From IMG/VR virus record IMGVR_UViG_3300046462_000389: 64,000 nucleotides of DNA; one strand, 5' to 3'. How positions within the stretch are numbered: position 1 is the first letter of the stretch; each line of letters begins with the position of its first letter. Shown here piece after piece: positions 1-64,000 of this stretch. The notes beneath the pieces were generated by a model. It worked only from the letters and a program-made list of their open reading frames with translations. It searched no databases and was not told the origin of the DNA. The position numbers and the translations under genes were made by a program. This DNA comes from an uncultured virus (IMG/VR IMGVR_UViG_3300046462_000389) (Duplodnaviria > Heunggongvirae > Uroviricota > Caudoviricetes).

Positions 1-2
1 TC

Positions 3-137
3 ACCACCAACAACAACTCCTTCGATCACTCGGTACAGGTGGCCAGCGTGACGGTCAAGGCAGACAACCCCCGGACGATGTTGACCGAGCTGGAGCGAGA
101 GGCCCGGTTCGCTGCTCTGACGGGGACGAAGAAGTGA
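3..137 (+). CDS. 3' end of probable tape measure protein (partial)
   Basis: Frame 3 reads TTNNNSFDHSVQVASVTVKADNPRTMLTELEREARFAALTGTKK*; TGA overlaps GTG of the next tail gene; position before a Dit-like gene. Confidence 0.6.
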   Translation, partial: TTNNNSFDHSVQVASVTVKADNPRTMLTELEREARFAALTGTKK

Positions 138-619
138 CCACCATCCGCACTGGTCCGATCCAGCTGCCGAATGACTTCGACGACGAGGTCGACTTCGACG
201 CCCAGATTGCCTACGGCACGCAGTGGCAGTCCATCAACGACCACATCAACTTCCGGGTGGCTTCTGAAAGCTTTGGGACCACCGGTCAGACCTACCGCAG
301 GATCGAGCTGAGCAGCTCCTTCTACGCCGGTACCTACGACGTGAACCACGTGCCGGATGCCCAGAAGCGGAACATGGTGGTCTGGGTGAAGGGTCGAAAC
401 TTCGAGGACCTGGCCACTGCCCGGGATCAGCTGGTCACCTGGTTCACCCAGGACGACTTCATCCTGCGGATCGTTCGGGGTGACACGTATGAGTACTGGG
501 AGTGCCACTGTGCCGACTACCAGATCGACGAGTCCCAGGCCATGATGTTCAACCGGATGTGCAAGCTCAGCTTCACGATGTCGGTGATGCCTGGCGTCCA
601 GACATACGTGGTGCTCTGA
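134..619 (+). CDS. Distal tail (Dit-like) minor tail protein
   Basis: 161 aa, beta-rich, directly after the putative tape measure, coupled start. Confidence 0.55.
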   Translation: MTTIRTGPIQLPNDFDDEVDFDAQIAYGTQWQSINDHINFRVASESFGTTGQTYRRIELSSSFYAGTYDVNHVPDAQKRNMVVWVKGRNFEDLATARDQLVTWFTQDDFILRIVRGDTYEYWECHCADYQIDESQAMMFNRMCKLSFTMSVMPGVQTYVVL

Positions 620-1050
620 TGCCAGCAGGACCCACTGCTTCTGGCCTGGACTATCTCGCTAATCTGATGACGACTGGCGAGACAGCGGTCCCCTGGTACT
701 ACCTCGCGTTGATCCCAGAGATCGAGCCAGGCTTCTCCTCGACCGGTGAGACCATCACCGAGCCAGCCTTCGACGAGTACGCACGGGTCGGGATTCTCAA
801 CCAGTCGTCAGCCTGGAACGTGAGCAACGGGGTGCTCACCAACTCCTATGAGGTGGACTTCCCGATGGCGATCGGTGAGTGGGGGAGCATCGCCTACTGG
901 GCTGTTCTGGATGACCCGGTCGGTGGTCGAGCCTTTTGGGTTGGTGAGTTCGGGACACCCTTCTACGTCGGTGCCGGAGGTATTGTCACCTGCGCCCCCG
1001 GCACGTTCTCCCTCTGGTTCGAGGGCAACCAGTGGAAGATGGGCCAGTGA
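619..1050 (+). CDS. Small tail fibre/baseplate-associated protein
   Basis: TGATG-coupled start at 619; YARV..N..DFP.A.GEWG.I.YWA..D...GG pattern; paralog of 4153-4521. Confidence 0.6.
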   Translation: MPAGPTASGLDYLANLMTTGETAVPWYYLALIPEIEPGFSSTGETITEPAFDEYARVGILNQSSAWNVSNGVLTNSYEVDFPMAIGEWGSIAYWAVLDDPVGGRAFWVGEFGTPFYVGAGGIVTCAPGTFSLWFEGNQWKMGQ

Positions 1051-1937
1051 GTGTCACTCCCTGGGGTTTTCTCTCGCCCACTGTCGACTACACGAAGACA
1101 CCATCCACTCAGCCGATCGACCGTCTGGTCCCACGCCGGACGATCTCGCTGACGCCAGAGGACGCCATCATGCTGAACGGCTTTCCCCGGGTGCCGAAGA
1201 GCGGCGTGATGGCCCGAGCGATGTTCAGCACTGATGGCGTGTACTACACGGAGCGGAAGTCCTTCGACGACATCAACCACGACTCCTGGGCGTCGTTCGT
1301 CGGCTCATCGGTCTACTGGGATCCGGTCGCTGGCATCTGGTCTCCGATCCGGTCCAACTCCCCGGTGCTCTACCAGTTCACTGGTGTGCCGGGGACCACG
1401 CCTGTGCTGGACACGCTGGAGTACCGCTCCGGCAAGGAGTTGATGACCAACGACGCTCTGGTCTTCGACAACACGGTGACCTTGTCAGCTCAGTTCAACG
1501 AGGGTCTGGACGATGCGACAAGATTCACCCTGGCGATGGCACTGTTCTGCCAGGACTCAGGACCGAACACCGTCATCACGTTCGCAGATGGTGCAACAGT
1601 CGGGGTCACCCCGACCGGGCTGACTGCCACTATGGACGGGATCACCTGGGACGTACCAATCAAGACGGGGCCGATGAGACTCGGACCACTCTTCTTGATC
1701 CTGGAGCTGAAACCTCCGACCGCCAACCTCTACGCCGGATACAGCCCGACCAACATCTCTTGGGGAAGCTCAGTGATCTCTCGGAACACGACGCGATTCG
1801 CCTTCACTGTGGGGTCTCCGATGAGTCTGTTCGCACTGGATGTCTGGGGTGACGGTGCTCCAATCGCCTCTCAGATCGTCTCTGACTACGCCAGCGTGCT
1901 CGGTAACACCGACTCCCCGGTGGCGATGTTCGCATGA
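1047..1937 (+). CDS. Minor tail protein
   Basis: GTG overlapping the previous stop; beta-rich C-terminal half; lies in the tail operon. Confidence 0.5.
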   Translation: MSVTPWGFLSPTVDYTKTPSTQPIDRLVPRRTISLTPEDAIMLNGFPRVPKSGVMARAMFSTDGVYYTERKSFDDINHDSWASFVGSSVYWDPVAGIWSPIRSNSPVLYQFTGVPGTTPVLDTLEYRSGKELMTNDALVFDNTVTLSAQFNEGLDDATRFTLAMALFCQDSGPNTVITFADGATVGVTPTGLTATMDGITWDVPIKTGPMRLGPLFLILELKPPTANLYAGYSPTNISWGSSVISRNTTRFAFTVGSPMSLFALDVWGDGAPIASQIVSDYASVLGNTDSPVAMFA

Positions 1938-4153
1938 GCAGCGCCCCCAGGCTGTACCAGCAGGCCGGAGGATCTGGCTATTTCCGGATCTGGGCCAAGA
2001 GCCCGAGCGGTGTGTCGACCGAGATCACTTTCGTCCGGGACGTGCCGACCATCATTGACTCGATGTCGACTGCAGACCCGTTCAGTGACTCCTCTGCCTC
2101 GCTGTCCTTCAGCGCAGTGACCGGGTTCGATCGCCCGGGTAACGGGATGCTGAGCTGGCTGGTGCCGTACTCCCAGATCACCATCCGCTGGTACGACATG
2201 ACCGAAGTGGTGGTCAACGGTGTGTCGACGACTGTTCCGGTGGTGAACCCGAACTGGGTCTGGGAGGGATACATCGCCTCTGAAGAGATCGGCCAGCCAT
2301 ACCAGGTCCAGTGCAAGGGTGCGTTGTTCCAGGCAGACAACTTCCTGGCTGAGCCGCTCTACCCGACCTACCCGATCCCGTACGAGACGATGATCTCCAA
2401 GATGCTGGATCCGGTCTCCCGGCCCACTATCGGTACGTCCAAGCTCGTGGTCGAGTACCCGAGTGACTGGGCTACCAAGGTGCCGACCTTCAAAGAGCCG
2501 AGCTACCTGTGGTTCCTGGTCCCCCAGGGGCTGGCTACCGGCGCGAACTGGTCCGGGCTGACCACCCGCGACACTGGCTCCTGGAACCCGATCATGACCG
2601 GCTACATCCAGAACCTGCTGGCCACGATGTACACGCCAACAGGGGAGCAGTGGACCCTGATGAAGCGGGTCGGCAGAGTGCCGGTACTGATGGTGCGTAA
2701 CCGGGTCATCTTTCCCGATTCCCAGACCTTGGTGGTCTACTACGAGGCTCCAGGCACCAAGAGCTCCTTCTCCCGCGACTTCACCCAGACCGCCAATGTC
2801 ATCTACGGCGACGGCAAGGACCTGGCCGGATCGACCTTCACCGGGATGCAGATCGCGGCTGACCAGACCACCTGGTACGAGCCGTACTCGGCTCTGCCCC
2901 AGGTCTATCCGGCCAACGCCTCGAACCCTCGCTGGCTGAAGACGATGCCGGTCAAGGAGATGCACTTCTCGTTCCAGCAGGGGATGGATGAGCTGACCGC
3001 GAAGGACACCGCCTACGCCCAGCTGCAGAAGTTCGCTGACCCCGGCTACACCGGCAGCATCACGATCCAGAGTGATCCGATGCGAGACGGCCAGCCCTTC
3101 AACAAGTTCCTGATCCAGGCGGGCCAGAGTGTGCTGCTGAAGAACTTCCGGGGTGGTGATGTGCTGTTCCATATCGCTGCCGTCACGGTGTCGCCGGAGG
3201 AGAACTCGGTCAGTCTGACGGTCGACAACAAGTACCGGGACGCGCTGACGGTCGGTGAGGTCAGGGCCAGAACACGTGACGCGTTGGACCCGATCAACCT
3301 GCTCAAGCCGGGATCAGTGTCTGGTGTCGTCAACGACATGCTCAAGCCGTGGAGCTACGCGAACGGCTCTGGTGTCATCCCCAGTGGTGGTAACAACGAT
3401 GCCACCCCCTTCTTCAAGTCGATGCCAGCAACCTCGGTCTTCCCCTGGACAGACTGGACGGCGAAGTACCCGCCGAAGAAGTTCCCGCAGTACTACATCA
3501 AGGTCAGCCGGAAGAGCGCGTCAGCGTCTGATCGCTGGCAGGACTACTGGGGGACCTACAAGGTCAGGCCGAAGTTCGCTGTCTCGGTACCGATCAAGGG
3601 CGCTGAGGCTGGCACCATCCGACTGACCCAGATCGCTGCTTACGACCGGGACGGCAAACAGGTTCCGTGCCGGTTCCACTTCGCCATCTACGACAACAAC
3701 GGGGTGACCGTTCAGGCCATGCCGATGATCCCGGCTGGCGTCAAGGGCCTGCCTACTGGCTACGCGGCGGGCCAGTACTACCCGTTCTTCCCTGCCGCCT
3801 TCAACAACTACAAGCCGTCCGGAGAGCTGACGACCCAGGGTGGTGTGCTGCTCAGCAGTGGTTCCACGATGTTCGCTGGCTGGGGGACATCCGAGGAGCC
3901 AGCTGGCTACTCTCCGGGGACCAAGGGAACCGGTAGTGCGGTGACTGGCAGGCTGGAGGACGCCGCCTCCTGGTCCTTCGACACCGCGACGAACGACAAG
4001 AACTTCGACAAGTCTTCGGCCCAGAACGTGGCAGGTTACAAGACTGCCGGTTACATGTACTGCATGCTGTTCCAGGACGATCTCCCAGAGGCCTACTTCA
4101 TCGGTCGGCTCTGGAAGGACCCAGCAACAGCTCCGACTGGCGGTGGCGGCTAG
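1934..4153 (+). CDS. Large minor tail protein (Tal/baseplate hub-like)
   Basis: 739 aa, coupled start, WVWEGYI..E motif and position typical of siphovirus hub proteins. Confidence 0.6.
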   Translation: MSSAPRLYQQAGGSGYFRIWAKSPSGVSTEITFVRDVPTIIDSMSTADPFSDSSASLSFSAVTGFDRPGNGMLSWLVPYSQITIRWYDMTEVVVNGVSTTVPVVNPNWVWEGYIASEEIGQPYQVQCKGALFQADNFLAEPLYPTYPIPYETMISKMLDPVSRPTIGTSKLVVEYPSDWATKVPTFKEPSYLWFLVPQGLATGANWSGLTTRDTGSWNPIMTGYIQNLLATMYTPTGEQWTLMKRVGRVPVLMVRNRVIFPDSQTLVVYYEAPGTKSSFSRDFTQTANVIYGDGKDLAGSTFTGMQIAADQTTWYEPYSALPQVYPANASNPRWLKTMPVKEMHFSFQQGMDELTAKDTAYAQLQKFADPGYTGSITIQSDPMRDGQPFNKFLIQAGQSVLLKNFRGGDVLFHIAAVTVSPEENSVSLTVDNKYRDALTVGEVRARTRDALDPINLLKPGSVSGVVNDMLKPWSYANGSGVIPSGGNNDATPFFKSMPATSVFPWTDWTAKYPPKKFPQYYIKVSRKSASASDRWQDYWGTYKVRPKFAVSVPIKGAEAGTIRLTQIAAYDRDGKQVPCRFHFAIYDNNGVTVQAMPMIPAGVKGLPTGYAAGQYYPFFPAAFNNYKPSGELTTQGGVLLSSGSTMFAGWGTSEEPAGYSPGTKGTGSAVTGRLEDAASWSFDTATNDKNFDKSSAQNVAGYKTAGYMYCMLFQDDLPEAYFIGRLWKDPATAPTGGGG

Positions 4154-4521
4154 TGGCAAACTACGGCACGTTTTCGAGCTACCAGGTCGAGATCTGGCTG
4201 GCGACGCTGAACAATCGGTACGTCGCCCTGCACTTCGACAACCCGGAGACCACCGGGGCCTACATGTCAGAGATCCACGGCGGTGCCTACGCCCGCCAGC
4301 TGGTCCAGATGAGCGCTCCGGACAATCGGGCTACCTGGAACGTCAACGACTTGTCCTGGTCCGTCCCACCTGCCACCAGGATCTCCTACGTCGCCTTCTG
4401 GGACGCGGTCGTCAACGGTAACTACCTCTGCTCCGCCCCACTCGATGTCGAGCAGACCATCGTGGCCGGTAAGCGGTTCGACTACCCGGCCCTGAGCCTG
4501 GCGCTGAGCTTCGACTCCTAG
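4153..4521 (+). CDS. Small tail fibre-family protein
   Basis: YVALHFDNP..EI.GGAYARQ..ISYVAFWDA..GNYL pattern; paralog of 619-1050. Confidence 0.6.
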   Translation: MANYGTFSSYQVEIWLATLNNRYVALHFDNPETTGAYMSEIHGGAYARQLVQMSAPDNRATWNVNDLSWSVPPATRISYVAFWDAVVNGNYLCSAPLDVEQTIVAGKRFDYPALSLALSFDS

Positions 4522-5996
4522 CTGAGGGAGAACACGTTGTCTTCCTGCTTGACCACCTGACCGTCGATCCGGTCGTACTGACTCTTGACGTTGTCCTCCA
4601 CCGCGTGGGTCATCCAGTTGTTGTTCACCTTCGGCGGGGCGAACGGAGAGACGATCGGGAACCGGTTGGCCACCATCTTCCAGGCCAGCGCGGAGGAGCA
4701 CACCTCGTCGGGCAGGTGGAACTCCTTGGACCGGGAGAACATGTCGTCGGTCGACACGTGCTTGTGCGCGGTGTAGATCGAGTCGATCCGAGAGGCCCGG
4801 ACCCACTTCCGCTCCACGGCTGAGACGTACTCGCTGAGCATGTTGTCCCGTTGTGCGCCGGTCATCAAGAAGTTGCGGACCCGGTCCTCCAGGTAGTCCG
4901 CCACCACTCCACCCAGCCCGGTGGCGTCGTGAATGCCCTCCGCGTGGTAGCGCTTCTGCAGGGCGTTGAAGTAGCCCACCATCAGTGGGTAGGGACGGCG
5001 CTGCATCCGGACGTAGTAGGCCAGTCTGATCGGGGTCTCAGTGGCGTCCCAGACGGTGATGACGGTCCAGTCCACGTCCCTGGCCCAGTCGGCGGCGATC
5101 ACGTAGTCACGGATCACCTCAGGCTGCAGGATCAGGTACTCCTGGTGGTCACGAGTCAGCTTCAGCGGTTCCGGAGCTGGGGCGTCGAACATGAACTCGA
5201 CCGCCTCGGAGTCGATGGCCCGGTTGCCGATCGAAGGCTCACCGAGCTCGTACTCCACCCGCCAGGTTTCCCGGGAGACGGTCCGGCGCTTGTTCTCGAT
5301 GGCCTCCTGACTCAGCCACCCGTCGATCGGGTTCGAGGTGTCCTTGTAGCAGAACTCATAGATCGGCAGACCCTCTTCGCGGAACTTGGCCATCGCCTTG
5401 GTCATCGTGGAGTCCGCGTACTGGTGGGTGCTGACGGCGATGGTGTTGGCCGGGATCTCCACCCCGAGCCAGTTCTTCTGCGGCATCGGCTGGCCCAGCG
5501 CAGCCTCGTAGATCGATTCGTCCATCTCGTCGATCTCGTCCAGCGCCAGGAACGCCGGGTGAGGACCACGAACCGTCTTCTGGGATGCGGTCAGCGGCCG
5601 GATCTTTGCTCCGTTGGTCAGCTTGATCTCGGTCTTGTTGTCGCTCAGGATCATGTAGCTGGGTGCGTCCTGGTAGCGCCAGGCTCGGCTCATCGACTCG
5701 ATCACGTTGTTCGACTGGGCCAGCGAGCCACCCAGCACGTTGACATCACAGCCCCAGACCACAGCCTTGGTCAGGGCCAGCAGAGACATCATCACGCTCT
5801 TGCCGCTCAGGCCACGAGAACCCTTGACCAGCACCTGAGGCTCACGACCGAAGAAGGCGGTGGAGAAGGCGTCGAAGGGTGCCTGGTGCTCTGCGCAGAC
5901 CTTATGTCGTGGCACCGTGAATCCCCAGAGCGACTGGACCAGTTGGTAGAGCTCGTCGTCGTTACGAGGTGGGCGGGTCAGGTGGATCCTGGTCAT
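4518..5996 (-). CDS. terL: Terminase large subunit
   Basis: Walker A GSRGLSGKS, Walker B FLALDEIDE, nuclease motif IAADWARDVDWTV and C-terminal HLPDE. Confidence 0.9.
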   Translation of the reverse strand: MTRIHLTRPPRNDDELYQLVQSLWGFTVPRHKVCAEHQAPFDAFSTAFFGREPQVLVKGSRGLSGKSVMMSLLALTKAVVWGCDVNVLGGSLAQSNNVIESMSRAWRYQDAPSYMILSDNKTEIKLTNGAKIRPLTASQKTVRGPHPAFLALDEIDEMDESIYEAALGQPMPQKNWLGVEIPANTIAVSTHQYADSTMTKAMAKFREEGLPIYEFCYKDTSNPIDGWLSQEAIENKRRTVSRETWRVEYELGEPSIGNRAIDSEAVEFMFDAPAPEPLKLTRDHQEYLILQPEVIRDYVIAADWARDVDWTVITVWDATETPIRLAYYVRMQRRPYPLMVGYFNALQKRYHAEGIHDATGLGGVVADYLEDRVRNFLMTGAQRDNMLSEYVSAVERKWVRASRIDSIYTAHKHVSTDDMFSRSKEFHLPDEVCSSALAWKMVANRFPIVSPFAPPKVNNNWMTHAVEDNVKSQYDRIDGQVVKQEDNVFSLS

Positions 5997-6228
5997 TCTT
6001 GCCCTTCTGGATGGAGGTACCAGCCAAGTATCCGATGAGCGCGCCCACGATGGTGTTGATGATGTCTGCGATCCCCCGTGCTACCTCAGTCAGGTCCTCC
6101 TCGGGGTGTAGCACGAAGGTGATGATCAGAGTCACCCCGGTACTGATGATGAGTACCCCAGCGCAACTGGCCAGGATCAAGATGACGATCTCTCCAGCAG
6201 GGCGCTCCCGTAACTTCTTCGATGGCAC
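5962..6228 (-). CDS. Small two-TM membrane protein (holin-like)
   Basis: Two hydrophobic segments, IVGALIGYLAG, charged C-terminus. Confidence 0.55.
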   Translation of the reverse strand: MPSKKLRERPAGEIVILILASCAGVLIISTGVTLIITFVLHPEEDLTEVARGIADIINTIVGALIGYLAGTSIQKGKNDQDPPDPPTS

Positions 6229-6264
6229 TCTTCCTCCGCTCGGCTCCCGGGCGGAAGAAGCGGT

Positions 6265-7857
6265 CTAGCCCACTACGGTCACGGTAGCTGGCCGCTCTCC
6301 GGTGCCGGGTGAGTAGCGAGCCACCACGGTCCCTGAGGGCGTGCCTGCAGGCAGTGGGTCCCCGGTGTGCAGAGCTAGCACGTTACCGACCGGTAGGGAC
6401 AGGTTCAGGGTCTGCACGGGCCAGTTGCCGGAGATCTCGGCGTCCAGTGCTCCAGCGGTGACCTGCCCGACCTGCAGTCGGTAGTTGTTGTTCGGGTTGG
6501 GCAGCAGATCGGTAGTTGCCACGTAGGGGGTCTGGTAGGTGCCGTAGACCATGATGGTCAGCTGGGTCTGGGTCAGCCCACTGCCGCTGGTGACTTGAGT
6601 CAGTCCGGCCAGCTCGATCACCTTGGCGCTGTTGACAGTGGCGACACCAGCTCCCAGGGTGGTGCCATCAGGACGCAGGGCCGACCAGGAACCGAAGATG
6701 CCGGTGTAGATGCCGTTGGAGGCAGTGGCGTCGACGAAGGCCAGAGACGACCCGTTGAGCCAGTTGGTGATGGTCATCATCACCGAGACGTTGTCCGGGG
6801 TCACCGGTCTGGCCTGAGCGTTGACCACCATCGCCCCAGTCGTGATCGGGGTGTTGGTGGCATCGAAGACGGTCACCGCGAACGGGCTCCAGGGGAGCGG
6901 GTTGTACGGGTCCATCTTGTAGATCAGCCTGCCGGTGGCATCCAGCCAGGAGACCGCCTGGTTGCTGACCTGCACCGCGCTGCCGTTGTCGGAGACGTTC
7001 AGCAGCTCCAGCACGTTGTCGGTCGAGGACCGCATGTAGGTCGCGGCGTAGTTGTAGCCGCTCAGCACGTCATGGTTGTGCACGGTCGGCGCTGCACCGA
7101 TCGAGATAGCGGTGAGGATGACATCACCGGTCAGCGCGTTGACTGAGGTGACCGAGAAATCTGAGGAGATCACCTTCCAGTTGCTCAGTACGGTCGGGTC
7201 AGAGGCTCCCAGGACATAGGAGCGTCCTTGGTCCGGTCTGATACAGATGTCGCCCATCTGAGCGAACAGGGCCATCATCTCGGTGTCGCTCTGAGCCGAG
7301 TAGCTGTTCTGGAACCTGATGGCCGGGATCTCGCCAATCGGGATCACGCCATTGATGAGCTCAGGCACCGTGACACCGATGTCGGTGACATTCACCTTCG
7401 TGGTGATCAGCGTGGTGTTGCTACTCACCAGGAGCGAGAGTGCCGCCAGTTGGTTGTAGATCGACCGGTCCAGATCGCCCGCGATGGCCTGTACGTCGGA
7501 GAGGGTCGGGTAGACACCCGGCGTCGGAGGTGGCGGCTCGGTCGGGTACAGCGTGGGTAGTGAGACGACATCCGGGGAGTCCGGTCCGAGTGCGATCCAC
7601 CAGGACTGAATGATGGTCCGCCCGACCAGCTCCTCGACCAGATAGAGGAAGTTGTCCGGGACCAGGTCGGTCTGCTGCGGGTAGAGATCGACGCTGAAGT
7701 CACCGTCGCCGTTGGTCAGGGCGTAGACAGGTTCTCCCAGCACGATGATGTTCTCGGTGCTGTTCTTCAGCGCAGATGACGGGGTGAAGCGCAGCTCGAT
7801 CTTCGCCGCGTTGCCCTCCGGATCGAGGTAGCGCCCAGTGAGCTCGATGGTCCTCAT
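6265..7857 (-). CDS. Minor tail/fibre protein
   Basis: 530 aa; VTSVNALTGDVIL fibre motif; N-terminal domain shared with 7858-8169. Confidence 0.65.
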   Translation of the reverse strand: MRTIELTGRYLDPEGNAAKIELRFTPSSALKNSTENIIVLGEPVYALTNGDGDFSVDLYPQQTDLVPDNFLYLVEELVGRTIIQSWWIALGPDSPDVVSLPTLYPTEPPPPTPGVYPTLSDVQAIAGDLDRSIYNQLAALSLLVSSNTTLITTKVNVTDIGVTVPELINGVIPIGEIPAIRFQNSYSAQSDTEMMALFAQMGDICIRPDQGRSYVLGASDPTVLSNWKVISSDFSVTSVNALTGDVILTAISIGAAPTVHNHDVLSGYNYAATYMRSSTDNVLELLNVSDNGSAVQVSNQAVSWLDATGRLIYKMDPYNPLPWSPFAVTVFDATNTPITTGAMVVNAQARPVTPDNVSVMMTITNWLNGSSLAFVDATASNGIYTGIFGSWSALRPDGTTLGAGVATVNSAKVIELAGLTQVTSGSGLTQTQLTIMVYGTYQTPYVATTDLLPNPNNNYRLQVGQVTAGALDAEISGNWPVQTLNLSLPVGNVLALHTGDPLPAGTPSGTVVARYSPGTGERPATVTVVG

Positions 7858-8169
7858 CTAGGGTCCTCCCACTGGCCGGATGTCAGCGTACTGGTAGTCA
7901 GCCTGGTCCGATGGGAGGGTGAACAGCACCTTCCCACCCAGGAGGGATGTCTCGTAGACCATCCAGACCCAGTCCTTGGTATTCAGCATCTCCGAGTTGT
8001 CCGGCAGATCGACACTCACCTGACTGACCCCCGGGCTGATGTTCTGGGTCAGGGCGTAGACCGGCTCACCGACCACCACGTCTCCGGTGGAGTCGGTGAA
8101 CCGCTGACGGGACGGTGTGAAGACAACGGTGGCCAGATCACCGATCACCGTGCCCGAGACGCTGATCAC
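7858..8169 (-). CDS. Small structural protein paralogous to the N-terminus of 6265-7857
   Basis: GTG at 8169 after the upstream stop; shares FTPS, GEPVYALT, SVDL. Confidence 0.6.
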   Translation of the reverse strand: MISVSGTVIGDLATVVFTPSRQRFTDSTGDVVVGEPVYALTQNISPGVSQVSVDLPDNSEMLNTKDWVWMVYETSLLGGKVLFTLPSDQADYQYADIRPVGGP

Positions 8170-8173
8170 CGCA

Positions 8174-9193
8174 CTACCTGACGTAGGTGACTGTGATCCG
8201 CCCAGTGCCGGTCCCAGACCCGTAGAAGGTGCCGCAGTACTTGTCGGTGTCATGGTCGCCAGAGCCCTGCTGAGAGGTGATCCCCAGGCCGACGATGCTG
8301 CCACTGAGCATGCCTGGGAAGAAGGACGACGGAACACCGACCTGCAGGGTCTGGCCGTGGTTTGCGCTCTGCCAGCCGCTGTCGGTGATCAGGATCTTGC
8401 TCATCGGGTTGGTGGTCGGCTGGTTCTGCAGGGAGTGCCCGAAGATGTGGAACTGGGTGGCTCCGTTGTAGTCCCACTGGGGGTGACGCTGGATCTGCAC
8501 CTTCATCGAGGTGATGCTCTTCGCGCCCTTCAGCAGGCTCAGCATCCTGGTCGAGTAGAAGAGGAACCCGCGTCTGTTCTCCGGTGTCCCGATCCGCAGG
8601 TACTGGTCGGTGTTGTGGTCCCAGTAGCCGGAGGTGTTGTACCAAGACTTCGAGTACGACGGGTCGAGGATCGCGGTGTAGCTCTCCGGAGCTGCCACAC
8701 CGGTAGACAGGAACTTCTCGTAGCCGCTGACCGGAGTGGAGTAGTTGTGCGAGGTGTCCTCGGTCCAGGCGGTGACGTAGTAGGTCGACCCAGCGGTCAG
8801 CGAAGAACCATCGGCAGGGTAGTACTTGGTTCTGGTCTGGTTCGGGCTGATCAGCCAGTCCGACCAGTTGGCGTCAGCACCATCGGGTGTGTAGATGTAG
8901 TTGGCGTCGGTGTTGTTGTTGACCGACACCGCCTTGCCGACCTTGACCCGGACCCGGTAGGTATCGGGGTTGGCCGGTGCCTGCACAGTGATCTTCAGCG
9001 TGTTTCCGGTGATGCCCAGGGTCAGTGTCGGCGGGGATGGCGGAGCCAGGTCAGCTGTGTAGAACGAAGTCCAGACAGTGGCTGAAGTCTTCCGGTAGGC
9101 GGTCCGGACACGACTCCAGCCACTGGGAACCTTGGTCCAAGGCACACCGACAAGCCAGGAGCTGTCGTCTGTCTTGGTGTAGAACTGTCCCAC
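8174..9193 (-). CDS. Minor tail protein with FN3-like domain
   Basis: GAGGAG RBS; LTAGSTYYVTAWTED FN3-like motif. Confidence 0.65.
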   Translation of the reverse strand: MGQFYTKTDDSSWLVGVPWTKVPSGWSRVRTAYRKTSATVWTSFYTADLAPPSPPTLTLGITGNTLKITVQAPANPDTYRVRVKVGKAVSVNNNTDANYIYTPDGADANWSDWLISPNQTRTKYYPADGSSLTAGSTYYVTAWTEDTSHNYSTPVSGYEKFLSTGVAAPESYTAILDPSYSKSWYNTSGYWDHNTDQYLRIGTPENRRGFLFYSTRMLSLLKGAKSITSMKVQIQRHPQWDYNGATQFHIFGHSLQNQPTTNPMSKILITDSGWQSANHGQTLQVGVPSSFFPGMLSGSIVGLGITSQQGSGDHDTDKYCGTFYGSGTGTGRITVTYVR

Positions 9194-9206
9194 GGTAGCT
9201 CCTCAA

Positions 9207-9545
9207 TCAGTACTGCAGATACACGTCGCCCACGCCACCGAGGGTGCCTGCCGGAGCTGTCGTGCCGGTGAAGATCTGCTTCTCGGTCGGATAGATCCGG
9301 TGCCAGGCACCACCGACGTAGCCGAAGAAGGCACTCTGGTCAGCCACGTAGGCGACCATCCCGTTGACCGGGGTGAGGATCGCTCCGACCAGCTTGTTGG
9401 ACAGGTCGGTCATGGTGGCGAACCGCATCACCGAGAACGGCTCACCCTGGGTCGCCACCTTGTTGGAGAAGACGTACCCCTGGTTCAGGTTCTCCTGGTT
9501 GTTCGGAACGTCGATGTTGTTGATCGGTGTCTTGGTGTAACCCAT
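9207..9545 (-). CDS. Minor tail protein
   Basis: AGGAG RBS before ATG 9545; P.NGMVAYV.D...YVGGAW and GDVYLQY fibre motifs. Confidence 0.6.
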   Translation of the reverse strand: MGYTKTPINNIDVPNNQENLNQGYVFSNKVATQGEPFSVMRFATMTDLSNKLVGAILTPVNGMVAYVADQSAFFGYVGGAWHRIYPTEKQIFTGTTAPAGTLGGVGDVYLQY

Positions 9546-9553
9546 CTCTTCTC

Positions 9554-9925
9554 CTACATGCTCACCAGTGGGTACTTGGACAAGAAGCAGAACAAGGTGA
9601 CCAGCACGTTCGGCTTGATGGTCATGTAGCACTGCATCGTCCCAGCCATCGAGTACTTCAGCGGGGACATCACACCCTGACACGTCACCCAACCGGCGTC
9701 TTGGGACGGCAGGTAGTTCAGATCAGGCACCTGCACCTGCAAGGTACCGGCAGTACTCGGTGCGTCAGCAAAAATCATCGGCCAGGAGCCCAGCCCGATG
9801 TTGTCGGACCAGGTCAGCGGGAAGACACCACCAATCCCCCCGATCGTCGTCCCGTTGAACGTGAAGGTCGCGTTCAGCGAGTAGTAGGACGGGGCAGTGT
9901 CGGTCGTGATCCTGGTGACAGTCAC
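9554..9925 (-). CDS. Hypothetical structural protein
   Basis: 123 aa, beta-rich, packed in the operon. Confidence 0.5.
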   Translation of the reverse strand: MTVTRITTDTAPSYYSLNATFTFNGTTIGGIGGVFPLTWSDNIGLGSWPMIFADAPSTAGTLQVQVPDLNYLPSQDAGWVTCQGVMSPLKYSMAGTMQCYMTIKPNVLVTLFCFLSKYPLVSM

Positions 9926-9928
9926 GCA

Positions 9929-10633
9929 TCAGCCACCGATGTTGGCGTAGGTGGTGTTGTTGTTCACCAGGGCACCAGCCGGGCCGACCGGACCAGTTGG
10001 GCCAGTCTGACCGACCGGTCCAGCTGGACCCTGCGGACCAGCAGGCCCTTGTGCCCCTGGTCCGAGCTTGGTGCAGTAGAACTTGCTCTGCGTCGAGATG
10101 GCCACCGTGTCGGACTGGGTGGCCCGGAAGTTGATGAGCAACCCACCGGTCGTGGCCGAGAGGATGGTCCGCAGACACATCGAGGTGTCGATGTCGGGGA
10201 TGGCGTTCTGGGAGATCAGGTCCCAGTCGGCGTTGTTGTAGACGATGGTCAGCCGACGCCAGCCACCAGCATTCTGAGCAGACGGCTTGGTGAAGGTGGT
10301 GGACAGCTGCAGCGACCAGACTCCGACCGGGATAGCCAGCGCGGTAGTGGACGAGATCAGCCCGGCATCGTCACGAACCACGGTGGGCATCGTCAAGAGG
10401 GTCGGGGTGTTGGACGCGACGTTCTGTGGGTTGCCGAACGAGGTGGCGTAGGTCAGGTAGTTGTCGATCTGTCCCATCGGTCCCGGGATGCCCTGGGTGC
10501 CCTGCGGTCCGACCTGTCCTTGTGAACCCTGGGGACCGGTGGGTCCCTGTGGTCCGATCCCCTGGACTACTCCGGTCCTGACCTGGATGACATCCCCGGT
10601 GACGACACGGGTCACACTGGTTCCGCTGGCCAT
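9929..10633 (-). CDS. Collagen-like (GXY) minor tail protein
   Basis: Two GPQ/GPT triple-helix runs flanking a globular domain. Confidence 0.8.
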   Translation of the reverse strand: MASGTSVTRVVTGDVIQVRTGVVQGIGPQGPTGPQGSQGQVGPQGTQGIPGPMGQIDNYLTYATSFGNPQNVASNTPTLLTMPTVVRDDAGLISSTTALAIPVGVWSLQLSTTFTKPSAQNAGGWRRLTIVYNNADWDLISQNAIPDIDTSMCLRTILSATTGGLLINFRATQSDTVAISTQSKFYCTKLGPGAQGPAGPQGPAGPVGQTGPTGPVGPAGALVNNNTTYANIGG

Positions 10634-10641
10634 GGTTCTCC

Positions 10642-11043
10642 CTACCCCAGTCCCTGGGTGACTCTGCCGTTGACCAGCACGTTGCCGGAGATCAACCTTT
10701 TGGTACGAACCCTACCGGTGACCGCGTTGTCCAGATAGGACACGAACAGGTCGTACTCGTAGACCCCGGAACCGATGCTGTTGGTCTCATCTGAGGTCAG
10801 CTGGAGCTGGATCAGCCCGACTTCAGCCTGGTACAGAATGGACGCTTCGGAGCCAGCATCCACGTCTCCCGCATGGTCATCGGTCTGCAGCACAGCAGCC
10901 ACTCCACCGACCTTGTCGCGGATCTCCATCCGCATCGGGGACTGGAGCGAGTAGGGGACGTTGTCGGTCGTGGTCCAGTAGAGCTGGATGGCCCAGTCAG
11001 CCCCCTGGTCCATCTCCAGGTCGATCACCGCAGAAGTGGTCAT
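10642..11043 (-). CDS. Baseplate/adaptor-like structural protein
   Basis: DQGADW..MEIR..YEYDLF..RLISG pattern typical of small phage structural proteins. Confidence 0.55.
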   Translation of the reverse strand: MTTSAVIDLEMDQGADWAIQLYWTTTDNVPYSLQSPMRMEIRDKVGGVAAVLQTDDHAGDVDAGSEASILYQAEVGLIQLQLTSDETNSIGSGVYEYDLFVSYLDNAVTGRVRTKRLISGNVLVNGRVTQGLG

Positions 11044-11528
11044 ACCAGCTCCTCTTCGACTGTTCCTGCCACGACCTCATTATCTGTTTGAGCGCCAGCC
11101 AGCTCCGGTTGCCTGGCCGACTGGAGGGCGCGCAGGAACTCAGCCTGGGACTGACCGACCACCAGAATCTGCTGAACGGCAGCCTGGTCACCAACATCCA
11201 GCTGGTCCAGACGCTGGATCTTGGCCCGGTTCATGATGGCGGTCATCACGGTCCTGGCGGCGATCGCGTCCTGACCGATGGTTGCCTCGATCCAGAAGTT
11301 CTTGATGATCTCGTCCAGCCGCTGGAGTTCGAGCTCGGTGGCGATGTCTCTGGGCTCCAGCGCACCGACATCACGGCAGTGCTCGATGAAGGCCTGGTAG
11401 GCGCGTCTGACGACCGGTACGGAGACTCCGAGCAGATCACCGATGTCGGTCATCTTCTCTCCGGCCTGCCGGTAGTAGAAGACCTTCTGACCGAGTTCAG
11501 CCAACGTCGTCTGTGTCCTCGCAGGCAT
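11040..11528 (-). CDS. Probable terminase small subunit
   Basis: N-terminal HTH (TDIGDLLGVSVPVVRR), ELQRLDE helix, RAKIQRLD; same strand and block as terL. Confidence 0.55.
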   Translation of the reverse strand: MPARTQTTLAELGQKVFYYRQAGEKMTDIGDLLGVSVPVVRRAYQAFIEHCRDVGALEPRDIATELELQRLDEIIKNFWIEATIGQDAIAARTVMTAIMNRAKIQRLDQLDVGDQAAVQQILVVGQSQAEFLRALQSARQPELAGAQTDNEVVAGTVEEELV

Positions 11529-11874
11529 TTCTCACCGCCTCGTCGATGGTCAGCTCTCCGGCGTCGATCCGGTCCAGCAGCCGTTTGCGCTCGTCGTAGG
11601 ACAATCCTCCCCAGACTCCGAACTTGTCTCGGAACTCCAGGGAGGAGCGTAGGCACTCGGCGCGAACTGGGCATGGCTTGAAACACCACTGCTTGGCAGC
11701 CACCGTCTTGCGGATCGACTCGGTCTTGCTGTCGACGAAGAAGATGTCGTCCTCGGGGTGTTCGTACCAGAGGCGGTAGCAGGCAGCCTGAGCGTGCCAG
11801 TCAACTTCAAGCGGGGTCGGCTGCCGGGGAGGTTCGTCCAACTCTGTGTCCGAAAACTGCAACCCCTGTGGCAT
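11497..11874 (-). CDS. whiB: WhiB-family Fe-S transcription factor
   Basis: W..QAAC..FF..AKQWC..CPVRAECL..GVWGGLS..ER; start uncertain. Confidence 0.93.
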   Translation of the reverse strand: MPQGLQFSDTELDEPPRQPTPLEVDWHAQAACYRLWYEHPEDDIFFVDSKTESIRKTVAAKQWCFKPCPVRAECLRSSLEFRDKFGVWGGLSYDERKRLLDRIDAGELTIDEAVRNACEDTDDVG

Positions 11875-12289
11875 CGAACAGATCCTGCCTTGCTCCGAAC
11901 AGATCGGCTGTGGCGGGGAACTGGTCGATGACCGCTGCTCTGACCAGCTCCTTACTGACTCCACCCTTCCCGACCAGGACCATCTTCCAGGAGTCGATGG
12001 CAACTTTCTCCACTGGGAACGGCAGTGACAGGATCATACCGACCGTTTCGCCCAGTGCCACAGCTGTCTGACGGCCATTCGCCACAATTGAGGACTCCAC
12101 GAACAGATAAGGCTCCGCTGACAGGCAGCGGAGCCAGAAGTTGAAGGAGAATCGCAGATCCTTCAGGGTCTGTGACCGAGAGGTCGGCTTCTTGATGGTC
12201 ATCGAGAACCAGTCACAGATCTTGCCCTCCGACAGGGCAACTGCATCGACCCGGTTCATCGCTGTGTCGATCCCGACGACGAGAGTCAC
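11807..12289 (-). CDS. RuvC-like Holliday junction resolvase
   Basis: VVGIDT, FVE, WK..LVGKGGVSKE, DLFDA acidic motifs. Confidence 0.8.
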   Translation of the reverse strand: MTLVVGIDTAMNRVDAVALSEGKICDWFSMTIKKPTSRSQTLKDLRFSFNFWLRCLSAEPYLFVESSIVANGRQTAVALGETVGMILSLPFPVEKVAIDSWKMVLVGKGGVSKELVRAAVIDQFPATADLFGARQDLFDATGVAVFGHRVGRTSPAADPA

Positions 12290-12726
12290 AGAACCTCCCC
12301 TGCATCTCTACGCATGTCAGTCACCAAAATCTCCTGGGTCAGTCGACGTGAACCGAGATCGACGAACTTTCGGGCTGCCTCTATGAAGGAGCGTAACGGC
12401 CCGGTGCGGAACTTCCTGAGCTCGAAGTTCTCCTGGTGCTCCTGCTGAAGGATCAGCATCTCCATCTCGAAGCCACGGCCCATGTAGGCGGTAGCTACCT
12501 CCATCAGGGTCAGGTAGGGCGACTCCACCGGAGCGTCAGCCCGGCCCTGCAGGATGTGCAGCATGTCGATCAGCTCGTCCATCAGCTCCTCGTAGCTGCC
12601 CAGTCCTGGCGGGGTCTCTACCTCAGAGAGGCGCTGGCCGAACTGGACGGCGCGGGGATGGGCGACCGGGAGGTCTCGGACGAGCCTGATCCGGTACGCA
12701 CGATCCTCAGGGGACGGACTGGCCAT
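12286..12726 (-). CDS. Hypothetical helical protein
   Basis: GGAGG RBS before ATG 12726; carries RIRLVRD near the N-terminus. Confidence 0.65.
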   Translation of the reverse strand: MASPSPEDRAYRIRLVRDLPVAHPRAVQFGQRLSEVETPPGLGSYEELMDELIDMLHILQGRADAPVESPYLTLMEVATAYMGRGFEMEMLILQQEHQENFELRKFRTGPLRSFIEAARKFVDLGSRRLTQEILVTDMRRDAGEVL

Positions 12727-13445
12727 GATGCCTCCGAGCAGAGCTTGTTGTACGGGCAGTACTTGTAGTCGAAGCCGTCTTGGTGGGTACACGGCTCCAA
12801 CATCGGTGCCAGCTCACGGCGGGCAGACAAGATGTCGAGCCTGGCCCACTCGTCCAGCACAGAGATGACGGTGTCTTCGTCCCGGTGGTAGAGGAACTCG
12901 ACGTTGGCGTTGGTGTTCTTGTTCTCGTAGACGAACCGGGTACTGGGCAGCCCAGTGGCAATCATGTAGGCGGTGGCCTGCCGCTTGTGAGCCTCCTTGG
13001 GTCCGAACTCCAGGACGTTCTTGAAGCCGTAGTCGTTGATGGACTTCAGCTCCAGCACCTCACCCCAGCGCAGGATGCCGTCAGCTGTGCCTCGGACTGT
13101 CTTCACGGTCAGCGGTACCTCCACGTCGGAGAGCCAGCCAGCCACCAGACCAGCCACCTGGTACCTCAGGTGCAGGAAGTCACCGTTGGCGAAGATGTTC
13201 AGCTGCTCCGGGGTTGGCCTACCCTTCGGCATCCCGAGGAACGTGAACTGCTGCTGCCTCAGGCACGATCCTGCCGACGAAGCGGACCAGGTACCGACGC
13301 GGTCTCGATCGGCGTTCTTGTTGCTGATCCAGCGGATCTGGTCCGCCTCAGCCTTCGGGTCACGGTGCAGCAGGTACTCGTCGTAGAGATTGAGCACCCT
13401 GCGGTCGGAGTCAGCGGCTCTCGTAAGGTTGCCGAACTTGGCCAT
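12618..13445 (-). CDS. Cas4-like PD-(D/E)xK exonuclease
   Basis: SAS..GSCLR, G..LH, GTADG, ELKS, QATAYM and C-terminal Cys cluster. Confidence 0.85.
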   Translation of the reverse strand: MAKFGNLTRAADSDRRVLNLYDEYLLHRDPKAEADQIRWISNKNADRDRVGTWSASSAGSCLRQQQFTFLGMPKGRPTPEQLNIFANGDFLHLRYQVAGLVAGWLSDVEVPLTVKTVRGTADGILRWGEVLELKSINDYGFKNVLEFGPKEAHKRQATAYMIATGLPSTRFVYENKNTNANVEFLYHRDEDTVISVLDEWARLDILSARRELAPMLEPCTHQDGFDYKYCPYNKLCSEASWPVRPLRIVRTGSGSSETSRSPIPAPSSSASASLR

Positions 13446-13761
13446 ACTTCTCCGTCAGGTAGGTGTCGGTTCCCCGGTAGACCACTGAGCCCAGGTCCAG
13501 GTACGCCTGGCCGTCGATGGTGAGACCAGAGAGGTAGGAGTCAGCTGGATGACCGTGGACGTAGTCGTGGTGCCTGCGGTCGAGGACGACGAGATGGTAG
13601 GTCTCACCCACTTCATCGAGGGCGGTTCCTCCTCGGGATCTGGGCAGCATGTGGTGGACATCGGTGGCTCTCCTCCCGCATCTTGTCCAGACATTTCCGA
13701 CCTTGACCATGGCTTCACATCGGCCGTAGGCACGCTCCCAGGCCTGCTCCCTAGGTGACAT
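13411..13761 (-). CDS. HNH endonuclease
   Basis: GRCE..C..ATDVHH..PRSRGG..L.VL..HHDYVH. Confidence 0.8.
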   Translation of the reverse strand: MSPREQAWERAYGRCEAMVKVGNVWTRCGRRATDVHHMLPRSRGGTALDEVGETYHLVVLDRRHHDYVHGHPADSYLSGLTIDGQAYLDLGSVVYRGTDTYLTEKYGQVRQPYESR

Positions 13762-14209
13762 CGGTGATGTCGGGGGGAAGGTCGCTGACGGCCCGTCGAG
13801 GGACATCTGGACCGTTGACCGGGAGCGGGGTGACGGCAACCTCGGAGCCGTCCTCGTAGATCGCTGCCGGACCGGCCAGGTACTGGTCCCCGGTCCTGAC
13901 GGCTGCCACCGACTCGGCAGCCACGTCGTCGGCGGAGAGGAAGGTGATCGTGTGCTTCAGCCAGGTATCCACCTGGGGGATGGCCAGGATGCGGGTGAGG
14001 GCTGCTGAGACGGCGGTGATGCCACCCAGGATCCACCAGAGCTGCGGGTAGTCGTTCGGGTCGATGCCCATCGCGTTGACGATGATCGGCACAGTCACCG
14101 CGAAGGCACCCAGGTTGGCCAGGATGGTGCGGGCCACCCGCCGCCAGGGATGGGCAGGACCAACCTGGGTCGGAGCTGGCACCGGGGTCACTGGGATCGG
14201 ATCGGTCAT
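13751..14209 (-). CDS. Actinophage two-TM holin
   Basis: PTQV..HPWRR.ART..TM..TM..LTRILAIPQV..WL pattern; GAGG RBS. Confidence 0.7.
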   Translation of the reverse strand: MTDPIPVTPVPAPTQVGPAHPWRRVARTILANLGAFAVTVPIIVNAMGIDPNDYPQLWWILGGITAVSAALTRILAIPQVDTWLKHTITFLSADDVAAESVAAVRTGDQYLAGPAAIYEDGSEVAVTPLPVNGPDVPRRAVSDLPPDITDVT

Positions 14210-14211
14210 GG

Positions 14212-14499
14212 CTACCTCACTGTTACGTCGAAGTCCGGCGTTGGCTGTTGCCACGGTCCTGGACTTGGCTCATCCTCATTGTCCGGCTCCGGTCCGTCTG
14301 ATTCGTCGGATTCGGGGCTCAACGCCTTCGCCAGAGTCAGCAGGCAGGCAGACGAGCAGATGTCCAGATGAAGGGCATCGCTGTCGTCATCGACCCGGAC
14401 CGGCATCCAGGAAGCTGGTACCAAGAACTCCGCGAAGTAGTCGAAGGCTGCCTGCCCGAACTCCTCATCGCAGACATCACACCGGTAGATCACGCTCAC
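14212..14499 (-). CDS. Small Zn-finger protein
   Basis: CDVC..ICSSAC plus an acidic tail. Confidence 0.65.
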   Translation of the reverse strand: MSVIYRCDVCDEEFGQAAFDYFAEFLVPASWMPVRVDDDSDALHLDICSSACLLTLAKALSPESDESDGPEPDNEDEPSPGPWQQPTPDFDVTVR

Positions 14500-17261
14500 G
14501 CTGCTTCCTCCAAAATCTTCTTCTTCCGGGTCTTCTTCACGTAGCCCTCACCCAGTGGTGGGGCTACCTCCTTGTCGAACACTCCTGCCGTGTACAGCGC
14601 CTTGACAGTACCGATCAGCTGCTCTGCCGAGGTCTGATCGGGGTGGAAGGTTCTGACCCCGGAGATCTCGGTGCCGATCGCCTTGTCCGCGAAGTCTGTC
14701 CAGCTGCTGTAGGGCTGACCGGCCACCAGGTCTCGGGCGGTAGCTGGACCGATCCCCTCGATCGCCTGGAAGCCCTTCAGGATGCGCTTGCCGTCTGCTG
14801 ACATCTTGTAGCTCAGCCCGGACTCGTTCAGATTCGGTCTGTCGATTTTGATCCGGCGTCGACGAACCGCCTTCAGGTAGCGCTCCTCCTTGTCTGAGCC
14901 GACCGCTACGGCCAGCATGGCGGCGTGGTAGGCCACCGGCTGGTGGATGGTCAGGTAGGCCGACCGGTAGGCGGTGATGCCGTAGACAGTCGCGTGCGGG
15001 ACGTTGAAGGAGTACTCCGCGAACGCGGCGAAGGCGTTCTCCATCCAGGCCCAGTCCTCATCGGTCATCCCCCGTTCCTGGCACCTGGCCTTGATCAGGG
15101 GCATGTAGTAGTCCAGCTCCTTCTTGGCCTCAGCCACCTTGGCGTTGGAGGCCTTGACCGCCTTCAGCACCCTGGTCACGTCGTCAGCCCCGAACCCCAG
15201 TGACCGGACGATGGAGATGATCTGGTCCTGGTAGAGCAGGATGCCCCGGGTCTTGGCGACGTTGGCCTCGATGATCTGGTGCCGCTTCGGGATCTCCTCT
15301 CGACCGAACTTCCGGGCGATGTAGGAGTCGGTGGCACCGGACTTCATGGCTGCCGGTCGGAACAGCGCGACCGCGTCCACGATCTCGGAGATGTTGCGGG
15401 GTCTCATCCCCTTGCAGCCGAGCATCATGGCGTAGCCCTCCAGCTGGAAGGCTCCGGTCACATCACCGTGGCCAATAGCCTCGTACACGTCCTTGGCGGT
15501 GAACGGGATGGTCTCCAGATAGTCCGGAGTGACGCCCATGTTCTCGCAGCACAGCTTCAGGATGGCCATTGTGTCGAGGCCCAACAAGTCCAGTTTTATG
15601 ATGCCGAGGCTCTCCACCACGTCACCGTCGAACTGGGTGACCAGAGAACCACCGACCATCTGCAGGGGAAGCATGTCGTTCAGCTCCTCCTCGGTGTTCA
15701 GCAGAGCGATGGCACAGGGGTGGGTGCCAGCGTTGCTGAACGTCTTCTTGTCGGCCAGGGTGTACAGCTCGTTCTTGTCCGACTGGGGGATCGAGCTCCA
15801 GTCGTCCGGCTCTGGTTCCTGACCCTTGGCCTGCATCACCTTCCGGCGCTTGGAGAAGTACTTCACCTTCAGCGAGCCCTTGCCGTCAGCGTTCTTGTCC
15901 ATCCCCAGCAGACCCCAGGTGCCGATCCGCTGGACATGGAACATGGTGCCCACCCAGGCCATCACCCGAGCACGCTCGAAGGTGTCCACGTCCAGGTCGA
16001 TATCGGGTGGCTTCATCCGGTCCTTGGTCAGGAACCGGTCGAACCGGGCACCCCAGACGATCGGGTCGATCGAGGTGATGCCCAGCAGCCAGCAGACCAG
16101 CGAGCCAGCCGCTGAGCCTCTGCTCTGGTAGACGATGTGGTTGGCCCTCATGTAGTCACAGACCCGGGTGACCAGCAGCATGTAGTCACCCATCCGAGCA
16201 GCGGAGATGACCTCCAGCTCCTCCTCCATCCTGGCCAGGTAGGACTTGGTCAGTAGCTGCCGATCATGGAGTGCCTTAAAGCATCTGCGCCGGATATCGG
16301 CATCAGGGTCAGCTGATAGGGCCGGGACTTTGTAAGAGTAGTGATCTGCTTCAGGGATCCGTAGATCATGTCGGGAAAGGAGAAGATCAAGACCGGCAGT
16401 CCCCCGGGCGTAGATATCTGCACCATGGTGCCGCCGCATCCAGTCATCGTCGACAAGATGGTAGCCATCTCCTGGAAACTCAACGTCATCGGTGCCGTCA
16501 CCGTAAGAGACCAGACGCTTGAAGGAGTTGTGGAGACTCTGCTCAGCCGGAGCAACGTAGTGACTGTCCTGAGTGATGATGACAGGAAGGCCCAGATCGT
16601 CTGCAATTCGTACCAGACTCGTGGCGATCTCATCCTCGGCCAACCCTTCTTCTCGTTCGATGCAGTGGTTCTGGATCTCGACGTAGGTATCGAACAGGGA
16701 GGCGAAGTAGGACACGATCTGCTTGGCCTCGTCGTAGCCGGTGTTGACCAGGGTCTGGATGACCAGACCGAAGAAGCAGCCGGTGGTCAGTGCGATGCCT
16801 TCGGACCAGCCCATCTCGTGGTAGCGAGCCAGGTCTGCGAAGTCGATGTTCGGCTTGTTGTAGAAGTTCCGGTGGCTGTCGGTGCTGATCCGCACCAGGT
16901 TGCGGTAGCCCTGGGTGGTGTAGGCCACCATGCAGCAGTGGTAGCGCTTGGCTGCCGGACCACGGTTCTTGGCTGCCTTGGCCTCGTCCCGGCTCTGCAT
17001 CAGGTAGAACTCAGAGCCCGGGAACGGCTTGATTCCGGCCTTCATGCACTCCCGGTACAGCTCGATCGAGCCTGCCATGTTGCCGTGGTCGGTGAGACCC
17101 AGACCCCTGTAGCCAAGTTCCTTGGCTCGCTGAACTATTGCTTTCGGAGTGGGCAGGGCATCGGTGGTGGAGTAGCGGCTGTGAGTGTGTACCGACCAGT
17201 AGCTTGACTGATCCCTTACGATTCGGATTCTTTTCTGGTCATTACTGGACACAGGTGTCAT
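14496..17261 (-). CDS. dnaE: DNA polymerase III alpha subunit-like (family C)
   Basis: PHP motifs HTHSRYS, TDHG, DSHY; RGSAAGSLV; catalytic PDIDLD and KLDLLGL; HhH IEGIG. Confidence 0.97.
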   Translation of the reverse strand: MTPVSSNDQKRIRIVRDQSSYWSVHTHSRYSTTDALPTPKAIVQRAKELGYRGLGLTDHGNMAGSIELYRECMKAGIKPFPGSEFYLMQSRDEAKAAKNRGPAAKRYHCCMVAYTTQGYRNLVRISTDSHRNFYNKPNIDFADLARYHEMGWSEGIALTTGCFFGLVIQTLVNTGYDEAKQIVSYFASLFDTYVEIQNHCIEREEGLAEDEIATSLVRIADDLGLPVIITQDSHYVAPAEQSLHNSFKRLVSYGDGTDDVEFPGDGYHLVDDDWMRRHHGADIYARGTAGLDLLLSRHDLRIPEADHYSYKVPALSADPDADIRRRCFKALHDRQLLTKSYLARMEEELEVISAARMGDYMLLVTRVCDYMRANHIVYQSRGSAAGSLVCWLLGITSIDPIVWGARFDRFLTKDRMKPPDIDLDVDTFERARVMAWVGTMFHVQRIGTWGLLGMDKNADGKGSLKVKYFSKRRKVMQAKGQEPEPDDWSSIPQSDKNELYTLADKKTFSNAGTHPCAIALLNTEEELNDMLPLQMVGGSLVTQFDGDVVESLGIIKLDLLGLDTMAILKLCCENMGVTPDYLETIPFTAKDVYEAIGHGDVTGAFQLEGYAMMLGCKGMRPRNISEIVDAVALFRPAAMKSGATDSYIARKFGREEIPKRHQIIEANVAKTRGILLYQDQIISIVRSLGFGADDVTRVLKAVKASNAKVAEAKKELDYYMPLIKARCQERGMTDEDWAWMENAFAAFAEYSFNVPHATVYGITAYRSAYLTIHQPVAYHAAMLAVAVGSDKEERYLKAVRRRRIKIDRPNLNESGLSYKMSADGKRILKGFQAIEGIGPATARDLVAGQPYSSWTDFADKAIGTEISGVRTFHPDQTSAEQLIGTVKALYTAGVFDKEVAPPLGEGYVKKTRKKKILEEAA
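16250..16633 (-). CDS. Candidate overprinted gene in the +1 frame inside dnaE
   Basis: 127-codon ORF whose limits match a stretch of A/T-ending dnaE codons (see findings). Confidence 0.5.
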   Translation of the reverse strand: MRSPRVWYELQTIWAFLSSSLRTVTTLLRLSRVSTTPSSVWSLTVTAPMTLSFQEMATILSTMTGCGGTMVQISTPGGLPVLIFSFPDMIYGSLKQITTLTKSRPYQLTLMPISGADALRHSMIGSY

Positions 17262-17302
17262 ACTTCTTCTCAGCTCCTCGCGGACGCTTCCTTGGTGAGC
17301 AA

Positions 17303-17332
17303 GGCCCCCCGGTTCCTCCAGGCCGGGGGGCC
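17303..17332 (-). terminator. GC-rich hairpin between ssb and dnaE
   Basis: GGCCCCCCGG/CCGGGGGGCC 10-bp stem just after the ssb stop. Confidence 0.55.
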
Positions 17333-17341
17333 AAGCTGTTT

Positions 17342-18172
17342 CTACTCCAGAGCCGAGATCAGCGTCTCGGCCAGCTCTGATGGATCGTCGGTGTCGGGGA
17401 TCGGCACCCCGGCACGCTGGAACCAGACTCGCAGCTGGTCGGCACTCATGGCACGGATCTCAGACTCCCCCAACACCTGCTCGGTGTCTGTGTCAGGGGC
17501 TGGATCAAAAGGGGGATCCTCCTCCTGCTTCTTGTTCTCGAACTCAGCCGTCCGCTTGGCCTCGGCCACCTTCGCGTTGTTGGCCTTGGAAGCCTCCCGC
17601 TTGGCCGGGTCCCACCGGTAGTTCCAGGCATCGAGCAGAGCTGCCTGCTTGTCGTTCAGCTTCGAGGCGTACATCTCGATGTTGAAGGTGCTCGGGTCTT
17701 CCTTGTCCAAGGTGTAGTTGACCCGGTTGGCCTTCTCGTAGCGGATGACGTTGTACTCCCGCTTCCACATGGACTCATCCCGATGCCAGGACAGCTCCAG
17801 CGGCTCCTTCAGCGAGCCGGGGATCTTCCAGACGTTGACGTAGCCGTCAGCGTCCGGGTCGTCGGTCCGGATCGCGTTCACCAGGTACTTCTTGGAGATC
17901 CGAGACTCCTTGACCATGCTCGGGTCGTCCGGGTACTGGTCCTTCAGCTTGCAGCCAGGGCACTCAGCTCGCCCCTCGGGACTGGTCGCACTGCACGGAT
18001 AGCTGCACCGCTCCTTCTCGGAGTAGTGCTCCCAGTAGCAGATCCACTCAGTCCACGGTTCGAGGAACCGCAGGGTGAAGCTGCCGTTCTTCCCGAAGTA
18101 CCGGATGAAGTTGCCTCCACCCGAGCCGGTCGGGAAGTCCTGCTCCTCAGTTGTCTTGACTCCGAACTGCAT
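17342..18172 (-). CDS. Single-stranded DNA-binding protein (gp32-like)
   Basis: GGG.FI..LRFL..YWEH..PC..CPGC..YLVNAI; acidic linker near the C-terminus. Confidence 0.75.
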   Translation of the reverse strand: MQFGVKTTEEQDFPTGSGGGNFIRYFGKNGSFTLRFLEPWTEWICYWEHYSEKERCSYPCSATSPEGRAECPGCKLKDQYPDDPSMVKESRISKKYLVNAIRTDDPDADGYVNVWKIPGSLKEPLELSWHRDESMWKREYNVIRYEKANRVNYTLDKEDPSTFNIEMYASKLNDKQAALLDAWNYRWDPAKREASKANNAKVAEAKRTAEFENKKQEEDPPFDPAPDTDTEQVLGESEIRAMSADQLRVWFQRAGVPIPDTDDPSELAETLISALE

Positions 18173-18401
18173 CTTCTGTCCTATCTCTGATCTCTCTGGG
18201 ACCCTTGCGGTCCCGAATCTCTACGAGGTCGTCTTCGGTGTAGAGGTAGGTCTTGGCCTTTCCCTCGATCTTCACCTTCGACGGAGCCTTGGTGCCGCCC
18301 TTCGTCGTGCCGATCCGGTACCAGTAGCGAAGGGTAGGTACTGGCACTCCGGTGATCTCAGATACTTCTGAGATCGTGTACAACCTCCCGTCCTCAGTCA
18401 C
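18147..18401 (-). CDS. MerR-type winged HTH DNA-binding protein (BldC/Xis-like size)
   Basis: YTISEVSEITGVPVPTLRYW..LYTEDDL. Confidence 0.85.
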   Translation of the reverse strand: MTEDGRLYTISEVSEITGVPVPTLRYWYRIGTTKGGTKAPSKVKIEGKAKTYLYTEDDLVEIRDRKGPREIRDRTEDAVRSQDN

Positions 18402-18840
18402 CGACCGGCTCTTTGGCTACTCGGTAGAGCCGAACGGTCGGATGCTCGGTGATGCTGATCCCGGCAGCTACCTGGGCCTTGACCTCGTCGCTGGCTGCGG
18501 CGAGGTAGGCGTCGAGCTTCTCCCGGTCCACGTCGTCGGACCTGACCTTGAAGTATTCGCCCTTCGGCATGGCTGCCTTGACCTTGGCAGAGTCCACTGA
18601 CACTCTGCGGTTGGCGACGTAGACGATCTTCAGATCACCTTCGCCGTCTTGGTCAGTGACCCGGAGCGACTTGTCCTGGTTGGACCGCAGTCGGTCAGTC
18701 AGCAGTGACTGCAGCCCCTTCTTCCGGTCTTCCAGATCCTTGATCTGCCGGGAGACGGAGTCGAAGTCCCAGATCAGGTCCTCGATGGTCTTGCTCGGTG
18801 CTGCCTCTTCGGCGGTGTCTCGTACGAGTCGAACTGGCAT
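18394..18840 (-). CDS. Hypothetical coiled-coil protein
   Basis: 148 aa, probable leaderless start, begins MPVRLVRD. Confidence 0.7.
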   Translation of the reverse strand: MPVRLVRDTAEEAAPSKTIEDLIWDFDSVSRQIKDLEDRKKGLQSLLTDRLRSNQDKSLRVTDQDGEGDLKIVYVANRRVSVDSAKVKAAMPKGEYFKVRSDDVDREKLDAYLAAASDEVKAQVAAGISITEHPTVRLYRVAKEPVGD

Positions 18841-18846
18841 GACTTG

Positions 18847-18884
18847 AACCTAGCCCAACCTGACAACTATGACAAGGCTGACAA
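18847..18884 (-). promoter_or_regulatory. SigA-type leaderless promoter with 9-bp direct repeats
   Basis: TTGTCA-17-TAGGTT-6nt-ATG; TTGTCA three times at 9-bp period. Confidence 0.7.
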
Positions 18885-19691
18885 CAGAGGTTTGTTGATG
18901 ACTTCGGAGAGCATCTCGCGGCGAAGATCCACCGGGATGTCAGCCAGGTCCTTGTAGTCCGACCACCAGAGACGCTTCACGTGAAACGACCAGTCGAGCT
19001 TGGCCAACACCTTGCTGAAGCCCTCCTCCCCGGCCCTGTCCTGGTCGTAGGCGACCCAGAGCGTGCGGGGCTGGTACCTCTTCAGCAGCTTGGCCTGCGC
19101 GCTGGAGATGCCCGCGTGGTAGCTGCCAACAGCGGTGAAGCCAGCGTCTCGGCAGGCCGCTACGTCGCTCATCCCCTCGACCAGGATCAGGTCGTCACCA
19201 GTGACCCGGTGGAAGTCGATCAGGTACTCACTCACCGACACCCTGGGCGGGTACCGGTACTTCGGACCGATCCCGTCCAGTGACCTGCTGATGACGCCCA
19301 GCACCTGTCCCTCGTTGTCCCGCATCGGGTAGGTAGCCACGTGCGGAGCGGTGCCCAGCCGGTAGTACCGGCAGACCTCGGGGGAGAACCGGGAGAGCCA
19401 GTAGTCCCCCGGTCCCTGTGAGTCGAACACGTTCAGCCAGGACTCGGTGAACCGGTTGGTGGTGGTCAGTGACTCGAACAGCCGTTCGGTCAGCTTGACC
19501 ACTCCGGTGGCCGAGATCTGCATGGTGTCCAGGTCCACCCGACCTGCCGAACCGCAGGCGTAGCAGACCCACAGGCCGGTCACCGAGTTGACCGAGGCTG
19601 AGGCGTTGTGGTCGTCGTGGACGTGGCAGACGAACTGGCGCTCCAGCTCGTAGCCGAGGGTCAGGGCGTCCTCAACGCTGCGATAAGCCAC
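18867..19691 (-). CDS. DNA primase (Zn finger + TOPRIM)
   Basis: CHVH..CYAC, LILVEGMSD, YDQDRAG, KDLAD; GGAG RBS before GTG 19691. Confidence 0.92.
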   Translation of the reverse strand: MAYRSVEDALTLGYELERQFVCHVHDDHNASASVNSVTGLWVCYACGSAGRVDLDTMQISATGVVKLTERLFESLTTTNRFTESWLNVFDSQGPGDYWLSRFSPEVCRYYRLGTAPHVATYPMRDNEGQVLGVISRSLDGIGPKYRYPPRVSVSEYLIDFHRVTGDDLILVEGMSDVAACRDAGFTAVGSYHAGISSAQAKLLKRYQPRTLWVAYDQDRAGEEGFSKVLAKLDWSFHVKRLWWSDYKDLADIPVDLRREMLSEVINKPLLSALS

Positions 19692-19857
19692 GAGCCTGCT
19701 CCAGATCGAACAGTGCGGGCTGGTCGTCTGGCTCAGTGTCGACGCAGGACGCGTGACAGAGGTGGTCTTCCCGGTCGTAGGTGAGCTCATCACCCGCGAC
19801 CAGGTAGACCCCACACTCGTGGCAGGTTCCGGAGTTGTACTGCGCCGTGAAGCTCAT
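19672..19857 (-). CDS. Small Zn-ribbon protein
   Basis: FTAQY.G.CHEC..GD..HASC. Confidence 0.65.
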   Translation of the reverse strand: MSFTAQYNSGTCHECGVYLVAGDELTYDREDHLCHASCVDTEPDDQPALFDLEQARGLSQR

Positions 19858-21110
19858 GAATCCTCCAGCGGATACATATCGCGGAGCTGGTCGGCCTCAG
19901 CTCTCGGGATCTCGGTGAAGTTGCCGACGTTGGGGTCGAAGTTGGTGAAAAACAACCGGGAGGACTCGCCGTGTCTGTTCTTCTCGATGGAGAAGATCCG
20001 GCTCATCCTCCCGAAGTTGCGCAGTGTCACCACCACGTCACCATCTTGGGCGAGTGCGTCTGTCTGGGACAGGTGCCTGAGTTTGGGTGGCATCCAGGCG
20101 TGGTGGTTGTCGCCCTCACGGTTGATCTGGGTGGCTGCCACGATCCGGCAGTTCCGACTCATGGCGATCTCCTTCAACGCGTTGGAGATCTTGGCAGCCT
20201 CCCGCCAGTCATCGATCGAGCGGGAGCCTGAGTCACCCCGCATCAGACCGACGTAGTCGATCAGCACCAGGTCGTAGTCGGAGGCGTAGCGGGCGATGGT
20301 GGCCGGAGAGGCGAAGCCCTCGGACAAGTCGTGAATGTCCAGCACCCCGTCACCGATCCGCTCCTGGTGGATGTTCTCCAGCAGGGCGCGGTAGTCCTCG
20401 ATCGGGTACTGACGCCGCAGCATCGCCATGGCGTCGATCTTGTCGGCCCAGCCCACCTTGTGACCGGCAGTGGCGTGGAACCGGACCTGACACTGCTGTC
20501 TGGTCATCTCCAGGCTGACCAGCATCACCTTGTGGCCCATCATGTAGGCGTCGGTCGCCATCTCCACCAGGAAGTGCGACTTGCCCTGCATCGGCCTGGC
20601 TGGCAGGTACCACAGCTCACCAGGTCCGATCCCGTTGGTGTGTCGCTGCAGGGTGTCCCAGGTGACGTTGATCCGGTTCGCCTCGGGCTTGACGTAGTCG
20701 GTGAGGAACGAGTCGGTCTCCGCGATCGAGCGGGGGATCTTGAAGTTGGTCGAGTAGGTGACCGCCTGCATCAGGGAGACAGCCTGCCCGGTCTTGCCCT
20801 CCTTCAGCAGCTTGCCAGCTGCCATGATCGCCTTCAGGGCTTCCCGGTTGTAGTAGCTCTCCAGGATCTCTGCAGCCGACCATCGAGGGTCGTCTTCCTC
20901 TTCTGACAAAGGGAAGCCGGGGAAGGCGACCTTCAGGTGCTCCTCGGTCGGGACGTGTCCCCAGCGTCCCTGGTAGTCCATCACCCAGTTCAGTACGTCT
21001 CGGTGACCGACCAGCTTGTCAGGGGTGATTTGATACTGGTTCGCTGCTGACGCGTCTCCAGAGTTGATCAGCGCGGACACCAGCAATGTCTCCGGTGTTA
21101 CCCGTTCCAT
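19854..21110 (-). CDS. dnaB: Replicative DnaB-family helicase
   Basis: ARPMQGKS, SLEM, IDYVGLM, QINR, QDGDVV, KNRHG; AGGAG RBS before ATG 21110. Confidence 0.93.
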   Translation of the reverse strand: MERVTPETLLVSALINSGDASAANQYQITPDKLVGHRDVLNWVMDYQGRWGHVPTEEHLKVAFPGFPLSEEEDDPRWSAAEILESYYNREALKAIMAAGKLLKEGKTGQAVSLMQAVTYSTNFKIPRSIAETDSFLTDYVKPEANRINVTWDTLQRHTNGIGPGELWYLPARPMQGKSHFLVEMATDAYMMGHKVMLVSLEMTRQQCQVRFHATAGHKVGWADKIDAMAMLRRQYPIEDYRALLENIHQERIGDGVLDIHDLSEGFASPATIARYASDYDLVLIDYVGLMRGDSGSRSIDDWREAAKISNALKEIAMSRNCRIVAATQINREGDNHHAWMPPKLRHLSQTDALAQDGDVVVTLRNFGRMSRIFSIEKNRHGESSRLFFTNFDPNVGNFTEIPRAEADQLRDMYPLEDS

Positions 21111-21163
21111 GGAACTCCTATGCGGTTGTAGCCCTTGGTGAGAGCTGTAGTGTGCCCGTGACG

Positions 21164-21529
21164 CTACGCCCCCTCCTGCGACACGGCAAGGTCCCCGTAG
21201 GTCCCGTTCTCTGGCCAGCGGTAACGCACCCGAGGCTCGGTCTTGCCGTCGCTCTGGTGCTTCATCGGGATCACCACCTTGACCCCGAAGTGCCTGCACG
21301 GCGTGGCGACGGTGTGCCCGCAGAGCAGGCAGGGCTTGTGCACCACCTTGACCGGCCAGTACTCACGCGGGCTGCAGCGACGGCAGAACCTGACCGACCG
21401 CAGATCGTCCAGATCCTCCTCGACGACGTGGTGGGTCGAGCCGTGACCGGTCATGAACTTCTCGACGCACTCTCTGCTGAAGTGCTTCCTGGTCCGGTTC
21501 GCCAGCGATGAGGTGGAATAAACCTTCAT
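21164..21529 (-). CDS. Cys/His-rich hypothetical protein, first gene of the leftward block
   Basis: H..REC, CRRC, CLLC..C.H; GGGGG RBS. Confidence 0.65.
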   Translation of the reverse strand: MKVYSTSSLANRTRKHFSRECVEKFMTGHGSTHHVVEEDLDDLRSVRFCRRCSPREYWPVKVVHKPCLLCGHTVATPCRHFGVKVVIPMKHQSDGKTEPRVRYRWPENGTYGDLAVSQEGA

Positions 21530-21546
21530 TACAGCCCCCTTTTATG

Positions 21547-21581
21547 TTGCTTTCAAGCATATTTGGTGGGACAATAGAGGT
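21547..21581 (+). promoter_or_regulatory. Promoter P1
   Basis: TTGCTT-17-(TGn)GACAAT followed by AGAGGT. Confidence 0.75.
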
Positions 21582-21688
21582 ATCGCGGACTATTCTGTCC
21601 AAACCACAGCGTCAGCCCCGGGCTGATCGTCGGAGAAGGTACCCCCCATCTCCGAGAGACGATACCCCACAGCCCGGGGCTGGCTTTT
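21582..21688 (+). ncRNA. Candidate sRNA1, long hairpin with C-rich loops
   Basis: After P1; GTCAGCCCCGGGCTG/CAGCCCGGGGCTGGC, ATCGTC/GACGAT, GGAGA/TCTCC stems; TTTT end; no credible ORF. Confidence 0.6.
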
Positions 21689-21696
21689 ATAAAGTG

Positions 21697-21711
21697 TGCG
21701 ATAATAGAGAT
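21697..21711 (+). promoter_or_regulatory. Promoter P2 (extended -10)
   Basis: TGc GATAAT AGAGAT. Confidence 0.7.
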
Positions 21712-21811
21712 ATCGCGGATCAAGGCGTACCTGCTGGTTGCAGCAGAGGGTTGAAGTCCCACCGTGATATCGAATAAATAGCTCGTCAGCACTGTGCTGG
21801 CGGGCCTTTTT
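21712..21811 (+). ncRNA. Candidate sRNA2, tRNA-like junction plus terminator
   Basis: ATCGCGG/CCGTGAT closing stem, CTGCTG/CAGCAG arm, GGG-TTGAAGT-CCC arm, then an 11-bp hairpin and TTTTT. Confidence 0.6.
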
Positions 21812-21812
21812 G

Positions 21813-21848
21813 TTGCATAAATGCCCCTATTTATGCGATAATAGAGGT
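21813..21848 (+). promoter_or_regulatory. Promoter P3 with palindromic spacer
   Basis: TTGCAT-18-(TGc)GATAAT AGAGGT; GCATAAAT/ATTTATGC inverted repeat. Confidence 0.75.
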
Positions 21849-21916
21849 AACGCAGCGACCGCATGTCCAAATGCGGATCGCAACAGGCTCAGACCAATCC
21901 CGGTCTGGGCCTTTTT
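21849..21916 (+). ncRNA. Candidate sRNA3 or attenuated leader
   Basis: GCGACCGCAT/ATGCGGATCGC hairpin, then GGCTCAGACC/GGTCTGGGCC + TTTTT. Confidence 0.6.
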
Positions 21917-21954
21917 GTTTGCCCGAGATACGGGCAGGAGTAAGGAGTTAGACA

Positions 21955-22251
21955 ATGACTTACGAGACTGACGCGTACTTAGCACGGATGACTGCGGAGA
22001 ACAATGCGTATTTCGCAAGAATGAAGGCCGAGAACGATGCGTACTTCGCCCGAATGAAGGCAGAGAACGATGCGTACTTCAGCGGCAGCAGCAGCGGCAG
22101 CAGCTGGAGCAGCGGAGTGGGCAGTGCGTCCTACGGACGTGGTGTGTCCGACGCACGGCTGCATCAGAAGTCCGGGCCGAGCAACTCCTTCGGAGGCTAC
22201 ACCAAGGTCAACCACGGTAACGGCACCTTCAGCATGAAGAAGGCCAAGTAA
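21955..22251 (+). CDS. Small early protein with 11-aa repeats
   Basis: AAGGAG RBS; DAYFARMKAEN repeats. Confidence 0.8.
   Translation: MTYETDAYLARMTAENNAYFARMKAENDAYFARMKAENDAYFSGSSSGSSWSSGVGSASYGRGVSDARLHQKSGPSNSFGGYTKVNHGNGTFSMKKAK
21970..22080 (+). repeat. 33-bp coding tandem repeat, about 3.4 copies
   Basis: GATGCGTACTTCGCCCGAATGAAGGCAGAGAAC-like units with mostly synonymous differences. Confidence 0.85.
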
Positions 22252-22272
22252 GACGCCAGTTGACGCTTCGAC

Positions 22273-22322
22273 TTGGCCCCCGTCCTGCACGGTGGCCTTG
22301 TCGTTGTGCCAGAAGGTACAAC
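22273..22322 (+). repeat. Intergenic double-hairpin element, copy 1
   Basis: TTGGCCCCCGTC..ACGGTGGCCTTGTCGTTGTGCCAGAAGGTACAAC. Confidence 0.75.
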
Positions 22323-22377
22323 CCGAGAGCTACTAGCCCCTTAGGGGCAACAGGTAGACAAATTCAAGGAGTAAGAC

Positions 22378-22680
22378 ATGCAGTTCAACGAGACCATCGA
22401 GAAGATCTCGAACCTGCTCCACCCCGAACCCAAGGACTGGGACGAGCTGAGCACCGGTCGCAAGGTGTACGTCATCATCGGCACCGCCATCTTCGTCGCC
22501 ACCACGGTGTTCGAGATCAAGCAGATCATCGACGGCATCCGGGAGAGCCGCAGGCTCGACCGGGAGCTGGAGGAGGCCCACAAGGAGTTCGAGCAGTACA
22601 TCGACCTGAATCTGAAGATCCACACCGATCCGACCCAGGCGTGGGGAGACATCACCACCGATCTGCCCAGCGGTGAGTAG
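22378..22680 (+). CDS. Single-TM hypothetical protein
   Basis: AAGGAG RBS; hydrophobic VYVIIGTAIFVATTV. Confidence 0.75.
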   Translation: MQFNETIEKISNLLHPEPKDWDELSTGRKVYVIIGTAIFVATTVFEIKQIIDGIRESRRLDRELEEAHKEFEQYIDLNLKIHTDPTQAWGDITTDLPSGE

Positions 22681-22774
22681 CCGCAAGCAGGCGAGGATCG
22701 ACCGCAAGCTGGCTGTCATCAAGCGGGAGCAGACCAAGGAGAAAGACACTCCTGTGGTCAAGAAGAACTCCTGA
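22673..22774 (+). CDS. 33-aa basic peptide
   Basis: GTG overlapping the previous gene; MSSRKQARIDRKLAVIKREQTKEKDTPVVKKNS fills the gap. Confidence 0.45.
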   Translation: MSSRKQARIDRKLAVIKREQTKEKDTPVVKKNS

Positions 22775-22782
22775 CCATCAAG

Positions 22783-22833
22783 TTGGTCCCCGTCTACGGA
22801 CGGGGGCCTTCTTGTTGTTCAGAGGGACAACAA
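22783..22833 (+). repeat. Intergenic double-hairpin element, copy 2
   Basis: TTGGTCCCCGTCTACGGACGGGGGCCTTCTTGTTGTTCAGAGGGACAACAA. Confidence 0.8.
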
Positions 22834-22855
22834 ATACACAAGCAGGAGGCTTGGA

Positions 22856-23356
22856 GTGAGCGGAACGATGGATGTAGTCGGTATCACTGGATCAGCAGGT
22901 GCTGGTGCAGTTGCCGGAGGAATGCTGGTGGAGGCGTCCGGCCTCACAGCGGCTGGCATGATCGGCGGCGGTACCGGCATCGGCATGGCTGCTGGACCGG
23001 TCGGCATGGTGGCCGGTGGTCTCATCGGAGCAACTGTGTACGGCGTGTACATGGTCGGTAGGAGTCTGCTGTTCCCACCACGCCCAGAGATGATCTGGGG
23101 CGTGTGCGAGGTCCAAGGATGCTGGAGGCACCTGCTGCCTCATGGGGCGTTCGACAAGGTGCCCCACTGCTGGGCGCACCGGATCTTCTACGGGAAGTGC
23201 CCCGAGTCGTACTGCAACCTGGACATGCTGCCCAGCACCTACGGCGACCCGGTTCCGCACTGCTGGGAGCACCCGTGGAACAAGGCCGAGTTCGTCACCG
23301 AGAACCCGCAGATCTGCATCGGAGGCAACCTGTACAACGCCTGCACCTGCATCTGA
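22856..23356 (+). CDS. Gly-zipper membrane protein with duplicated Cys/His motifs
   Basis: GGAGG RBS; GxxxG-rich N-half; two C-x4-C..VPHCW.H units. Confidence 0.7.
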   Translation: MSGTMDVVGITGSAGAGAVAGGMLVEASGLTAAGMIGGGTGIGMAAGPVGMVAGGLIGATVYGVYMVGRSLLFPPRPEMIWGVCEVQGCWRHLLPHGAFDKVPHCWAHRIFYGKCPESYCNLDMLPSTYGDPVPHCWEHPWNKAEFVTENPQICIGGNLYNACTCI

Positions 23357-23364
23357 GCTTCGAG

Positions 23365-23413
23365 TTGGCCCCCGTCTGCGGACGGGGGCCTTCTTGTTGT
23401 GCAGAAGCGCAAC
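23365..23413 (+). repeat. Intergenic double-hairpin element, copy 3
   Basis: TTGGCCCCCGTCTGCGGACGGGGGCCTTCTTGTTGTGCAGAAGCGCAAC. Confidence 0.8.
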
Positions 23414-23448
23414 GCAAACAGCCCAGAGAGGGCTCAACCCAAGGAGTG

Positions 23449-24414
23449 ATGGCCGTGAAGGTCACCATCAAGTTCCACCCGATCGCCTATGTCAAGGCGG
23501 TCCACAGTGTCAACAAGGCCAACATCGAGATCAACGCCGAGGCGATGAAGCTCTCCCAGCAGTTCGAGGAGCAGGTGGGCAACCACAAGGAGATGGCGAC
23601 CGAGTCCGAGCGGCTCTACGCCAACATCGTCTTGAACAACCTGCAGAACGACCAGGTTGCTGTCGACCACCAGGAAGGCGTCGAGAAGGCCACCCAGTTC
23701 GCCAAGCAGTGGGCTGATGAAACGCGTCAGAAGCTCGACGCGAAGCTGGGCGAGAAGATCGAGTCACCGACTCGTCGGGAGTACATCGTCTTCTCCATCA
23801 AGGGCAGGGGCCGCAAGGTCAACCGGCCCAAGCCGCTCCGCTACAACCTGTTCAAGGCGATGTACAACTCCTTCATCAACTCGCGGATCAAGTACCACGA
23901 GAAGAGGGCGACCAGGTGCGAGAACGCGGTGGAGGCCTGCGACGAGTACCTGGATCAGGACTTCTCCGACATCGAGGACCACAGGTTCATCAACTGGACT
24001 CGTAACGTCATGAGCAAGATGAAGGCCAAGGCCACGAAGAAGCTCGACAAGCACCAGAACAAGGTGGGCAACCTGAAGCTGAAGCTCGTCGTGCAGCCCG
24101 CTCCGGGCAAGGTGGCCAAGTTCTTCAGCGCCATCTACACCAAGGTGGTTCGTCCGGTTGGGCGGTTCATCAACAAGTTCATCGTGCGTCCGATCGTTGT
24201 GGTGATCAGCGCACTGCTCAGCGTTGTGTTCCTCCTGGTCTTCCTGACGCTGCTCACTGTCGTGTTCCTCGTCGCTGGTCTGGTCATTCTGCTGGTCGTC
24301 GGTGTCCGCAATGGCGTTCAGGCCATCAAGCGGCACATGAAGAACAGCGAGCGTCAGCAGGCGACCGAGAAGGTGTGGGAGTCCGTCATCCGCGAGGCCA
24401 GTAGCACCAACTGA
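23449..24414 (+). CDS. Coiled-coil protein with long C-terminal hydrophobic segment
   Basis: AAGGAG upstream of ATG 23449; strong GC3 codon usage. Confidence 0.75.
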   Translation: MAVKVTIKFHPIAYVKAVHSVNKANIEINAEAMKLSQQFEEQVGNHKEMATESERLYANIVLNNLQNDQVAVDHQEGVEKATQFAKQWADETRQKLDAKLGEKIESPTRREYIVFSIKGRGRKVNRPKPLRYNLFKAMYNSFINSRIKYHEKRATRCENAVEACDEYLDQDFSDIEDHRFINWTRNVMSKMKAKATKKLDKHQNKVGNLKLKLVVQPAPGKVAKFFSAIYTKVVRPVGRFINKFIVRPIVVVISALLSVVFLLVFLTLLTVVFLVAGLVILLVVGVRNGVQAIKRHMKNSERQQATEKVWESVIREASSTN

Positions 24415-24424
24415 ACCACTTGTT

Positions 24425-24451
24425 GAGCCCCCGGGAGAGGCCCGGGGGCTT
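24425..24451 (+). terminator. Hairpin after gene
   Basis: GAGCCCCCGGG/CCCGGGGGCTT. Confidence 0.55.
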
Positions 24452-24470
24452 CGTCATTCAAGGAGAAGAA

Positions 24471-25514
24471 ATGCCAGCACTCGATGCTCTGAGCGTGAGG
24501 AAACTCATCCTCGAAGAGAGCGCCACCGCACACTGGGCGGACATGGTGGGTTTCTCCATCTACCCCCACAGAACCCTGGATGAGATGGACCAACAGTTCG
24601 TCGATCAGGCGTTCTTCCTGGGTCGTGAGTACGCCAGAAGAATCAACAAGACCGTGCAGATGGCTGAGACGTTCTACGTGACGCCGGAGATGGCTCGGGT
24701 GGTCACGGCTCGGGCTGAAGCGTGGCCGGACGACGAGATCGTGTCCATTGACGAGCTGCCTTCAGCAGCGGGCTTCGTCTACGTTCCTCGCGGCATCTGG
24801 AGCACCTACACCAGTGGGAACAAGATCTGCTGTGATGTGTTCGCCTGGCATCGGGTCGGTACCAGCCTGCAGTGCTACTGGTTGATCTCTCCGGTGATGA
24901 GCTACCCCGGGATGAACAAGCCCAAGCCTGGTGAGATGGAGACGATACCGTTCAGCTTCTTCTCTTACGAGATGGGTACCCCGTGTGAGGCCAGGAAGGT
25001 CGCTCAGTTCGACCGGGAGTTGCCGGAAGAGCTGCAGTTGGACATGGGACTGGATCTCACAGTGTTCACCAAAGATCCGCTGAACAAGCTCAAGATCGGT
25101 CCCAAGGTCAAGCTCTGGATGATCCAGAACGACGTGACCTTGCAGGAGGTGCCCGACTTCAACTTCATCTGGCTGTTCTCGTGCCTGCGGCTGATGCGGG
25201 AGGAGCTGCCCGCTGTCTCCAGGGTGGGTACCCCGGCGAACCTGCGCAAGGGGATGATCCAGCGGAAGATGAAGAACACCCACGTGACGGTCATCGAGCA
25301 CCGTCGTCGTGCTGCTGGCGATGACCTGGGCGGTACACACGAGTACAACTACCGCTTCTACCGGCGAGGCCACAACCGGCGTGTCTGGGCCAAGAACCCC
25401 GAGACAGGGGAGCTGGAGCAGCGCACGGTGTGGATCAAGCCGGTCATCGTCAACTCCGCTCGAACCGATCTGCCACTGCTGATGCGAGAGCACATCAACT
25501 CGCTCAGCCGATAG
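24471..25514 (+). CDS. Hypothetical protein with C-terminal RGH.R..W motif
   Basis: AAGGAG RBS; YRFYRRGHNRRVW..WIKP. Confidence 0.75.
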   Translation: MPALDALSVRKLILEESATAHWADMVGFSIYPHRTLDEMDQQFVDQAFFLGREYARRINKTVQMAETFYVTPEMARVVTARAEAWPDDEIVSIDELPSAAGFVYVPRGIWSTYTSGNKICCDVFAWHRVGTSLQCYWLISPVMSYPGMNKPKPGEMETIPFSFFSYEMGTPCEARKVAQFDRELPEELQLDMGLDLTVFTKDPLNKLKIGPKVKLWMIQNDVTLQEVPDFNFIWLFSCLRLMREELPAVSRVGTPANLRKGMIQRKMKNTHVTVIEHRRRAAGDDLGGTHEYNYRFYRRGHNRRVWAKNPETGELEQRTVWIKPVIVNSARTDLPLLMREHINSLSR

Positions 25515-25535
25515 GAGGGAGAGCTGAGCATCGAG

Positions 25536-25742
25536 GTGCTGGAGGCCAAAGGTTCCCGCTGGCCCGCCATCGTCACTCTCGTGGTGATGGTGGGGCTGGC
25601 GGGCGTGGGAGTGGACAGGGTCTTGTACCAGCCACCACTGCCTCCAGCAGCGTTACCTGCACCAACGGTGACCAGGACCGTCTACAAGCCCATGTTGGGT
25701 CCGGCAGGCTGGCACTGCCCGTCCCTGAAGGAGAAGAAGTGA
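25536..25742 (+). CDS. Small single-TM protein
   Basis: Hydrophobic N-terminal segment; fills the gap. Confidence 0.5.
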   Translation: MLEAKGSRWPAIVTLVVMVGLAGVGVDRVLYQPPLPPAALPAPTVTRTVYKPMLGPAGWHCPSLKEKK

Positions 25743-26245
25743 TTGAGCCACCGAGTGGAGAGGAGATGCTGAGGATCACCCGAGGCATCTTCTTGGAAGA
25801 GGGTGGGATGAACCCCATCCTGCTCTACAACTCAGGAGAGCAGGTCTGCATCACTCCGTGCGAGGAGCACCATCCGGCCTTCATGATGGCTGGGATCCAG
25901 GCCGGAGTAGTGCTGGGCAAGCTCGAACGTCCGGACTGGATAGCCATCGCCACGGACTCCTACTACGCCGTGATGAAGAACCAGGCCGAGGTGCGCGACC
26001 ACGAGCACGAGGGTGTCTCGCTCGGGGAGCGGTTCAAGGCCGGTGACCCGATGGTCGGTGAGTCCTTGATGGTGCAGTGCATCAGCAAGGTCGGAGTCCT
26101 CTTCTGCATCCGGCAGGGGTACATCCGAGACGGCGACAAGTTCGTCTGGGATGACCCGGAGGACTTGAACGATCAAGGTGGCAACTGGGACGGCCGGATG
26201 GTCCAAGCCATGCAATTACTACTGGGATTAGAAGGAGAGTTGTGA
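25739..26245 (+). CDS. Hypothetical protein
   Basis: AAGGAG RBS, GTGA overlap. Confidence 0.65.
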   Translation: MIEPPSGEEMLRITRGIFLEEGGMNPILLYNSGEQVCITPCEEHHPAFMMAGIQAGVVLGKLERPDWIAIATDSYYAVMKNQAEVRDHEHEGVSLGERFKAGDPMVGESLMVQCISKVGVLFCIRQGYIRDGDKFVWDDPEDLNDQGGNWDGRMVQAMQLLLGLEGEL

Positions 26246-26406
26246 ACACCATCAGCGAGCGCGACAGCATGGTCGCGTACGAGCAGCGGCTGCGGAACAC
26301 GGTCCAGGCTCTGGAGAAGCTCGGCAGACACCGCTGGGCCAAGAAGTTGAAGAAGGAAGCCGACCAGGTCAGTCGGTGGCTGGACACCGTCGACCGGGGC
26401 AACTGA
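26242..26406 (+). CDS. 54-aa hypothetical protein
   Basis: AAGGAG RBS, GTGA overlap. Confidence 0.6.
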   Translation: MNTISERDSMVAYEQRLRNTVQALEKLGRHRWAKKLKKEADQVSRWLDTVDRGN

Positions 26407-26423
26407 GGAAAGGAGCAAGAACA

Positions 26424-27065
26424 ATGACCAACTCAGACAACACCGTCATCGTCGTCGTCCTGGATCGTTCAGGGTCGATGGTGAGCATCAAGTCCGACAC
26501 CGAGGGCGGCTTCAACGCCTTCATGGCGGAGCAGGCCAAGCAGCCGGGGAACGTGCTCGTGACGCTCGCCCAGTTCGACACCGAGTACGAGATCGTGTAC
26601 ACGGACAAGCCGATCTCCGAGGTCCCCAAGCTCGATCTGAGACCACGGGGAGCAACGTCCCTGTTGGACGCCATCGGGCTGACCGTGGTGGCCACCGGAG
26701 AGCGGCTGGCTGCGCTGCAGGAGGACGAGCGTCCCGCTCACGTCATCGTGCTGGTGATGACGGACGGGCTGGAGAACAGCTCCAAGGAGTGGACGAAGGA
26801 GAAGGTCTTCGAGCTGGTCAAGCAGCAGACCGACGACTACTCCTGGGTCTTCATCTTCATGGGAGCCAACCAGGATGCCATCGCAGAGGGCGCGAAGATG
26901 GGCTTCTCCGGTGACTCCTCACTGACCTACGACAGCGCCAACGTCTCCCAGGCGGTGCAGAACACCTCTAACCTGGTCGGCCGGGTCAGGGCCGGTGGCC
27001 AGGCCGTCTACACCGCCGTGGAGCGGGAGACCTCAACCACCACCAAGACCGGGAGGAAGAAGTGA
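26424..27065 (+). CDS. von Willebrand factor A domain protein
   Basis: MIDAS DRSGSM, T.LLDAIG, TDGLENSS, FMGANQDA. Confidence 0.9.
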   Translation: MTNSDNTVIVVVLDRSGSMVSIKSDTEGGFNAFMAEQAKQPGNVLVTLAQFDTEYEIVYTDKPISEVPKLDLRPRGATSLLDAIGLTVVATGERLAALQEDERPAHVIVLVMTDGLENSSKEWTKEKVFELVKQQTDDYSWVFIFMGANQDAIAEGAKMGFSGDSSLTYDSANVSQAVQNTSNLVGRVRAGGQAVYTAVERETSTTTKTGRKK

Positions 27066-27481
27066 GCGTCGACAAGGAAGCCCTCAGGACCAACATGGAT
27101 CGGGTCATCGCCGCAGATGCCCAGCACCTGTGGCAGCAGGGTGACTGGGTCGCTCCCGTCGATGAGAACGGTGAACAGGTCGGCGCTGTCCTGGACGGCG
27201 AGTACTGCCGTACGGCTGGCTGCTTCGCCGGTCACTACGCCTTCAGCCAGGGCTACACCCAGGTCGATTGGTACTCCGCCACTATCACCAACCCAGAAAC
27301 TGGTGATGTCCTGGACACCGATCGTGACGACCTGACCAGGGTCGACAACGTCGCCGGGTTCACGATGCATGGTCTGGGGCTGGATCCGAGCCAGGCCATG
27401 AGGCTGTTCAACGCCGACAACAGCCTGCACCAGCTGAAGTTCCTCGTCGACGAGATCTGCGGAACTCTCGATGGCTCATGA
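27062..27481 (+). CDS. Hypothetical protein
   Basis: WQQGDW..CRTAGCFAGH..RLF; coupled start. Confidence 0.7.
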   Translation: MSVDKEALRTNMDRVIAADAQHLWQQGDWVAPVDENGEQVGAVLDGEYCRTAGCFAGHYAFSQGYTQVDWYSATITNPETGDVLDTDRDDLTRVDNVAGFTMHGLGLDPSQAMRLFNADNSLHQLKFLVDEICGTLDGS

Positions 27482-27710
27482 CGACCCGCACTTCGACCGG
27501 TCCACAGATCCAGTCACCGAGAAGGTGCATCTGATCTGTCTCTGCATGTGTCCGGAGTGCGTCGACAACGACCTGCAGGAGAGCATCGGCTACGGCTGTA
27601 TCTGCCCGCAGTGTGACCACAACTTCAAGGAGGACGATGAAGACCAAGCTCCTGCTGGGGCTGGCGGCTCTGCTGCTGATCCCCCTGCAGACCTGTTCAA
27701 CGCCGACTGA
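27471..27710 (+). CDS. Small Cys-rich protein
   Basis: CLCMCPEC..CICPQC. Confidence 0.55.
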   Translation: MAHDDPHFDRSTDPVTEKVHLICLCMCPECVDNDLQESIGYGCICPQCDHNFKEDDEDQAPAGAGGSAADPPADLFNAD

Positions 27711-27924
27711 CGACCGACAGGGACCGAACGGTACCCAGCCGGATCAGTACTCTGACGCCACTCACGTCACGGTCTACCGGAACGCCAACAACGTGCCGAA
27801 CGTGGCGCTGTTCTGCCTCGGTCCGTACGGCTGGGCATCCACACTGTCCAGCGGTGACTCTGGGGCGAACAAGGCCTCGGCACTGGTCCGGTTCGAGTCG
27901 TATGACCGGGTGTGTGCCTCATGA
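27637..27924 (+). CDS. Secreted or lipoprotein-like small protein
   Basis: GGAGG RBS; MKTKLLLGLAALLLIPLQTC signal-like N-terminus. Confidence 0.6.
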   Translation: MKTKLLLGLAALLLIPLQTCSTPTDDRQGPNGTQPDQYSDATHVTVYRNANNVPNVALFCLGPYGWASTLSSGDSGANKASALVRFESYDRVCAS

Positions 27925-28214
27925 GCGACGACGAGTGGGTCAAGCACGTGCTGGACGAGCTGGTCCCGATGGTGGCAGAGTCGGCCTGCACGATGAGCAT
28001 CGTCCCGGACACCGAGCTGGACGTGAAGTTCGCGGTCGAGCTGGGGATCAGCATCATGCTGGACAAGCCACTGATCCTGGTGGTGTTCCCGGGTCGGATC
28101 ATCCCCGACCATCTCAGGCGAGCAGCCGATGAGATCGTGGAGTTCGACATCGACAACCCGGAGTCCACTCAGCGCCGGGTGAACGAGGCGATGGGACGGG
28201 TGCTGAATCTATGA
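27921..28214 (+). CDS. Hypothetical protein
   Basis: ATGA overlap; VELGISIMLDKPLILVV. Confidence 0.65.
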   Translation: MSDDEWVKHVLDELVPMVAESACTMSIVPDTELDVKFAVELGISIMLDKPLILVVFPGRIIPDHLRRAADEIVEFDIDNPESTQRRVNEAMGRVLNL

Positions 28215-28609
28215 TCCGGCCGATCCACGCCGACGATGTCCGGGCCTACCTGCAGCAGATCAGTCCCTGCGAGCCCTGGAAGGACTGGTTCCTGATCGCC
28301 TCAGATTCCTACCTGATCCGGCGTAACCGGGTCAAGAGTGGTCTGCGGGAGGGCGTCATCCACACCCCCGACTGCCGTAACGCCCAGAACACGGCAGACA
28401 CCTCAAGGTTCCACTGGGAGGAGGTGAACAACGGTGAGCTCATCTACTACTGGTGGGCGATGGCCATCGAGGAGAACCCGAACAAGCAGGGTAAGTCTCC
28501 TCCGGAGCTGACGCACTTCATGAAGTTCTGCTCCATCTGCACGGCCATCAGGCCCAACTACCAGAAGGCGAGAGAGATCTATGAGCGGGCTCATCCCCGA
28601 CCCGATTGA
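28211..28609 (+). CDS. Hypothetical protein
   Basis: IHTPDC..FCSIC possible metal site. Confidence 0.6.
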   Translation: MIRPIHADDVRAYLQQISPCEPWKDWFLIASDSYLIRRNRVKSGLREGVIHTPDCRNAQNTADTSRFHWEEVNNGELIYYWWAMAIEENPNKQGKSPPELTHFMKFCSICTAIRPNYQKAREIYERAHPRPD

Positions 28610-28901
28610 GCTGGATCAGTGGCTCTACGGTGAAGTCCTGCTCTCCTCGGTACACAGTCCCCAACTGTGCGCCGGGGAGTTTTGTGTTGTGCACAACCCG
28701 TCAGATCACCACATGCGGTCCTGGCCGCTGAACTGGCGAGACGACACGGGCATCTTCGAGCGGCTCTGTCCGTGCGGGATCGGTCACCCCGATCCCGATC
28801 AGTTGCCTTTTTTCAAGAAAGCGGGCTTAGAAGCCCTGGCCGTCCATGGATGTTGCGGCCATTGTCACGAGGAGAAAAGTGAGTGCCAGGTTCCAAGCTG
28901 A
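28581..28901 (+). CDS. His/Cys-rich protein
   Basis: CVVHNPSDHHM..ERLCPCGIGHPDPD..HGCCG. Confidence 0.65.
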   Translation: MSGLIPDPIELDQWLYGEVLLSSVHSPQLCAGEFCVVHNPSDHHMRSWPLNWRDDTGIFERLCPCGIGHPDPDQLPFFKKAGLEALAVHGCCGHCHEEKSECQVPS

Positions 28902-29205
28902 AGGCCAACGACTGCTGGATCAGCTGATCACCAACAGCAGTCTCTATAAGACGATCTACTCCTACCTCGTTGAGGCTGGAGAAGATCGTGAAGCCCAGCA
29001 GATCATCTACATCTGCGACCGACTCGACGAGCACGAAGCCCACATGGTGAAGCTGCTCGCTGAAGAGGACAAGCACGAGCCCGGCCACGTCTGGGCTGAA
29101 CTGAACCGAACCAGGAACCAGTTGATCTACCAGATGGTGGATGCCCAGCAGTTGTTCCTGCGCTATGTCTACCTGTTCAAAACCACCCTGGAGGGGAAGA
29201 AATGA
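28879..29205 (+). CDS. Hypothetical protein
   Basis: GAGGAG RBS before GTG. Confidence 0.6.
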   Translation: MSARFQAEGQRLLDQLITNSSLYKTIYSYLVEAGEDREAQQIIYICDRLDEHEAHMVKLLAEEDKHEPGHVWAELNRTRNQLIYQMVDAQQLFLRYVYLFKTTLEGKK

Positions 29206-29561
29206 CCATCGAACAGATGGAGAAGGTACAAAACGTCGTCGCCGTGGGTCTGCCCATCATCACCACCTTGGAGGAGGTGATCATGATCGCCATCGAGATC
29301 GACCGGGCAGACGGCGGTCAGCTGGAGATCCGGTTGCTCCAGTTCCAGATGACGGTGATGACCACCAAGCTCATCCTGGTCGAGACCAACGAGGGGCTGA
29401 ATGACTACGGCCCGGAGTGGCTCACCGAAGAGCGGGCCGACACCGTGATCGAGGCCATCCAGGATGTCAACACGATCACCGGGGAGATCGAGCCCGACGA
29501 TCCGATGGACAACCTGATCGAAGCAGCGCACGCCACCTACGAGGAGAAGATGAATGCCTGA
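29202..29561 (+). CDS. Acidic hypothetical protein
   Basis: GGAGG RBS, ATGA overlap. Confidence 0.65.
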   Translation: MTIEQMEKVQNVVAVGLPIITTLEEVIMIAIEIDRADGGQLEIRLLQFQMTVMTTKLILVETNEGLNDYGPEWLTEERADTVIEAIQDVNTITGEIEPDDPMDNLIEAAHATYEEKMNA

Positions 29562-29955
29562 CACCAAGACCGACCCGCTGGTGGAGATCGACCAGCCCGC
29601 CCTCAAGATGGACGAGAAGGAGGACTTCAAGGCGCTGAAGCAGTTCTCGCTGGAGATGTACACCTACTGCGGCAACCTGATCGACGCCAATGCCAAGTTG
29701 AAGTCACGGATCGAGGCCGCTCGATCCAACTTCTACACCTCCTACCACGAGTCCTCCCACAGGATGGACCGCCTGGGGACCATGGAGGAGCGGGTGGAGG
29801 CCTATGCCGTGTTCATGCGCGGCATGTGGGAGTTGATGGCCAACCGGGAGAAGCAGGCCGTGGACACCGCCGCTGACTGGTCGCTGATCTGGCAGCTGGA
29901 AGAGACCTGCGAGAAGATCTACCCCGACGACTGGGATCGGCGGTTCAAGGTATGA
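29554..29955 (+). CDS. Hypothetical protein
   Basis: Overlapping start, GC3 codon usage. Confidence 0.65.
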   Translation: MPDTKTDPLVEIDQPALKMDEKEDFKALKQFSLEMYTYCGNLIDANAKLKSRIEAARSNFYTSYHESSHRMDRLGTMEERVEAYAVFMRGMWELMANREKQAVDTAADWSLIWQLEETCEKIYPDDWDRRFKV

Positions 29956-30326
29956 GGCTCGTCAAGCTTCCCGACAACTCCTGGGTCAACCCGGAGGAGG
30001 TTGTCAGGATCATCGAGACGGAACAGAAGACGATCCAAGTCCGCCTGGCCAACGATGAGTGGATCGACATCAAGGGCCACAACATCGACCAGGTGGCCAG
30101 CGTCTTCCTGACTCCGGTCTTTGCGGTGATCGACGACGACCTGATCGTGAACAAGAACCACGTCGAGTCGGTCCACATCAGCACTCAGGACCTCGATGAC
30201 AGCAGTGACCCGAGGGTTTTCACCGAGCTTCGGATGGTGTCTGGACGGGTGCTGGTCACCAACATCGACATCGACGAGGTGCTGAATCAGCTGGACGGCA
30301 TCCCGTTCTTCAGAGAGGTGGAGTAG
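29952..30326 (+). CDS. Protein with two short duplicated beta domains
   Basis: WVNPEEVVRI and IVNKNHVESV repeats. Confidence 0.65.
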   Translation: MRLVKLPDNSWVNPEEVVRIIETEQKTIQVRLANDEWIDIKGHNIDQVASVFLTPVFAVIDDDLIVNKNHVESVHISTQDLDDSSDPRVFTELRMVSGRVLVTNIDIDEVLNQLDGIPFFREVE

Positions 30327-30682
30327 TGGACTCTGAGAGGACCACCAAGGAGCTCAACGACCTGAAGACCTCCATCCACTCGGCTCGGGAGATCGCTCAG
30401 AGCGTCTACGAGGCGCTCTCGGTCTCCGAGGTCAACGACCAGGATCTCTACGTCGAGCTCGGTGCCTGGTTGGTCGAGTTCAGCACCCGGATCGGTGATC
30501 TGATGGTTCTCAAGATGGTGATCGAGGTCAGCGGGGCCAACGACCGTACCGATCAGGGCACCCTGATGGTCCTGGCCGCGATGGTGCCGATGAAGGAGAG
30601 CTACGAGCAGCTCCTCGACCGGACTCAGAAGATGCTCGACGGCCAGTACGGGAACATTCTGAGGAAGATGAAGAGCGACTGA
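30326..30682 (+). CDS. Hypothetical helical protein
   Basis: TAGTG-coupled start. Confidence 0.65.
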   Translation: MDSERTTKELNDLKTSIHSAREIAQSVYEALSVSEVNDQDLYVELGAWLVEFSTRIGDLMVLKMVIEVSGANDRTDQGTLMVLAAMVPMKESYEQLLDRTQKMLDGQYGNILRKMKSD

Positions 30683-30701
30683 CTCGGGAGGGGGAGCGTG
30701 G

Positions 30702-30896
30702 ATGATTCTGTTCTGTGTCCAACCAGACACCTGGATCAACCTGGACCAGGTGCTGGAGGTCAGTCTGTTGCCGAACACCAAGACTCGGTGCCAGATCAAG
30801 ATGGTCAACGACCGGTCGTACCAGGTCAACGAGAAGCTGTCCGACCTGGTCGTTCGGATGAACGATGTGGCTGCGGGTGCGGCTGCACAGAGCTAG
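30702..30896 (+). CDS. Small protein similar to the 29952-30326 domains
   Basis: WINLDQVLEV..QIKMVND. Confidence 0.6.
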   Translation: MILFCVQPDTWINLDQVLEVSLLPNTKTRCQIKMVNDRSYQVNEKLSDLVVRMNDVAAGAAAQS

Positions 30897-31012
30897 ACCA
30901 CACCCTCAGCTGGTGCTTCTGCATCGGCTGGGGGTGTCCGTGCGTCTGAGCCCTCCCCGGGGTTCAGCGGTCTGACCTGGATCAGGGGGTCGGGTCAGAC
31001 AGGAGGGGAGAG

Positions 31013-31038
31013 GTGGATACAGCCGCCTCTCCCCTCTG
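31013..31038 (+). terminator. Hairpin (3' part of GGAGGGGAGAGGTGG/CCGCCTCTCCCCTCT stem beginning near 31002)
   Basis: Long purine/pyrimidine stem in an intergenic gap. Confidence 0.45.
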
Positions 31039-31066
31039 TCATCTAATTTTCTAACTAGGAGAATAA

Positions 31067-31447
31067 GTGAACATAGTCACTTCGCCTCCCAGCCTGACCT
31101 ATCAGCTGGGGGCCACTGTCAGCGACCTGGAACAGCCGTACTGGCAGTTCAGTGTCGTCCACCGCAACAACCGGACCTGCTACTACCACGCTGTCGCGTT
31201 CCGGGCCAAGGCCTACCGGGAGCTGTTGCCAGGTCACCACGGCCACATGATGCTCGCTACCGATGTCTGGCACGTCAAGGTCTACGCGCTCCCTCAGGAG
31301 CGCTCTGACGGGCTCTACGACGTGACCACCCCGTGTGCCAGGGGTCAGGTGCCCTTCATGGCCCGCAGCCAGCTGAAGAGGGCTCTGCTGGAGGCTGGAG
31401 TGCCCGAGGGAGTCCGCGCTCTCGACCACGTCTTCGGGGAGGTCTGA
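31067..31447 (+). CDS. Hypothetical protein
   Basis: AGGAG RBS before GTG. Confidence 0.65.
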   Translation: MNIVTSPPSLTYQLGATVSDLEQPYWQFSVVHRNNRTCYYHAVAFRAKAYRELLPGHHGHMMLATDVWHVKVYALPQERSDGLYDVTTPCARGQVPFMARSQLKRALLEAGVPEGVRALDHVFGEV

Positions 31448-31779
31448 TGACTGAGTCCAAGGTCGCTCAGATGGAGCTGGAGAACTACTACCGGAAGATG
31501 GACCTGTACCGGGAGAAGGTGCGGGGCGCTGGCAGAGCGATCTGCGAGTCCAGGCTGGAGCATGGCTGGTCGGTGAACGACCTGGCCAACCAACTGGGCT
31601 GCAGCAGGGGCCAGCTCAACCAGATCGAGACCGGGCACAGGCTGCCCTCCGACGAGCTGTGCAGGCGGGCTGCCGAGCTGCTGGGCCTGAAGCCACGAGA
31701 GCTGTTGAACCTCAAGTACAGGGCCAAGTCGGCAGTCCCGCCTGCTGAGCCGTGGACACCCACCAAGGAGTCGGTCTAG
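31447..31779 (+). CDS. XRE-family HTH regulator
   Basis: RLEHGWSVNDLANQLGCSRGQLNQIETG.RLPS; TGATG overlap. Confidence 0.85.
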   Translation: MTESKVAQMELENYYRKMDLYREKVRGAGRAICESRLEHGWSVNDLANQLGCSRGQLNQIETGHRLPSDELCRRAAELLGLKPRELLNLKYRAKSAVPPAEPWTPTKESV

Positions 31780-31782
31780 AGC

Positions 31783-32100
31783 TTCCCGAGGTACAGGTGT
31801 GGAAACCTGTCTCCCCCTCGGGAACAGAGGCACCCCCTGGGCCAGTCGCCCAGGGGGTGCTACTCTGCAGAAACCGAGAGGCTTACTGTCCAGGTCAGCC
31901 TCGATCGGGTGTTCACAGCCTATCGCTACGAGCGCCCGTACCAGTCAAGGGAGGTACTGCCTGCTCGTCGGGGATTCTATCTGTTCCATCCGATCACCTG
32001 TTCGACCCAGCTTTAGTGCGAACGGGCAAGGCTCAGTAGTCGGAACTCTGGCAGATGTAGATGACCGAGGGGACGACCACAGGCAATGTGGACCCTAAAA
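31783..32100 (+). ncRNA. Candidate structured non-coding element
   Basis: About 320 nt of successive stems with no credible ORF. Confidence 0.4.
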
Positions 32101-32116
32101 GTCCTTGGAAGGGATC

Positions 32117-32407
32117 ATGAAGGCTAAGCTCAATTCTGTCTGTCATGCCTGCAAAAAGCCGATTTCTCTTGGAGAAACAATCGTCAAGGAATCAGTAGGG
32201 TGGGTTCACCTGAAGTGTTCAGTCACTGGTAAAGAACCTAAAAAGAAACCAAGGAAAAGAACTGGGTTGTCCAAGGAACCTGGTCTTAGCCCAGAGGTCT
32301 CCTTCAGTGAGAACGCTAGGAGGGTTAACTCAGGAGAAACGTTCAGAAGTAGGAAACCCAGTACCTACAGAAGAGGAAAAAGTCCCGGATCGTACCGAGA
32401 CAACTAA
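32117..32407 (+). CDS. Basic Zn-ribbon protein with atypical codons
   Basis: CHAC..I..GE..WVHLKC then a K/R-rich tail. Confidence 0.6.
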   Translation: MKAKLNSVCHACKKPISLGETIVKESVGWVHLKCSVTGKEPKKKPRKRTGLSKEPGLSPEVSFSENARRVNSGETFRSRKPSTYRRGKSPGSYRDN

Positions 32408-32428
32408 CAACTTCAAAGGGGTAGATAG

Positions 32429-32965
32429 ATGATAGTTCTGTTGATCATCTTGGGTTCGATCTTCGCCTACCTGATGATAGGAAGACTCCTGGTCGTCAGG
32501 TACAGGAGACAGATCACCAAGACCAACACCACTCTTTCCGATTACTACGACAAGCAGGACAAAACCCACTACACCGGTAGAAACGTGAGTAGTGATAATC
32601 GTTACTCTCTGTTGGCCATGCAGTTTGCCTGGCCGGTCTACTTCTGGGTGATGAAGACCAACATCACCTATGACGAAGTAGAGCTGGAGGTAGACGACCA
32701 GGAAAGGACCGAGTACACCAAGTACCTGGAAGACTCCCAACAGCGTCTAGCCAGACTCCAGGAACGTCAGGAGAAGTTGGCAATCGAAAGGATCCAGAAG
32801 CTGGCTGAACTGGAGAAGGACAACCCGCTATCTCTCTCTCAGGAGACAGCGTTAGAGGTGGTGCTCCCAAAAGCCCAAAAGGACCAGGAGAAAAAGAGTC
32901 CACAGGTGAGGGTGTACAACCAGAGCTGGATAACAACAGATCCGAGCCGAAGAGAGCCTCGGTAG
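32429..32965 (+). CDS. Membrane-anchored hypothetical protein
   Basis: N-terminal TM; atypical codon usage. Confidence 0.6.
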   Translation: MIVLLIILGSIFAYLMIGRLLVVRYRRQITKTNTTLSDYYDKQDKTHYTGRNVSSDNRYSLLAMQFAWPVYFWVMKTNITYDEVELEVDDQERTEYTKYLEDSQQRLARLQERQEKLAIERIQKLAELEKDNPLSLSQETALEVVLPKAQKDQEKKSPQVRVYNQSWITTDPSRREPR

Positions 32966-33178
32966 AGAAGGACTACGACGACTACAGGGTGCTGTACGAG
33001 AAGTGCTCTGTCTGTGGGATGACGACGATGATCGCTCTGGTCGATAATTTTGGCACAATCCTGCACAGCACCAGGCGTCCTTGTATCTGCACCATGGATA
33101 TCTGTACCTGCTCTCTGGCTCATACCTGTGCTGTCTGTCAGGGCAAAGAGTGACCTAGTAATGGCGACCGAAAAAGAG

Positions 33179-33234
33179 TACAATAGAGGTAGTGCGCGTA
33201 AGCATGCCCAAGACCAACCGGTCTTGGGCTTTTT
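33179..33234 (+). ncRNA. Promoter P4 plus about 44-nt terminated RNA (sRNA4)
   Basis: TACAAT AGAGGT A, then GCCCAAGACC/GGTCTTGGGC + TTTTT; resembles the sRNA3 unit. Confidence 0.6.
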
Positions 33235-33329
33235 GTGTTTCTAGGGAGTATGGAGTGGTTAGACATGGTAAACGCCATGGTCATCGGAACAAGATGGCTT
33301 ACCGAGTACAGAGCAGAAAAGGAGCGGTG

Positions 33330-35072
33330 ATGGAGGTCACCCTAGGACCCGCTAGAAAGCGGTCCGGAATCGACATGGAGTTGTTCAAGAAGCAGTACCG
33401 ACTGGTCGGTCCTGTGAAGAACCAGTGCTGGAACTGGATCGGTGAGTACTACGGTCCGGCATCCTTCACCCCCACCAGCGGTGGGAGAAACCCAGCTGTC
33501 CGCTGGATCTTCGAGACGATGATCGGCTCTCTGCCAGAGCGGATCGTGCTGATGCCGGACGAGAAGTGCACCTTGTCCAATACCATCCCCAAGGGGAAGC
33601 GAACCCCGGAACGGGGTAACTGTGTCAACCCCGAGCACTACTACGCGATGACTCCCCTGGATGCCTACCGGCTGGACCTGGGGAACAAGGCCAAGGACGA
33701 GTGTGTCAACGGTCATCCCTACAGTCAGGACACGGTCACCTACTCGGTACAGAACCGTCAGGTCTTCTGCCGGGTCTGCCGAGGCGAGAGCCTGGAGGAG
33801 CCCACCAAGCCACTCCAGACCGAGGTCGAGGTCGCGCAGGTGAAGAAGCAGAACGACAAGGAGTCACTGGTGACACCAACGACTGACAAGCAGAGCTGGA
33901 CGGTCAAGCTCGGGGAGCCGGTGGGCTATGACGCTGCCGAGCTGAACAGGTTCATGTCCCAGACCACGAAGCAGGGTGACAAGCCCTGTCTGGTCTGGAC
34001 CGGTGCTGCCTACCGGTCCCACCGGGCCAAAGGCACTCGGCAGGAGGGCCAACTTCGACCGATGTTCCGGACTGCTGATGGCAAGGAGAACCGGGCTCAT
34101 CGCTGGATCTTCGAGATCATGGAAGGTGAGCTGCCCGAGAACACCGTCCTGATCAAAGAGGACGACTGCGAGGAGCTGTGTGTCGATCCGACCCATCAGA
34201 TCCCGCTCACCAGGCCGGAGTACATGTCCTCTCGTAAGGATGTCCGGAAGAAGCTGTTCTGCCTCAACGGTCATCGGTACGCTCCTGGCACCTACGAGGT
34301 GAATGCCAAGGGCTACCGACGCTGCCTGATCTGTGCTGCCAACGCCCAGAAGGCCAGGAAGCAGAAGCGCCTGATGGACTGGGTGACGGAGTCCTGGTAC
34401 ATCCTCCATCAGCTCATCGAGGACATGCCCGAGGACGAGTTCGACGAGGTGGTGGACACCATGTACCCGTGGCTCTACAACTTTGTCGAGCCGGACGAAA
34501 AGACCAGGCATGCCCGGCTCCAGTTCTACGTTGAGCAGCGTCGGGAGAGGTCTCTGAAGGCCTCAGAGCCAGAGCCAGTGGTCACCACTCAGGAGGAGGA
34601 CGAGGCCTCTAAGGTCCTTCCTGAGCCTGCTGAGATGCCGATGGAGGCTCAGGCTGCCTTCTCCGGTACTCAGCTGTCCGACATGGTCACTGAGCGAATG
34701 CACTTCCTCGGTGAAGTCCCGGGTGAACGTGATGGCCGACTCATCTTCGATGAGCCAATGGAGCCAGAGCCACGGCCTGTCTCCTCCGGCAACTACTTGT
34801 CCAACCTGGTCAGTGACCGAGCGGATCTCCGGGAGCCAGAGCCAGAGATCATCGAGAAGGAAGAGCCCGATGACTACGAGCCCGATGATGCCCAAGATGT
34901 GCTGGATGCCTTCCGGGCGCACCTGGACGAGATCGGGCTGACACCATCGGAGGAACGGGTGAAGGTGGCGATCGCCTTCGAGATCCCAATCGGCAGGGCA
35001 GGTATCACGCTGATGAACATCATGACCTCACTGACTGGCGTAGGTGCCACGAAGGTGAGGTTCAAGTCGTAG
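33330..35072 (+). CDS. Protein with two degenerate HNH/Zn-finger modules and an acidic tail
   Basis: CWNW..RWIFE..CVNPEH..CVNGH..CRVC twice; AGGAG RBS. Confidence 0.75.
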   Translation: MEVTLGPARKRSGIDMELFKKQYRLVGPVKNQCWNWIGEYYGPASFTPTSGGRNPAVRWIFETMIGSLPERIVLMPDEKCTLSNTIPKGKRTPERGNCVNPEHYYAMTPLDAYRLDLGNKAKDECVNGHPYSQDTVTYSVQNRQVFCRVCRGESLEEPTKPLQTEVEVAQVKKQNDKESLVTPTTDKQSWTVKLGEPVGYDAAELNRFMSQTTKQGDKPCLVWTGAAYRSHRAKGTRQEGQLRPMFRTADGKENRAHRWIFEIMEGELPENTVLIKEDDCEELCVDPTHQIPLTRPEYMSSRKDVRKKLFCLNGHRYAPGTYEVNAKGYRRCLICAANAQKARKQKRLMDWVTESWYILHQLIEDMPEDEFDEVVDTMYPWLYNFVEPDEKTRHARLQFYVEQRRERSLKASEPEPVVTTQEEDEASKVLPEPAEMPMEAQAAFSGTQLSDMVTERMHFLGEVPGERDGRLIFDEPMEPEPRPVSSGNYLSNLVSDRADLREPEPEIIEKEEPDDYEPDDAQDVLDAFRAHLDEIGLTPSEERVKVAIAFEIPIGRAGITLMNIMTSLTGVGATKVRFKS

Positions 35073-35293
35073 GGAGGTAGGCAGCCCTCCCTACAACCAG
35101 ACCCGATCCTAGGGGGGTCTGGTCAGTCCCACGCAGCGTAATGAGCTTCCTCGTGGGTGGGACGAGGCTGGCTGGGCGTCAAACCGGTAAGCGTGACAGG
35201 TCATTTCACCGGCAAGGCGAACTGGGGGCAGTAACAACGTGGTCACCACGGCTCCAAGTCCCTGTAGCGGGCGTCCTGCGCCCAGCAGCCTCG
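35069..35293 (+). ncRNA. Candidate structured RNA
   Basis: Three hairpins plus a multibranch domain closed by CGAGGCTG(G)CTGGGCG/CGCCCAGCAGCCTCG. Confidence 0.5.
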
Positions 35294-35321
35294 GCTTCCA
35301 ACTAACTACTCAAGGAGAGAG

Positions 35322-36098
35322 ATGCACGACGACAACCTGTACGACGAGCAAGGCGAAGCTGAAGACAAGCAGTTCATGGTGAAGAGCCTGCTGACCGCTC
35401 TCGGTGAGCTGCTGGCACCCAAGTACCGGATCAAGCAGACCGACCAGATCGTCGAGCTGGATCACTACAACATCGCAGCTGGGCTCACCATCGAGAGTGA
35501 TGAGGGTGTGGGTGATGAGCAGGAGCTGAGTCAGATCATCGAGCGGGTGCTCACCGACCACCCAGAGCTGATCAACCCGCTGATCAGGATCTGGCAGGTT
35601 GATGACATCGAAGTCACCGATGACCTGCTGGCTCCGTTCACCGGCATCAAGATGGGCAGGACCAACTCCGAGGTGGACGCCTTCGAGGAGACGGTCTTCG
35701 AGCAGTACGTGATGTCCATCAACGTCACCGGCTCCATCTTCAAGGAGCTCATCACCACGGCCAAGAGCTTCGGTCTGGACCAGGAGCAGGCAGCTACGTT
35801 GACCGCTCTGGCCAGCCAGATGTACGGGGGTGGGTCTGACTGCCACGCCTACCTCATCTCCCAGCTGGACAACTGGGACCGTAGCCACCCCGAGGGGCCG
35901 TCCTCGATGGTCATCTCGACTCGGGCCTACGGCAGGCTCAGCGACGATCTGGAGACCCCAGACGACGCAGTACAGCAAGAGCTGATGGAAGGTCGGCTGC
36001 GTCAACTCCACGCCGACAAGCACCACTGGCGCTACCACAACCACAATCAGGTTCCTCTGGATAGAGGCCTGTTCGACTCCATCTGGGAGGAAAACTGA
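35322..36098 (+). CDS. Acidic hypothetical protein
   Basis: AAGGAG RBS. Confidence 0.75.
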   Translation: MHDDNLYDEQGEAEDKQFMVKSLLTALGELLAPKYRIKQTDQIVELDHYNIAAGLTIESDEGVGDEQELSQIIERVLTDHPELINPLIRIWQVDDIEVTDDLLAPFTGIKMGRTNSEVDAFEETVFEQYVMSINVTGSIFKELITTAKSFGLDQEQAATLTALASQMYGGGSDCHAYLISQLDNWDRSHPEGPSSMVISTRAYGRLSDDLETPDDAVQQELMEGRLRQLHADKHHWRYHNHNQVPLDRGLFDSIWEEN

Positions 36099-36922
36099 TG
36101 ATTCAGATCATCGCCAACATCGCCGCGAAGACCGCCGTTCAAAGGGTCGTCGTCGGCATCACTACTACCATCCTGGCCTCGGCTGCTGCCGAGGCCATCA
36201 TTGCTTCCAGGGTTGATGACAACGCCTGGGAGAACATCAAGTCGATGGACGACGAGACCAAGGCACCGCCGAAGGTCAAGCGGGTGCCGGGAGAGGTCTT
36301 CACCGGCCTGTCCAACGTCGGCAAGTCCTTCCAGAACATCGGCTACATCGTGGCCGTCCCGCTGCGGTGGGCACGCTACAGGCGGCTGTCCAAGCGTTCC
36401 ACCAAGGCCGACCAGGCTGCTCATGCCGAACAGGACCAGGTCGAGCTGTCCAAGCTGTTGGCACAGGCCGACAAGATCCACAACAAGTCCATCAGGGTGC
36501 TCCAGAAGCTCCTGAACAAGCCGGAACCGGCTCGGACCAAGGGTGAGGCGCTCTACCGTCGTACGGTCAACAAGAGCATGTACAGCCCGGATGTGCTGAC
36601 CCACAAGTACGCGGCAGCTACCAAGCCCGAGTGGCTGGACCTGAAGCATCTGACCGTCTCCGGCGACCAGATCGCTGACCAGTGGATCCACGGCGACACA
36701 CCGCTGACCAACACCGAGCTGTACAACCTGTACAACGGCGCGACCACGTCGCTGGACAGCTGGCTGCAGCAGCTGGCTCCGATGACCCGTCATCAGCTGA
36801 ACGCCTTCAAGTTGGGCGTGCAGACCCGGATCTCCCACGAGATCCGCCTCGGGAACCTGACCTTCACGAAGGAGGCAACCAACGAGAACCAGAGCAAGAG
36901 CACCGCCAAGGAGGCGAAGTGA
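36098..36922 (+). CDS. Hypothetical protein
   Basis: TGATG overlap, GGAGG RBS. Confidence 0.7.
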   Translation: MIQIIANIAAKTAVQRVVVGITTTILASAAAEAIIASRVDDNAWENIKSMDDETKAPPKVKRVPGEVFTGLSNVGKSFQNIGYIVAVPLRWARYRRLSKRSTKADQAAHAEQDQVELSKLLAQADKIHNKSIRVLQKLLNKPEPARTKGEALYRRTVNKSMYSPDVLTHKYAAATKPEWLDLKHLTVSGDQIADQWIHGDTPLTNTELYNLYNGATTSLDSWLQQLAPMTRHQLNAFKLGVQTRISHEIRLGNLTFTKEATNENQSKSTAKEAK

Positions 36923-37173
36923 GGGACGAAGAAACTGTTGATGCTCGGGCTTACCTCAGGGTTGAGGTGCGGGTGACTGGTACTGCTGCAGCTGTGCGGC
37001 GAAAGCTGAAGATGTCTCACGACGCTGTGGCTCAATCCTTGATGCAAGTCGACGTGGAGGGTTTTGCTGTTGCTGAGTATGACGAAAAGGGTCACATGAT
37101 GAGGCAGTACAACCAGGGCTCCTTGGCCCATTACGAACATCCACATGAGCTGAACATCAAGGAGACCCCGTGA
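36919..37173 (+). CDS. Hypothetical protein
   Basis: GGAGG RBS, GTGA overlap. Confidence 0.55.
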   Translation: MRDEETVDARAYLRVEVRVTGTAAAVRRKLKMSHDAVAQSLMQVDVEGFAVAEYDEKGHMMRQYNQGSLAHYEHPHELNIKETP

Positions 37174-37679
37174 TCACCGAAGCCTCCATCGAGTTCCACC
37201 GGTTCCTGGAGCGTCACACGTCGTTCGACGCTCGCAGTGCAGCTGGTCACATCAAACTGGTCACCGACAGTGTCCAGGCCAGCAAGTTCGGGGAGGACAC
37301 CGCCAGCATCTGGGTGTCCTTCATCGATCGCAAGTCGATCTACTACGGCTACATCCACGACACCACCTATCACTCTGATGCCGCCAAGATCGGCGGTTGG
37401 CTCAGTGTCACCGAGCAGGCTCTGGAGGGTCTGCACAAGGTCCGGCAGTTCTCTACCGAGGACATCGTCGCCCTGACGCTGTGCTACGACGCGGTCAACG
37501 AGGACCTCGTGCAGTTCAGAGTGGCTCAGACATGGACGCCTGGCCACTTCGCCAGTGCGTTCTGCACGATCGGCTCCTGGGAATGGACCTGGGTGCCGAA
37601 CCCCCAGTCGGACACCGCTGACGCAATCGGTCAGCTGGTCTTCGGCTCAACAACCAAGGAAGAGAGCAATGGCTCGTAG
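37170..37679 (+). CDS. Hypothetical protein
   Basis: AAGGAG RBS, GTGA overlap. Confidence 0.65.
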   Translation: MITEASIEFHRFLERHTSFDARSAAGHIKLVTDSVQASKFGEDTASIWVSFIDRKSIYYGYIHDTTYHSDAAKIGGWLSVTEQALEGLHKVRQFSTEDIVALTLCYDAVNEDLVQFRVAQTWTPGHFASAFCTIGSWEWTWVPNPQSDTADAIGQLVFGSTTKEESNGS

Positions 37680-39279
37680 CGACACCGCAAGACTGAACGA
37701 GCTCGGGCAGGACATCGAAGCTGCCAAGTCGGAGGAGACCGCCAAGAAGAACATCATGGCGTTCCTCTCCGAGATCGCCAGCTCCTCCCCGAGTGCCTAC
37801 ACCGAGGGGTCGCCGGTGATCTACCACGACGACCCTCGGAACAAGTACTCGATCCCGAAGGGCACGCCGCTGGAGAAGGCGGCGAAGGCCATCATGGACG
37901 AGGCTGCCGCCCAAGCCGAGGAGGTGGAGTACACCCGGGACTTCCGGTGCCGGGTGGAGGAAGGTGCAGTCGCCATCAAGAGGACCATGTTCAAGGTCTT
38001 CGGGGCGAGTGCACACGGCAAGCCGATCGAGACCTTCTTCGGCAAGTTCCCGCCCCGGGAGATCCAGATCACGGTTGGTCTGGACAACCTGGGCAGGCCG
38101 ATCGAGGAGTCTGCACCGGGTAGCGAGTTCACGCTGGCCTGGCTGGAGGCATCGCTGACGATCGGGACCTGGAGCGACGGTGAGCACGACGGGATGATGC
38201 GCCTGTTCGTGACCACCAAGAAGCGGAACAAGACTGCCCTGGACGGCTTCTTCAAGCTGGTGGACGAGGAGCTGGAGCATCACTCGATCTACCGGAACCA
38301 GATCCTGACCTACAAGGGCAAGGCGGACGGCGGCTACGACCTGCGCTACACCCACCTGGCCGAGGACCCGACCATCATCTACACCGACCGGGTGCAGAAC
38401 CGGTTGGAGGTCGATGTCTGGCGCAAGCTGCGGAGGCGGGAGCGTCTGGTCCAGCGTGGTCTGAAGCCCACGTTCAAGGAGCTGGTGTTCGGCCCGGTCG
38501 GTACCGGCAAGAGCGCCTCCTGCGTCACCACTGCCATCAAGGCCAAGGAGTACGGCTACACCGTGCTGATGGTCAACCCGACCGGGGTCAGCTCGATCGC
38601 TGAGCTCAGCCGGGCGATGAACGTGGCTCGGATGTACGCGCCCACGCTGCTCGTGATCGAGGACGTGGACAAGTACTTCTCCGAGAACATGAGCCCGGAC
38701 CAGATCTCGTCCATCACCAACCTGTTCGACGGGTTGGAGAAGCACGACGGGATCAGCATCATCATGACCACCAACCACGTGGACAAGGTGCACAGCAAGA
38801 TGCTGCGCGCACCGCGTACCACTGGGGTCATCAAGATCGGCTACCTGGACCAGGAGTCGATGGAGCACATGGTGCGGGTGGTGCTCGGGGAACAGCTCGA
38901 TCCCGAGACCAACTTCAACCTGGTCTGGAACGAGGTCAAGGACTTCGGTCCGGCCTTCATGCGGTCCACCTTCGACAAGGCCGTCGAGGCGTCCATCCTC
39001 CTGCGGGAGGACGACGAGCAGTACGACGACCCGATCATCGGCACCGAGGAGCTCATCTCGGCAGCCCGGTCCTTCCAGGACCACCGCGACCTGCACGCTG
39101 AGGTCGAGGCGTCCCAGGAGCGGACCAAGCCGACGCTCGGTGAGTTCTTGATGGATGACGTGAAGAGCTTCGTCAGGAAGCTGTTCAATGGCATGACCAG
39201 GGACTACCAGTTGGAGGTCCAGACCACCAACGAGCACGGCTACGCCACCTTCAAGCAGGCGGGCGAGAACAACAAGTAG
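37669..39279 (+). CDS. AAA+ ATPase
   Basis: Walker A GPVGTGKS, Walker B LLVIEDVD, sensor TTNH, LRAPR. Confidence 0.9.
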   Translation: MARSDTARLNELGQDIEAAKSEETAKKNIMAFLSEIASSSPSAYTEGSPVIYHDDPRNKYSIPKGTPLEKAAKAIMDEAAAQAEEVEYTRDFRCRVEEGAVAIKRTMFKVFGASAHGKPIETFFGKFPPREIQITVGLDNLGRPIEESAPGSEFTLAWLEASLTIGTWSDGEHDGMMRLFVTTKKRNKTALDGFFKLVDEELEHHSIYRNQILTYKGKADGGYDLRYTHLAEDPTIIYTDRVQNRLEVDVWRKLRRRERLVQRGLKPTFKELVFGPVGTGKSASCVTTAIKAKEYGYTVLMVNPTGVSSIAELSRAMNVARMYAPTLLVIEDVDKYFSENMSPDQISSITNLFDGLEKHDGISIIMTTNHVDKVHSKMLRAPRTTGVIKIGYLDQESMEHMVRVVLGEQLDPETNFNLVWNEVKDFGPAFMRSTFDKAVEASILLREDDEQYDDPIIGTEELISAARSFQDHRDLHAEVEASQERTKPTLGEFLMDDVKSFVRKLFNGMTRDYQLEVQTTNEHGYATFKQAGENNK

Positions 39280-39477
39280 TAGTAAGACCCAGCTACTGGA
39301 ACAACTGGCCTGTACGAGCCCCTGGAAGACAAACGGGAAACGGTAGGCAGGCAGCCAGAGTGGTACCTAGAGGGTGCAACCGGAGGGCCGAGGATTCTTC
39401 CTCGGCCCTCTGGGCTTCGGTGTGCAAAACAGAGAGACACCAAGTTGCAGAGAACACACACAGACAAGGAAAGTTTC

Positions 39478-39855
39478 GTGTTCGCTCAACTTGCCAAGGT
39501 ATTGGCAGAGGTCATTGTCAACGAGATCGTGACAGAGATCGGGGAGGCTGTTGCCGCAGTCGCCTTGAGGCTCATCGAGAGAACTCGCACCAAAGTGATC
39601 AGGCAAGATGACGAGATCACGGTCGAGTTGAACTCTGATGCCATCCTCCAACTGGTGGTCGAGGTCATCGCCACCATCATCCGCAGAGTCGTCACCCACC
39701 CCAGGGTGACGGCTTTCCTACGTCAGATACCAGAATCTGTTCGAGTCTTCTTCAGAGCCTTTGTCGTGGGGATCCGACAGGCTCTGGTCGAATCCATCAC
39801 CACCCAGCTGTTCAACGACACCTGGCGGGTGTACAGCGAGGGAAGGGCGGCATGA
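39478..39855 (+). CDS. Hypothetical helical protein
   Basis: AAGGA RBS before GTG 39478. Confidence 0.55.
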   Translation: MFAQLAKVLAEVIVNEIVTEIGEAVAAVALRLIERTRTKVIRQDDEITVELNSDAILQLVVEVIATIIRRVVTHPRVTAFLRQIPESVRVFFRAFVVGIRQALVESITTQLFNDTWRVYSEGRAA

Positions 39856-40601
39856 CCACGAAGGAACAAATTACGATCCGCAGACCGAGCGGCCAGGAAG
39901 AGTTCATGCTCATCTACCTGGCCTCCGATGAGCTGTGGTACTGCAGCTACTGCGAAGAGGCCACCTCCTCAGACGCCTGGAGCACTGAGGATTACTTCAG
40001 CACCGATCGCCTCTCGGTGGCGCTACCGGCGAATGACTCCGACCGGTTGTTGCAGATCCTGAAGGAACACTGCCCTGTTTATACCCAGGCCACCTGTGGG
40101 AACTGTGGTGCTGTGTTCGACTCGTCGGAGGGGGAAAACTGGTGGACGATCACCGAGGATCAGTTCATCTGCACCAACGACAACGAGTGGTACTCACAAC
40201 CACACGAGGCCCTGGTCTGCTGCGGGAACTGCTTCCTGGACCGCTCAGAGCACAGTGCGTGCTACTGCGCGGAGATGGTGGATACCAACCCCGATGGCAC
40301 CCCGACGCTGATCCATGGGCTGCCGCTGGCTCTCTGCCGCTGCGGTGGGAACCGATGCAACAGGGTGGTCTGTCTGGTCTGTCACGAGACCTGGGTCCGG
40401 GAGGGTGACCGGGCTCAGTTGGTGGAAGCTCTGGTCCATGCCAAGGAGCATCTGGCGTTCTACGAGATCTCCTACGAGTCGGGGACGCCGACCGAACAGA
40501 CCCAGCAGATCGCTCCCGAGTGCCCGATCTGCGGGACATACTGCTGCGCGGTGCACAAGACTCACGCAGCCAAACACGCGATGTGCTGGGAGAAGGTATG
40601 A
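39852..40601 (+). CDS. Multi-Cys Zn-binding protein
   Basis: Several CxxC pairs. Confidence 0.7.
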   Translation: MTTKEQITIRRPSGQEEFMLIYLASDELWYCSYCEEATSSDAWSTEDYFSTDRLSVALPANDSDRLLQILKEHCPVYTQATCGNCGAVFDSSEGENWWTITEDQFICTNDNEWYSQPHEALVCCGNCFLDRSEHSACYCAEMVDTNPDGTPTLIHGLPLALCRCGGNRCNRVVCLVCHETWVREGDRAQLVEALVHAKEHLAFYEISYESGTPTEQTQQIAPECPICGTYCCAVHKTHAAKHAMCWEKV

Positions 40602-41074
40602 GCAGCAAGGACTCACCGATCGACTTCCCGTTCCATGAGTTCAGCTCGTTGGAGGACGTGCTGGCCTGGATGCAGCTGAACGAGGAGTTCGCCAACGTCG
40701 TCACGGTGACCGACAAGCAGCGGGAGATCATGCCCGGTGACCACGTGGTACGCCCTTACGACGTAAACGGGGTACCGATGCTCATCGTCGCCAAGACCAT
40801 GACCCTGAACGAGTTCGTTCTCGCTGAGAAACAGCATGGGGCCAGTGAGGCAGAGCTGGTGCACGAGAAGGCCCAGTTCAAGGACCTCCAGGAGCGTGGC
40901 TACCGGTACGGCAGGTGGTTCTCAGTCATCTGCCAGGAGGGTGAGTACGGAGATGCTCACATCTCGTCTCTGTCCCAGGTCTCGGCGGCTCAGCACAAGC
41001 TCTACATGCACTACATCGAGATGGGAACCGACCCCTACTCGATCTGGTACGCCTACACCCTGGGGGAGAGATGA
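40598..41074 (+). CDS. Hypothetical protein
   Basis: ATGA overlap; FSVICQEGEYGDAH. Confidence 0.65.
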   Translation: MSSKDSPIDFPFHEFSSLEDVLAWMQLNEEFANVVTVTDKQREIMPGDHVVRPYDVNGVPMLIVAKTMTLNEFVLAEKQHGASEAELVHEKAQFKDLQERGYRYGRWFSVICQEGEYGDAHISSLSQVSAAQHKLYMHYIEMGTDPYSIWYAYTLGER

Positions 41075-41421
41075 GGTGGTGGGGAGAGCCCTGGCCGTCT
41101 GAGGAGCTGCGTGCGCCGATCTGCGAGGACGACAGCCTGCGCACACCAACACCACTAGGCGAGAGCTGTGCGTGGTGTGAGGAGCCGATTCTGCAGGGCG
41201 AGGGCGGGGTCTGGATGCTGCACTGGGAGCCAGATGGTGCAGTCGAGAAGCCCTGGCACCAGGAGTGCTCATTTCGCACTGTCATGGGTTCCAAGGCGCA
41301 CCTAGAGCAGCGCTGTACCTGCTACGGCGGGCAAGACCACGACGATCCCAACATGACGGCGCGGGAAGAAGCCATCTGGGTTCTGAACTACTGGACGAGC
41401 AAGGGGGAGCTCAGACCGTGA
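41071..41421 (+). CDS. Cys/His-rich hypothetical protein
   Basis: CAWC..HQEC..GS.AHL..C.C. Confidence 0.65.
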   Translation: MRWWGEPWPSEELRAPICEDDSLRTPTPLGESCAWCEEPILQGEGGVWMLHWEPDGAVEKPWHQECSFRTVMGSKAHLEQRCTCYGGQDHDDPNMTAREEAIWVLNYWTSKGELRP

Positions 41422-41624
41422 ACGACGAGTTCGACTGGTCGGAGATGCATGAGAAGGCCCGTGAGGCGGATCGGCTCTACGTCTTGGACCCCGACACACA
41501 CCCCTACCGGATCGACCCCCCGCACGGTGGCTGCGGGATGGTCTACCGCCGTGGGAACCAGATCAAGGAGTGCCAGGTACACGAAAACGGTGAGTGCTGG
41601 CTCGACTGGGAGGAGGATGAGTGA
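41418..41624 (+). CDS. Small hypothetical protein
   Basis: GTGA overlap. Confidence 0.55.
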   Translation: MNDEFDWSEMHEKAREADRLYVLDPDTHPYRIDPPHGGCGMVYRRGNQIKECQVHENGECWLDWEEDE

Positions 41625-42127
41625 GCGACGAGCTGGATGTTGTCCCCAAGCGTCCAGACGGCATGGTGACCAAGACCTTGAGCCCCAGGCCCTGGTATGC
41701 CTACCTGGACGCACTCAGCGCCCAGGACGAGTACCTCCAGCTACTGCCGGAGACCGGGCCGTGGATCAACGAGCCGGACGAGGTGACCTGGCAGGAGCAC
41801 GTCGGGTACCTGTGCTGGATGAGACGCCCGTGGGGGACCTGGAACGCCTACTGCACGGTGCCCAGAACACACCCATGGTTCGGCCTGAACTACGACGCCG
41901 AGCTACCGGGCTCGACCACGCCTGAAGAGACCATCCAGGTGCACGGTGGGCTCACCTTCGCAGGTACCTGGTTTTCCGAGGGGGACTGGTGGTTCGGGTT
42001 CGACACCGCCCACTTCAGTGACCTCTCACCGGTCATGCCCGCCTTCCCGGGCTCGGTCTACCGGGACATGGACTACGTCATCAACGAGACGCGCAGTCTC
42101 GCAAAACAACTGAAGGAGAAGTCATGA
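41621..42127 (+). CDS. Conserved phage hypothetical protein
   Basis: VHGGLTF..WWFGFDTAH..YR.MDYV. Confidence 0.75.
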   Translation: MSDELDVVPKRPDGMVTKTLSPRPWYAYLDALSAQDEYLQLLPETGPWINEPDEVTWQEHVGYLCWMRRPWGTWNAYCTVPRTHPWFGLNYDAELPGSTTPEETIQVHGGLTFAGTWFSEGDWWFGFDTAHFSDLSPVMPAFPGSVYRDMDYVINETRSLAKQLKEKS

Positions 42128-42252
42128 CCATCTGGATTCTGGGAGGTCTGTTTGCTGCCATCATGCTCGGACTGATCACGCTGGCCCTGTACAGCGCCAA
42201 GTACCCGATGCCCGATGACCCCGAGGGCGACAAGGAGGCCAGCGGATGGTGA
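42124..42252 (+). CDS. 42-aa single-TM peptide
   Basis: AAGGAG RBS, ATGA overlap. Confidence 0.6.
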   Translation: MTIWILGGLFAAIMLGLITLALYSAKYPMPDDPEGDKEASGW

Positions 42253-42602
42253 GTGACTGGCGGGAGGGGTTCCGAGCGGCTGTCACAACGGTGGTGATGG
42301 CTCGTGGTCGCCCGGCGTCCTCACACGATCCAGATGACTACCAAAGCTGGGTCTATGGCACCTACCACGACCAGTACCGTGAGATCCTCGCCCACGCCAA
42401 GCGCTGTGCGTTCTCGCCCAGTGGTGCGGTAGAGGCTGTCGAGTGGTCGGCGTTCACCGACACCGAGGCTCCGAACGAGAACAAACATGGGCTCTACGTG
42501 GTGGCGAGCTGTGCCTGCGGGCTCTACACCGACGTGACCTGGCTGTACGAGGCAGACCTGGGGGATCTGGTCAACGACCTGCTGGCGGCGGTGAAGTCGT
42601 GA
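42246..42602 (+). CDS. Hypothetical protein
   Basis: GGAGG RBS; CACG. Confidence 0.65.
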   Translation: MVSDWREGFRAAVTTVVMARGRPASSHDPDDYQSWVYGTYHDQYREILAHAKRCAFSPSGAVEAVEWSAFTDTEAPNENKHGLYVVASCACGLYTDVTWLYEADLGDLVNDLLAAVKS

Positions 42603-42793
42603 CCGCGACCAAGCACGTCACGCTGTGGTGTGACGCCAAGGGCTGCCATGAGTCCCTAGAAGTCGGCGGTGAGTCGTCCTTCGGACCGGCTCGTGACTAC
42701 GCCCGTCGTCTGGGCTGGCGGTACGGCAAGACACCTCGGGCCAGGTCAGCAGCCCACGACTTCTGCCCCGAACACGCGGAGGAGGGGACATGA
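42599..42793 (+). CDS. Small Zn-finger protein
   Basis: CDAKGC..GW..DFCPEH; similar to 50463-50651. Confidence 0.6.
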   Translation: MTATKHVTLWCDAKGCHESLEVGGESSFGPARDYARRLGWRYGKTPRARSAAHDFCPEHAEEGT

Positions 42794-42894
42794 TCCGCGA
42801 GATCGTGCTGGTCCTGGTCGGCGTCATCCTGGTTGCTGCCATCGTTGTCATCCTCTGGTACGCGGTGGACAGTACGGGAGTGCTACAGCGGTGA
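42790..42894 (+). CDS. 34-aa single-TM peptide
   Basis: GGAGG RBS, overlaps on both sides. Confidence 0.55.
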   Translation: MIREIVLVLVGVILVAAIVVILWYAVDSTGVLQR

Positions 42895-43145
42895 CCAGAC
42901 GCTTCAGGCGCAAGCAGATGGTCTGGAGCCCGTTGGGAGAGTCTCCAGGCTTCCCAAATTTCACCGAACGGCGGGGACAGATCGTCACCGTCGTCTCTCC
43001 CGTCAGTGAGATCGAGCACCTGTTCGAGGTGGTCTTCGAGGACGGGACAGAGACCAGAGGCTTCGAGTTCGAGCTGAAGCCGGTACCGAGGAAGGAGAAA
43101 AATGAGCTGGATCCTGGTGCTCCTGTGGAAGGGAGTAGTAGCTAA
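42891..43145 (+). CDS. Small beta-rich hypothetical protein
   Basis: GTGA overlap; FEVVFEDG..FEFEL. Confidence 0.55.
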   Translation: MTRRFRRKQMVWSPLGESPGFPNFTERRGQIVTVVSPVSEIEHLFEVVFEDGTETRGFEFELKPVPRKEKNELDPGAPVEGSSS

Positions 43146-43212
43146 GACCCTGCTACCCCTGGTGGTGGGCTTCCTGGCCTTCACCGTGCTGTACAGCGTG
43201 TGGTTCGGGTGA
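43102..43212 (+). CDS. 36-aa hydrophobic peptide
   Basis: AAGGAG RBS before ATG 43102. Confidence 0.55.
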   Translation: MSWILVLLWKGVVAKTLLPLVVGFLAFTVLYSVWFG

Positions 43213-43634
43213 AGAGGGCAAACAGGCTGCTGACCAGCAAGAAGGTGGACAGCGCGCTCAGGATGCTCGCTGCGCTGAGCATGTTCTCGGTGGCAGCCCA
43301 GTTCCTCTTCAACCGGCCACCGCCTACCTGGGTGATGGTGTTCTTCTTCATCTTCTGCGGGGTGTACATCGTGGCCAGCCTGGTCGACAGGCTGATCAAG
43401 TGGGTGTTCTACCACCACTACGTCGGGAAGAGCTGGCTGTACCACTGCACAGGCCACTCGGACGGGACGACCTGTGAGCACGACGGGCAGAGGTGCGTGG
43501 TGTTCCCGGTCAGTGAGGACCAGACCAAGTTCATGGAGTTCATGGAGAGACAGCGCAACGTGACGGTCTACGAGGCCACCTTTGCCAGTGGCCAACAAGG
43601 CTTCGTGCACATCAGCAGCTTGAGGAAGGTCTGA
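43209..43634 (+). CDS. Two-TM membrane protein
   Basis: Two hydrophobic segments. Confidence 0.6.
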   Translation: MKRANRLLTSKKVDSALRMLAALSMFSVAAQFLFNRPPPTWVMVFFFIFCGVYIVASLVDRLIKWVFYHHYVGKSWLYHCTGHSDGTTCEHDGQRCVVFPVSEDQTKFMEFMERQRNVTVYEATFASGQQGFVHISSLRKV

Positions 43635-43637
43635 TAC

Positions 43638-43682
43638 TGTGCCCCCTACGCCCTCTGGGCGTAGGGGGCATAGAGTCTTTTT
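43638..43682 (+). terminator. Intrinsic terminator
   Basis: TGTGCCCCCTACGCCC/GGGCGTAGGGGGCATA stem with a downstream T run. Confidence 0.7.
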
Positions 43683-43701
43683 GTGCGTTCTGGAGGTTTT
43701 C

Positions 43702-44004
43702 ATGCAGCCAGCTGAGTGCCCGACCTGTCACGTGTTAGTCCAGACTTTGCAAGGATCGCGGGACGAAGATTTGTTGGGGCATATCACGACCTCACACGTG
43801 CTACCCAGCATGGAGACAATGCTCTACATGACATCAGTAGAACCAGATGTCAGAGTGCTCCTGGAAGTGACCAAACCACTGTGTGCCGGGTGTCGAAGAC
43901 ACGTCGCTGTGGACAACGGCATCTACCACCAGACTCAGACCAGGACTCAGCTGTGCTGCTCCACCCAATGTCTTGCCCTGGCCCAATCTTTTGCTCCCTC
44001 ATAG
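43702..44004 (+). CDS. Zn-finger hypothetical protein
   Basis: GGAGG RBS; CPTC..H..H, CAGC..CCS.QC. Confidence 0.55.
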   Translation: MQPAECPTCHVLVQTLQGSRDEDLLGHITTSHVLPSMETMLYMTSVEPDVRVLLEVTKPLCAGCRRHVAVDNGIYHQTQTRTQLCCSTQCLALAQSFAPS

Positions 44005-44100
44005 AGCAGTGGGCGACACGCCTGTTCCTGGGGCTCACGGTAGGAGCCGCTGCGCTGGTCATCCTGGCCATACTGGTGATGGGAGAGAAGAGGCGACAAC

Positions 44101-44349
44101 GTGCTGGCAGTGCGCTCAGGGGAGTACCTGGTCAACTTGGACGCCATGCTCTTCGCCTCCGAGACCGAGCCCGGGGAAGACTCGTCCTCGGTCGAGATCT
44201 TCTTCACCAACACCTCGCTCGTGCTGGACGACATGACGCTGGCAGAGCTGAGCAGACATATGACTGGGATGATGCTGGTGACGATGAACCCCGGCGAGAG
44301 CCAAGAGGACTTCTTGAACCGGCTTACGACTGAGCAGGGAGGTGTCTGA
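44101..44349 (+). CDS. Small hypothetical protein
   Basis: YLVNLDAM, similar to the 29952/30702 domains. Confidence 0.55.
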   Translation: MLAVRSGEYLVNLDAMLFASETEPGEDSSSVEIFFTNTSLVLDDMTLAELSRHMTGMMLVTMNPGESQEDFLNRLTTEQGGV

Positions 44350-44438
44350 TGTCTCGATACGGCCTGATCTGGACGATCGTTGGCGTGCTCGCCATCATCG
44401 CTCTGCTGATTTTCATCATCCCGCGACTGTCCCACTGA
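44349..44438 (+). CDS. 29-aa single-TM peptide
   Basis: GGAGG RBS, TGATG overlap. Confidence 0.55.
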   Translation: MSRYGLIWTIVGVLAIIALLIFIIPRLSH

Positions 44439-44477
44439 GCTCCACGGAGTCATAGACACCCCTGAGAGACTGGAGCC

Positions 44478-46622
44478 ATGCCCGAGACCCAGAGCGCGTT
44501 CAAGAACGCAGCTGATGCCTACGGGTCGATGTCACCAGGTGAGGTGCAGGGAGAGGTCACCGAGAAGCTGAACTCAGGTCCTGCCCTGGGTGAGCTGGGT
44601 GCCACCGGCCTGAAGCGGTCTGGCGGTGTCATCGACGAGGAGTTCCTCCCCGCCCTGAAGGGCACCAAGGGCGTCCAGGTCTTCACCGAGATGAGCAAGA
44701 ACGACCCTGTCGTGGGTGCGTTGCTGTTCACCATCGAGAAGCTGCTGCGCCAGATTGACTGGAACGTGGTGGGTGCAGATCAGACCCCAGAGCAGCAGCA
44801 GGCGGTTGAGTTCGTCGAAGAGTGCATGTCGGACATGAGTCACTCCTGGGACGACCTGATCGCAGAAGTGCTCTCGATGCTGCCCTACGGCTGGTCCTGG
44901 CATGAGGTGGTCTACAAGAAGCGGATCGGCCCCTGGGAGACATCCCCCAAGCGCAAGTCGAAGTTCAGCGACGGGAAGATCGGCTGGCGAAAGATCAGCA
45001 TCAGAGCCCAGGAGACGCTGTTTCGCTGGGTCTTCGATGACGATGGCGGGATCAAGGGGATGGTGCAGATCCCACCACCCAGATACACCCAGGTCACCAT
45101 CCCGATCGAGAAGAGCCTGCTGTTCCGGGTAGGCACCCACAAGGGCAACCCTGAGGGCGTCTCCATCCTGCGTAACGCCTACCGACCCTGGTACTTCAAG
45201 AAGCGGCTGGAAGAGTTCGAGGCCATCGGTGTGGAGCGTGACCTGGCTGGTCTGCCCACCGCCAAGGTGCCCAGCAGGATGATGAAGCCGAACGCCACTC
45301 CTGACGATGCCAGGATGTTCAACGCGTTCAAGAAGCTGGTCTCCAACGTGCGCCGGGACGAGCACGAAGGCATCGTGATCCCCAGTGATGCCGACCCGGA
45401 CACCAAGCTGCCGCTGTATGAGTTCGAGCTGATGAGCTCTGGCGGCTCCAGGACGTTCGACACCAACGCGCTGATCGACCGCAACAGCCAGGCGATCCTG
45501 ATGACTGTGCTGGCCGACTTCATCATGGTCGGCCACCAAGACGGTGGCAGCTATGCGCTGCACGTGGACAAGACCGGCATCTTCCGGGCAGCGCTGAACA
45601 GCATCGCCCAGAGCATCGCTGACACCTTCAACCGCCATGCCATCCCCAGGCTGTTTGCCATCAACGGCTGGAAGCTCGACCAGCTGCCCACCCTGAAGCC
45701 TGGCAACGTCGATCCCCCGAACCTGACTGAGCTGGGTGGCTTCATGACCCAGATGGCTCAGCTCGGGATGACCTTCTTCCCCGATCCCGACCTGGAGAAG
45801 TTCCTGCGCGAGACTGCGCACCTGCCCGAGCTACCTGAAGAGGTCGAAGAGCAGCACCGCAGCATGGCCCAGCAGCAGAACGCCATGGACTTCATGCAGC
45901 AGAAGATGGCTCACCAGGGTGTGGCTGACCAGGAGCAGATGGTCCAGGACGGCCTGACGCCAGATCAGGCCCAGATCGAGAGCCAGTCTCCGCATCCTGA
46001 CGGCATCCAGGGCCAGGCTGCCAACCAGCAGATGGCCAACGAGCAGCAGATGGCTGACCAGAAGCTGCAGAACACCGCTCAGGAGGGTCAGCTCAAGGCT
46101 GCCCAGGGTGCTCAGCAGCTCCAGCTCGGTGCGGCTACGGGTCAGCAGAAGCTGCAGCAGAGCGACGCTGCCCACCAGCAGCAGATGTCGCAGACCGATG
46201 CCCAGAACCAGCTGGCCAACACCCAGACAGCCACCCAGGGTCAGCTGAGCGCACAGCAGAAGCAGGATGAGCTGCAGTTCACCCAGCTGATGAACCAGCT
46301 GCAGGCTGCCCACGATCAGCAGATGAAGGACATGGAGCTGCAGCAGGGACAAGCCAGCGGTCAGCAGCAGCTGAAGCAAGGTGCTGCCAGCAACGACCAG
46401 AAGCTCAAGTTCGGCAGACAGTCCCATGAGCAGGAACTGCGTCATTCCAGAGACTCCCACACTCAGGGGCTGAAGCAGTCCAGTGCCGAAGGTCGCCAGA
46501 AGATGTCCCAGGAGAAGGCCAGCCACGAGCAGAAGCTGAAGGACGCCAAGCGCGAGGCCAACTACAACAAGCTGCACGACGCCAAGAACGACAAGGACCG
46601 CCCATCCAAGTTCAAGAGATAG
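44478..46622 (+). CDS. Portal protein (DUF935-like) with long Gln-rich extension
   Basis: ELGATGL..DEEFL..GWSWHEVVYK..GNPEG.SILR.AY..ERD..G.P; probable leaderless start. Confidence 0.85.
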   Translation: MPETQSAFKNAADAYGSMSPGEVQGEVTEKLNSGPALGELGATGLKRSGGVIDEEFLPALKGTKGVQVFTEMSKNDPVVGALLFTIEKLLRQIDWNVVGADQTPEQQQAVEFVEECMSDMSHSWDDLIAEVLSMLPYGWSWHEVVYKKRIGPWETSPKRKSKFSDGKIGWRKISIRAQETLFRWVFDDDGGIKGMVQIPPPRYTQVTIPIEKSLLFRVGTHKGNPEGVSILRNAYRPWYFKKRLEEFEAIGVERDLAGLPTAKVPSRMMKPNATPDDARMFNAFKKLVSNVRRDEHEGIVIPSDADPDTKLPLYEFELMSSGGSRTFDTNALIDRNSQAILMTVLADFIMVGHQDGGSYALHVDKTGIFRAALNSIAQSIADTFNRHAIPRLFAINGWKLDQLPTLKPGNVDPPNLTELGGFMTQMAQLGMTFFPDPDLEKFLRETAHLPELPEEVEEQHRSMAQQQNAMDFMQQKMAHQGVADQEQMVQDGLTPDQAQIESQSPHPDGIQGQAANQQMANEQQMADQKLQNTAQEGQLKAAQGAQQLQLGAATGQQKLQQSDAAHQQQMSQTDAQNQLANTQTATQGQLSAQQKQDELQFTQLMNQLQAAHDQQMKDMELQQGQASGQQQLKQGAASNDQKLKFGRQSHEQELRHSRDSHTQGLKQSSAEGRQKMSQEKASHEQKLKDAKREANYNKLHDAKNDKDRPSKFKR

Positions 46623-46629
46623 GAAACCT

Positions 46630-47970
46630 GTGGGAACCTACTCAGACGCCGGGAAACAGCTCGATCAGGATCTGAGCGACATCTCGGGTCGGCTCACCTC
46701 GCTATCAGCAGCGATCACCGGTACCAACGATGCAGTCACCCAGCTGGCAGGATCGACCAAGCAGCTGGCTGATGCCATCATCACCCTGGATGCCCGGCTG
46801 AAGGTGCTGGAGAATGCCAAGCCAACAGATCCAGTGCCACCTGGAATCAGCTGTGCGCCACCCAACATGGCTGGTCCTGGTGCAGAGCCAACTGGAGCAA
46901 GCCTGACCTCAGCTGGTCAGCCCAGTGCCAGCATCACGCTGACCAAGAAGATGGACGCCTTTCCCGCCAACAACGGGCTGACCTTCGGCAAGGTGAACTT
47001 CAAGGATCCAGACTGCAACCGGCCTGGCAACTACCCGGTGTATGACTACTACCTGGGTGGCAAGCCGACCAGCCTGCAGGGCACCAGCGCTGATGACTCG
47101 ATCCTGGAGCTGCCAGCGAACAGCCTGAGCCAGGGCTACCGGAGCCTGGACACCATCAACACCCCGGACACCAACCCGTACTACATCGTCCGGACCGACA
47201 ACGCGAAGCTGATCCAGGACCTGACGGTGAAGGGCAACACCCAGGGCACCAGCCCGAAGAACGGCAAGCCCTACAGCTTCCACGGCTGGCAGCTGTACGG
47301 GACGACTGATCCCACGCTGCGCAGAGTTCGCTTCATCGACATCTCGGGGTCTGAGGGAGTACCGCCGAACGAGACCTTCGCGGTGTTCGGTTACAACATC
47401 ACTGGCACCTACACCGTCGAGGACTGTGAGTTCCTCGGCAAGACGCTGGAGGGTGCCTCAGCCATCAGCTGCATGGCCAAGGGCACGCTGAAGGTGATTC
47501 TGCGCCGGATCAAGGTCCAGAACTACCCGAACGGCTCTGGCTGGACCATCTTCAACACCACGATCAGCAGCTTCCTGGCCGAGGACTTCGCCACTGACAA
47601 CGCCATGAGTGGCCTGAACTTCGAGCAGCTGAATGTCAACGGCGGGGCCAAGGTGAACAACGCCGTGGACTCAGGTGTCGTGCTGAACAGGCTGGACATC
47701 AGAAATCCCAGTGGTCGGATCTCTGGCTACAGCCACATCAGTGTCGACAGCTCCCAGGCTGGTAGTGGGGTGAGCAACAGGTTCGACATCCATGACCCGA
47801 TCGGGATCACCGAGTCCAACAAGTTCGGGGTTTGCATCAGCAATGGCTACGGCTTCGCAAACGTGCCCAAGGGGCCGCAGGCTCAGCGTGGTGCAGACAT
47901 CCACCTCTGGATGGGTAACACTGAGCGGAACGATCTGCTGTGGTTTACCCGAACGAGCGGTGCTGCCTGA
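46630..47970 (+). CDS. Coiled-coil plus probable beta-helix (tailspike/depolymerase-like) protein
   Basis: N-terminal heptads, then IQDLTVKG, VEDCEF-type repeats. Confidence 0.55.
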   Translation: MGTYSDAGKQLDQDLSDISGRLTSLSAAITGTNDAVTQLAGSTKQLADAIITLDARLKVLENAKPTDPVPPGISCAPPNMAGPGAEPTGASLTSAGQPSASITLTKKMDAFPANNGLTFGKVNFKDPDCNRPGNYPVYDYYLGGKPTSLQGTSADDSILELPANSLSQGYRSLDTINTPDTNPYYIVRTDNAKLIQDLTVKGNTQGTSPKNGKPYSFHGWQLYGTTDPTLRRVRFIDISGSEGVPPNETFAVFGYNITGTYTVEDCEFLGKTLEGASAISCMAKGTLKVILRRIKVQNYPNGSGWTIFNTTISSFLAEDFATDNAMSGLNFEQLNVNGGAKVNNAVDSGVVLNRLDIRNPSGRISGYSHISVDSSQAGSGVSNRFDIHDPIGITESNKFGVCISNGYGFANVPKGPQAQRGADIHLWMGNTERNDLLWFTRTSGAA

Positions 47971-48734
47971 TGCCCCCTGAAGAGCACTATCTGTACGGCT
48001 ACGAGGCCTGGACCCGCTCTGGAAAGAACAGGGGCGAGGCATGGTCGCATACCAAGGTCACACCGCTGCGGGCACCGATACGATGTAGATGGCGTATCGG
48101 CCTAGTTAGCGCCAAGAAAAGTCAACCCCAGCCAGGGGCACCTGGCCAACCTGCCACTGGGCAAGAGGAGATCACCATGCAGTTGACTGCCGACCAGCAG
48201 GTCGAGCTGAGCATCACCGGTCAGGACGCCTACGGCAACTCCGTCGATGTATCCGGAGATACCGAGTGGCACAGTTCCGACGACTCCATCGTGAGTGTCC
48301 AGGGCAACGGCACGTCGGCCACGGCTACCGCTGTGGGTCCGGCAGGTACAGCGGCAGTCACCGTCAGCAATGACGTGGACCAGGACGGCACTGGCGACTT
48401 CCAGGGCAGCCTCGCCATCGACGTGGTCTCTGGCCGGATCGCTGAGATCCGCGTTCAGCAGGGTCAGGTCACCGACAAGCAGGGCAACCCGGTCGAGCAG
48501 CCTCCGGTCGTGGACAACACCCTCCCGACTGGTGGCGATGCCAATACCGGTGGCGACCATGTCGACAACACCCTGCCGACCGGTGGTGACGCCAACACTG
48601 GTGGTGACCATGTGGACAACACGCTGCCGAACCCGGACGACCAGCCGCACCCGGACATCAGTGGTCCTGGCGACCAGCCCGTCCCGGACGAGGGCAATCT
48701 GCCCTACGTGGACCCTCGGTCGCGCCGGAAGTAA
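47970..48734 (+). CDS. Ig-like domain protein with DNTLP repeats (second start at 48177)
   Basis: TGATG-coupled start and an internal GAGGAG-ATG; WHSSD..IVSV Ig motif. Confidence 0.65.
   Translation: MPPEEHYLYGYEAWTRSGKNRGEAWSHTKVTPLRAPIRCRWRIGLVSAKKSQPQPGAPGQPATGQEEITMQLTADQQVELSITGQDAYGNSVDVSGDTEWHSSDDSIVSVQGNGTSATATAVGPAGTAAVTVSNDVDQDGTGDFQGSLAIDVVSGRIAEIRVQQGQVTDKQGNPVEQPPVVDNTLPTGGDANTGGDHVDNTLPTGGDANTGGDHVDNTLPNPDDQPHPDISGPGDQPVPDEGNLPYVDPRSRRK
48510..48629 (+). repeat. 51-bp coding repeat
   Basis: VDNTLPTGGDANTGGDH x2 + VDNTLP with synonymous divergence. Confidence 0.85.
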
Positions 48735-48742
48735 GGAGAGAC

Positions 48743-49093
48743 ATGACAGAGTCGCAGAGAGCTACTGGCTCGCAGACAGCAGGTGAGGTCACCGAGCCCA
48801 AGCGGGTGGTAGCGACCAAGAACGACACCACTGACTACAAGCGCAAGGCCAAGAACCTGCCAGATGACGAGGTACTCGCTCAGAACATCGTGGAGACCGT
48901 CAAGCAGGTCGATGCTGCCGGTGAGCCGGTAGAAGATCCTGGTCAGCTGACCGAGGACTTTGCTGGTGACTACCAGCGTCGGGTGCAGCTGGGTGTGCCA
49001 GCGAACGAGCTGACCTATGAGGATGACGAGGACAGCGACGACGAGGGCAAGACCGGCTACAAGCCGGAAGATCAGGACAAGAACGAGAACTGA
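48743..49093 (+). CDS. Acidic hypothetical protein
   Basis: AAGGAG RBS. Confidence 0.7.
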   Translation: MTESQRATGSQTAGEVTEPKRVVATKNDTTDYKRKAKNLPDDEVLAQNIVETVKQVDAAGEPVEDPGQLTEDFAGDYQRRVQLGVPANELTYEDDEDSDDEGKTGYKPEDQDKNEN

Positions 49094-49111
49094 GTAGTGC
49101 GGTCACAGCCT

Positions 49112-49267
49112 GTGAGGGACGAAGAGCCTAGCGGACTGTGGCCGCATTATCTTTCCACCGCCTGTCTGCACGAGAACCACGCTCAGTGCCGTCTGCAGTG
49201 CAAGTACTGCGACGCCCACTGCCAGTGCTCGTGCCATCGAGACACCAGTCAGAAGAGCCGGGGGTAG
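49112..49267 (+). CDS. 51-aa Cys/His-rich peptide
   Basis: HYLSTACLHENHAQCRLQCKYCDAHCQCSCH; below the ORF track cut-off. Confidence 0.6.
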   Translation: MRDEEPSGLWPHYLSTACLHENHAQCRLQCKYCDAHCQCSCHRDTSQKSRG

Positions 49268-49272
49268 GGACC

Positions 49273-49518
49273 ATGGAGATGGTGCAGATGGCCTCCTACG
49301 AGTCTGATGGCAGGCACGCGGTCGACAAGGCCTTCAACCCGAACGTCATCAAGCTGCCTAAGGGCACGCTGCGCAAGGTCGCCTTCCACGGTGCCAAGAC
49401 GGCTCAAGACCCGTATCACGGGGTGTACCTGGCAGCCAAGAAGCTGAAGCCCAAGCACTTCAACAAGCTGCAGAAGCTGTACGCCTCCGCGATCGAGACC
49501 CAGCCCAACTTCTTCTAG
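49273..49518 (+). CDS. Small basic protein with a VDKA motif
   Basis: AGGGA before ATG; Lys-rich. Confidence 0.55.
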   Translation: MEMVQMASYESDGRHAVDKAFNPNVIKLPKGTLRKVAFHGAKTAQDPYHGVYLAAKKLKPKHFNKLQKLYASAIETQPNFF

Positions 49519-49523
49519 CACCA

Positions 49524-49567
49524 TTGTCAGGTCTTGACAGATCTATCAGGTCTGTTAGGTTGATGAC
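49524..49567 (+). promoter_or_regulatory. SigA-type leaderless promoter with direct repeats
   Basis: TTGACA-16-TAGGTT-6nt-GTG; four (T/C)TGTCAGGT-like repeats. Confidence 0.75.
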
Positions 49568-50026
49568 GTGCCTGACGGTAGCAAGAACCTGGACAACTGG
49601 ACGCTTGCCGAGATCAAGGAGTGGCTGTTCGAGCACGCCGAGAAGGGCACCGTCTGCCCGATCTGTGAGCGACCAGCCCGGATCTACAAGCGGTTGATCA
49701 CCTTCCGGATGGTGATGGCTCTGGTGAACCTGCTCCGTGAGGACGACTGGGTGCACCTGCCGACCAACGACGCGTCGAAGGAAGCTGCCCGACTGCGGTA
49801 CTGGGGAATGATCGAGGAGCAGTCCGAGGTGCGTCCTGACGGTGGCAAGCGTGGTGTCTGGCGGATCAGGCCCAGAGGCAGGCTGTTCCTGCAGGGTCAT
49901 CTCAGGGTGCAGAAGTACGCCCATGTCTTCGGCAGCAAGCTGTTGAAGTTCTCCGGTCCGCAAGTCAGCGTGTACGACTCGGTGAAGACCAAGAAGTTCG
50001 ATCTGAAGGAGCTGCTGGAGAGATGA
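49568..50026 (+). CDS. Zn ribbon plus winged-helix-like protein
   Basis: CPIC..LRYWGMIEE..GVWRI..GRLF. Confidence 0.7.
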   Translation: MPDGSKNLDNWTLAEIKEWLFEHAEKGTVCPICERPARIYKRLITFRMVMALVNLLREDDWVHLPTNDASKEAARLRYWGMIEEQSEVRPDGGKRGVWRIRPRGRLFLQGHLRVQKYAHVFGSKLLKFSGPQVSVYDSVKTKKFDLKELLER

Positions 50027-50262
50027 AGGAGGACGACTTCGAGAACGGCCCCACTCCTCCCTTCGAGAAGTTCCTGGAGCTGGAGGCCGAGGACGACAAC
50101 TTCTGGTGGCGGATCGGCTGCGGTCACCACATGAATCTCTTTGAGGATGCCACTGCCAGGATCGAGATCGCTCTGCAGCAGCACCATCCACACTGCACGA
50201 CCTGTGGAGTGGACAACTGCCAAACCCGGCGCATCCTGAGCACCCAGTACGGAGGCGAGTAG
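50023..50262 (+). CDS. Hypothetical protein
   Basis: ATGA overlap; WWRIGCGHHMNLF. Confidence 0.6.
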   Translation: MKEDDFENGPTPPFEKFLELEAEDDNFWWRIGCGHHMNLFEDATARIEIALQQHHPHCTTCGVDNCQTRRILSTQYGGE

Positions 50263-50466
50263 ATGACTGTCGCTGAGCTGATCGCGATCTTGTCCAAGGC
50301 CGACCCTCTGATGAAGGTGTTCATCTGGGACTGCTACGACGACGAGATGAGTGACCAGATCTACGTCACGGTGTCTGACTACTTCCCGCGTCACACCCTG
50401 GAAGTAGAGAAGGTCGTTCTGGTTTCCTCGTACGTGCCCTTCAACCGAGAGCAACAGCTGACATGA
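50263..50466 (+). CDS. Hypothetical protein
   Basis: MTVAELIAILSK.DP..V common phage N-terminus. Confidence 0.6.
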   Translation: MTVAELIAILSKADPLMKVFIWDCYDDEMSDQIYVTVSDYFPRHTLEVEKVVLVSSYVPFNREQQLT

Positions 50467-50651
50467 AGTGCGAGCTCTGCGGGAAAGAACTGCCGAAGGA
50501 ACATGCCTGGGCGAAGATCAGGGCACATTCAGACGGCTGGTTCTTCAGTAAGGACGGCACGGCCTGGTGCCCGGATCACAATCCTGAGTGGGTGGCCGAA
50601 TGGCGCGCCAAGCAGAAGACCAAGAAGACCACACCACACAGAGCCGAGTAG
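50463..50651 (+). CDS. Small Zn-finger protein
   Basis: CELC..GW..WCPDH. Confidence 0.6.
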
Positions 50652-50706
50652 TCCTGCCATACTGACCCTGGGTGAGGGGGAGGAGACCACAGAGAAGGAG
50701 CATGGT

Positions 50707-52083
50707 GTGAAGTACCTCGCCTACGACGAGGACGGCGTACAGCGCCTCGTTGACCAGCCAGACGCTGCATCAGGAGCACCGGGAACGGTAGGTCCGGCAG
50801 GTCCGCAAGGACTGCCAGGTCCAGCAGGACCACAGGGTGTGCCGGGTCAGCAAGGCGTTCCTGGCCCTGCCGGTAAGGACGGTGCCAAGGGTGACCAGGG
50901 CATTCCTGGTGCTCAGGGCGTTCAGGGCATTCCTGGACCAGCTGGAGCTCCTGGAACCGGTGGCGGAGGTTCTGGCGTTGCCACCATCCAGCCAGGCTTC
51001 CGCTCCTTCGACTCACTCGGTAGTGACGACAACGCCAGAGTGACGGCGATGAACAACTACCACCAGAACCACGGTGGCAACCCGACCGATGCGATTGCCA
51101 TGCCCAGCCGGGTGATCAACCACAGCGTGCCGATCAAGCTGTTCTCTGGGATGACCATGGTTGGTCCTGTCCCGGCCCGAGAGTACGGGAGGCACACCAC
51201 GCTGGTCTGGTCAGGTGGATCTGGCAGCTCTCAGTTCATCTTCCCCTCCGAGGGACAGTCAGGTCAGGGTTATCCCAGCGATGGCTCACCTCGTGATGGC
51301 AGCTTCATCAACATCTTGTTCCAGGGTGGCTCCTCCACTCACTGCATCCAGTACTTCGACGTGCACACCAACGCCTACTCCGGTCACACCCTGTGGTACT
51401 GGCTGTTCCGAGACTGTGGCTGGCGCTACTTCCAGACCGTCTGGAACGGCTGGGGTGATGGTGTGGTGATCGATGGCATCCCGCACCTGCAGGCCATCAA
51501 CAAGACGGCATTCGCGGTCGGTGGCAGCGAGAACCGGCTGTTCGGTGGTGGCTACGGGCTGCAGGATGCCCAGCCGTCGAACTGGTCTGCTCCTGGCCAG
51601 CCGCAGCTGCACTGCCACTCCTCACGTCTCCTGGTCTCAGATGCGATGCTGTCCGCTCGGGGTGACTGCTACGGCCTGCTGATCGACTACGGCTACAACA
51701 TCTATGTCGATGGTCTGGCAGTAGATGCTCCTGACTCAGCTCCCCACTTCGGTGCGAGCATCAAGGTCACGGGCGGCAACAACATCACCCTGGACGGGAT
51801 CAGCCTCAAGGGCGGGATGCACAACCCGGGCGGAGCTACTGGTGGGCTCAACCGTGGAGTGATCGACATCTCTGGCGGCAGCAACATCGTGCTGTCCGGG
51901 ATCAACGCGCTGCGTCAGGGCACCAATGCCCCGTCCAGCACCCCGGTGGTCTACGTGGCGGCAGCTGCCAAGGGTGTGTTCATCCACAGCATCAACTGCT
52001 TCGGCTACGACGGCATCATCAAGGCCGAGCAGCCCTCCAATGTGTTCTGCTTGGACCCGAGACTGAAGGTTGTACAGGCATAG
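50707..52083 (+). CDS. Collagen-linked beta-helix (receptor-binding/depolymerase-like) protein
   Basis: AAGGAG RBS; GXY run then [20 protein letters not shown] repeats. Confidence 0.7.
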
Positions 52084-52133
52084 TGCGGGCGTCGTCGTTC
52101 GTACTTGTAGTCACTATTAGTAGATAGGGACGA

Positions 52134-52337
52134 ATGAACGACGTACAGACGTACTCGGAGACGGTCGAGGTTCGCTGGATCGAGGAAGACCAGAACCTCG
52201 GCCAGCTGATTGGTCTGCTGGTCAACAAGGTGCTGGCCGAGAACGGTGCGAGGGACTACAACACTGTCTCGGTCAGGGCCAAGTCCAAGATCAAGGGAAA
52301 GGTGCTGTGTGAGGTGCGGGTGCTATGGCGAGGCTGA
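52134..52337 (+). CDS. Hypothetical protein
   Basis: GC3 codon usage. Confidence 0.55.
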   Translation: MNDVQTYSETVEVRWIEEDQNLGQLIGLLVNKVLAENGARDYNTVSVRAKSKIKGKVLCEVRVLWRG

Positions 52338-52546
52338 ATCTGTCCCAGAACGGCAATGACGAGCTGTGCCGGGTCTTCGAGGAGATCACCGGAGCTGACT
52401 CGACCAAGACCTTCCCCGACATCGGGATCGAGTTCAACGGTGATGTGCACATGCTGCGCTGGACCGGCTTCCAGGCCATTACCGAGGCTCAGGCAGAACA
52501 GCTGATCAAGGCCTTCCAGCAGTTCGAGGAGCTCGATCTCAGATGA
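52325..52546 (+). CDS. Hypothetical protein
   Basis: Overlapping start; converges on the minus-strand block. Confidence 0.55.
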   Translation: MARLNLSQNGNDELCRVFEEITGADSTKTFPDIGIEFNGDVHMLRWTGFQAITEAQAEQLIKAFQQFEELDLR

Positions 52547-52802
52547 GCGACTGAACCGCTGACAGCAACTGGGCGTCGGTGATGACTGAAGGATCAGCAC
52601 CAGGTTTTGGCTTGTCGGTGGCTATCGCGTAGGCGTAGGCATCACCGAAGTCGGGCTGTGAGGCCATCTTCCAGATGTGCTCAGCAGTCCAGGCACCAGG
52701 ATTGTCACCCTCGGTGCTCAGCGTCTCGCCCGCGTAGCAGGCTGTCACTCTGCCCTGGAAGTCGGTGTCCTGGGTCAGCAGGAACACGTCGTAGTAACCC
52801 AT
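52539..52802 (-). CDS. Small fibre-associated protein
   Basis: AAGGAG RBS; D.DFQGRV.AC..ITDAQLLSAVQ. Confidence 0.65.
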   Translation of the reverse strand: MGYYDVFLLTQDTDFQGRVTACYAGETLSTEGDNPGAWTAEHIWKMASQPDFGDAYAYAIATDKPKPGADPSVITDAQLLSAVQSLI

Positions 52803-52804
52803 CA

Positions 52805-53572
52805 CTACTCCTTGAGCCAAGTGAACGAGAGCCTGCACACCGACAACGCACCTGTGTTGTAGGTCGGGTTCCACTGGGTGACCGAACCGTCTGAGGAGGC
52901 CACACCAAGGCTCAGACCGGAACCGGCAGAGCTGCCAGCTGAGTAGACGGTGACAGCCGGGCGATAAGCAGATGGGATTCCACCGGCAGCGACGACTGGA
53001 CCATTGGTGTTCGATGCCAATGAGGTCATGCCGGACAGAGAGATGCTGACCCCGACCACACCGTTGACACAGCGCCAGCGACAGGTACCTGTCCCAGAGA
53101 CTGGAGTCAGGTTGGCCCAGCCGGTGTCGTCGTAGACAACTGAGCCAGGAGGCCCAGTAGGACCAGCTGGCCCGGTCAGCCCGGTTGGTCCAGTGGCACC
53201 TTGCGGACCGGTGTTACCGATCGGTCCCGTCAGACCGGTGGTGCCTTGTGGCCCGGTGTTACCGGTTGGGCCAGTCAGCCCAGTAGGCCCAGTTGGTCCA
53301 GCAGGTCCAATCGTGCCCTGCGGGCCAGTGTTGCCAGTTGGTCCGGTAGGCCCAGTGGAACCAGTCGGTCCCTTGATGTTGGCTCTGACCACCCAGCCAC
53401 CGGTCGTCTTCTCATAGACCTGGCCGGAGACCTGGTCCAGATACCAGTCACCAAGCGCTCCGAGACCAGCTGCCGGAGCTCCGTTACCCGACCACCAGGC
53501 TTCGGCCTGAGCTGTGCCACCACCAGTTGGTGGGATCAGAGCCTCGTCCAGCCCGTTGTCGATGAGCAGCAT
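52805..53572 (-). CDS. Collagen-like tail fibre protein
   Basis: G.GAP..GD.YLD..GQVY, long GPT run, DTGW..IP.AYRP tip domain. Confidence 0.8.
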
Positions 53573-53727
53573 CAGCGCTGGTTCGGGTCAGATCCGTCGT
53601 CGAAGTCCTCGGGCGGGTTGAGATCGGTCGGCACGTGTTCCTCGATGTCTTCCACAGTGAAGTCGTAGTCCTCGGTGGCTTCACCATCAACATCGGGATC
53701 GTCAACTTCTGGCTTCAGGCCGGACAT
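53572..53727 (-). CDS. 51-aa acidic peptide
   Basis: GGGGAG RBS, TGATG overlap with the next gene. Confidence 0.55.
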
Positions 53728-53736
53728 ATCTCTCCC

Positions 53737-54297
53737 CTAAGAGCTGGCCCACGACTTCAGGTCAGCACGCGAGCCGAAGGCTGCCTTGTTCTGGTCCATT
53801 GGTTTGTCAGTGTATTGCCAGAAGGTCCAGCCATCGATGTCTGGCGACGAGCCGTAGACAGCAAGCCAGAGGAAGTCACCTTTGGTCTTGTTGGAGTTGT
53901 TCCACATCGACCGGTTGACGTAGAGACCGACCTTGTTCCTGTTGCCGACCAGCTTGGCGACAGCCTTCATGAAGTTGTCCTTGTCGGCCTGGGACGGCAC
54001 TCCACCACCGGTCCCCTCCCAGTCACAGACCAGCAGGTCGCCGTCCTTCATCCCGGCGTTGCGGGCACAGGCGACGAACCAGTCAGCCTGCTTGGCTGGT
54101 GAGCCAGAGGCACTAGACGGCCACAGAAAATGGTAGAAACCGACAACCAGACCTGCATCCCGAGCAACTCGGACCAGCTTGGGAGCTTCCTTGGACTTCC
54201 AGCTCTGGCCTTCGGAGACCTTGACAAAGACGAAGTCATCACGGGCAGAGGGCACCCAGTACTTCTGGTAGTCCGATACATCTACACCGTGAACCAG
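53737..54297 (-). CDS. GH25 muramidase domain; start unresolved (read-through or CTG)
   Basis: HGVDVSDYQ, FVFVKVSEG, GFYHF, DWE, LWLA.Y, FWQY, DQN; DVS lies upstream of the first GTG. Confidence 0.85.
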   Translation of the reverse strand: MVHGVDVSDYQKYWVPSARDDFVFVKVSEGQSWKSKEAPKLVRVARDAGLVVGFYHFLWPSSASGSPAKQADWFVACARNAGMKDGDLLVCDWEGTGGGVPSQADKDNFMKAVAKLVGNRNKVGLYVNRSMWNNSNKTKGDFLWLAVYGSSPDIDGWTFWQYTDKPMDQNKAAFGSRADLKSWASS

Positions 54298-54378
54298 TCC
54301 CTGCTGGCTGGTTCCGTCGCTACGGCCCTGTCCGGCGATCTGACTGGTAGCAGCCGGGTCGCCCCCGCTGCTACCCCT

Positions 54379-55302
54379 TCAAGCGGCACCTTCGACCGTG
54401 GCTGAGCCGAGCACAGCGGTCTTGGACGCGGTCTGGTAGACCAGCCGCAGTCGCTTGGACCGGCCAGATGCCCCCTTGCCGAGCTTGCCGACGAAGGTGA
54501 TCTCAGCGGTGCGGTAGCCAGCAGCCCCGCCGACAAGCCTGCGCGAGTCACGACGCCCTGACCAGCCGGTCGGCCACTTGGCATCGCCACCGTCGCCCTT
54601 GGTGTCACAGATGGTCCAGGCGATGTCGATCGCCTCACCGTCCTTGAGCCCGGTGATGGTGACGTTGGCGGTGTACACGATGATCTGGTCACCCGTGTCC
54701 TGGGCAGCTGTAGCCGAACCGCTGTCGTTCAGCGGGAAGGCCACGTTCCACTTCCCGGAGGTATCGGTCGGGATCCTCCAGTCCGTGCTGCGCCTCATGC
54801 TGGTTGCCTGGGTCATGCCAAGGAGTCCCTTCGGTTCGGGCGGTGCTGCTGGCTTCTTGTTCTTGACGGCCTGTTGCCAGGTCGGGGTGGACGATCCCTT
54901 GGGACCAGGTCCGGTGATCGGTCCACGACCGACCAGACCATTCCTACCGGCTTCCCACTCACTCTGCTGGTAGGCAGCTCCGCTGGAGACGTGCGGACAG
55001 CCTTTCCAGACGCCGTGACCGTGGGGGGAGAACTTCTGCGCAACAGTGCGGTGCTGCATCTCCACGCCCCACGAGCGCCAGACGGCCAGTGCTGCATCGG
55101 AGAAGTTACCGGTGTCCAGCACCCCTCCGCCGTCGTGAGTTCCGGCAGAAGCGGTGACCCCGCCCTTGTTGTAGCCAGCCTGGAAGATGGTGATCGAGCC
55201 GTTCTGGCTGATGATCCCCTTGGCCTTCATCTCGGCTTCGATCAGCGGCAGAGTGATGCGTTGGCACTCGCAGACCTTCCAGCCCCGATACATCACCACC
55301 AT
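54379..55302 (-). CDS. Endolysin, Zn-peptidase (M15-like) domain plus C-terminal domain
   Basis: SAGTHDGGGVLD and PHGH Zn ligands; probable leaderless start (TACGAT-6nt-ATG). Confidence 0.8.
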   Translation of the reverse strand: MVVMYRGWKVCECQRITLPLIEAEMKAKGIISQNGSITIFQAGYNKGGVTASAGTHDGGGVLDTGNFSDAALAVWRSWGVEMQHRTVAQKFSPHGHGVWKGCPHVSSGAAYQQSEWEAGRNGLVGRGPITGPGPKGSSTPTWQQAVKNKKPAAPPEPKGLLGMTQATSMRRSTDWRIPTDTSGKWNVAFPLNDSGSATAAQDTGDQIIVYTANVTITGLKDGEAIDIAWTICDTKGDGGDAKWPTGWSGRRDSRRLVGGAAGYRTAEITFVGKLGKGASGRSKRLRLVYQTASKTAVLGSATVEGAA

Positions 55303-55352
55303 GGCCTCATCGTAGAGCAGGGCAGCCTGGACGCCGCTGAGATGATGGCCCT

Positions 55353-56270
55353 ATGCCATGGGAGCGTCAGGGTAGCGGGTTCACCACCAAGGATCGAGGT
55401 GGTTATGTCAAGAACCCCGCGCAGTACGAGAAGCTCCGCTCCAAGGGCATGAGCAAGCAGCGGGCTGCTGCCATCACCAACTCGGTCAACAAGGGAGCCA
55501 CGGTGTACGACGGTGAGTTTGCCAAGGCGTTCTGGACCAGGCGCACCGATGAGCAGAAGGAACAGCTACGCGGTCTGCGGAGCAACCTGAAGCGCGCCAA
55601 GCGGCGGCGAGCAGGTGCTCGGGACTCGGCTGCCTTCAATGCCGAGCAGAAATTCCGGGATCGTAATCCGCACCTGTCGCTGGCTGCCGACATGTCCAAC
55701 GCTGTCTTCCCCGCTACCCACACCTCCAACGCGCTGAATGCCGGGTTCGCGGGCGCGAGAAACCGTGGAGTCCAGGAGCATCAGAACTCCGCGTACGGCC
55801 AGCGGCTGGAGCGGGACGTGAAACGGCACCGGACCAACTACCGCCAGGGCAAGAAGGAACTCAAAAAAGGAGCCAACATGATCGACAGCCCGTGGGAGCA
55901 GAGCGCCTTCTCTCCCGTCTCCAAGGCTCGGCAGGCCAACCGTAACCAGGCAATCGGACAGGGTGCAGGTGATCTCCTGGGTGCTGGGGCGATCGGCTCC
56001 GGTGTCGGTGCCGCGATGTCTGCGAAGAGCGGCAAGAAGTGGAGTGCCGGTTGGCGAGCTGGTGGTCGGACCACGGCTGAGTCTGCTGCTGGCGGTGCTG
56101 GTGGTGCGCTGGCTGGTGCTGGCATCGGTGCGTTGACTCGTCGTCCCACTGGGATCCAGACCGGTGCCCGGGTCGGTGGGTTGGTCGGCGGTATCGGTGG
56201 TGGTTTCCACGGCGGTAACGCCTCGGTCAACAACTCCCGCAACAAGGGTTGGCTGAAGCGCGGTTACTGA
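55353..56270 (+). CDS. Basic Gly/Ala-rich probable head-internal protein
   Basis: YEKLR.KGMSKQRAAAI.N N-terminus, xK(A/G) motifs, Gly zipper. Confidence 0.6.
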   Translation: MPWERQGSGFTTKDRGGYVKNPAQYEKLRSKGMSKQRAAAITNSVNKGATVYDGEFAKAFWTRRTDEQKEQLRGLRSNLKRAKRRRAGARDSAAFNAEQKFRDRNPHLSLAADMSNAVFPATHTSNALNAGFAGARNRGVQEHQNSAYGQRLERDVKRHRTNYRQGKKELKKGANMIDSPWEQSAFSPVSKARQANRNQAIGQGAGDLLGAGAIGSGVGAAMSAKSGKKWSAGWRAGGRTTAESAAGGAGGALAGAGIGALTRRPTGIQTGARVGGLVGGIGGGFHGGNASVNNSRNKGWLKRGY

Positions 56271-56295
56271 TGGCAAGGGCGATGAGGGAGAAACC

Positions 56296-57861
56296 ATGAC
56301 TTTGCAGATGGTCGACAGCTCGATCTCCAAGGCTGCTCCGCTGTTCACCACGCACGAGCGGAGAGAACGAGCCAATCGTTCTCAGCAGGCTCAGGACAAC
56401 ATGGGCCTCGGTATCACGGCTGCTGGTGGTGGTGGCTACGCCATTCATCGCGGTGCTAAGCATCTCGGGGCTGCCGGTCGCGCCTTCAACCTGTCGAACC
56501 AGAGCTACCGCTCAGGAGTGGCAGAAGAGGCCAAGAACAAGCCGTTCAGCACCAAGTTCGAGCGTCAGTCGCCCAAGAAGAAGGCCAAGCCCTACCGGTC
56601 GACCTCGACCACGCTGGAGCAGTCTTCTCGTACCTGGGGGGTACACAACCCGACCGCCAAGACCAACGCCTGGAACGCCTACCACCACTTCGCGGAGGGT
56701 GCGCGGTACCGCAAGATCGGACAGGGTCTGCGAGGACGTGGTGCGCTGCTCGCTGGTGGTGGTCTGGCTGCTGTCGGTGGTGGAACTGCCCTAGTTCGGC
56801 ACGGTTACCGCCAGTCGAATGCTCTGAAAGAGGAGAGGCGAGTACGCCAGTCAGAGCGTCGGGCCATGTCCAAAGCTGACTGGCAGACCCTGGAGAACAT
56901 CGACCGTAGTTCGAGCAAACAGCGCCGGAAGCAGAAGAGCGCCAAGGTGGCCGGATCAGCTGGTCTGGCGATTGCCGCTGCACCGCTGGTGGCCGATCTG
57001 CAGGGCACCCATGGTGCCGCTGACAGCTTCAGCCAGGCCCGTGGTCTGGGTACCAGGGTCAAGGCTGCCTCCAGCAGGTTCTACCCGGGAGGCGCGGGCA
57101 AGCGGGCAGGCACGGTGCTCAGGGCTGCTCGGGCCTTCCCCAAGGGCACCGCGCTGCTCGCTGGTGGAGCCCTGGCAGCTGGTGGGGGCAGCAAGTTCGC
57201 CTACCACTACGCCCGGGAGAAGCACTTCAACAACGAGGCAGCTGTCCGGCGCAAGTCCAACCATCAGGACTACCTGCGGAACAGGCGTCGGGTCAACAAG
57301 GCTCTCGGCCAGTCCATCCTGAAGCCACTGAAGGCCATGAAGCCAGCGGCTCGTGAGCTGCGGGCGGCTAAGAAGACCATGCCTGCGACGGCCCGGACAG
57401 TGGGTGCTCCCAAGGCCGGGACCAAGACAACCAACACCAGTGTCAACAAGCCGATGGGCTTCATGCGTCCGGGCAAGACCACCACCACCAACATGACCTG
57501 GGGTCAGGGTGGGACCAGCGCCATGGACCGGACTACGACATCGGGTAGGAAGGACAACTTCCTCTACCGACCTGCCAAGCACTTCGAGACGACCAGTACG
57601 GTGCGCTCCGGTCTGGGAGCTCCGAGCACCACCAGCACCAGCGGTACTACTCCCGGGCAGTTCACCAACAAGGGCAAGGTGGCCTTCGGTGCTGGTCTGG
57701 GGGTGGCTGGCACGGCAGGTGCACAGCAGGTCCACCAGAACACGGCGCAGCGTCGACAGCTGACCACCAGCGCCTTCGCCAAGAGCGCGCCAGACCAGGC
57801 AGACGCGCATGTTGTCGGTACGCTCAGGCGAGTAAAGAAGGTGCCCAGGAAGGCGGGTTAG
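56296..57861 (+). CDS. Basic Gly/Ala-rich probable head-internal polyprotein
   Basis: ISKA, MSKA, VNKA, FAKS motifs separating basic segments. Confidence 0.6.
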
Positions 57862-58631
57862 TGGCAAGTACCTGGTACTCCTCCAACACCCAGACCCCGA
57901 CCCATACTGCTGTCACCAGCCCGCAGTGGGGTGACATGTTCCTCTACGCGACCGGGGATGTCTGGCGCTACGACACTGCCTGGACCTACCAGTTCACGCT
58001 GTACGGGATCGAGGGGCGACGAGGACCGGTCGGACCGATCGGCCAGGGCTTCACCGTCTCCAGCGCGGTCAAGACGACTGCTCAGCTGCCGACCACGGCT
58101 CCGATGTACACCATCGTCGCGGTCACCGACCTGCAGGAGTACTGGCTGAAGACCGCCACCGCCTGGGTCAGCATGGGCTCCTACGCCGGTCAGCAGGGCA
58201 ACCCGGGGCCGCTCTGGTACGTCTACAACGGCACCACCATCAACTCCCCCTCCGATGTCAAGAACCCGCGTACTGGTGATCTGTACCTGGCTCAGAACGG
58301 CACCATCTCGACTTGGAGCGGCACAGCCTGGACTTCCCAGATGCAGCTCACCGGTCCGCCTGGTCCGGTCGGTCCCAAGGGTGACCCGGGGATCGCGGGT
58401 AGTCAGGGTCAGCCTGGCTCTCAGGGTCCGATCGGCAATCCCGGTCCTGCTGGTCCGACCGGTCTTACTGGCTCTCAGGGACCTCCTGGTAACACCGGTC
58501 CGGCTGGCCCCACGGGTCCAGCTGGCCCGACTGGTCCGATGGGCAATGCCGGTCTGATCGTGCTGGCCACAGGTGCTGCGGTGCCACCAGGCACTGCACC
58601 AGGCACTGTCATCCTGCGCGTCCCGGCGTAG
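57861..58631 (+). CDS. Collagen-like structural protein
   Basis: GD.YL..G..W motifs and a GXY run. Confidence 0.75.
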
Positions 58632-58646
58632 CCCATGGCCATCGAG

Positions 58647-59069
58647 TCAGCGGAGACCAGCTCGCCGCTCACGAGCAAGCTGAGCACGGCAGACTCGACA
58701 CTTGCGGGTGCCGTTCCGGTCGACCCAGGCGTCACGAAGATCGTGCCCTCGCTTGCAGGTGTCGGCTCTGAAGGCCACCGAGTTCGGAGCAGAGTTCCGC
58801 AAGGTGTTGATTCTGCTGCTGACTCCTTCCAAGTGATCAGGGTTTGCACAGAGAATGACTCTGCATAGGTGATCGAACTGGGGAGGAGGAGGACCGACGA
58901 GATGTTCCCAGACATAGCGATGGACCAGGGAGTATCCATTGCCGTTCCAGATCTTTCCGTAGCCCTTCGCGGTAGCTCCAGTCCAGATCCAACAGCCAGG
59001 AGACTGAACGTCCAGTCGGCTCGTGACCCGTTCCCAACGCTCTTCTTCGGTGATCGGTTTGCGTCCCAT
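58647..59069 (-). CDS. Free-standing HNH homing endonuclease
   Basis: CWIWTG..GYG..HR..DHLCR..CANPDHL..N..CKRGH..CRVC. Confidence 0.9.
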   Translation of the reverse strand: MGRKPITEEERWERVTSRLDVQSPGCWIWTGATAKGYGKIWNGNGYSLVHRYVWEHLVGPPPPQFDHLCRVILCANPDHLEGVSSRINTLRNSAPNSVAFRADTCKRGHDLRDAWVDRNGTRKCRVCRAQLARERRAGLR

Positions 59070-59094
59070 GTTCCCAGACTAGCAGGGTGATTGT

Positions 59095-60504
59095 ATGGCA
59101 ATCGAGTGGGGAAACTGGGATTATGGCGGCGGCAACGGGATGCGGGTCGGCATTGAGTACAGCACGTCCTCGGTGAACAACGGCAGCTCCTCGTGCACCT
59201 TCACCTACGACATCTGGACCGACAACCAGTACAGCTACAACGACAGCGGCCAGAAGCTGACCTACAGCGGTGACATCGGTGGCTCGACCACCTTCAACAA
59301 CAACCAGGGCTCGTCACAGGTCCAACGAGCATCCAAGGTCTTCATCTACTACTACTCATCGAACAGCTACGGATCGAGCCCCGGAAAATCCACCGCAACT
59401 GCCAAGATCAGCGGTACTTACAACGGGGTCACTCCGAGTCAGACGATCTCTCACACGATCCCGACCAGACCGATCGCTGCACCCAGCTCTCCCTCGGGTG
59501 GCTCGGCTGCCGAGGCCAGTGCCACCACCGCACTGTTGAGATGGCAGAACAACGCCACCTCCGGTAGGCCCTACAACAACCAGACCGTCAACGCCCGTCG
59601 TAACACGGGTGGACCTGGTGGCACCAATGGCTGGACCGGCTACACCACGCTGAACAACGTCGGGGCTACCGCGACCAGCTACACCCACTCGGGGATGCTG
59701 CCGAACTCGGTCTACCAGTACAACGTCACAGCCACCAACGATGTCGACACCTCTGGGGCCACCAGTTGTGGCTCGACCTGTACCACTCCGGCTGCTCCGA
59801 GCGACATCGTGGCCACCATCAACGGCACTGGCATCGACCTCGACTGGACGATGAACAGCTACCGCAGTTCCACCCCTAACCCGTGTGTGGTCACCGTCCA
59901 GCGCAGTGTCAACGGTGGTGCCTTCGCCACCGTGGCGACCCTGGGCGAAGGGACAAGCAGCTGGACCGACGACACTCCTGGTTCGGGATCGAACCAGTAT
60001 CAGATTGCCGTCAGCCAGCAAGACGCCTGGGTGAAGTCATCTCCCTACGTCACCTCCAACACCGTCACCACGGTCACCCCGCCACTGGCTCCGACCGGTC
60101 TGCTGCCCAACGGCACTGCGGTCGATCTGAGCAAGAACCAGACCTTCAGCTGGACCCACCACCCAGGCACGGACGGTGCAGCTCAGCAGGCCTGCCAGCT
60201 GCGGTTCTCCCAGGACGGCGGGAAGACCTGGACCAACATCCCGGTCCAGATCAGTGCGACCCCGAGCTACGTGCTGCCAGCCAACACCTTTGTCAATGGC
60301 ACTGGCTGGACCTGGCAGGTCGCTACCCGAGGTGTCGACACCGGAGGATTCGGGCCGTGGTCGGCCAGTGCCTCACTGAGCGTGCCGCCGTACATCTTCG
60401 AGCAGTGGAGCGGGAGCGCACTGTCCGGGAGAACCCTCGACGGGATGTGGAACGGTAGCGTGATCCAGGCCAACATCATCGCTTCGGTCGAGACCGTGAA
60501 ATGA
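59095..60504 (+). CDS. FN3-repeat virion protein
   Basis: PSSP..W..SYT..PNSVYQY.V.A.N and two further FN3-like units. Confidence 0.75.
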   Translation: MAIEWGNWDYGGGNGMRVGIEYSTSSVNNGSSSCTFTYDIWTDNQYSYNDSGQKLTYSGDIGGSTTFNNNQGSSQVQRASKVFIYYYSSNSYGSSPGKSTATAKISGTYNGVTPSQTISHTIPTRPIAAPSSPSGGSAAEASATTALLRWQNNATSGRPYNNQTVNARRNTGGPGGTNGWTGYTTLNNVGATATSYTHSGMLPNSVYQYNVTATNDVDTSGATSCGSTCTTPAAPSDIVATINGTGIDLDWTMNSYRSSTPNPCVVTVQRSVNGGAFATVATLGEGTSSWTDDTPGSGSNQYQIAVSQQDAWVKSSPYVTSNTVTTVTPPLAPTGLLPNGTAVDLSKNQTFSWTHHPGTDGAAQQACQLRFSQDGGKTWTNIPVQISATPSYVLPANTFVNGTGWTWQVATRGVDTGGFGPWSASASLSVPPYIFEQWSGSALSGRTLDGMWNGSVIQANIIASVETVK

Positions 60505-60525
60505 CGACTCAGGGAGAATGAGCAC

Positions 60526-63276
60526 ATGGATGCTGCCCAGTGGGTCTACGACACCGTCGCCAAGATGGACCCGGACGAGGCACGGATGTTCGCTCTGTTC
60601 GTGGCCGACGATCTACACATCAACGAGATCGCCAACAACCAACGGGCACTGTCAGCAGAGTACGACCGAGTCCAGAAGTCGATCTCGGACGATCTCGCTC
60701 CCTACTTCCTGCGCGAGCTGAACAAGGGTGCTGACCCCGAGGTCCTGGTGGCTCAGGCGGCAGCAGTCGCGGTGGCCAAGTCCAACTTCACCAACGACTG
60801 GTACATGTACCAGCAGCGTGACCATGGCAAGTTCGGTCGGATGACTCGTGGTCAGTACAAGGCTCAGGCCGAGCAGATCAAGGCTGGACAGAAGTCCGAC
60901 TACGAGGACCTGAAGGCTCTGAAGCGAGGTTACGTGGCGCGTGGTGGTCGGGCCACTGCCCATATGGCCGACACCCTGCACCAGCCTGTCCGTGACTTCG
61001 AGTCCCGATTCAACGAGCGCCCGAGCAATGAGAGCCAGGCCACCGACACGATGCGCCGGATGGGTGCCACCGGGAACCTGGTCTCGTCCCTGGGAATAGC
61101 TACCGGCAAGCCCAGTGTGGTGGCTGCTGGTCAGTTGGCCAGCATCGCCGGTATGTACGGGCCAGAGGCCGAGAAGGTGATCGGCCCCTCGATGAGGAAG
61201 ACGGCTTACCGCTACCGAGGGACCGAACGCACTCCGGACAAGAATCTGCAGGCCTACCAGAAGCACGCCGCCGCCCAGTTGAACCGGAACGAGGGGCGTC
61301 CAGCCAGCACCCCGCTGAAGCCCAACGAGAAGGTCTACGCCTCGCATCAGGCGGCGGTCAACTACATGCTCGGACTCGGCACTCAGAACGGTGAGCCAGC
61401 CCGGTCCCGGGTGCCCAGCGCCAAGATGGCCAACCTGCACCGTCAGGCGGGTCGGGTCACTCCGTCCGAGGGCATCATGATTGACGCCGAAGGCAACACG
61501 ATTGCCCAGGCGGTCGGGTTCGGAGAAGATCACTACCTGCCATTCAACCTGAAGAATCTGGGTGGTCTGAAGGGCGGCTCCTACGTCCGCACCCGGGAGT
61601 CCGGTGGGCTGACCTCAGAAGACATCTACGCTGGTCTGCTCTCCGGTGCCCGCTCGGTCTCGGTGGTCTCCAACTCCGGGGTGTTCACCCTGCACTTCGA
61701 CGACGACCTGCGTGGTGGTCGGCGCTACAACGACAAGGCCAAGCAGATGGTCGGTCGTTACGAGCACCTGCTGGACGCCGTCAAGTCAGAGAACGTGAAG
61801 AACCCAGAGCGGATGATGTCGCCTGAGACGAAGGCCCGGATTCGGCAGGAGACCGAGGACGAGTTCGCCGCACTGGATCTGCACCCGTCCAAGCAGGAAA
61901 TGGAAGGCTACGTCGAGCAGGCCATCACTGAGGCAGCCAAGAAGCCACAACTGACTCCGGAGCAGAAGACCAAGCTCGACAAAGACGTGGCTGACATCAC
62001 CCAGCACGAGGGCGAGGCTGCTGCTCGCCGGTTCAAGTACGAGAAGGAAGACGAGCTGCTGACCGACAACGCCGGGCAGAACTACCGGCTGGACGGTGAG
62101 GGCTACCAGGCGGCGATGCAGGCTCTGAAGGAGCAGTTCCCGTACTACATCGACGACGTGGAGTCGACCACCAGGAACAAGGTGCTGAACTCTGCCTCTG
62201 GCATCCCGGGCAGCCGGTTCCACGCCAAGCCTGATCAGGGCTATGTGAAGCCCCGGTATAACCGTCCCGAGGGTGCTCGGGCGGGCTACTTCGACACCAC
62301 CATCACTGGCGAGGGCAAGCGCGGGGCTGACAAGACCAACTACCAGAACTGGCGGGCACGAGGTCCCGAGCGGAAGACGAGCGAGGGGGATACCGCGACC
62401 ACTCCGGCAACCACTCCAGCCAGTAGTCCCCGGGAGCAGGCCCGCCAGATCCAGGACCGCCAGCGAGACGCTGACAAGCAGGACCGGCTGAAGACAGCCA
62501 CCAAGCACGATGCCAATCTGTGGTTGCAGACCCATGAGGCGGTCAAGGCGACCAACAACGCCGGGGTGATCTCCTCGATCCGGCATCCGTTGATGGACCG
62601 CTATCGGGGGATGAGCGAGGCCGAACGGGAGTCTTTCCTGGACTCTGACGAAGCACCCAAGCTACGGGGTGAGATCAAGACTCTGCTGGATGCCCACGGT
62701 GGCACGCTGCGGGCCAAGAACCCTGGTTTCAGCGCTGATGACTTCGACGAGATCGGGCTGGTCGAGCGTCAGACGGCCAAGCCGAAGTGGGATGACAGCA
62801 AGCTTGCCAGCCACACTGCGCCAGAGTCTCCGATGGGTCTGGACACCGATCAGCTGAAGACAGTCGCCGGGGACAAGGATCTGCTGGAGCTCTCGGCCAA
62901 GAGCGACGAAGAGCTGAAGACGATGTCCAACCAGGCCCGGACCAACCGTCGTCAGGCTGACATTCGGATGAACGGCCCTCACGTCAAGCAGTACGACGCA
63001 GAGGTGAAGCGGATCGAGCAGGCTCGGGCGTTGAAGGTGTCCCGGCCTCCGGAGCCGAAGACCGCTGTGGAGACCAAGCCCGCCACCACTGCGGTGGATA
63101 CCAAGCCAGACGCGCACGCCGCCTTTGAGAACGAGGTCAAGCGAGCCAACTCGATCTCTGACCGGTTTGACCGGGCAGAGGCTCTGGACCGACTTCAAGA
63201 AGATGAGCATGGTCTGTTCAGCGGGGTGCCGAATGATGAGAAGGAAGCTGTCCTCCAGCGTCACCGGAGGAACTAG
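60526..63276 (+). CDS. Large probable head-internal/ejected protein
   Basis: 916 aa; xK(S/G) motifs, RDHGKF motif; probable leaderless start. Confidence 0.6.
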   Translation: MDAAQWVYDTVAKMDPDEARMFALFVADDLHINEIANNQRALSAEYDRVQKSISDDLAPYFLRELNKGADPEVLVAQAAAVAVAKSNFTNDWYMYQQRDHGKFGRMTRGQYKAQAEQIKAGQKSDYEDLKALKRGYVARGGRATAHMADTLHQPVRDFESRFNERPSNESQATDTMRRMGATGNLVSSLGIATGKPSVVAAGQLASIAGMYGPEAEKVIGPSMRKTAYRYRGTERTPDKNLQAYQKHAAAQLNRNEGRPASTPLKPNEKVYASHQAAVNYMLGLGTQNGEPARSRVPSAKMANLHRQAGRVTPSEGIMIDAEGNTIAQAVGFGEDHYLPFNLKNLGGLKGGSYVRTRESGGLTSEDIYAGLLSGARSVSVVSNSGVFTLHFDDDLRGGRRYNDKAKQMVGRYEHLLDAVKSENVKNPERMMSPETKARIRQETEDEFAALDLHPSKQEMEGYVEQAITEAAKKPQLTPEQKTKLDKDVADITQHEGEAAARRFKYEKEDELLTDNAGQNYRLDGEGYQAAMQALKEQFPYYIDDVESTTRNKVLNSASGIPGSRFHAKPDQGYVKPRYNRPEGARAGYFDTTITGEGKRGADKTNYQNWRARGPERKTSEGDTATTPATTPASSPREQARQIQDRQRDADKQDRLKTATKHDANLWLQTHEAVKATNNAGVISSIRHPLMDRYRGMSEAERESFLDSDEAPKLRGEIKTLLDAHGGTLRAKNPGFSADDFDEIGLVERQTAKPKWDDSKLASHTAPESPMGLDTDQLKTVAGDKDLLELSAKSDEELKTMSNQARTNRRQADIRMNGPHVKQYDAEVKRIEQARALKVSRPPEPKTAVETKPATTAVDTKPDAHAAFENEVKRANSISDRFDRAEALDRLQEDEHGLFSGVPNDEKEAVLQRHRRN

Positions 63277-64000
63277 ATGACGGTCCAACTGGACGAGACC
63301 AACCACGTCATCTGGCCAGATGACCTGACTCCGGATGAGACCAACCAGATCAACGCGGTTGCTGCCATGCCGGATCAGACCGGCAGAACACTGCCCAAGG
63401 CGGCAGCTGCCATCGGGGGTGCTTTCCTGGTCTACCAGGCCTACATGAAGCATCGGCTGAGCAAGCAGTTGAAGGGTGCCGAGGACCTACCACCCCAGCA
63501 GTACGCGGCGGTCATCCAGCAGACCTTCAACACTTTCATGCCTGCCTGGACCTACATGGTCACCCCGGCCATCTTCAGCTCCTACCTGTCCGGAGTGGAG
63601 ATGGCCGAACAGTCGATCGCCTCTCAACAGCTGCGGGATCTAGCCCTGCGCTACTCCTGGGGCCTGGGTGAGTACCTGAACAACAGGAGTATCGACGCTG
63701 CCATCCGGGGCTATCAGGCTCAGCTGAACCGGAACATCAACGGCAAGATCGCCCTGGCCAACATCATTGATGCCTTCGCCGTGCCGGTTCCGGGGGTCAG
63801 GAGCCTGGTCACCCTGTGGACCGGGCGTGCGGAGGCGAAGGTTTCTGAGGCTGCGCTGCCCTCGGTGAAGAAGGCCAGGATCAACCGGCAGATCGTTGCC
63901 CAGCTGCACCAGCGGGCAGAGCTGATCGGTGACCAGGAGAGCTTCAGCGCCCAGTCCACCGGCAAGCAACTGGCCTGGTCCTACGCTCAGCAGATCGGTC
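63277..64000 (+). CDS. Probable MuF-like head morphogenesis protein (partial)
   Basis: Open to the window end; RAELIGDQE resembles the MuF RA..IARTE motif. Confidence 0.5.
   Translation, partial: MTVQLDETNHVIWPDDLTPDETNQINAVAAMPDQTGRTLPKAAAAIGGAFLVYQAYMKHRLSKQLKGAEDLPPQQYAAVIQQTFNTFMPAWTYMVTPAIFSSYLSGVEMAEQSIASQQLRDLALRYSWGLGEYLNNRSIDAAIRGYQAQLNRNINGKIALANIIDAFAVPVPGVRSLVTLWTGRAEAKVSEAALPSVKKARINRQIVAQLHQRAELIGDQESFSAQSTGKQLAWSYAQQIG

Follow-up and report, generated by a model that had tools for sequence, protein, structure and literature searches.

Does the polymerase gene of an uncultivated soil phage carry a second gene in another of its reading frames? ORFs embedded in longer genes are thrown out by genome annotation, and beyond the tiny viruses, long overlaps between genes on one strand are generally regarded as next to nonexistent. 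The window analyzed here, a stretch of 64,000 nucleotides from an uncultured member of the class Caudoviricetes, contains a dnaE-like gene with an abrupt internal change in codon usage that coincides with a complete ORF in the +1 frame. An earlier note on this DNA had proposed dual coding under selection, the product being either a separate small protein or an alternative C-terminus on the PHP domain reached by +1 frameshifting. Here, we ask whether the relatives of this gene bear out such a proposal, and in which of its two forms.

The host gene and its codon anomaly

The host gene (14496..17261, minus strand) was assigned from the ORF listing and Pfam as a DnaE-like DNA polymerase III alpha gene of 921 aa. 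Its domains stand in the order expected of DnaE, namely PHP (PF02811, residues 24-199, E-value 3.6e-34), DNA_pol3_alpha (PF07733, 330-561, 3.3e-40), the finger domain (PF17657, 580-715, 1.3e-27), and HHH_6 (PF14579, 804-862, 1.7e-06), and all four matches exceed the curated cut-offs. Relatives are 58-64% identical; the nearest virus record examined, G001 (24.5 kb), is without a dnaE match.

Likelihood segmentation places a low-GC3 block at dnaE codons 202-336 (16254..16658, minus strand), with a GC3 of 0.53 versus 0.85 outside; a 20-codon profile, codon tables, and a Fisher test were also used to define it. The block ends one codon before the stop of the +1 ORF, which agrees with the earlier observation that the anomaly terminates at the alternative TGA. 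Codons ending in A or T make up 59 of 128 in dnaE 210-337 versus 97 of 743 in the remainder (Fisher p 4e-16), 2 of the 20 after the alternative stop, and 1 of 21 in 16681-16740; the first and third of these four counts had been made by hand and were exact, and the last had been given as 1/20. The third base is T in 31% and A in 14% of codons 200-337, compared with 7% and 6% outside, and individual amino acids show the same shift, GAT accounting for 12/19 Asp codons (5/46 outside) and CTG for only 4/16 Leu codons (49/58 outside).

The lowest 60-codon GC3 of the block, 0.47, has no lower within-gene counterpart among the 50 putative genes of the window. The 1% quantile of the 1128 sixty-codon values from these genes is 0.52, and the two values below 0.47 both lie at the 5' ends of stop-to-stop ORFs. 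Throughout the block the dnaE frame retains residues that are invariant in the family, for example, Q231 D232 S233 H234 Y235 and F262 P263 G264 D265. A twin contig in IMG/VR (L001) has 11 mismatches in 4569 nt, 10 of them at third positions and 0 in the block, which are too few to test.

The +1 frame in the window

The candidate overprinted ORF (P0002; 16250..16633, minus strand), taken from the ORF listing and supported by the comparisons given below, lies in the +1 frame of dnaE and comprises 127 codons and a stop. Its extent from ATG to TGA, overlapping dnaE codons 210-337, is as originally described. The TGA (16250..16252, minus strand) is formed by CTG ACC of the dnaE frame. The candidate start codon, read directly from the sequence (16631..16633, minus strand), combines the last two bases of a GAT Asp codon with the first base of the next GAG codon; because the ATG straddles this GAT/GAG junction, it needs an Asp codon ending in T. 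Ten nucleotides upstream is the purine tract AGAAGAAGGG (16644..16653, minus strand), which had already been pointed out and which, by sequence reading, may be a Shine-Dalgarno-like site.

Before the ATG, a further 51 codons of the frame are free of stops (aligned codons 159-209; 16634..16786, minus strand), a stretch of normal high GC3 for which at least 100 nt had been claimed. In all, the +1 frame is open over 178 codons (159-336), bounded by stops at index 157 and 336, and no other +1 gap in the gene is as long, the runner-up being 71. Judged from the window by itself, however, this openness does not reach significance (P about 0.09-0.31 in synonymous shuffles): zero +1 stops in codons 210-305 occurred in 9% of shuffles based on local codon usage and in 23-31% in a second shuffle test. 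The low-GC3 region, hereafter the dip, by itself reduces the expected number of +1 stops to about 0.2-2.5, versus 2-6.

The third positions of dnaE are the second positions of the +1 frame and, as had been suggested, give it hydrophobic residues: L, I, V, M, and F together rise to a fraction of 0.23 in the dip versus 0.07, while D, E, K, N, Q, H, and Y rise to 0.15 versus 0.03. The corresponding values in DnaE itself are 0.27 and 0.32, and the third-base shift in the dip brings the residue make-up of the +1 frame nearer to that of real proteins. No transmembrane stretch was found in the +1 product, in which the highest 19-residue Kyte-Doolittle mean is 1.14. AlphaFold2 gave the window's +1 protein a mean pLDDT of 56.4 and a pTM of 0.24, only a helix at residues 4-20 reaching a pLDDT of 82-88; for the +1 protein of a clade member the values were 58.6 and 0.32. 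Confidence is thus low for both models, which are too weak to be compared with known folds.

On the opposite strand, an ORF of 279 aa (16368..17207, plus strand) occupies the codon-aligned antisense frame of dnaE codons 19-298. It is interrupted within the block by CTA and TCA codons and was rejected as an antisense gene.

The dip and the open frame among relatives

The comparison set consisted of 134 homologous genes from viral and soil metagenomes. A gene was scored as having the dip if its GC3 fell by 0.15 or more over the corresponding aligned codons, and this is true of 41 of the 71 genes with a flank GC3 >0.75; the dnaE family also includes low-GC members. In aligned codons 210-305, 33 of the 41 dip genes have no +1 stop versus 1 of the 30 non-dip genes, with means of 0.39 and 2.67 stops, respectively, and neither the +2 frame nor the three antisense frames showed such a contrast in stops among the 71 relatives. 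There are exceptions: an open frame of 100 codons or more is present in 6 non-dip genes and missing from 3 dip genes. The earlier note had regarded +1 stops in homologues, together with normal synonymous rates, as evidence against dual coding; homologues with such stops do exist, and they are the ones without the dip. Sister lineages can be without any dip, as are L081 beside the window and L006 inside a large clade of relatives. From the 1424 matching phage records, the five nearest cultured phages examined (Gordonia phages Hanem, DalanDe, GMA6, and FlyingTortilla, and Brevibacterium phage Cantare) have no dip and 4-6 +1 stops. A tree-aware test of dip against open frame, underpowered with its two-state coding, found 7 independent pairs and a median sign-test p of 0.375.

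The best-fit low-GC3 segment often terminates at the lineage's own +1 stop. The two positions agree exactly or within 2 codons in the window (336/337), L080 (365/364), L095 (342/342), and L084 (367/367), and further close fits are seen in L004, L087, and L008 (each 305/305), L120 (316/316), and L114 (317/315). Most of the large clade has a segment end at 307 versus a +1 stop at 315-316, and the fit is poor in L005 (387/361), L093 (399/336), L083 (322/336), and L038 (295/323). The anomaly in codon usage follows the +1 ORF and not a fixed position in the protein.

Of the 39 dip-bearing sequences listed, the majority carry an ATG in the +1 frame between aligned codons 203 and 210, and in several relatives it is preceded by GAGG(G)-type tracts at a distance of 5-11 nt. 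Low GC3 at GAT-G junctions creates such ATGs anyway, and the purine tracts derive from the Glu-Gly codons of DnaE. In L093 and L099, a +1 stop lies directly before the internal ATG (aligned codons 208 and 202), an arrangement that would be compatible with internal initiation.

Frame-specific avoidance of stop codons

Expected numbers of +1 stops were derived from local codon usage. In aligned codons 210-276, the 17 dip lineages hold 2 +1 stops versus 19.1 expected (Poisson 1e-6; P values for stop avoidance are optimistic because the counted lineages are related), and 16 of the 17 have none, versus 5.6 expected. The null is roughly calibrated, with 39 stops observed and 54.0 expected in 20 non-dip lineages. 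The avoidance is visible at the level of single codons. In Leu, Val, and Ile codons that stand before a codon starting with A, the purine third base that would make a stop was used once in 50 cases within the dip region, compared with 299/672 in the flanks of the same genes, 36/89 in the same region of non-dip genes, and 279/698 in non-dip flanks. Similarly, Leu, Val, and Ile codons ending in A number 2/194 before G versus 20/137 before a pyrimidine. The +2 frame fills with stops in the dip region. Across lineages, then, the +1 frame is more open than one would expect from the residues and codon usage of the host gene, and such avoidance would demand an explanation even if the +1 ORF were not translated.

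Constraint on dnaE and on the +1 peptide

Synonymous-site conservation of dnaE had been proposed as a check on dual coding, and over most of the block no slowing is seen: at aligned codons 200-270, third-position entropy is 1.2-1.47 bits versus 1.03 gene-wide, and the third-position p-distance ratio of region to flank is 1.11 in dip lineages. At codon positions 1 and 2, this ratio is 0.80 and 0.91 in dip lineages versus 1.13 and 1.19 in non-dip lineages, and the region/flank ratio of DnaE identity is 0.96-1.04 for dip pairs versus 0.86-0.91 for non-dip pairs. The DnaE residues of the region thus change relatively more slowly where the dip is present, which counts in favor of overprinting.

In the large clade, which comprises 21-24 relatives and excludes the window, the +1 peptide has a conserved C-terminal stretch of about 30 residues. 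Rare dnaE codons have become fixed there (third-position entropy 0.55 versus 1.03 bits gene-wide), and synonymous-site conservation in the clade is confined to ~100 nt (aligned codons 277-311). DnaE has T, R, E, H, Q, or S at aligned codon 301 while the +1 Arg is kept in 15/24 members by means of CGA or AGA, and for the +1 Ser that precedes it all four TCN codons are used. Some of the variation in this clade is thus synonymous in the +1 frame yet alters DnaE.

Similarity of the +1 frame gives a z of 2-4.5 inside the large clade. Between distant clades, it does not exceed the synonymous-shuffle null (mean z 0.83 versus 0.29 in control regions), and between the window and its nearest dip-bearing relative, L080, z is 2.1, with controls at 1.0-1.9. 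A strain variant assembled in contigs of run X15 differs at 13 single bases within the ORF, of which 6, 3, and 4 fall at dnaE positions 1, 2, and 3. In each frame, about 6 of them leave the residue unchanged and 7 alter it, in a comparison that rests on 40 of 83 variant places. With the changes balanced in both frames, purifying selection on the +1 peptide is therefore not visible in the window's lineage. Third positions differ from the variant in 4 of the 128 codons, about as often as in the flanks.

A search of 5.8 billion proteins at E up to 10 (length band 69-223 aa) gave no homologue of P0002. A profile search with the clade's +1-peptide alignment (A3) returned 8 protein matches at E up to 0.001, five of which were examined (the other three are P0126, P0129, and P0130). 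In four of them, the ORF calls P0123, P0124, P0125, and P0127, the +1 peptide pattern recurs; P0128 begins in the DnaE frame and then switches to the +1 frame, most simply through a contig indel. None of the five is a free-standing homologous gene. The proposal of dual coding under selection is upheld in part: the association of dip with open frame and the avoidance of stops speak for it, whereas the +1 peptide shows no conservation between clades above the shuffle null and dnaE no synonymous slowing over most of the block.

Alternative explanations

A cluster of rare A/T-ending codons may have been selected for its own sake at the junction of PHP domain and polymerase core, whether for slower translation during co-translational folding or for an unstructured mRNA, with the +1 ORF as an untranslated by-product. 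This would suit the recurrence of the dip at one aligned location across many lineages even as third positions vary freely, the lack of +1 peptide conservation across clades or between strains, the fall in expected +1 stops that the dip alone brings about, and the low stability of a 431-nt RNA from the region (z +1.39; 95 of 100 shuffles fold at least as well). It leaves unexplained, however, why stops are avoided in one frame and one codon context (1/50 versus 40-45% in three controls), why the dip ends at lineage-specific +1 stops that range from aligned codon 305 to 367, and why L081 and L006 have no dip; we regard it as unlikely. The same RNA value, which indicates no excess of structure, counts against a nucleic-acid element within dnaE, such as a replication origin, an internal promoter, or a packaging or regulatory RNA, which would need lower GC and would constrain synonymous sites. 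Such an element could account for the ~100 nt conserved at synonymous sites in the large clade, and GATC is frequent in the block by eye (556 observed versus 226 expected in the whole window). That conserved stretch is not common to the window's clade, however, and an element would not pick one reading frame for stop avoidance. Nor did searches of the locus yield an Rfam match (E up to 1 in 14000-18000), any promoter-like or terminator-like site in 15900-17400 (0 of each), or iteron-like repeats in 16150-16750, where only two-copy matches of 12-17 nt occur. Together these results make an element quite improbable.

Programmed +1 frameshifting, which would yield an N-terminal PHP fragment with an alternative C-terminus, was the second form of the original proposal. 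Shine-Dalgarno-like tracts stimulate the +1 shift in prfB, and the window offers both a purine-rich tract of this kind nearby and 51 open codons upstream of the ATG. Among relatives, however, the open frame extends upstream to a limit that can be anywhere between aligned codons 37 and 237 and that lies directly before the ATG in L093 and L099. The site has no in-frame stop, no evident hungry-codon motif, and no synonymous-site conservation (relative codon identity 0.77-0.81 at aligned codons 196-225), and a shift that merely truncated the protein would not require ~130 further open codons. With no conserved shift site, frameshifting is disfavored, and we rate it marginally below a nucleic-acid element. 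Least probable of all is a mosaic segment recombined from a lower-GC relative, with an ORF open by chance. Low-GC members of the family exist, and the X15 differences cluster in 16259-16647, matching the limits of the block, with at least 16 places and a compensated 1-nt deletion/insertion there versus at least 9 in the rest of the 1607-nt contig. These differences are in excess at codon positions 1 and 2, however, and not 3, unlike what a more diverged donor would leave. DnaE identity in the block also ranks as in the flanks (0.62 for the window and L080, 0.58 for the window and L081; flanks 0.55-0.75), and the non-dip sister L081 is as close there as the dip-bearing L080. Since the block is related to its relatives as the flanks are, a recent import from a lower-GC phage, which the earlier note had named as a way in which its proposal could fail, is argued against; it would also leave the stop avoidance in many lineages unexplained.

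A proposed fast-evolving overprinted gene

The reading we prefer, with a probability of roughly 55%, is that the +1 frame of the phage DnaE-like polymerase gene contains an overprinted gene that evolves fast and has its own site of initiation. Ribosomes would start at the internal ATG (16631-16633), perhaps aided by the purine tract, and end at the TGA (16250-16252). The resulting protein would be basic, about 127 residues long, and enriched in Ser, Thr, and hydrophobic residues. Selection for a workable +1 residue make-up, that is, for more T and A, would pull dnaE GC3 down over the overlap because the third positions of dnaE are the second positions of the +1 frame, while selection against +1 stops would dictate which Leu, Val, and Ile codons are available to dnaE. 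The product would evolve fast and be specific to clades, a typical pattern for viral proteins that arose de novo by overprinting. What the sequences show is the codon anomaly, its overlap with the ORF, its return together with an open +1 frame in relatives, and the frame-specific avoidance of stops; translation, the start site, and any function are inferred. As a guess, the protein may be an accessory or host-interaction factor co-expressed with the replication module.

A broader picture, of a large, high-GC uncultivated soil phage family with a fast-evolving +1 gene in DnaE that was gained or lost some ten times and can be read from the GC3 dip, is more tentative, and we would place it slightly short of even odds. 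If it holds, the dip marks the presence of the +1 gene because the hydrophobic and polar residues of the hidden protein force A and T into dnaE third positions.

Were the ORF translated, an unrecognized gene would be added to a widespread soil phage group, and even an essential replicative polymerase could host a second gene. The local GC3 dip combined with frame-specific stop avoidance would then provide a single-genome signature for more such genes in high-GC genomes, and the relatives would form a natural series of gains and losses in which to study the birth of proteins by overprinting. If the broader picture holds, the product would be either an accessory factor linked to the polymerase or one that interferes with the host, and diversifying selection may act on it.

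Comparison with known overlapping genes

Gene E of phiX174, inside gene D, and Rz1 of phage lambda, inside Rz, are same-strand genes fully embedded in the +1 frame; their products are proven and have lysis roles, and the phiX174 genome is tiny and under size pressure. The candidate resembles them in being a complete +1-shifted ORF on the same strand with an internal start, restricted to certain clades, and with a compositionally odd putative product. It differs from E and Rz1 in that nothing suggests a lysis role, there being no transmembrane stretch, and from phiX174 in that the host gene is a replicative polymerase and the phage window alone measures 64 kb.

In dnaX, programmed frameshifting gives a replication gene a second product (tau and gamma), and the shifted frame ends almost at once. 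As in dnaX and prfB, the present case combines a replication gene that has a candidate product in a second frame with a purine tract close to the candidate site; unlike in dnaX, some 127 codons are open, relatives have +1 stops just upstream of the ATG, and there is no conserved shift site. No overlapping gene in a phage DnaE was found in the literature searched.

Long ORFs antisense to annotated genes of Pseudomonas aeruginosa are backed by ribosome profiling (PMC8850804). The candidate is likewise a long embedded ORF argued from sequence features and selection tests, but it lies on the same strand, and no RNA run is listed among the 24 runs that contain the DNA. According to a preprint (bioRxiv 10.1101/724807), prokaryotes have almost no known overlaps longer than 60 bp between genes read in the same direction.

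A further parallel is with the de novo overprinted accessory proteins of viruses treated in two reviews (PMC8227390, PMC6195259). Like these, the candidate places a new frame over an older gene and combines odd residues, fast evolution, a narrow spread, and low predicted order. Its footprint differs from that of the documented cases in being a local GC3 dip in a high-GC gene. Most documented de novo overprints belong to small RNA or ssDNA viruses, whereas the phages here are large dsDNA phages from soil; if the reading is true, few genes embedded on the same strand in a phage of this kind would be longer than the ORF.

The host gene and its anomalous block

The gene concerned encodes a DnaE-like polymerase of 921 aa (14496..17261, minus strand) with PHP, polymerase-core, finger, and HhH domains, and lies in window DNA that is 61% GC and phage-like in look. 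The closest cultured phages, judged by this protein, are Gordonia phages (35% identity); metagenomic proteins reach 58-64% identity, one IMG/VR contig is near-identical to the window (11 mismatches in 4569 nt), and the window's DNA was found in 24 soil and rhizosphere runs. Across the whole window, GATC occurs 556 times against a mononucleotide expectation of 226, and CTAG (30 vs. 226), TTAA (2 vs. 92), and CTAA with its complement (30 vs. 299) fall below the same expectation.

An earlier note placed a 127-codon ORF in the +1 frame over dnaE codons 210-337, and this ORF is indeed present at 16250..16633 (minus strand), running from an internal ATG (16631-16633) to a TGA (16250-16252). The hand count of 59 A/T-ending codons among the 128 dnaE codons over the ORF proved exact, compared with 97/743 in the remaining dnaE (Fisher 4e-16); the low counts reported for 16681-16740 (recount 1/21) and for the 20 codons past the alternative stop (recount 2/20) also held, and the observation as a whole is confirmed. 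Likelihood segmentation sets the limits of this low-GC3 block at dnaE codons 202-336, and it contains the lowest 60-codon GC3 within any of the 50 putative genes of the window. Third-base T (31% in the block vs. 7% elsewhere in dnaE) makes up the main part of the shift, third-base A rising from 6% to 14%, and codon tables show that it spans many amino acids, as in the shares of GAT (12/19 vs. 5/46), CTG (4/16 vs. 49/58), GAA (4/8 vs. 4/44), and CAT (4/8 vs. 1/14). The coding frame across the block is certainly that of dnaE, because family-invariant DnaE residues are present within it.

Taken alone, the window's open +1 frame is unremarkable, remaining open in 9-31% of synonymous shuffles, and in the +2 frame other parts of dnaE contain stop-free gaps of 170 and 127 codons. 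An antisense ORF of 279 aa (16368..17207, plus strand), covering codons 19-298 of dnaE in the codon-aligned frame, was rejected since it does not match the block; this antisense frame is often open in high-GC genes. A second internal GC3 dip was seen in a 521-aa ORF (56296..57861, plus strand; GC3 of 0.40-0.50 in 20-codon windows near codons 141-180), where the +1 frame is interrupted at codons 166 and 177 and the +2 frame at 194 and 204, leaving no embedded ORF.

The dip and the open frame among relatives

Homologous dnaE genes were gathered from 78 IMG/VR and 67 metagenome loci, and the aligned set comprised 134 distinct coding sequences after dropping 11 duplicates and two near-identical copies of the window's dnaE (L001, L002). 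With a dip defined as a GC3 drop of at least 0.15, 41 of the 71 homologues with flank GC3 > 0.75 carry one in the same aligned region. The +1 frame is free of stops over aligned codons 210-305 in 33/41 dip genes vs. 1/30 non-dip genes, and no comparable contrast exists in other frames of these 71. Among the relatives at 58-64% identity (P0004-P0014), the DNA comparison covers two loci: in L080 (59% identity) GC3 dips to 0.54 and the +1 frame is open for 191 codons, whereas L081 (60%), at 0.91, lacks the dip and has just 27 open +1 codons.

In many lineages, the segmented low-GC3 stretch ends at the lineage's own +1 stop, these stops being spread over aligned codons 305-367; the fit is poor in L005, L093, L083, and L038. 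The dip is missing from all five cultured relatives checked. It appears (0.33-0.35) in the low-GC members L011, L012, and L145 (flank GC3 0.55), which have open +1 frames of 98 codons, and L020 (flank GC3 0.63) has one of 146 codons; long open +1 frames are less expected in such members, since off-frame stops are common at low GC.

Avoidance of +1 stops

The open frame is partly a side effect of the dip, as local codon usage predicts about 0.2-2.5 +1 stops in dip genes vs. 2-6 in others. Over aligned codons 210-276, however, 17 dip lineages contain 2 +1 stops where 19.1 are expected, and 20 non-dip lineages contain 39 vs. 54.0. The clearest test is the Leu, Val, or Ile codon preceding an A-starting codon: the stop-making purine third base is used in 1/50 cases in the dip region, compared with 299/672, 36/89, and 279/698 in controls. 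Likewise, A-ending codons for these residues number 20/137 before pyrimidines vs. 2/194 before G. For eight deep lineages only, the product of the chances of an open frame, from per-sequence shuffle values, is about 1e-4, although stop-avoidance P values are optimistic because lineages are related. Dip and open frame each change 10 times on the tree (60 rows, block columns left out), and a tree-aware test of their association, with only seven pairs, was not significant (median p 0.375).

Make-up and conservation of the proposed +1 product

Each third position of dnaE is at the same time the second position of a +1 codon. The dip lifts hydrophobic residues in the +1 frame from 7% to 23%, bearing out an enrichment already claimed, and the share of polar or charged residues that require a second-position A grows from 3% to 15%; each change is toward the composition of a real protein. 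The breadth of the codon shift fits selection on the composition of a translated product, because mere stop avoidance would require few codon changes. DnaE residues in the block change relatively slower in dip lineages, which matches the prediction of a second layer of constraint.

Over aligned codons 200-270, dnaE third positions show no slowing, and between clades the +1 peptides do not exceed shuffled controls in similarity. Only in one clade of 21-24 sequences (L016, L033-L040, L055, L099, L114, L117-L120, L124, L125, L128, L130, L137-L139, L072), to which the window does not belong, are some 30 residues of the +1 peptide conserved. There, rare codons are fixed with some +1-synonymous variation, about 100 nt of dnaE (aligned codons 277-311) are conserved at synonymous sites, and the short motifs REEWKDW and SLSLTLT recur; the window's clade shares neither the motifs nor this conservation. 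No free-standing homologue of the predicted +1 product was found, and AlphaFold confidence is low; the product would probably be poorly ordered. A profile search returned P0128, a predicted metagenome protein of 98 aa in which some 55 residues are in the DnaE frame and those after them show the +1-frame pattern; the switch is most simply explained by a contig indel, with a natural frameshift as the alternative.

Contigs from sequencing run X15 represent a strain variant. Among the 40 of 83 places listed, 13 single-base differences fall within the ORF (codon positions 1/2/3, 6/3/4), about half altering each frame, and those elsewhere in dnaE are nearly all synonymous third-position changes. Of the listed places, 16 cluster in 16259-16647, two of them also found in run X21, and many alter DnaE residues. 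The cluster further holds a 1-nt deletion compensated by a 1-nt insertion (16398/16401), and several of its DnaE changes (V217A, G224D, I229L) yield the residues of L080 or L081. Evolution of the block between these two strains is thus unusual at the protein level, with no visible constraint on the +1 peptide.

Interpretation

Import of the block by recombination, which the earlier note raised as a recent event, is unlikely, as the block resembles the flanks in how its DnaE residues compare with those of L080 and L081, and the X15 excess lies outside third positions. A +1 frameshift giving the PHP domain an alternative C-terminus, suggested in that note, is disfavored because L093 and L099 have a +1 stop immediately before the internal ATG and because a conserved shift site is absent. 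For the block, RNA folding and Rfam comparison gave negative results, as did searches for promoters, terminators, and iterons. The main rival is selection on translation kinetics for a cluster of rare codons; it accounts for a dip that is recurrent yet unconserved but fails on the frame-specific avoidance of stops.

We consider that the +1 frame is very probably held open by selection in dip-bearing lineages, and such selection would mean that the frame is read by ribosomes. The dual-coding proposal has partial support. The product would be fast-evolving, basic, and initiated at the internal ATG; its translation, start site, and function are what we infer from sequence. We found no account of a phage DnaE with an overlapping gene in the literature as far as it was accessible. 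The systems with which it can be compared are the E/D pair of phiX174, Rz1/Rz of lambda, dnaX, and prfB.

What the first reader, a model, noticed from the sequence alone, without database searches (positions are those of the whole stretch)
21547..21916. Tandem array of three promoter-structured RNA-terminator units, with a fourth at 33179
Seen: the motif (G/T)A(C/T)AAT-AGAG(G/A)T-A occurs at 21570, 21700, 21837 and 33179. Each reads as a -10 hexamer followed by the same 6-nt spacer and an A, which is the -10-to-start spacing of the leaderless genes in this window. Each copy is followed by 44-107 nt of ORF-free sequence that folds and ends in a GC hairpin plus T run. RNAs 1 and 2 both start AUCGCGGA, RNAs 1 and 3 share GUCCAAA, and terminators 3 and 4 are near copies. 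Inference: a phage sRNA cassette at the divergence point of the genome. Alternatively these are cis-acting antiterminator leaders analogous to HK022 put, because the only clear promoters ahead of the 22-kb early region all run into terminators.
Basis: partly seen in the sequence, partly recalled or inferred. Interest (0 to 1): 0.85.

Follow-up and report, generated by a model that had tools for sequence, protein, structure and literature searches.

The report
Phage small-RNA array with tRNA mimic
An uncultivated soil phage carries, at the point where its two gene arms diverge, three back-to-back mini-genes (plus a fourth elsewhere) that each pair a host-type promoter with a short folded RNA and a terminator, and the middle one makes an anticodon-less tRNA look-alike that related phages keep at the same spot.

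Summary
The 12-base motif occurs exactly four times in 64 kb (0.16 expected). Copies 1-3 carry an extended -10 (TGN) signature. Copies 2-4 are followed by the only three strong canonical + strand terminators in the window, and copy 1 by a 74-nt hairpin plus T run.

The array lies between a leftward replication module and a roughly 42-kb rightward arm of an actinophage-like genome that has no close cultured relative.

Unit 2 (21712-21768) is a tRNA-like RNA. It has an acceptor-like stem that starts at the predicted +1, a single-stranded linker, a tetraloop hairpin and a T arm, but no D arm or anticodon arm. Five related phage lineages keep the same fold at the same locus, each with its own promoter and terminator, through compensatory changes. 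A model built without the window's sequence still finds it. It matches no Rfam family.

Units 3 and 4 belong to a recurrent type of short leader plus terminator that sits in front of the first rightward gene in relatives. Unit 1 is specific to this lineage.

Expression and function are untested. The sRNA-cassette reading is partly supported. The put-like reading has no specific support. Novelty is moderate, and the same tRNA-like family was already noted twice by this scan.

The parts
21547..21582 (+). Promoter 1: -35-like hexamer 21547-21552, 17-nt spacer ending in TGG (21567-21569), -10 hexamer 21570-21575, conserved 6-nt discriminator 21576-21581, predicted +1 A at 21582
   Evidence: Read from the sequence. 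Motif statistics are and the extended -10 scan. In strain X12, 7 of the 10 differences listed for this stretch fall in 21534-21565, outside the conserved core.
21582..21688 (+). RNA 1 (about 107 nt): small 5' hairpin 21587-21600, a 74-nt hairpin 21611-21684 with a C-rich apical loop, and T run 21685-21688
   Evidence: MFE -55.5 kcal/mol, z -6.9. The only Rfam hit is a sub-threshold hairpin match (F6, 22 bits against a gathering score of 46). No homologue was recognised in relatives, and no long complement to the loop was found in the window.
21697..21712 (+). Promoter 2: TGC, -10 hexamer 21700-21705, discriminator 21706-21711, predicted +1 A at 21712
   Evidence: The T run of terminator 1 lies 8 nt upstream of the TGC, so the two form a composite terminator/promoter joint.
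21712..21768 (+). tRNA-like core of RNA 2: 7-bp end stem 21712-21718 with 21762-21768, 12-nt linker 21719-21730, 6-bp hairpin with a 4-nt loop 21731-21746, T-arm-like hairpin 21748-21760 (3 G-C pairs, 7-nt loop)
   Evidence: MFE and centroid fold. Covariance models R1 and R2 score it 68.7 and 62 bits. Model R3, built from 5 relatives only, ranks it first in the window at 26.9 bits, E 2.5e-5. ARAGORN calls no tRNA in the window.
21781..21811 (+). Terminator 2: 11-bp hairpin 21781-21805 and T run 21807-21811
21813..21849 (+). Promoter 3: -35-like hexamer 21813-21818, TGC 21834-21836, -10 hexamer 21837-21842, discriminator 21843-21848, predicted +1 A at 21849
   Evidence: In run X16, two contigs match only 21838 to 21871 or 21873 and then continue with unrelated sequence on both sides.
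21849..21916 (+). RNA 3 / leader of the rightward arm (about 68 nt): hairpin 21855-21881, terminator hairpin 21885-21912, T run 21912-21916
   Evidence: MFE -37.2 kcal/mol, z -6.7. Terminator. Relatives L035 and L036 and unit B of L101 and L024 have the same layout.
21942..22251 (+). Ribosome-binding site (21942-21947) and first rightward gene (21955-22251, 98 aa, unknown function)
   Evidence: No Pfam or PHROG family matched.
33179..33234 (+). Unit 4: -10 hexamer 33179-33184 (no TG), discriminator 33185-33190, predicted +1 A at 33191, small hairpin 33192-33205, terminator 33206-33229, T run 33230-33234. It lies upstream of an HNH-endonuclease gene (probable start 33330).
   Evidence: Its first roughly 18 nt resemble the start of unit B in L101 and L024.
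21164..21529 (-). Context: first gene of the leftward arm, a 121-aa four-cysteine protein conserved beside the array in relatives and followed by DnaB-type helicase, primase and DnaE-type polymerase genes
   Evidence: No Pfam, PHROG, PDB-sequence or Foldseek match.
22265..23390 (+). Context: three copies of a terminator-like repeat (about 22265-22295, 22785-22808, 23367-23390) behind the first three small rightward genes
   Evidence: families D2 and D9. Strain X12 carries extra DNA between copies of the 62-nt element 22261-22322.

Best explanation
The region is a cassette of three self-contained small transcription units. It lies at the head of the rightward arm of an uncultivated, actinophage-like soil phage, and a fourth unit of the same make sits 11 kb downstream.

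**Shared design.** Each unit starts at a host primary-sigma promoter of the extended -10 type. In this lineage the -10 and discriminator have been copied almost unchanged. Each unit ends at an intrinsic terminator. This anatomy is shown by sequence and comparison; the transcripts themselves are inferred.

**Unit 2.** It encodes a stable RNA of about 57 nt (about 100 nt with its terminator) that mimics the upper part of a tRNA.
- Its 5' end, at the predicted +1, pairs with its 3' part into an acceptor-like stem.
- A T-arm-like hairpin abuts that stem.
- A tetraloop hairpin stands where the long variable arm of a class II tRNA would be.
- There is no D arm and no anticodon stem.

I infer that it acts in trans, early in infection, by engaging a host factor that recognises the acceptor/T-arm part of tRNAs. 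That factor could be a processing or modifying enzyme, or a tRNA-directed defence factor. I do not think it decodes.

**Units 3 and 4.** They are short leaders: a small 5' hairpin followed directly by a strong terminator. In this phage and in several relatives such a leader lies between the last visible promoter and the first rightward gene. I infer that they work as promoter-proximal attenuators. Most transcripts stop as a short RNA, and the downstream genes are made by read-through.

**Unit 1.** It is a lineage-specific extra unit whose RNA is mainly one very long hairpin.
For: **The motif and its terminators**
- The motif has 4 matches against 0.16 expected, and 0 of 100 shuffles reach 4.
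- TGN stands before copies 1-3, and only 7 such patterns occur in 64 kb.
- The only three + strand terminators with stems of 10 or more pairs plus a T run follow copies 2-4.
- All four RNAs fold better than shuffles, with z from -2.6 to -6.9.
- Frames crossing the array have GC3 of 0.47 and 0.58, against 0.77-0.89 in genes.

**The same design in relatives**
- Relatives were found through the helicase.
- L101 and L024 (54-55% helicase identity) have a promoter with nearly the same -10 and discriminator right after the homologue of the 121-aa gene, followed by a tRNA-like RNA, a terminator, and a second promoter-leader-terminator unit before the first rightward gene.
- L023, L075 and L134 (36-47% identity) have the same design.

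**The tRNA-like fold**
- A model built from 3 sequences found the 3 further lineages at the syntenic place and on the same strand, with E from 0.002 to 0.007.
- On the 6-sequence alignment, 92.7% of cells pair, against 38-56% when the partners are slid.
- 12 of 18 pairs change on both sides, and 0 of 500 shuffles reach any of the five measures.
- A model built from the five relatives alone ranks window 21705-21774 first, at 26.9 bits and E 2.5e-5. The next hit scores 15.4 bits.
- In the window and in L023 the predicted +1 is the first base of the end stem.
- All 6 lineages have their own promoter-like site upstream and a terminator within about 45 nt downstream.

**The short leaders**
- Promoter units with a 41-48 nt RNA and a terminator were found by script in L032, L035, L036, L068 and L141.
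- In L035 and L036, read in full, the unit lies directly before the first rightward gene.
Against: - No RNA data exist for this phage, so starts, ends and abundance are all predictions.
- The alignment used for covariation was fitted to the model's structure, and two of its six rows (L101, L024) are near copies of each other.
- The window's T loop departs from the tRNA consensus at its third base, and its T stem has only 3 pairs.
- The combined length of the end stem plus T stem varies from about 9 to 14 pairs between lineages. That does not fit a fixed 12-pair minihelix as read by tRNA enzymes.
- No CCA is encoded, and the base after the end stem is not conserved.
- Units 1, 3 and 4 have no covariation support. 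They could be by-products of recombination between promoter and terminator modules.
- A 26-codon ATG frame (21863-21943) spans terminator 3, so a translated leader is not excluded.
- A trans-acting role is a guess, and no partner or target was identified. I looked for a long complement to the RNA 1 loop and found 5 matches against 6 expected.
Confidence: 0.6

Rival explanations
1. The units are cis-acting antitermination modules, either HK022 put-like or lambda pR'/6S-like. A nascent RNA structure, or a factor loaded at the conserved promoter core, makes RNA polymerase resistant to termination. It would then pass the six or more terminators in the first 1.8 kb and transcribe the whole 42-kb rightward arm.
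For: - The rightward arm, from 21955 to beyond 64000, carries small genes followed by portal and tail genes, all on one strand.
- The only strong promoter-like sites ahead of it are those of the array.
- Each of these is followed by a strong terminator, and three more terminator-like repeats follow the first three genes.
- The 'promoter, then terminator, then first gene' design recurs in relatives.
- The tRNA-like RNA always lies in sense orientation upstream of that arm, in 6 of 6 lineages.
Against: - The last unit before the first gene shows no conserved structure across lineages.
- In 5 of 6 lineages another promoter with its own terminator lies between the tRNA-like RNA and the first gene, so transcripts from that promoter would lack the element.
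- No Rfam family matched.
- Among the 75 frames scanned against PHROGs and the 40 against Pfam, no antiterminator, sigma factor or RNA polymerase family was found.
- The spacer between -35 and -10, where lambda Q binds (recalled), is not conserved among the four copies and varies between strains.
Confidence: 0.13
2. The units are mobile regulatory modules rather than RNA genes, analogous to PeSL elements. Selection would act on composite terminator/promoter joints that bound gene cassettes and serve as recombination points. Units 1, 3 and 4 would then be cassettes with little or no cargo, and their short RNAs incidental. This can hold together with unit 2 being a real RNA gene.
For: - The T run of each terminator lies 8-25 nt before the next promoter core.
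- The promoter core and the terminator-like element are each repeated: families D8, D2 and D9.
- Strain X12 carries 592 and 632 extra letters between copies of the 62-nt element 22261-22322.
- Two contigs of run X16 share only 21838 to 21871 or 21873, which is the promoter core plus about 25 nt, and then differ on both sides.
- The relative G002 has one copy of the motif where the window has four.
- The number of units differs between lineages, from 1 to 3.
Against: - A short leader unit sits at the same place, directly before the first rightward gene, in several lineages whose helicases are only 39-55% identical. This suggests the unit is kept for what it does there.
- RNAs 1 and 3 fold far better than shuffles, beyond what their terminator hairpins alone explain.
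- The joints seen at 80% likeness in metagenome contigs may come from other organisms (note).
Confidence: 0.2
3. The 13-base motif is chiefly an operator for a phage regulator, for example the helix-turn-helix protein encoded at 31333-31779. The regulator would shut off or switch on four promoters together.
For: - The six bases between the -10 and +1 are conserved in all four copies, and nearly so in L101, L024 and L075. A primary-sigma promoter does not need this much conservation there.
- An HTH_3 protein is encoded in the rightward arm.
Against: - The motif is not palindromic and has no second half-site.
- In other relatives the same six positions differ while the units persist.
- Recent duplication within this lineage explains the identity equally well.
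Confidence: 0.07

Closest known systems
Class II tRNAs (Leu, Ser, bacterial Tyr) and phage tRNA genes
   Same: - RNA 2 shares the acceptor-type stem formed by the two ends.
- The hairpin stands where the long variable arm would be.
- A T arm with a 7-nt T-loop-like loop abuts the 3' strand of the end stem.
- A pattern taken from the family pulled mostly sequences that look like true long-arm tRNAs out of IMG/VR.
- More distant relatives carry real tRNA genes on the same strand a few kb away: L071, L076, L117 and L141.
   Different: - RNA 2 has no D arm and no anticodon stem, and ARAGORN calls no tRNA in the window, L101, L024, L023 or L075.
- The single call, on L134, is a forced parse that uses the T arm as the anticodon arm and the terminator as the T arm.
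- The end stem is 5-11 pairs long, and no CCA is encoded.
- It cannot decode.
mascRNA / menRNA tRNA-like RNAs (Rfam RF01684)
   Same: Both are small tRNA look-alikes with an acceptor stem and T arm. RF01684 is the best Rfam hit to the L101 member.
   Different: - The score is 18.2 bits against a gathering score of 42.5, with E 0.49, so this is not a member.
- mascRNA and menRNA are eukaryotic and are cut out of long transcripts by tRNA enzymes (recalled). Here the RNA has its own promoter and terminator.
YrlA, the bacterial and phage Y RNAs with a tRNA-like domain (PMC4201824; abstract and passages read)
   Same: Both are non-coding RNAs that mimic part of a tRNA, and both are found in actinobacteria and their phages.
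   Different: - In YrlA the order is T arm, then an acceptor-like stem-loop, then D arm, and the RNA ends form the Ro60-binding helix. Here the ends form the acceptor-like stem and there is no D arm.
- YrlA genes lie next to a Ro60 (TROVE) gene. No such family was seen among the frames scanned.
- Rfam gave no hit to such a family.
PeSL composite terminator/promoter motifs of T4-like phages (PMC4122927 abstract read; PMC2839356 seen in the search listing only)
   Same: Both are conserved small terminator-plus-early-promoter joints that bound cassettes in a variable early region. Both appear to act as points of exchange.
   Different: - The phage group and promoter type differ.
- Here at least one cassette carries a conserved structured RNA rather than an ORF.
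- Exchange is only hinted at, by metagenome contigs.
HK022 put RNAs, and the lambda pR'-6S RNA-tR' unit with Q antitermination
   Same: In both cases a strong promoter is followed closely by a terminator at the head of a very long operon, so a short terminated RNA is the default product.
   Different: - No put-like two-stem element is conserved across lineages.
- No Q-like or other antiterminator gene was recognised.
- The mechanism is untested here.
Stable RNAs C and D of the phage T4 tRNA gene cluster (recalled)
   Same: They are phage-encoded small stable RNAs of unknown function associated with tRNA genes.

Membership tests
Canonical tRNA | Cloverleaf with D arm and anticodon arm, detectable by a tRNA finder | tested here: not met
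   ARAGORN finds 0 tRNA or tmRNA genes in the window. The fold has only three helices.
Canonical tRNA | T arm with a 7-nt T loop (U-U-C-R-A-N-Y) closed by a G-C pair and abutting the 3' strand of the acceptor stem | tested here: inconclusive
   The loop has 7 nt, is closed by G-C and lies 1 nt from the 3' strand. Its third base is G instead of C, and the stem has 3 pairs. The five relatives have the consensus loop.
Canonical tRNA | 7-bp acceptor stem with a 3' CCA, encoded or added | not testable with these tools
   The window has a 7-bp end stem (21712-21718 with 21762-21768) but no encoded CCA. Whether one is added cannot be told from sequence.
Anticodon-less tRNA-like phage small RNA (uncatalogued family; noted by this scan as e1-5899444 and e1-3288411) | Three-helix core: end stem, single-stranded linker holding AAG, short hairpin, T arm | tested here: met
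   Model R3, built from five relatives without the window, gives 26.9 bits and E 2.5e-5 at 21705-21774, the top hit in the window. The MFE fold agrees.
Anticodon-less tRNA-like phage small RNA (uncatalogued family) | Own promoter and own terminator; located between the helicase operon and the first gene of the opposite arm | tested here: met
   Window. Relatives.
Anticodon-less tRNA-like phage small RNA (uncatalogued family) | Helices kept by compensatory changes | tested here: met
   12 of 18 pairs change on both sides. 92.7% of cells pair, against 38-56% when slid, and 0 of 500 shuffles reach the observed values. Caveat: the alignment was fitted to the model.
YrlA / bacterial Y RNA | T arm, acceptor-like stem-loop and D arm in that order, with a Ro60-binding helix formed by the ends and a neighbouring Ro60 (TROVE) gene | tested here: not met
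   The topology differs. No TROVE family was seen in the frames scanned.
mascRNA-menRNA (RF01684) and any other Rfam family | Score at or above the family's gathering threshold | tested here: not met
   0 matches at gathering thresholds over the whole window. In the E-value scan of 21450-22000 the best hit is F6, at 22.1 bits against 46.
HK022 put-type cis-acting antiterminator RNA | Conserved two-stem RNA between the promoter and the first terminator of the operon that makes polymerase termination-resistant in cis | tested here: inconclusive
   The position requirement is met. No conserved element is shared by the last units of different lineages. Activity cannot be tested here, and the put features are recalled, not read.
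PeSL-type composite terminator/promoter cassette boundary | Conserved terminator-plus-early-promoter joint repeated between small cassettes, with indels between close strains at those joints | tested here: inconclusive
   Strain differences at 22258-22322 and 21838-21873 are. These come from contigs at 80% likeness, so they are only a hint.

The most novel reading that the evidence does not exclude
RNA 2 is an early-made decoy. This anticodon-less tRNA mimic would be transcribed from a dedicated strong host-type promoter in the first minutes of infection. It would titrate or mislead a host factor that recognises the acceptor/T-arm half of tRNAs, for example a tRNA-directed defence nuclease or a tRNA-processing enzyme. 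The whole array would then be an RNA-only counter-defence and control cassette placed ahead of the early genes.
Probability: 0.12. Interest if true: 0.8.

Novelty: new variant of a known kind. Interest (0 to 1): 0.55.

Why it matters
Phage small RNAs are little known outside a few model phages, and almost nothing is known for actinobacterial phages.

- **A concrete test object.** The array is compact and easy to synthesise. It offers four near-identical promoter cores, four terminators, and an RNA whose fold is backed by covariation in six lineages.
- **A new RNA family.** The anticodon-less tRNA look-alike matches no Rfam family, and I found no description of it in four literature searches. 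If it binds tRNA enzymes or a defence factor, it would be a new kind of phage tRNA mimicry.
- **A gene-control question.** The recurrent design of promoter, terminator and then first gene at the head of a 40-kb arm raises the question of how these phages get past their own terminators. Reporter fusions can answer that directly.

Tried and rejected
**Database searches for the array or its RNAs**
- blastn of 21400-22300 against 50,697 GenBank phage records gave no match. tblastn of the 121-aa protein gave none either.
- A two-copy motif pattern in IMG/VR gave 20 loci, all of 25-49% GC and with no blastn or tblastx similarity to the window, so they are chance hits.
- A single-protein helicase scan of IMG/VR found no relative. 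The alignment-based scans did.
- An IMG/VR pattern scan for more family members returned 119 stretches, of which 80 were fetched. Only L228, which is the L101 record, scored like the family. The other 22 hits, at 26.8 bits or less, look like ordinary long-arm tRNAs; I did not check each one.
- Model R2 over 154 loci plus the window found no further member, apart from one weak hit at L134 909-983 with E 0.04.
- Gordonia phage Hanem has a 1.1-kb unannotated gap at the analogous divergence, but no R2 hit above 10.9 bits.
- The scan of reference genomes gave 2 distant helicase loci and no prophage relative, so no host could be named.
- The window's own assembly is not held. G001 is an identical fragment that covers only positions from 44327 onward.

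**Expression**
- No RNA holder is listed among the 24 soil and rhizosphere runs that hold the stretch.

**Side hypotheses**
- A C-rich-loop pairing target for RNA 1: the loop's complement gives 5 matches with up to 2 mismatches against 6 expected, and one of the 5 is the loop itself.
- The 121-aa neighbour as a known regulator: the AlphaFold model has pLDDT 81, but Foldseek found no PDB match at E of 0.001 or better, the PDB sequence search found nothing, and neither Pfam nor PHROGs matched.
- A minus-strand -10 hidden in the motif as the leftward promoter: it can be read in the window and in L101, but not in L023, so I dropped it.
- attP or a tRNA 3'-half remnant: rejected, because the 5' strand of the end stem covaries with the 3' strand.
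- Leaderless start at 33192: the frame is open from the base after +1, but it runs through terminator 4, and a start with a good ribosome-binding site lies at 33330. This is left open.

**Not available**
Full report

Yes. The 12-base core of the motif, searched with up to one mismatch on both strands, occurs four times in the 64-kb window. The matches are at 21571, 21701, 21838 and 33180, all on the + strand and all exact. Shuffles give 0.16 on average, and none of 100 reaches four.

Copies 1-3 are preceded by TGN, the mark of an extended -10 promoter. A loose pattern for such sites matches only seven times in the whole window, and three of those matches are these copies. Copy 4 has a good -10 hexamer but no TG.

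The association with terminators is striking. In my scan of the whole window, only three + strand hairpins have 10 or more pairs followed by four or more T. They are 21781-21805, 21885-21912 and 33206-33229, the ones that follow copies 2, 3 and 4 (the tool's own scan agrees). Copy 1 is followed by a 74-nt hairpin and TTTT.

All four predicted RNAs fold better than shuffled versions, with z of -6.9, -2.6, -6.7 and -4.6.

Mechanical reading frames do cross the array. The two long ones have third-position GC of 0.47 and 0.58, against 0.77-0.89 in the flanking genes.

**2. Where is it?**

Leftward of the array, on the - strand, lie a 121-aa four-cysteine protein, a DnaB-type helicase, a primase, a DnaE-type polymerase, a Cas4-type nuclease and a resolvase.

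Rightward, on the + strand, lie about 22 kb of small genes of unknown function, then an HNH endonuclease, an AAA protein, the portal gene and tail-fibre-like genes.

The genome has 61% GC, and the stretch occurs in soil and rhizosphere metagenomes. Its nearest cultured relatives are Gordonia, Brevibacterium and Streptomyces phages, at only 35% (polymerase) and 27% (helicase) identity. The array itself has no match in GenBank phages. An actinobacterial host is inferred, not shown.

**3. Relatives**

The helicase has metagenomic relatives. An alignment of them retrieved 79 metagenome loci and 75 IMG/VR loci.

In the two closest loci whose upstream DNA was available, L101 and L024 (54-55% identity), the same motif sits right after the homologue of the 121-aa gene, in the same orientation. 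Each has two units:
- Unit A is a promoter, an RNA of about 125-150 nt and a terminator.
- Unit B is a promoter, a short leader and a terminator, followed by the ribosome-binding site of the first rightward gene.

The 3' half of the unit A RNA has an obvious T arm.

**4. The tRNA look-alike**

The window's RNA 2 folds into three helices:
- a 7-bp stem between its first seven bases, beginning at the predicted +1, and 21762-21768;
- a 6-bp hairpin with a four-base loop;
- a T-arm-like hairpin.

A 12-nt single strand follows the 5' strand of the end stem.

L101 and L024 have the same architecture with different helix sequences.

| Step | Result |
|---|---|
| Model R1, built from these three sequences | Found three further lineages (L023=L102, L075=L131, L134), each upstream of the helicase on the opposite strand, E 0.002-0.007 |
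| Model R2, built from six sequences | Found no more in 154 loci |
| R2 on the 97%-complete relative G002 | One copy |
| Covariation on the six-row alignment | 92.7% of cells pair (38-56% when partners are slid); 12 of 18 pairs change on both sides; no shuffle of 500 reaches the observed values |
| Model R3, built from the five relatives alone | Window 21705-21774 is the top hit, 26.9 bits, E 2.5e-5; next 15.4 bits |

Two caveats apply to the covariation count. The alignment was fitted to the model, and L101 and L024 are close to each other.

All six lineages have a promoter-like site upstream and a terminator within about 45 nt downstream. In the window and in L023 the predicted +1 is the first base of the end stem.

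A pattern drawn from the family pulled mostly what look like true long-arm tRNAs out of IMG/VR. This suggests that the hairpin corresponds to the variable arm of a class II tRNA, and the linker to what is left of the anticodon region.

It is nevertheless not a tRNA.
- ARAGORN finds none in the window or in four of the five relatives. Its single call, on L134, is a forced parse.
- No Rfam family reaches threshold.
- The YrlA Y RNAs have a different helix order and sit beside Ro60 genes, and no such gene was seen here.

Two earlier reports of this scan, on the genomes that hold L101 and an L075-like contig, describe the same family. I reached the fold before reading them, and they are not independent evidence.

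**5. The other units**

Units 3 and 4 are short: a small 5' hairpin followed at once by a strong terminator.

The same design occurs in unit B of L101 and L024, whose first 18 nt resemble those of the window's unit 4. A script also found it, as 41-48 nt units, in L032, L035, L036, L068 and L141. In L035 and L036, which I read in full, it is the only unit and lies directly before the first rightward gene.

So 'promoter, short leader, terminator, first gene' is a recurrent design in this phage group, and the window's unit 3 is its local instance.

Unit 1 has no recognisable counterpart.

The four-fold identity of the -10 and discriminator is local to this lineage. G002 has one copy, and other relatives have different bases at the six discriminator positions.

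**6. Mobility hints**

- The promoter core and a terminator-like element are repeated.
- Three terminator-like repeats follow the first three rightward genes.
- In a close strain (X12), extra DNA lies between copies of the 62-nt element 22261-22322.
- In run X16, two contigs share only the promoter core plus about 25 nt.

This recalls the composite terminator/promoter joints (PeSLs) of T4-like phages (abstract read). Contigs laid at 80% likeness give only a hint.

**7. How it most likely works**

*Shown:* the anatomy, the conservation of unit 2's fold, and the recurrence of the leader design.

*Inferred:*
- Host RNA polymerase with its primary sigma starts at the four A residues.
- Most transcripts stop at the terminators, giving four short RNAs.
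- RNA 2 is a stable tRNA mimic acting in trans on some factor that reads the acceptor/T-arm half of tRNAs.
- Unit 3 acts as an attenuator, so that the rightward genes are expressed by read-through.

*Against a simple enzyme-mimic picture:* the stacked length of the end stem and T stem varies from about 9 to 14 pairs, no CCA is encoded, and the window's T loop has G at its third base.

*Antitermination.* Processive antitermination, whether by a put-like RNA or a Q-like protein, would explain how a 42-kb arm is read through six or more terminators. But nothing specific supports it: no conserved element in the last unit, no recognised antiterminator gene, and another promoter between the tRNA-like RNA and the first gene in 5 of 6 lineages.

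*A translated leader.* A 26-codon frame across terminator 3 leaves room for a translation-coupled variant, which I could not test.

**8. Verdict**

The sRNA-cassette reading is partly supported: strongly for unit 2, by design only for units 1, 3 and 4, and with no expression data for any of them. The put-like reading remains a minority possibility.

The tRNA-like RNA belongs to an uncatalogued family. I found no description of it in four literature searches, but this scan has already noted it in two other genomes.

I rate it a new variant of a known kind (phage-encoded tRNA-related small RNAs), of moderate interest.

Noticed in passing
window 21164-21529 (-); L023 4626-4961, L101 4589-4963, L035 2037-2333 and others (+): A small protein family heads the leftward replication operon next to the array in at least 10 loci. 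It has four invariant cysteines, a conserved P-C-x-H-N-G-G-V stretch and a W-P-E-N stretch. The AlphaFold model has pLDDT 81. It has no Pfam, PHROG, PDB-sequence or Foldseek match.
   Followed up: partly
window 22261-22322, 22771-22838, 23353-23420: A repeated element of about 60 nt ends in a terminator-like hairpin and follows each of the first three rightward genes. A contig of strain X12 holds 592 and 632 extra letters between copies of it, which suggests cassette gain or loss at these repeats.
   Followed up: partly
window 21838-21873: In run X16, two contigs (1331 and 584 nt) match only the promoter-3 core plus the first roughly 25 nt of RNA 3, and then continue with unrelated sequence on both sides. 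The same module appears to exist in other genomic contexts.
   Followed up: no
window 21863-21943; 33204 onward; L101, L024, L035, L036 leader units: Many short leader units carry ATG-C-C 13-17 nt after the predicted +1, at the 5' foot of the terminator. The frames that open there run across the terminator. In the window the frame has 26 codons and ends inside the ribosome-binding site of gene 21955. In L024 and L036 it runs in frame into the first gene. No Shine-Dalgarno sequence precedes them. A translated leader is not excluded.
   Followed up: partly
window 32001-34000: GC drops to 53% here, against about 61% elsewhere, around unit 4 and the start of a 580-626 aa HNH-endonuclease gene. This may be an inserted homing-endonuclease cassette carrying its own promoter unit.
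   Followed up: no
L075 about 4960-4860 (-) and L134 about 3940-3850 (-): These two distant relatives share a conserved, structured-looking non-coding stretch between the helicase start and the next gene. It was not analysed.
   Followed up: no
L101 about 4535-4487 (-) and L024 about 4533-4480 (-): The 5' half of the unit A RNA in these relatives holds a second hairpin with a T-loop-like loop, upstream of the tRNA-like core.
   Followed up: no
window 21955-22251: The first rightward gene encodes a 98-aa protein with three tandem 11-residue repeats followed by a Ser/Gly-rich stretch. It matches no family.
   Followed up: no
L299 2793-3957 (Gordonia phage Hanem, OP867024 about 55162-56326): A cultured distant relative has a 1.1-kb unannotated gap at the analogous divergence point upstream of its helicase operon. 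The tRNA-like model finds nothing there, and its content was not analysed.
   Followed up: partly

Follow-up and report, generated by a model that had tools for sequence, protein, structure and literature searches.

Background

In the leviphage Q-beta, an ssRNA phage, ribosomes that read through the UGA of the coat gene make the A1 protein, whose extension is without stand-alone homologues. Two products of one lysin gene are known from mycobacteriophage Ms6 LysA, CD27L/CTP1L and Lys170, in each case by means of a canonical internal start. The split lysin A genes of actinobacteriophages encode the peptidase and the glycosidase separately, each, as far as is known, with an ATG, GTG or TTG start. 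To our knowledge, programmed read-through is hardly known in dsDNA phages. Judged by title and abstract opening, none of the papers listed on endolysins and read-through deals with a natural case, and searches for programmed read-through and for CTG starts in actinobacteriophages gave nothing specific among the papers listed.

Here, we describe a lysin locus in a DNA stretch of 64,000 nucleotides (the window) from an uncultured member of the Caudoviricetes, IMG/VR record IMGVR_UViG_3300046462_000389. The original prediction was that one endolysin gene is split by a single in-frame UGA followed by a hairpin, so that two lysins of 307 and 521 aa are made at a set ratio.

Layout of the locus and its open frame

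The following features, all on the minus strand, were recognized.

54379-55302, minus strand: ORF-A, lysin gene of 307 aa with ATG start and TGA stop (from the ORF list)
54838-55302, minus strand: ORF-A residues 1-155, predicted LAS-type (VanX/VanY/Ply500-like) zinc peptidase domain
54382-54837, minus strand: ORF-A residues 156-307, predicted C1q/TNF-like jelly-roll, entered via a GLLGMT linker
54381-54379, minus strand: TGA stop of ORF-A; the +4 base is A
54298-54378, minus strand: spacer of 81 nt between ORF-A and GH25; a 27-codon Gly/Ser/Gln-rich 'linker' if translated
54346-54375, minus strand: hairpin with stems of 9 bp and 3 bp separated by a G.G mismatch, capped by a GCGA loop and lacking a T tail
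54295-54297, minus strand: CTG, Leu336 of the read-through frame, candidate non-canonical GH25 start
53737-54297, minus strand: GH25 muramidase, 186 aa if CTG-started, with a TAG stop at 53739-53737
54253-54255, minus strand: GTG chosen by gene callers (172-aa ORF), probably not the true start
53572-53727, minus strand: next gene of the same leftward unit, a 51-aa acidic ORF with a good Shine-Dalgarno sequence (GGGAGA)

The TGA at 54379-54381 and the continuation of its frame into a full GH25 domain were present as originally described. The sequence 3' of the ORF-A stop is RGSSGGDPAATSQIAGQGRSDGTSQQGLVHGVDVSDYQKYW. The ORF-A frame stays open for 213 codons past the TGA, into the complete GH25 domain; when the TGA is read as X, one open frame of 521 residues results, which ends at the TAG at 53739-53737. 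It also holds that no ATG, GTG or TTG lies between the stop and the DVS motif of GH25: the first such codon is GTG 54255, which is located 9 codons downstream of the DVS Asp, the catalytic residue.

An in-frame open continuation by itself is not rare. Of control spacers of 81 nt, a fraction of 0.53-0.61 is open in a given frame, and multiplication by 1/3 for being in-frame gives a chance of about 0.2. At 13 places in the window, a single stop is all that separates two open frames of 150 codons or more. The unusual feature of the locus is the missing canonical start; in a crude map of 83 ORFs, this is the only gene whose first start is preceded by an open stretch that looks coding.

The 51-aa acidic ORF at 53572-53727 has no PHROG match, and no holin adjoins the two lysins. 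The locus of a 52% relative of ORF-A (L083) includes a holin-like ORF, which has no homologue in the window. A consensus scan of positions 53500-55500 revealed no sigma-70-like promoter (0 sites).

Nature of the ORF-A stop codon

A sequencing or assembly error at the TGA was considered and rejected, since an identical IMG/VR contig, Logan contigs and the ORF-A cluster all agree on it. The IMG/VR contig is identical over 1851 nt and may share its source with the window. Logan contigs of three further studies also run across the stop: X12 covers 54246-54454 with 0 differences, X14 covers 54262-54507 with 5 differences and no gaps, and X18 covers 54172-54693 with 32 differences (about 6% divergence) and no gaps, so that the frame between both genes is kept. 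Another run, X19, yielded almost only short unrelated pieces, and no RNA data set was among the 24 runs listed as carrying the sequence. All six members of the ORF-A 90% cluster end in ...TVEGAA at the same residue.

TGA is the stop of 51 of the 83 ORFs in the crude gene map, and no tRNA genes were found in the window. Thus, there is no sign of recoding, and global reassignment of TGA or a suppressor was rejected on these grounds.

Domains of ORF-A

A search covering proteins of 168-538 aa identified 142 homologues of ORF-A at E <= 0.001, mostly of about 300 aa. ORF-A has no Pfam match at E <= 10 and no PHROG match, and its profile gave no match to PDB sequences at E <= 1. Residues 1-155 were modelled by AF2 with a pLDDT of 93. 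Comparison of this N-terminal domain by VIA returned 12 matches with Z >= 5, all of them LAS peptidases (Z 5.4-7.0; rmsd 2.2-4.6 over 92-115 residues); these Z values are middling, with weaker LAS chains ranging down to Z 3.1 and unrelated chains at Z 3.6 or less. Foldseek gave no match for this domain at E <= 0.001. Residues H56, D63, H94 and H96 are invariant in 30 sequences and form an H-x6-D / H-x-H pattern, which we take to be the metal ligands of LAS zinc peptidases. The fold and these residues agree with the earlier assignment of the upstream gene as a peptidase.

The modelled C-terminal domain is most similar in VIA to the C1q domain of Caprin-2 (Z 11.3, rmsd 2.1, 112 residues), followed by F-BclA (Z 10.9) and the CBD of the cyanophage A-1(L) tail fibre (10.8); BclA-type C-terminal domains, a TNF-like lectin and the cyanophage fibre CBD score in the range of Z about 10.6-10.9. 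The Foldseek E value for this domain is 5e-5. Judged from the models, ORF-A combines a LAS-type zinc peptidase with a C1q/TNF-like domain, and the latter is presumed to be a trimeric cell-wall-binding head. Such a C1q-like wall-binding head on a lysin would be of interest for lysin engineering.

GH25 muramidase and its missing start

The Pfam family GH25 (PF01183) matches residues 340-501 of the read-through frame from profile position 1 with an E value of 8e-27; for GH25 itself the match covers profile positions 1-175 of 180 (E 1e-27), and the match to the PHROG 291 endolysin has an E value of 7e-32. The DVS motif is indeed a conserved GH25 element, with its Asp (D33) invariant in 13 aligned GH25 sequences. 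Unlike many of its relatives, this GH25 itself carries neither a wall-binding module nor a GLLGMT tail.

With the wider start set of NCBI table 11, which lists CTG among its start codons, the first start after the stop is ATC 54339 and the next is CTG 54297. A canonical start (TTG, GTG or ATG) is one base change away from CTG. Nevertheless, such a start is absent upstream of the catalytic Asp in all nine GH25 cluster members, including the member encoded on the contig of the 83% relative of ORF-A. Three of the nine are called from the next ATG (104 aa) and not from the GTG; the window has no other in-frame start between GTG 54255 and this ATG. Since an ATG, GTG or TTG start is lacking, gene callers truncate GH25 to 172 or 104 aa, with loss of the catalytic Asp.

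GH25 appears to be under purifying selection, as suggested by its substitutions. Among the 40 listed of a total of 162 differences, five of seven in GH25 and 21 of 29 in ORF-A are synonymous. The last 104 GH25 residues are retained in the 83% lineage with 18 differing residues, that is, at about the identity of ORF-A itself (P0003, 83% identical, located on an ENA contig of 3093 nt). As GH25 appears to be selected and is kept in this lineage, it must be made by some non-canonical route. Either way an annotation rule is broken: a phage lineage retains an intact, apparently selected enzyme gene that lacks an ATG, GTG or TTG start.

Comparison with relatives

In all 27 homologues with a peptidase and a C-terminal domain (CTD), the last CTD strand lies no more than a few residues from the end of the protein, and the closest of them end in TVEGGA or TVEGGY. 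By alignment, the ORF-A stop is the normal C-terminus of the family. Within the clade, the stop is kept in the 90% cluster (6/6) and the frame is ungapped in X14 and X18. The 52% relative L083 has a TAG at the stop position followed by an unrelated 263-aa gene, and no GH25. A metagenome scan with the ORF-A alignment yielded at least 593 stretches, mostly distant N-domain matches; GH25 was absent within 3 kb of the ORF-A N-domain relatives in all 80 loci examined, which did not include the 52% and 83% relatives.

A single ORF with the order peptidase-CTD-GH25 was found neither among the 142 homologues (168-538 aa) nor among the best 150 representatives of 1.84 billion proteins. The homologue searches also revealed no case in which a sense codon replaces the TGA. 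Natural fusions of the opposite order do occur (36 GH25-peptidase and one GH25-peptidase-CTD), together with one peptidase-GH25 fusion (P0238). GH25 lies at the very N-terminus in 148 of the 184 GH25-bearing proteins collected and is internal in 23. The CTG aligns with residue 1 in 55 of the 148 N-terminal GH25 proteins, and a further 60 start one residue upstream (115/148 together); N-termini of these relatives include MIHGVDIS, MLHGVDVS and VIEGVDVA. More distant GH25 relatives start with M or V at or beside the CTG position, which agrees in part with the refuting case named in the original prediction, an ATG in relatives at that position. This comparison establishes the boundaries of the two genes and the homology of the start position.

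A near-identity DNA search of 50,697 phage records gave no match, and tblastn against the same records matched only the GH25 part at <60% identity (26.8-35.8% among the 40 matches listed). IMG/VR contained only the identical contig and the one 52% relative, and a scan with P0123 retrieved only distant GH25 loci. Scanning of GTDB genomes with the read-through protein returned nothing. The 75 residues after the stop had no candidate homologue among proteins of 41-132 aa.

Hairpin and spacer

The hairpin GGUAGCAGC-G-GGG-GCGA-CCC-G-GCUGCUACC occupies positions 54375-54346. Folding confirmed that it begins 3 nt past the TGA, as had been described, and no T run lies behind the stem. The 81-nt piece folds at -40.7 kcal/mol, compared to -30.2 +/- 3.4 kcal/mol for shuffled sequences (z -3.07; 2 of 200 shuffles as good). 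The hairpin reaches -26.2 kcal/mol in a 36-nt window and ranks 4th among 83 gene-end hairpins. With regard to an intrinsic terminator, the GC-rich stem is present but the U tract is not, and the consensus scan gave 0 sites in 53500-55500. Stem-loops of equal or greater strength, located 4-8 nt past the stop and also without a T run, follow the genes at 30702-30896, 17342-18172 and 43200-43634, and the strongest hairpins of the window are mostly intergenic. The hairpin is thus generic and not site-specific. Rfam searches over the stretch at E <= 10 gave only three chance miRNA/snoRNA entries.

If translated, the spacer would encode a linker-like peptide (G7 S5 Q4 A3) without aromatics or Cys, in agreement with the Gly/Ser linker noted before. 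The other two frames are stop-containing or Arg/Leu/Cys-rich junk. The GC content by codon position is about 0.68/0.72/0.72 (79 of the 81 nt), so that no coding periodicity is seen. The X14 variant has at most one difference across 54262-54381 (120 nt), compared to four in the next 126 nt, and a neighbouring 152-nt contig of X14 has 22 differences. None of the 40 listed differences (162 total) falls within 54298-54381.

Possible routes of muramidase expression

Comparison with relatives favours two genes over read-through, because the ORF-A stop is the family end and the GH25 start coincides with the start position of stand-alone enzymes. The stop, the frame, the hairpin and the missing start of the original prediction are all real; their interpretation is supported in part. 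We tentatively place the GH25 start at CTG 54297, an assignment to which we give slightly less than an even chance and which would make GH25 a stand-alone protein of 186 aa behind a complete ORF-A. Of CTG initiation, which the original prediction had named as an alternative, and UGA read-through, the former is the slightly better reading. The locus would then contain two lysin genes that were separate in the ancestor and that a soil phage carries in one leftward unit. ORF-A would be a complete 307-aa lysin that terminates at its normal TGA. The spacer stem-loop would be of the usual gene-end type of this phage, and it may serve as a T-tail-less terminator, an attenuator or an mRNA-stabilising hairpin. 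The muramidase would start at CTG 54297, where its relatives have ATG or GTG; a near-cognate codon is indeed found at this homologous position. We infer that the CTG is used, and that initiation there without a well-spaced Shine-Dalgarno sequence would keep the muramidase low in comparison to the peptidase lysin. The locus would then exemplify, in nature, a lysis gene whose non-canonical initiation is deliberately weak.

The initiation signals at this CTG are poor. A Shine-Dalgarno-like AGCAGGGA abuts it, ending at -1 with a spacing of 0, which is not a working RBS distance, and its pairing energy is -4.3 kcal/mol versus a median of -6.4 for the 83 genes; the absence of a sigma-70-like promoter from 53500-55500 also counts against this start. 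In bacteria, CTG starts reach roughly 1% of ATG, so the output from CTG could be no higher than basal UGA read-through. Further points against CTG initiation are the lack of a canonical start in all nine cluster members, although a single base change would suffice, the ungapped frame between the genes in the variant of about 6% divergence, and the clean Gly/Ser/Gln/Ala linker that the spacer gives in the GH25 frame alone.

Several of these observations argue for UGA read-through, for example by tRNA-Trp, which would produce a 521-aa peptidase-C1q-like-GH25 lysin with a flexible linker of 27 residues, whether or not the hairpin helps; we consider this explanation rather doubtful, though worth serious attention. 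Here, a stop of the leaky type is followed by a coding region without a start of its own: PMC7026636 describes UGA as the leakiest stop and 3' structures as able to stimulate read-through. The frame is open, in phase and still ungapped among the 32 differences of X18, and GH25 looks selected, yet a canonical start before its Asp is found in 0 of 9 cluster members. The linker composition, with neither aromatics nor Cys, and the better conservation of the spacer than of the flanking coding DNA in X14 also fit read-through. So do the lack of a wall-binding module or GLLGMT tail in this GH25, the internal position of GH25 in 23 of 184 proteins, and the existence of the peptidase-GH25 fusion P0238.

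On the other side, the stop is the usual end of the family and GH25 is absent behind it outside the clade; neither a sense-codon variant nor a fused homologue was found in the searches. The N-terminus of GH25 falls where stand-alone enzymes usually begin, the spacer lacks codon periodicity, and the hairpin belongs to a class present at other gene ends of the window. Because the stem begins 3 nt after the stop, a ribosome with UGA in its A site would probably already enclose the 5' arm. At +4 there is an A and not C, the base linked to leaky UGA (PMC7026636).

Since the C1q-like domain should trimerise, a read-through product could enter mixed trimers with the 307-aa form. A soil actinophage-like virus would in this case make a fixed small fraction of the three-module lysin by UGA read-through; the muramidase start would have been lost, and GH25 would reach the wall only as a passenger in mixed trimers, a scenario we regard as somewhat unlikely. 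If true, the locus would show programmed read-through, rare among dsDNA phages, in a lysis gene that is at the stage of fusing with its neighbour. It would illustrate how neighbouring genes can give rise to multi-domain lysins, and would be a natural means of fixing the proportion in which two wall-cutting activities are placed on a single trimeric scaffold.

It is improbable that GH25 is not made in active form, either because translation starts at GTG 54255, without the first strand and the catalytic Asp, or because the gene was recently silenced and is decaying. The callers do give 172 aa from this GTG, with no canonical start upstream, and the 52% relative manages with ORF-A alone. However, the GTG is not kept, three of nine cluster members being called from the next ATG (104 aa). 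The N-terminus before the GTG is intact, with the Pfam profile matched from position 1 and the Asp invariant. The share of synonymous changes in GH25 (5/7 listed, versus 21/29 in ORF-A) and the ORF-A-like identity of the last 104 residues in the 83% lineage also speak against decay.

Other recoding is very improbable, whether by a gene-60-like bypass (from the GCU preceding the stop to either of two in-frame GCU codons within the 3' arm of the stem), by selenocysteine insertion of the SECIS type or by a phage suppressor tRNA whose gene lies beyond the window: GCT precedes the TGA, GCT GCT recurs in frame 24 and 27 nt past it, a stem-loop is located at the take-off site and the apical loop begins 16 nt past the UGA, but the GCU match follows from hairpin symmetry and Ala-rich coding, there is no Rfam match, the window lacks tRNA genes and has TGA as its main stop, and selenocysteine in a linker would have no evident use.

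Comparison with known systems

The likeness to the T4 gene 60 bypass (PMC7026636) consists of a stop after a codon that recurs in frame downstream and of a stem-loop at the site. The gap here would be 27-30 nt versus 50, and no known nascent-peptide signal is present. Bypass is not needed here because the frame is the same on both sides of the gap.

Like the split lysin A genes, the locus has adjacent peptidase and glycoside-hydrolase lysin genes on one strand, but it has no close relative among the phage records searched, only the GH25 part being matched, at <60%. With Ms6 LysA, CD27L/CTP1L and Lys170 it would share the production of two related lysis proteins from one locus, in fixed proportion and perhaps as a joint assembly; it differs in its missing start and in the intervening stop. 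The parallel to Q-beta A1 is that UGA ends a complete functional protein and is followed by a startless in-frame extension, which would be produced in a low, set proportion and might be incorporated into the same oligomer. In contrast to A1, the predicted extension here is an entire enzyme, and its relatives are independent genes with starts exactly at the junction.

The lysins that combine GH25 and a LAS peptidase with or without a C1q-like domain (P0230, P0233 and P0052) consist of the same three modules, with the same GLLGMT-type linker into the C-terminal domain, and come from the same soil/actinobacterial setting, judged by the source names of the nearest matches. They are encoded by one uninterrupted ORF with GH25 first, whereas here GH25 comes last, behind a stop and an 81-nt spacer.

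Structure of the ORF-A/GH25 junction

The 307-aa lysin gene ORF-A and the muramidase domain behind it (GH25) lie in one reading frame, with a hairpin directly following the stop codon of ORF-A:

55302-54379, minus strand: ORF-A, 307 aa, ATG start, TGA stop at 54381-54379
54375-54346, minus strand: hairpin of 9 bp, a G.G mismatch, 3 bp and a GCGA loop, beginning 3 nt after the TGA

With the TGA read as X, this frame is open over 521 residues and terminates at a TAG (53739-53737). The original prediction described stop, frame, hairpin and missing start correctly. The full GH25 domain it had placed in frame behind the TGA was also recovered: Pfam PF01183 covers it from profile position 1 (E 1e-27), the domain being complete, and PHROG 291 'endolysin' matches the same part (E 7e-32). 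The 27 residues between the TGA and the domain (RGSSGGDPAATSQIAGQGRSDGTSQQG) form a clean flexible linker in translation. As claimed, no ATG, GTG or TTG precedes the DVS motif; the earliest after the TGA, GTG 54255, lies 9 codons behind the Asp of DVS, which is invariant across 13 aligned GH25 sequences. If all start codons of table 11 are allowed, ATC 54339 comes first after the TGA, followed by CTG 54297 (Leu336 of the 521-residue frame).

That the spacer is in frame and open is unremarkable. For a length of 81 nt, the given frame is free of stops in 0.53 of windows from unannotated DNA and 0.61 of shuffled sequences, which, multiplied by 1/3 for phase, gives a chance of about 0.2; the window contains 13 places where two open frames, each of at least 150 codons, are parted by one stop. 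The unusual feature is the missing GH25 start codon: no other ORF in a crude GC3-based map of 83 ORFs has a coding-like open stretch upstream of its first canonical start. TGA terminates 51 of these ORFs and no tRNA genes were found in the window; nothing thus points to recoded stop codons. Recoding of another kind (GCU-to-GCU bypass, Sec or a suppressor) is very improbable.

Authenticity of stop and frame

A 1851-nt stretch of the window is identical to an IMG/VR contig, which is perhaps of the same source as the window. Whole or in part, the stretch is present in 24 soil or rhizosphere metagenome runs, six of which are possible sources of the window. Contigs spanning the stop in three runs carry no gaps and show 0 (X12, 54246-54454), 5 (X14, 54262-54507) and 32 (X18, 54172-54693) differences from the window. 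All six members of the ORF-A 90% cluster terminate with ...TVEGAA. Since the contigs of other runs and all cluster C-termini agree, stop and phase are features of the phage population. The sequence error considered in the original prediction is thus ruled out as the origin of the stop by these variant contigs and C-termini.

Identity and setting of the two proteins

ORF-A matched nothing in Pfam, PHROG or the PDB sequences. Residues 1-155 have a predicted fold (pLDDT 93), for which all 12 matches with Z of at least 5 in a structure comparison (VIA) were LAS zinc peptidases (Z 5.4-7.0): Hedgehog-N, VanX, the Streptomyces albus DD-peptidase, VanXY, MepA, VanY, LdcB and the phage endolysins Ply500 and LysB4. 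Unrelated chains reached Z of at most 3.6. H56, D63, H94 and H96 are invariant among 30 sequences and fit H-x6-D / H-x-H, the pattern of the LAS peptidases. The earlier label 'peptidase gene' is therefore right. In the predicted structure, residues 156-307 adopt a C1q/TNF-like jelly-roll fold, with Z scores of 11.3 (Caprin-2 C1q), 10.9 (F-BclA) and 10.8 (cyanophage tail-fibre CBD); judged from this model, the C-terminal half is probably a trimerising wall-binding head.

The C1q/TNF-like, presumably wall-binding module (54382-54837, minus strand; P0004-P0016) has no counterpart among the lysin families of Pfam or PHROG, is always opened by the motif G[IL]LGMT, and aligns at Z of about 11 with C1q heads, BclA and receptor-binding heads of phage fibres. 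One X14 contig of high depth (227.9; likeness setting 80) runs directly from 54465 to 54616, so that 150 nt (50 codons) of this domain are missing without loss of frame; it may represent a related phage with a shorter C1q-like domain.

The phage is roughly 80 kb in size, the largest contig with ORF-A being 81,055 nt. The lysin pair sits among fibre genes, with collagen-like ones on both sides:

44478-46622: portal gene
50503-52083, plus strand: collagen-like (G-x-y repeat) tail-fibre-type gene, beside the lysin pair
52805-53572, minus strand: collagen-like (G-x-y repeat) tail-fibre-type gene, beside the lysin pair
57861-58631, plus strand: collagen-like (G-x-y repeat) tail-fibre-type gene, beside the lysin pair

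No holin-like small membrane ORF was found near the lysins; small ORFs with hydrophobic stretches lie far away (e.g. 5962-6228 and 25536-25742). The two proteins may be either endolysins or virion-borne lysins.

C-termini and domain orders among relatives

The search for ORF-A homologues covered proteins of 168-538 aa, a range wide enough for a 521-aa fusion, and gave 142 matches. All 27 homologues composed of the peptidase and the C-terminal domain (CTD) terminate a few residues from the last strand, with TVEGGA in the 83% relative and TVEGGY in the ~52% relatives. In L083, a 52% relative and the single one examined with its DNA, the gene stops at TAG and is followed by an unrelated 263-aa gene. 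The ORF-A stop is therefore the normal end of its family; stop and frame are kept within the clade, and L083 carries no GH25 behind its TAG. No GH25 occurred within 3 kb of distant N-domain relatives among 80 metagenome loci from the matches listed.

Domain orders were counted in a HMMER search of the read-through protein against 1.84 billion representatives (best 150) and in all 348 collected proteins. They comprised 36 GH25-peptidase, one GH25-peptidase-CTD, two GH25-CTD, one peptidase-GH25 (P0238) and 27 peptidase-CTD proteins. The order peptidase-CTD-GH25 was seen only in translations of the window and in no natural ORF of this set; natural fusions thus have the opposite order.

L083 shares genes with the window in a different order. 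About 145 nt upstream of its lysin (2971-3906) lies a 68-aa ORF (2619-2825) with hydrophobic stretches, holin-like by eye; ahead of it lies a gene homologous to ORF 52539-52874 of the window, at 52% identity across 90 aa.

The hairpin behind the stop

The fold of the 81-nt piece reaches -40.7 kcal/mol (shuffles -30.2 +/- 3.4, z -3.07); no Rfam match was found at the junction. The hairpin indeed begins 3 nt after the UGA and lacks a T run, as originally observed. It ranks 4th among 83 gene ends, and because three genes (30702-30896, 17342-18172 and 43200-43634) are followed by stronger hairpins, with onset 4-8 nt past the stop and no T run, it looks more like the usual gene-end element of this phage than like a dedicated stimulator of read-through.

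Of all 36-nt hairpins in the window, the strongest are mostly intergenic (-26 to -34 kcal/mol), several of them 4-8 nt after a stop and without a T run; those at 22779 and 23361 are near-identical in sequence:

17299-17338: very strong stem-loop
22779-22814: very strong stem-loop
23361-23396: very strong stem-loop
30901-30936: very strong stem-loop
31001-31038: very strong stem-loop
31827-31864: very strong stem-loop
39379-39414: very strong stem-loop
43637-43674: very strong stem-loop

Start and use of GH25

GH25 stands at the extreme N-terminus in 148 of 184 proteins bearing it. The first residue of these 148 aligns with Leu336 in 55 cases, one residue before it in 60, and within -3 to +1 of it in 139; CTG 54297 therefore occupies the usual GH25 start position. 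Initiation signals there are poor: the sole SD-like match, AGCAGGGA, abuts the CTG and scores -4.3 kcal/mol versus a median of -6.4 (83 genes), and a consensus scan of 53500-55500 found no sigma-70-like promoter.

The GH25 90% cluster (n=9) contains five proteins of 172 aa (from the GTG), three of 104 aa (from the next ATG) and one 56-aa piece; in none of them does a canonical start precede the catalytic Asp. The window has no in-frame ATG, GTG or TTG between GTG 54255 and the next ATG. The 104-aa calls are thus most simply explained by a GTG that was not kept, which argues against it as the real start. One of these (P0217) shares a 3093-nt contig with the 83% ORF-A relative (P0003) and differs at 18 of 104 residues, a divergence about equal to that of P0003. 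Among the 40 differences listed out of 162, 5 of the 7 within GH25 are synonymous, as are 21 of the 29 within ORF-A. These observations suggest that GH25 is used despite its missing start; an inactive or truncated GH25 is improbable.

In X14, 54262-54381 (stop, hairpin, spacer, CTG and first GH25 codons) shows at most one difference, with 4 in the next 126 nt and 22 in the adjoining 152-nt contig; this pattern points to either RNA-level constraint or a recombination mosaic.

GH25 just behind the GTG (54139-54261) is a hot spot of strain divergence, with 22 differences in one 152-nt contig (X14) and 19 in one 158-nt contig (X12), beside a nearly invariant spacer. Many stand-alone GH25 relatives (P0123, P0124, P0129, P0130, P0133 and P0138 in the GH25 alignment A3) end with G[IL]LG[ML]TK[IV]EKFxYSG, the linker and first strand that open the C1q-like domain of ORF-A relatives, the remaining domain being absent. 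The window GH25 lacks this tail; in the relatives it may dock as a strand onto the trimer of a partner, or it may be a module cut short.

Origin and expression of the pair

Because both boundaries are normal ends of independent families and the hairpin is generic, ORF-A and GH25 would be ancestrally separate genes, the present GH25 start being CTG. A stand-alone GH25 started at this CTG is the reading we favour, at slightly less than an even chance. The originally proposed UGA read-through, producing a functional fusion, is still in play as the less favoured reading: the observation stands, and the interpretation is possible though rather unlikely. Against the CTG start speak its lack of a usable ribosome-binding site, a normal start that is one base change away yet absent from all known variants, and the kept phase, openness and linker; in addition, a wall-binding module or the GLLGMT tail is present in many relatives, and the window GH25 has neither. 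Against read-through stand the family-typical ORF-A stop, the usual GH25 start position and the gene-end type of the hairpin. A passage of PMC7026636 describes UGA as the leakiest stop, C at +4 as the leaky context and 3' structures as able to stimulate read-through; the +4 base after the ORF-A TGA is A. The two routes are not mutually exclusive: with the lysin well expressed, basal leakage through its UGA could supply GH25 in amounts matching those from a weak CTG start.

Judged from the search listings, our literature searches found no case of endolysin read-through. Lysins with several domains are familiar in both split and fused form; what is new here is that a lysin gene is conserved with no canonical start while lying in phase after the stop of the neighbouring gene.
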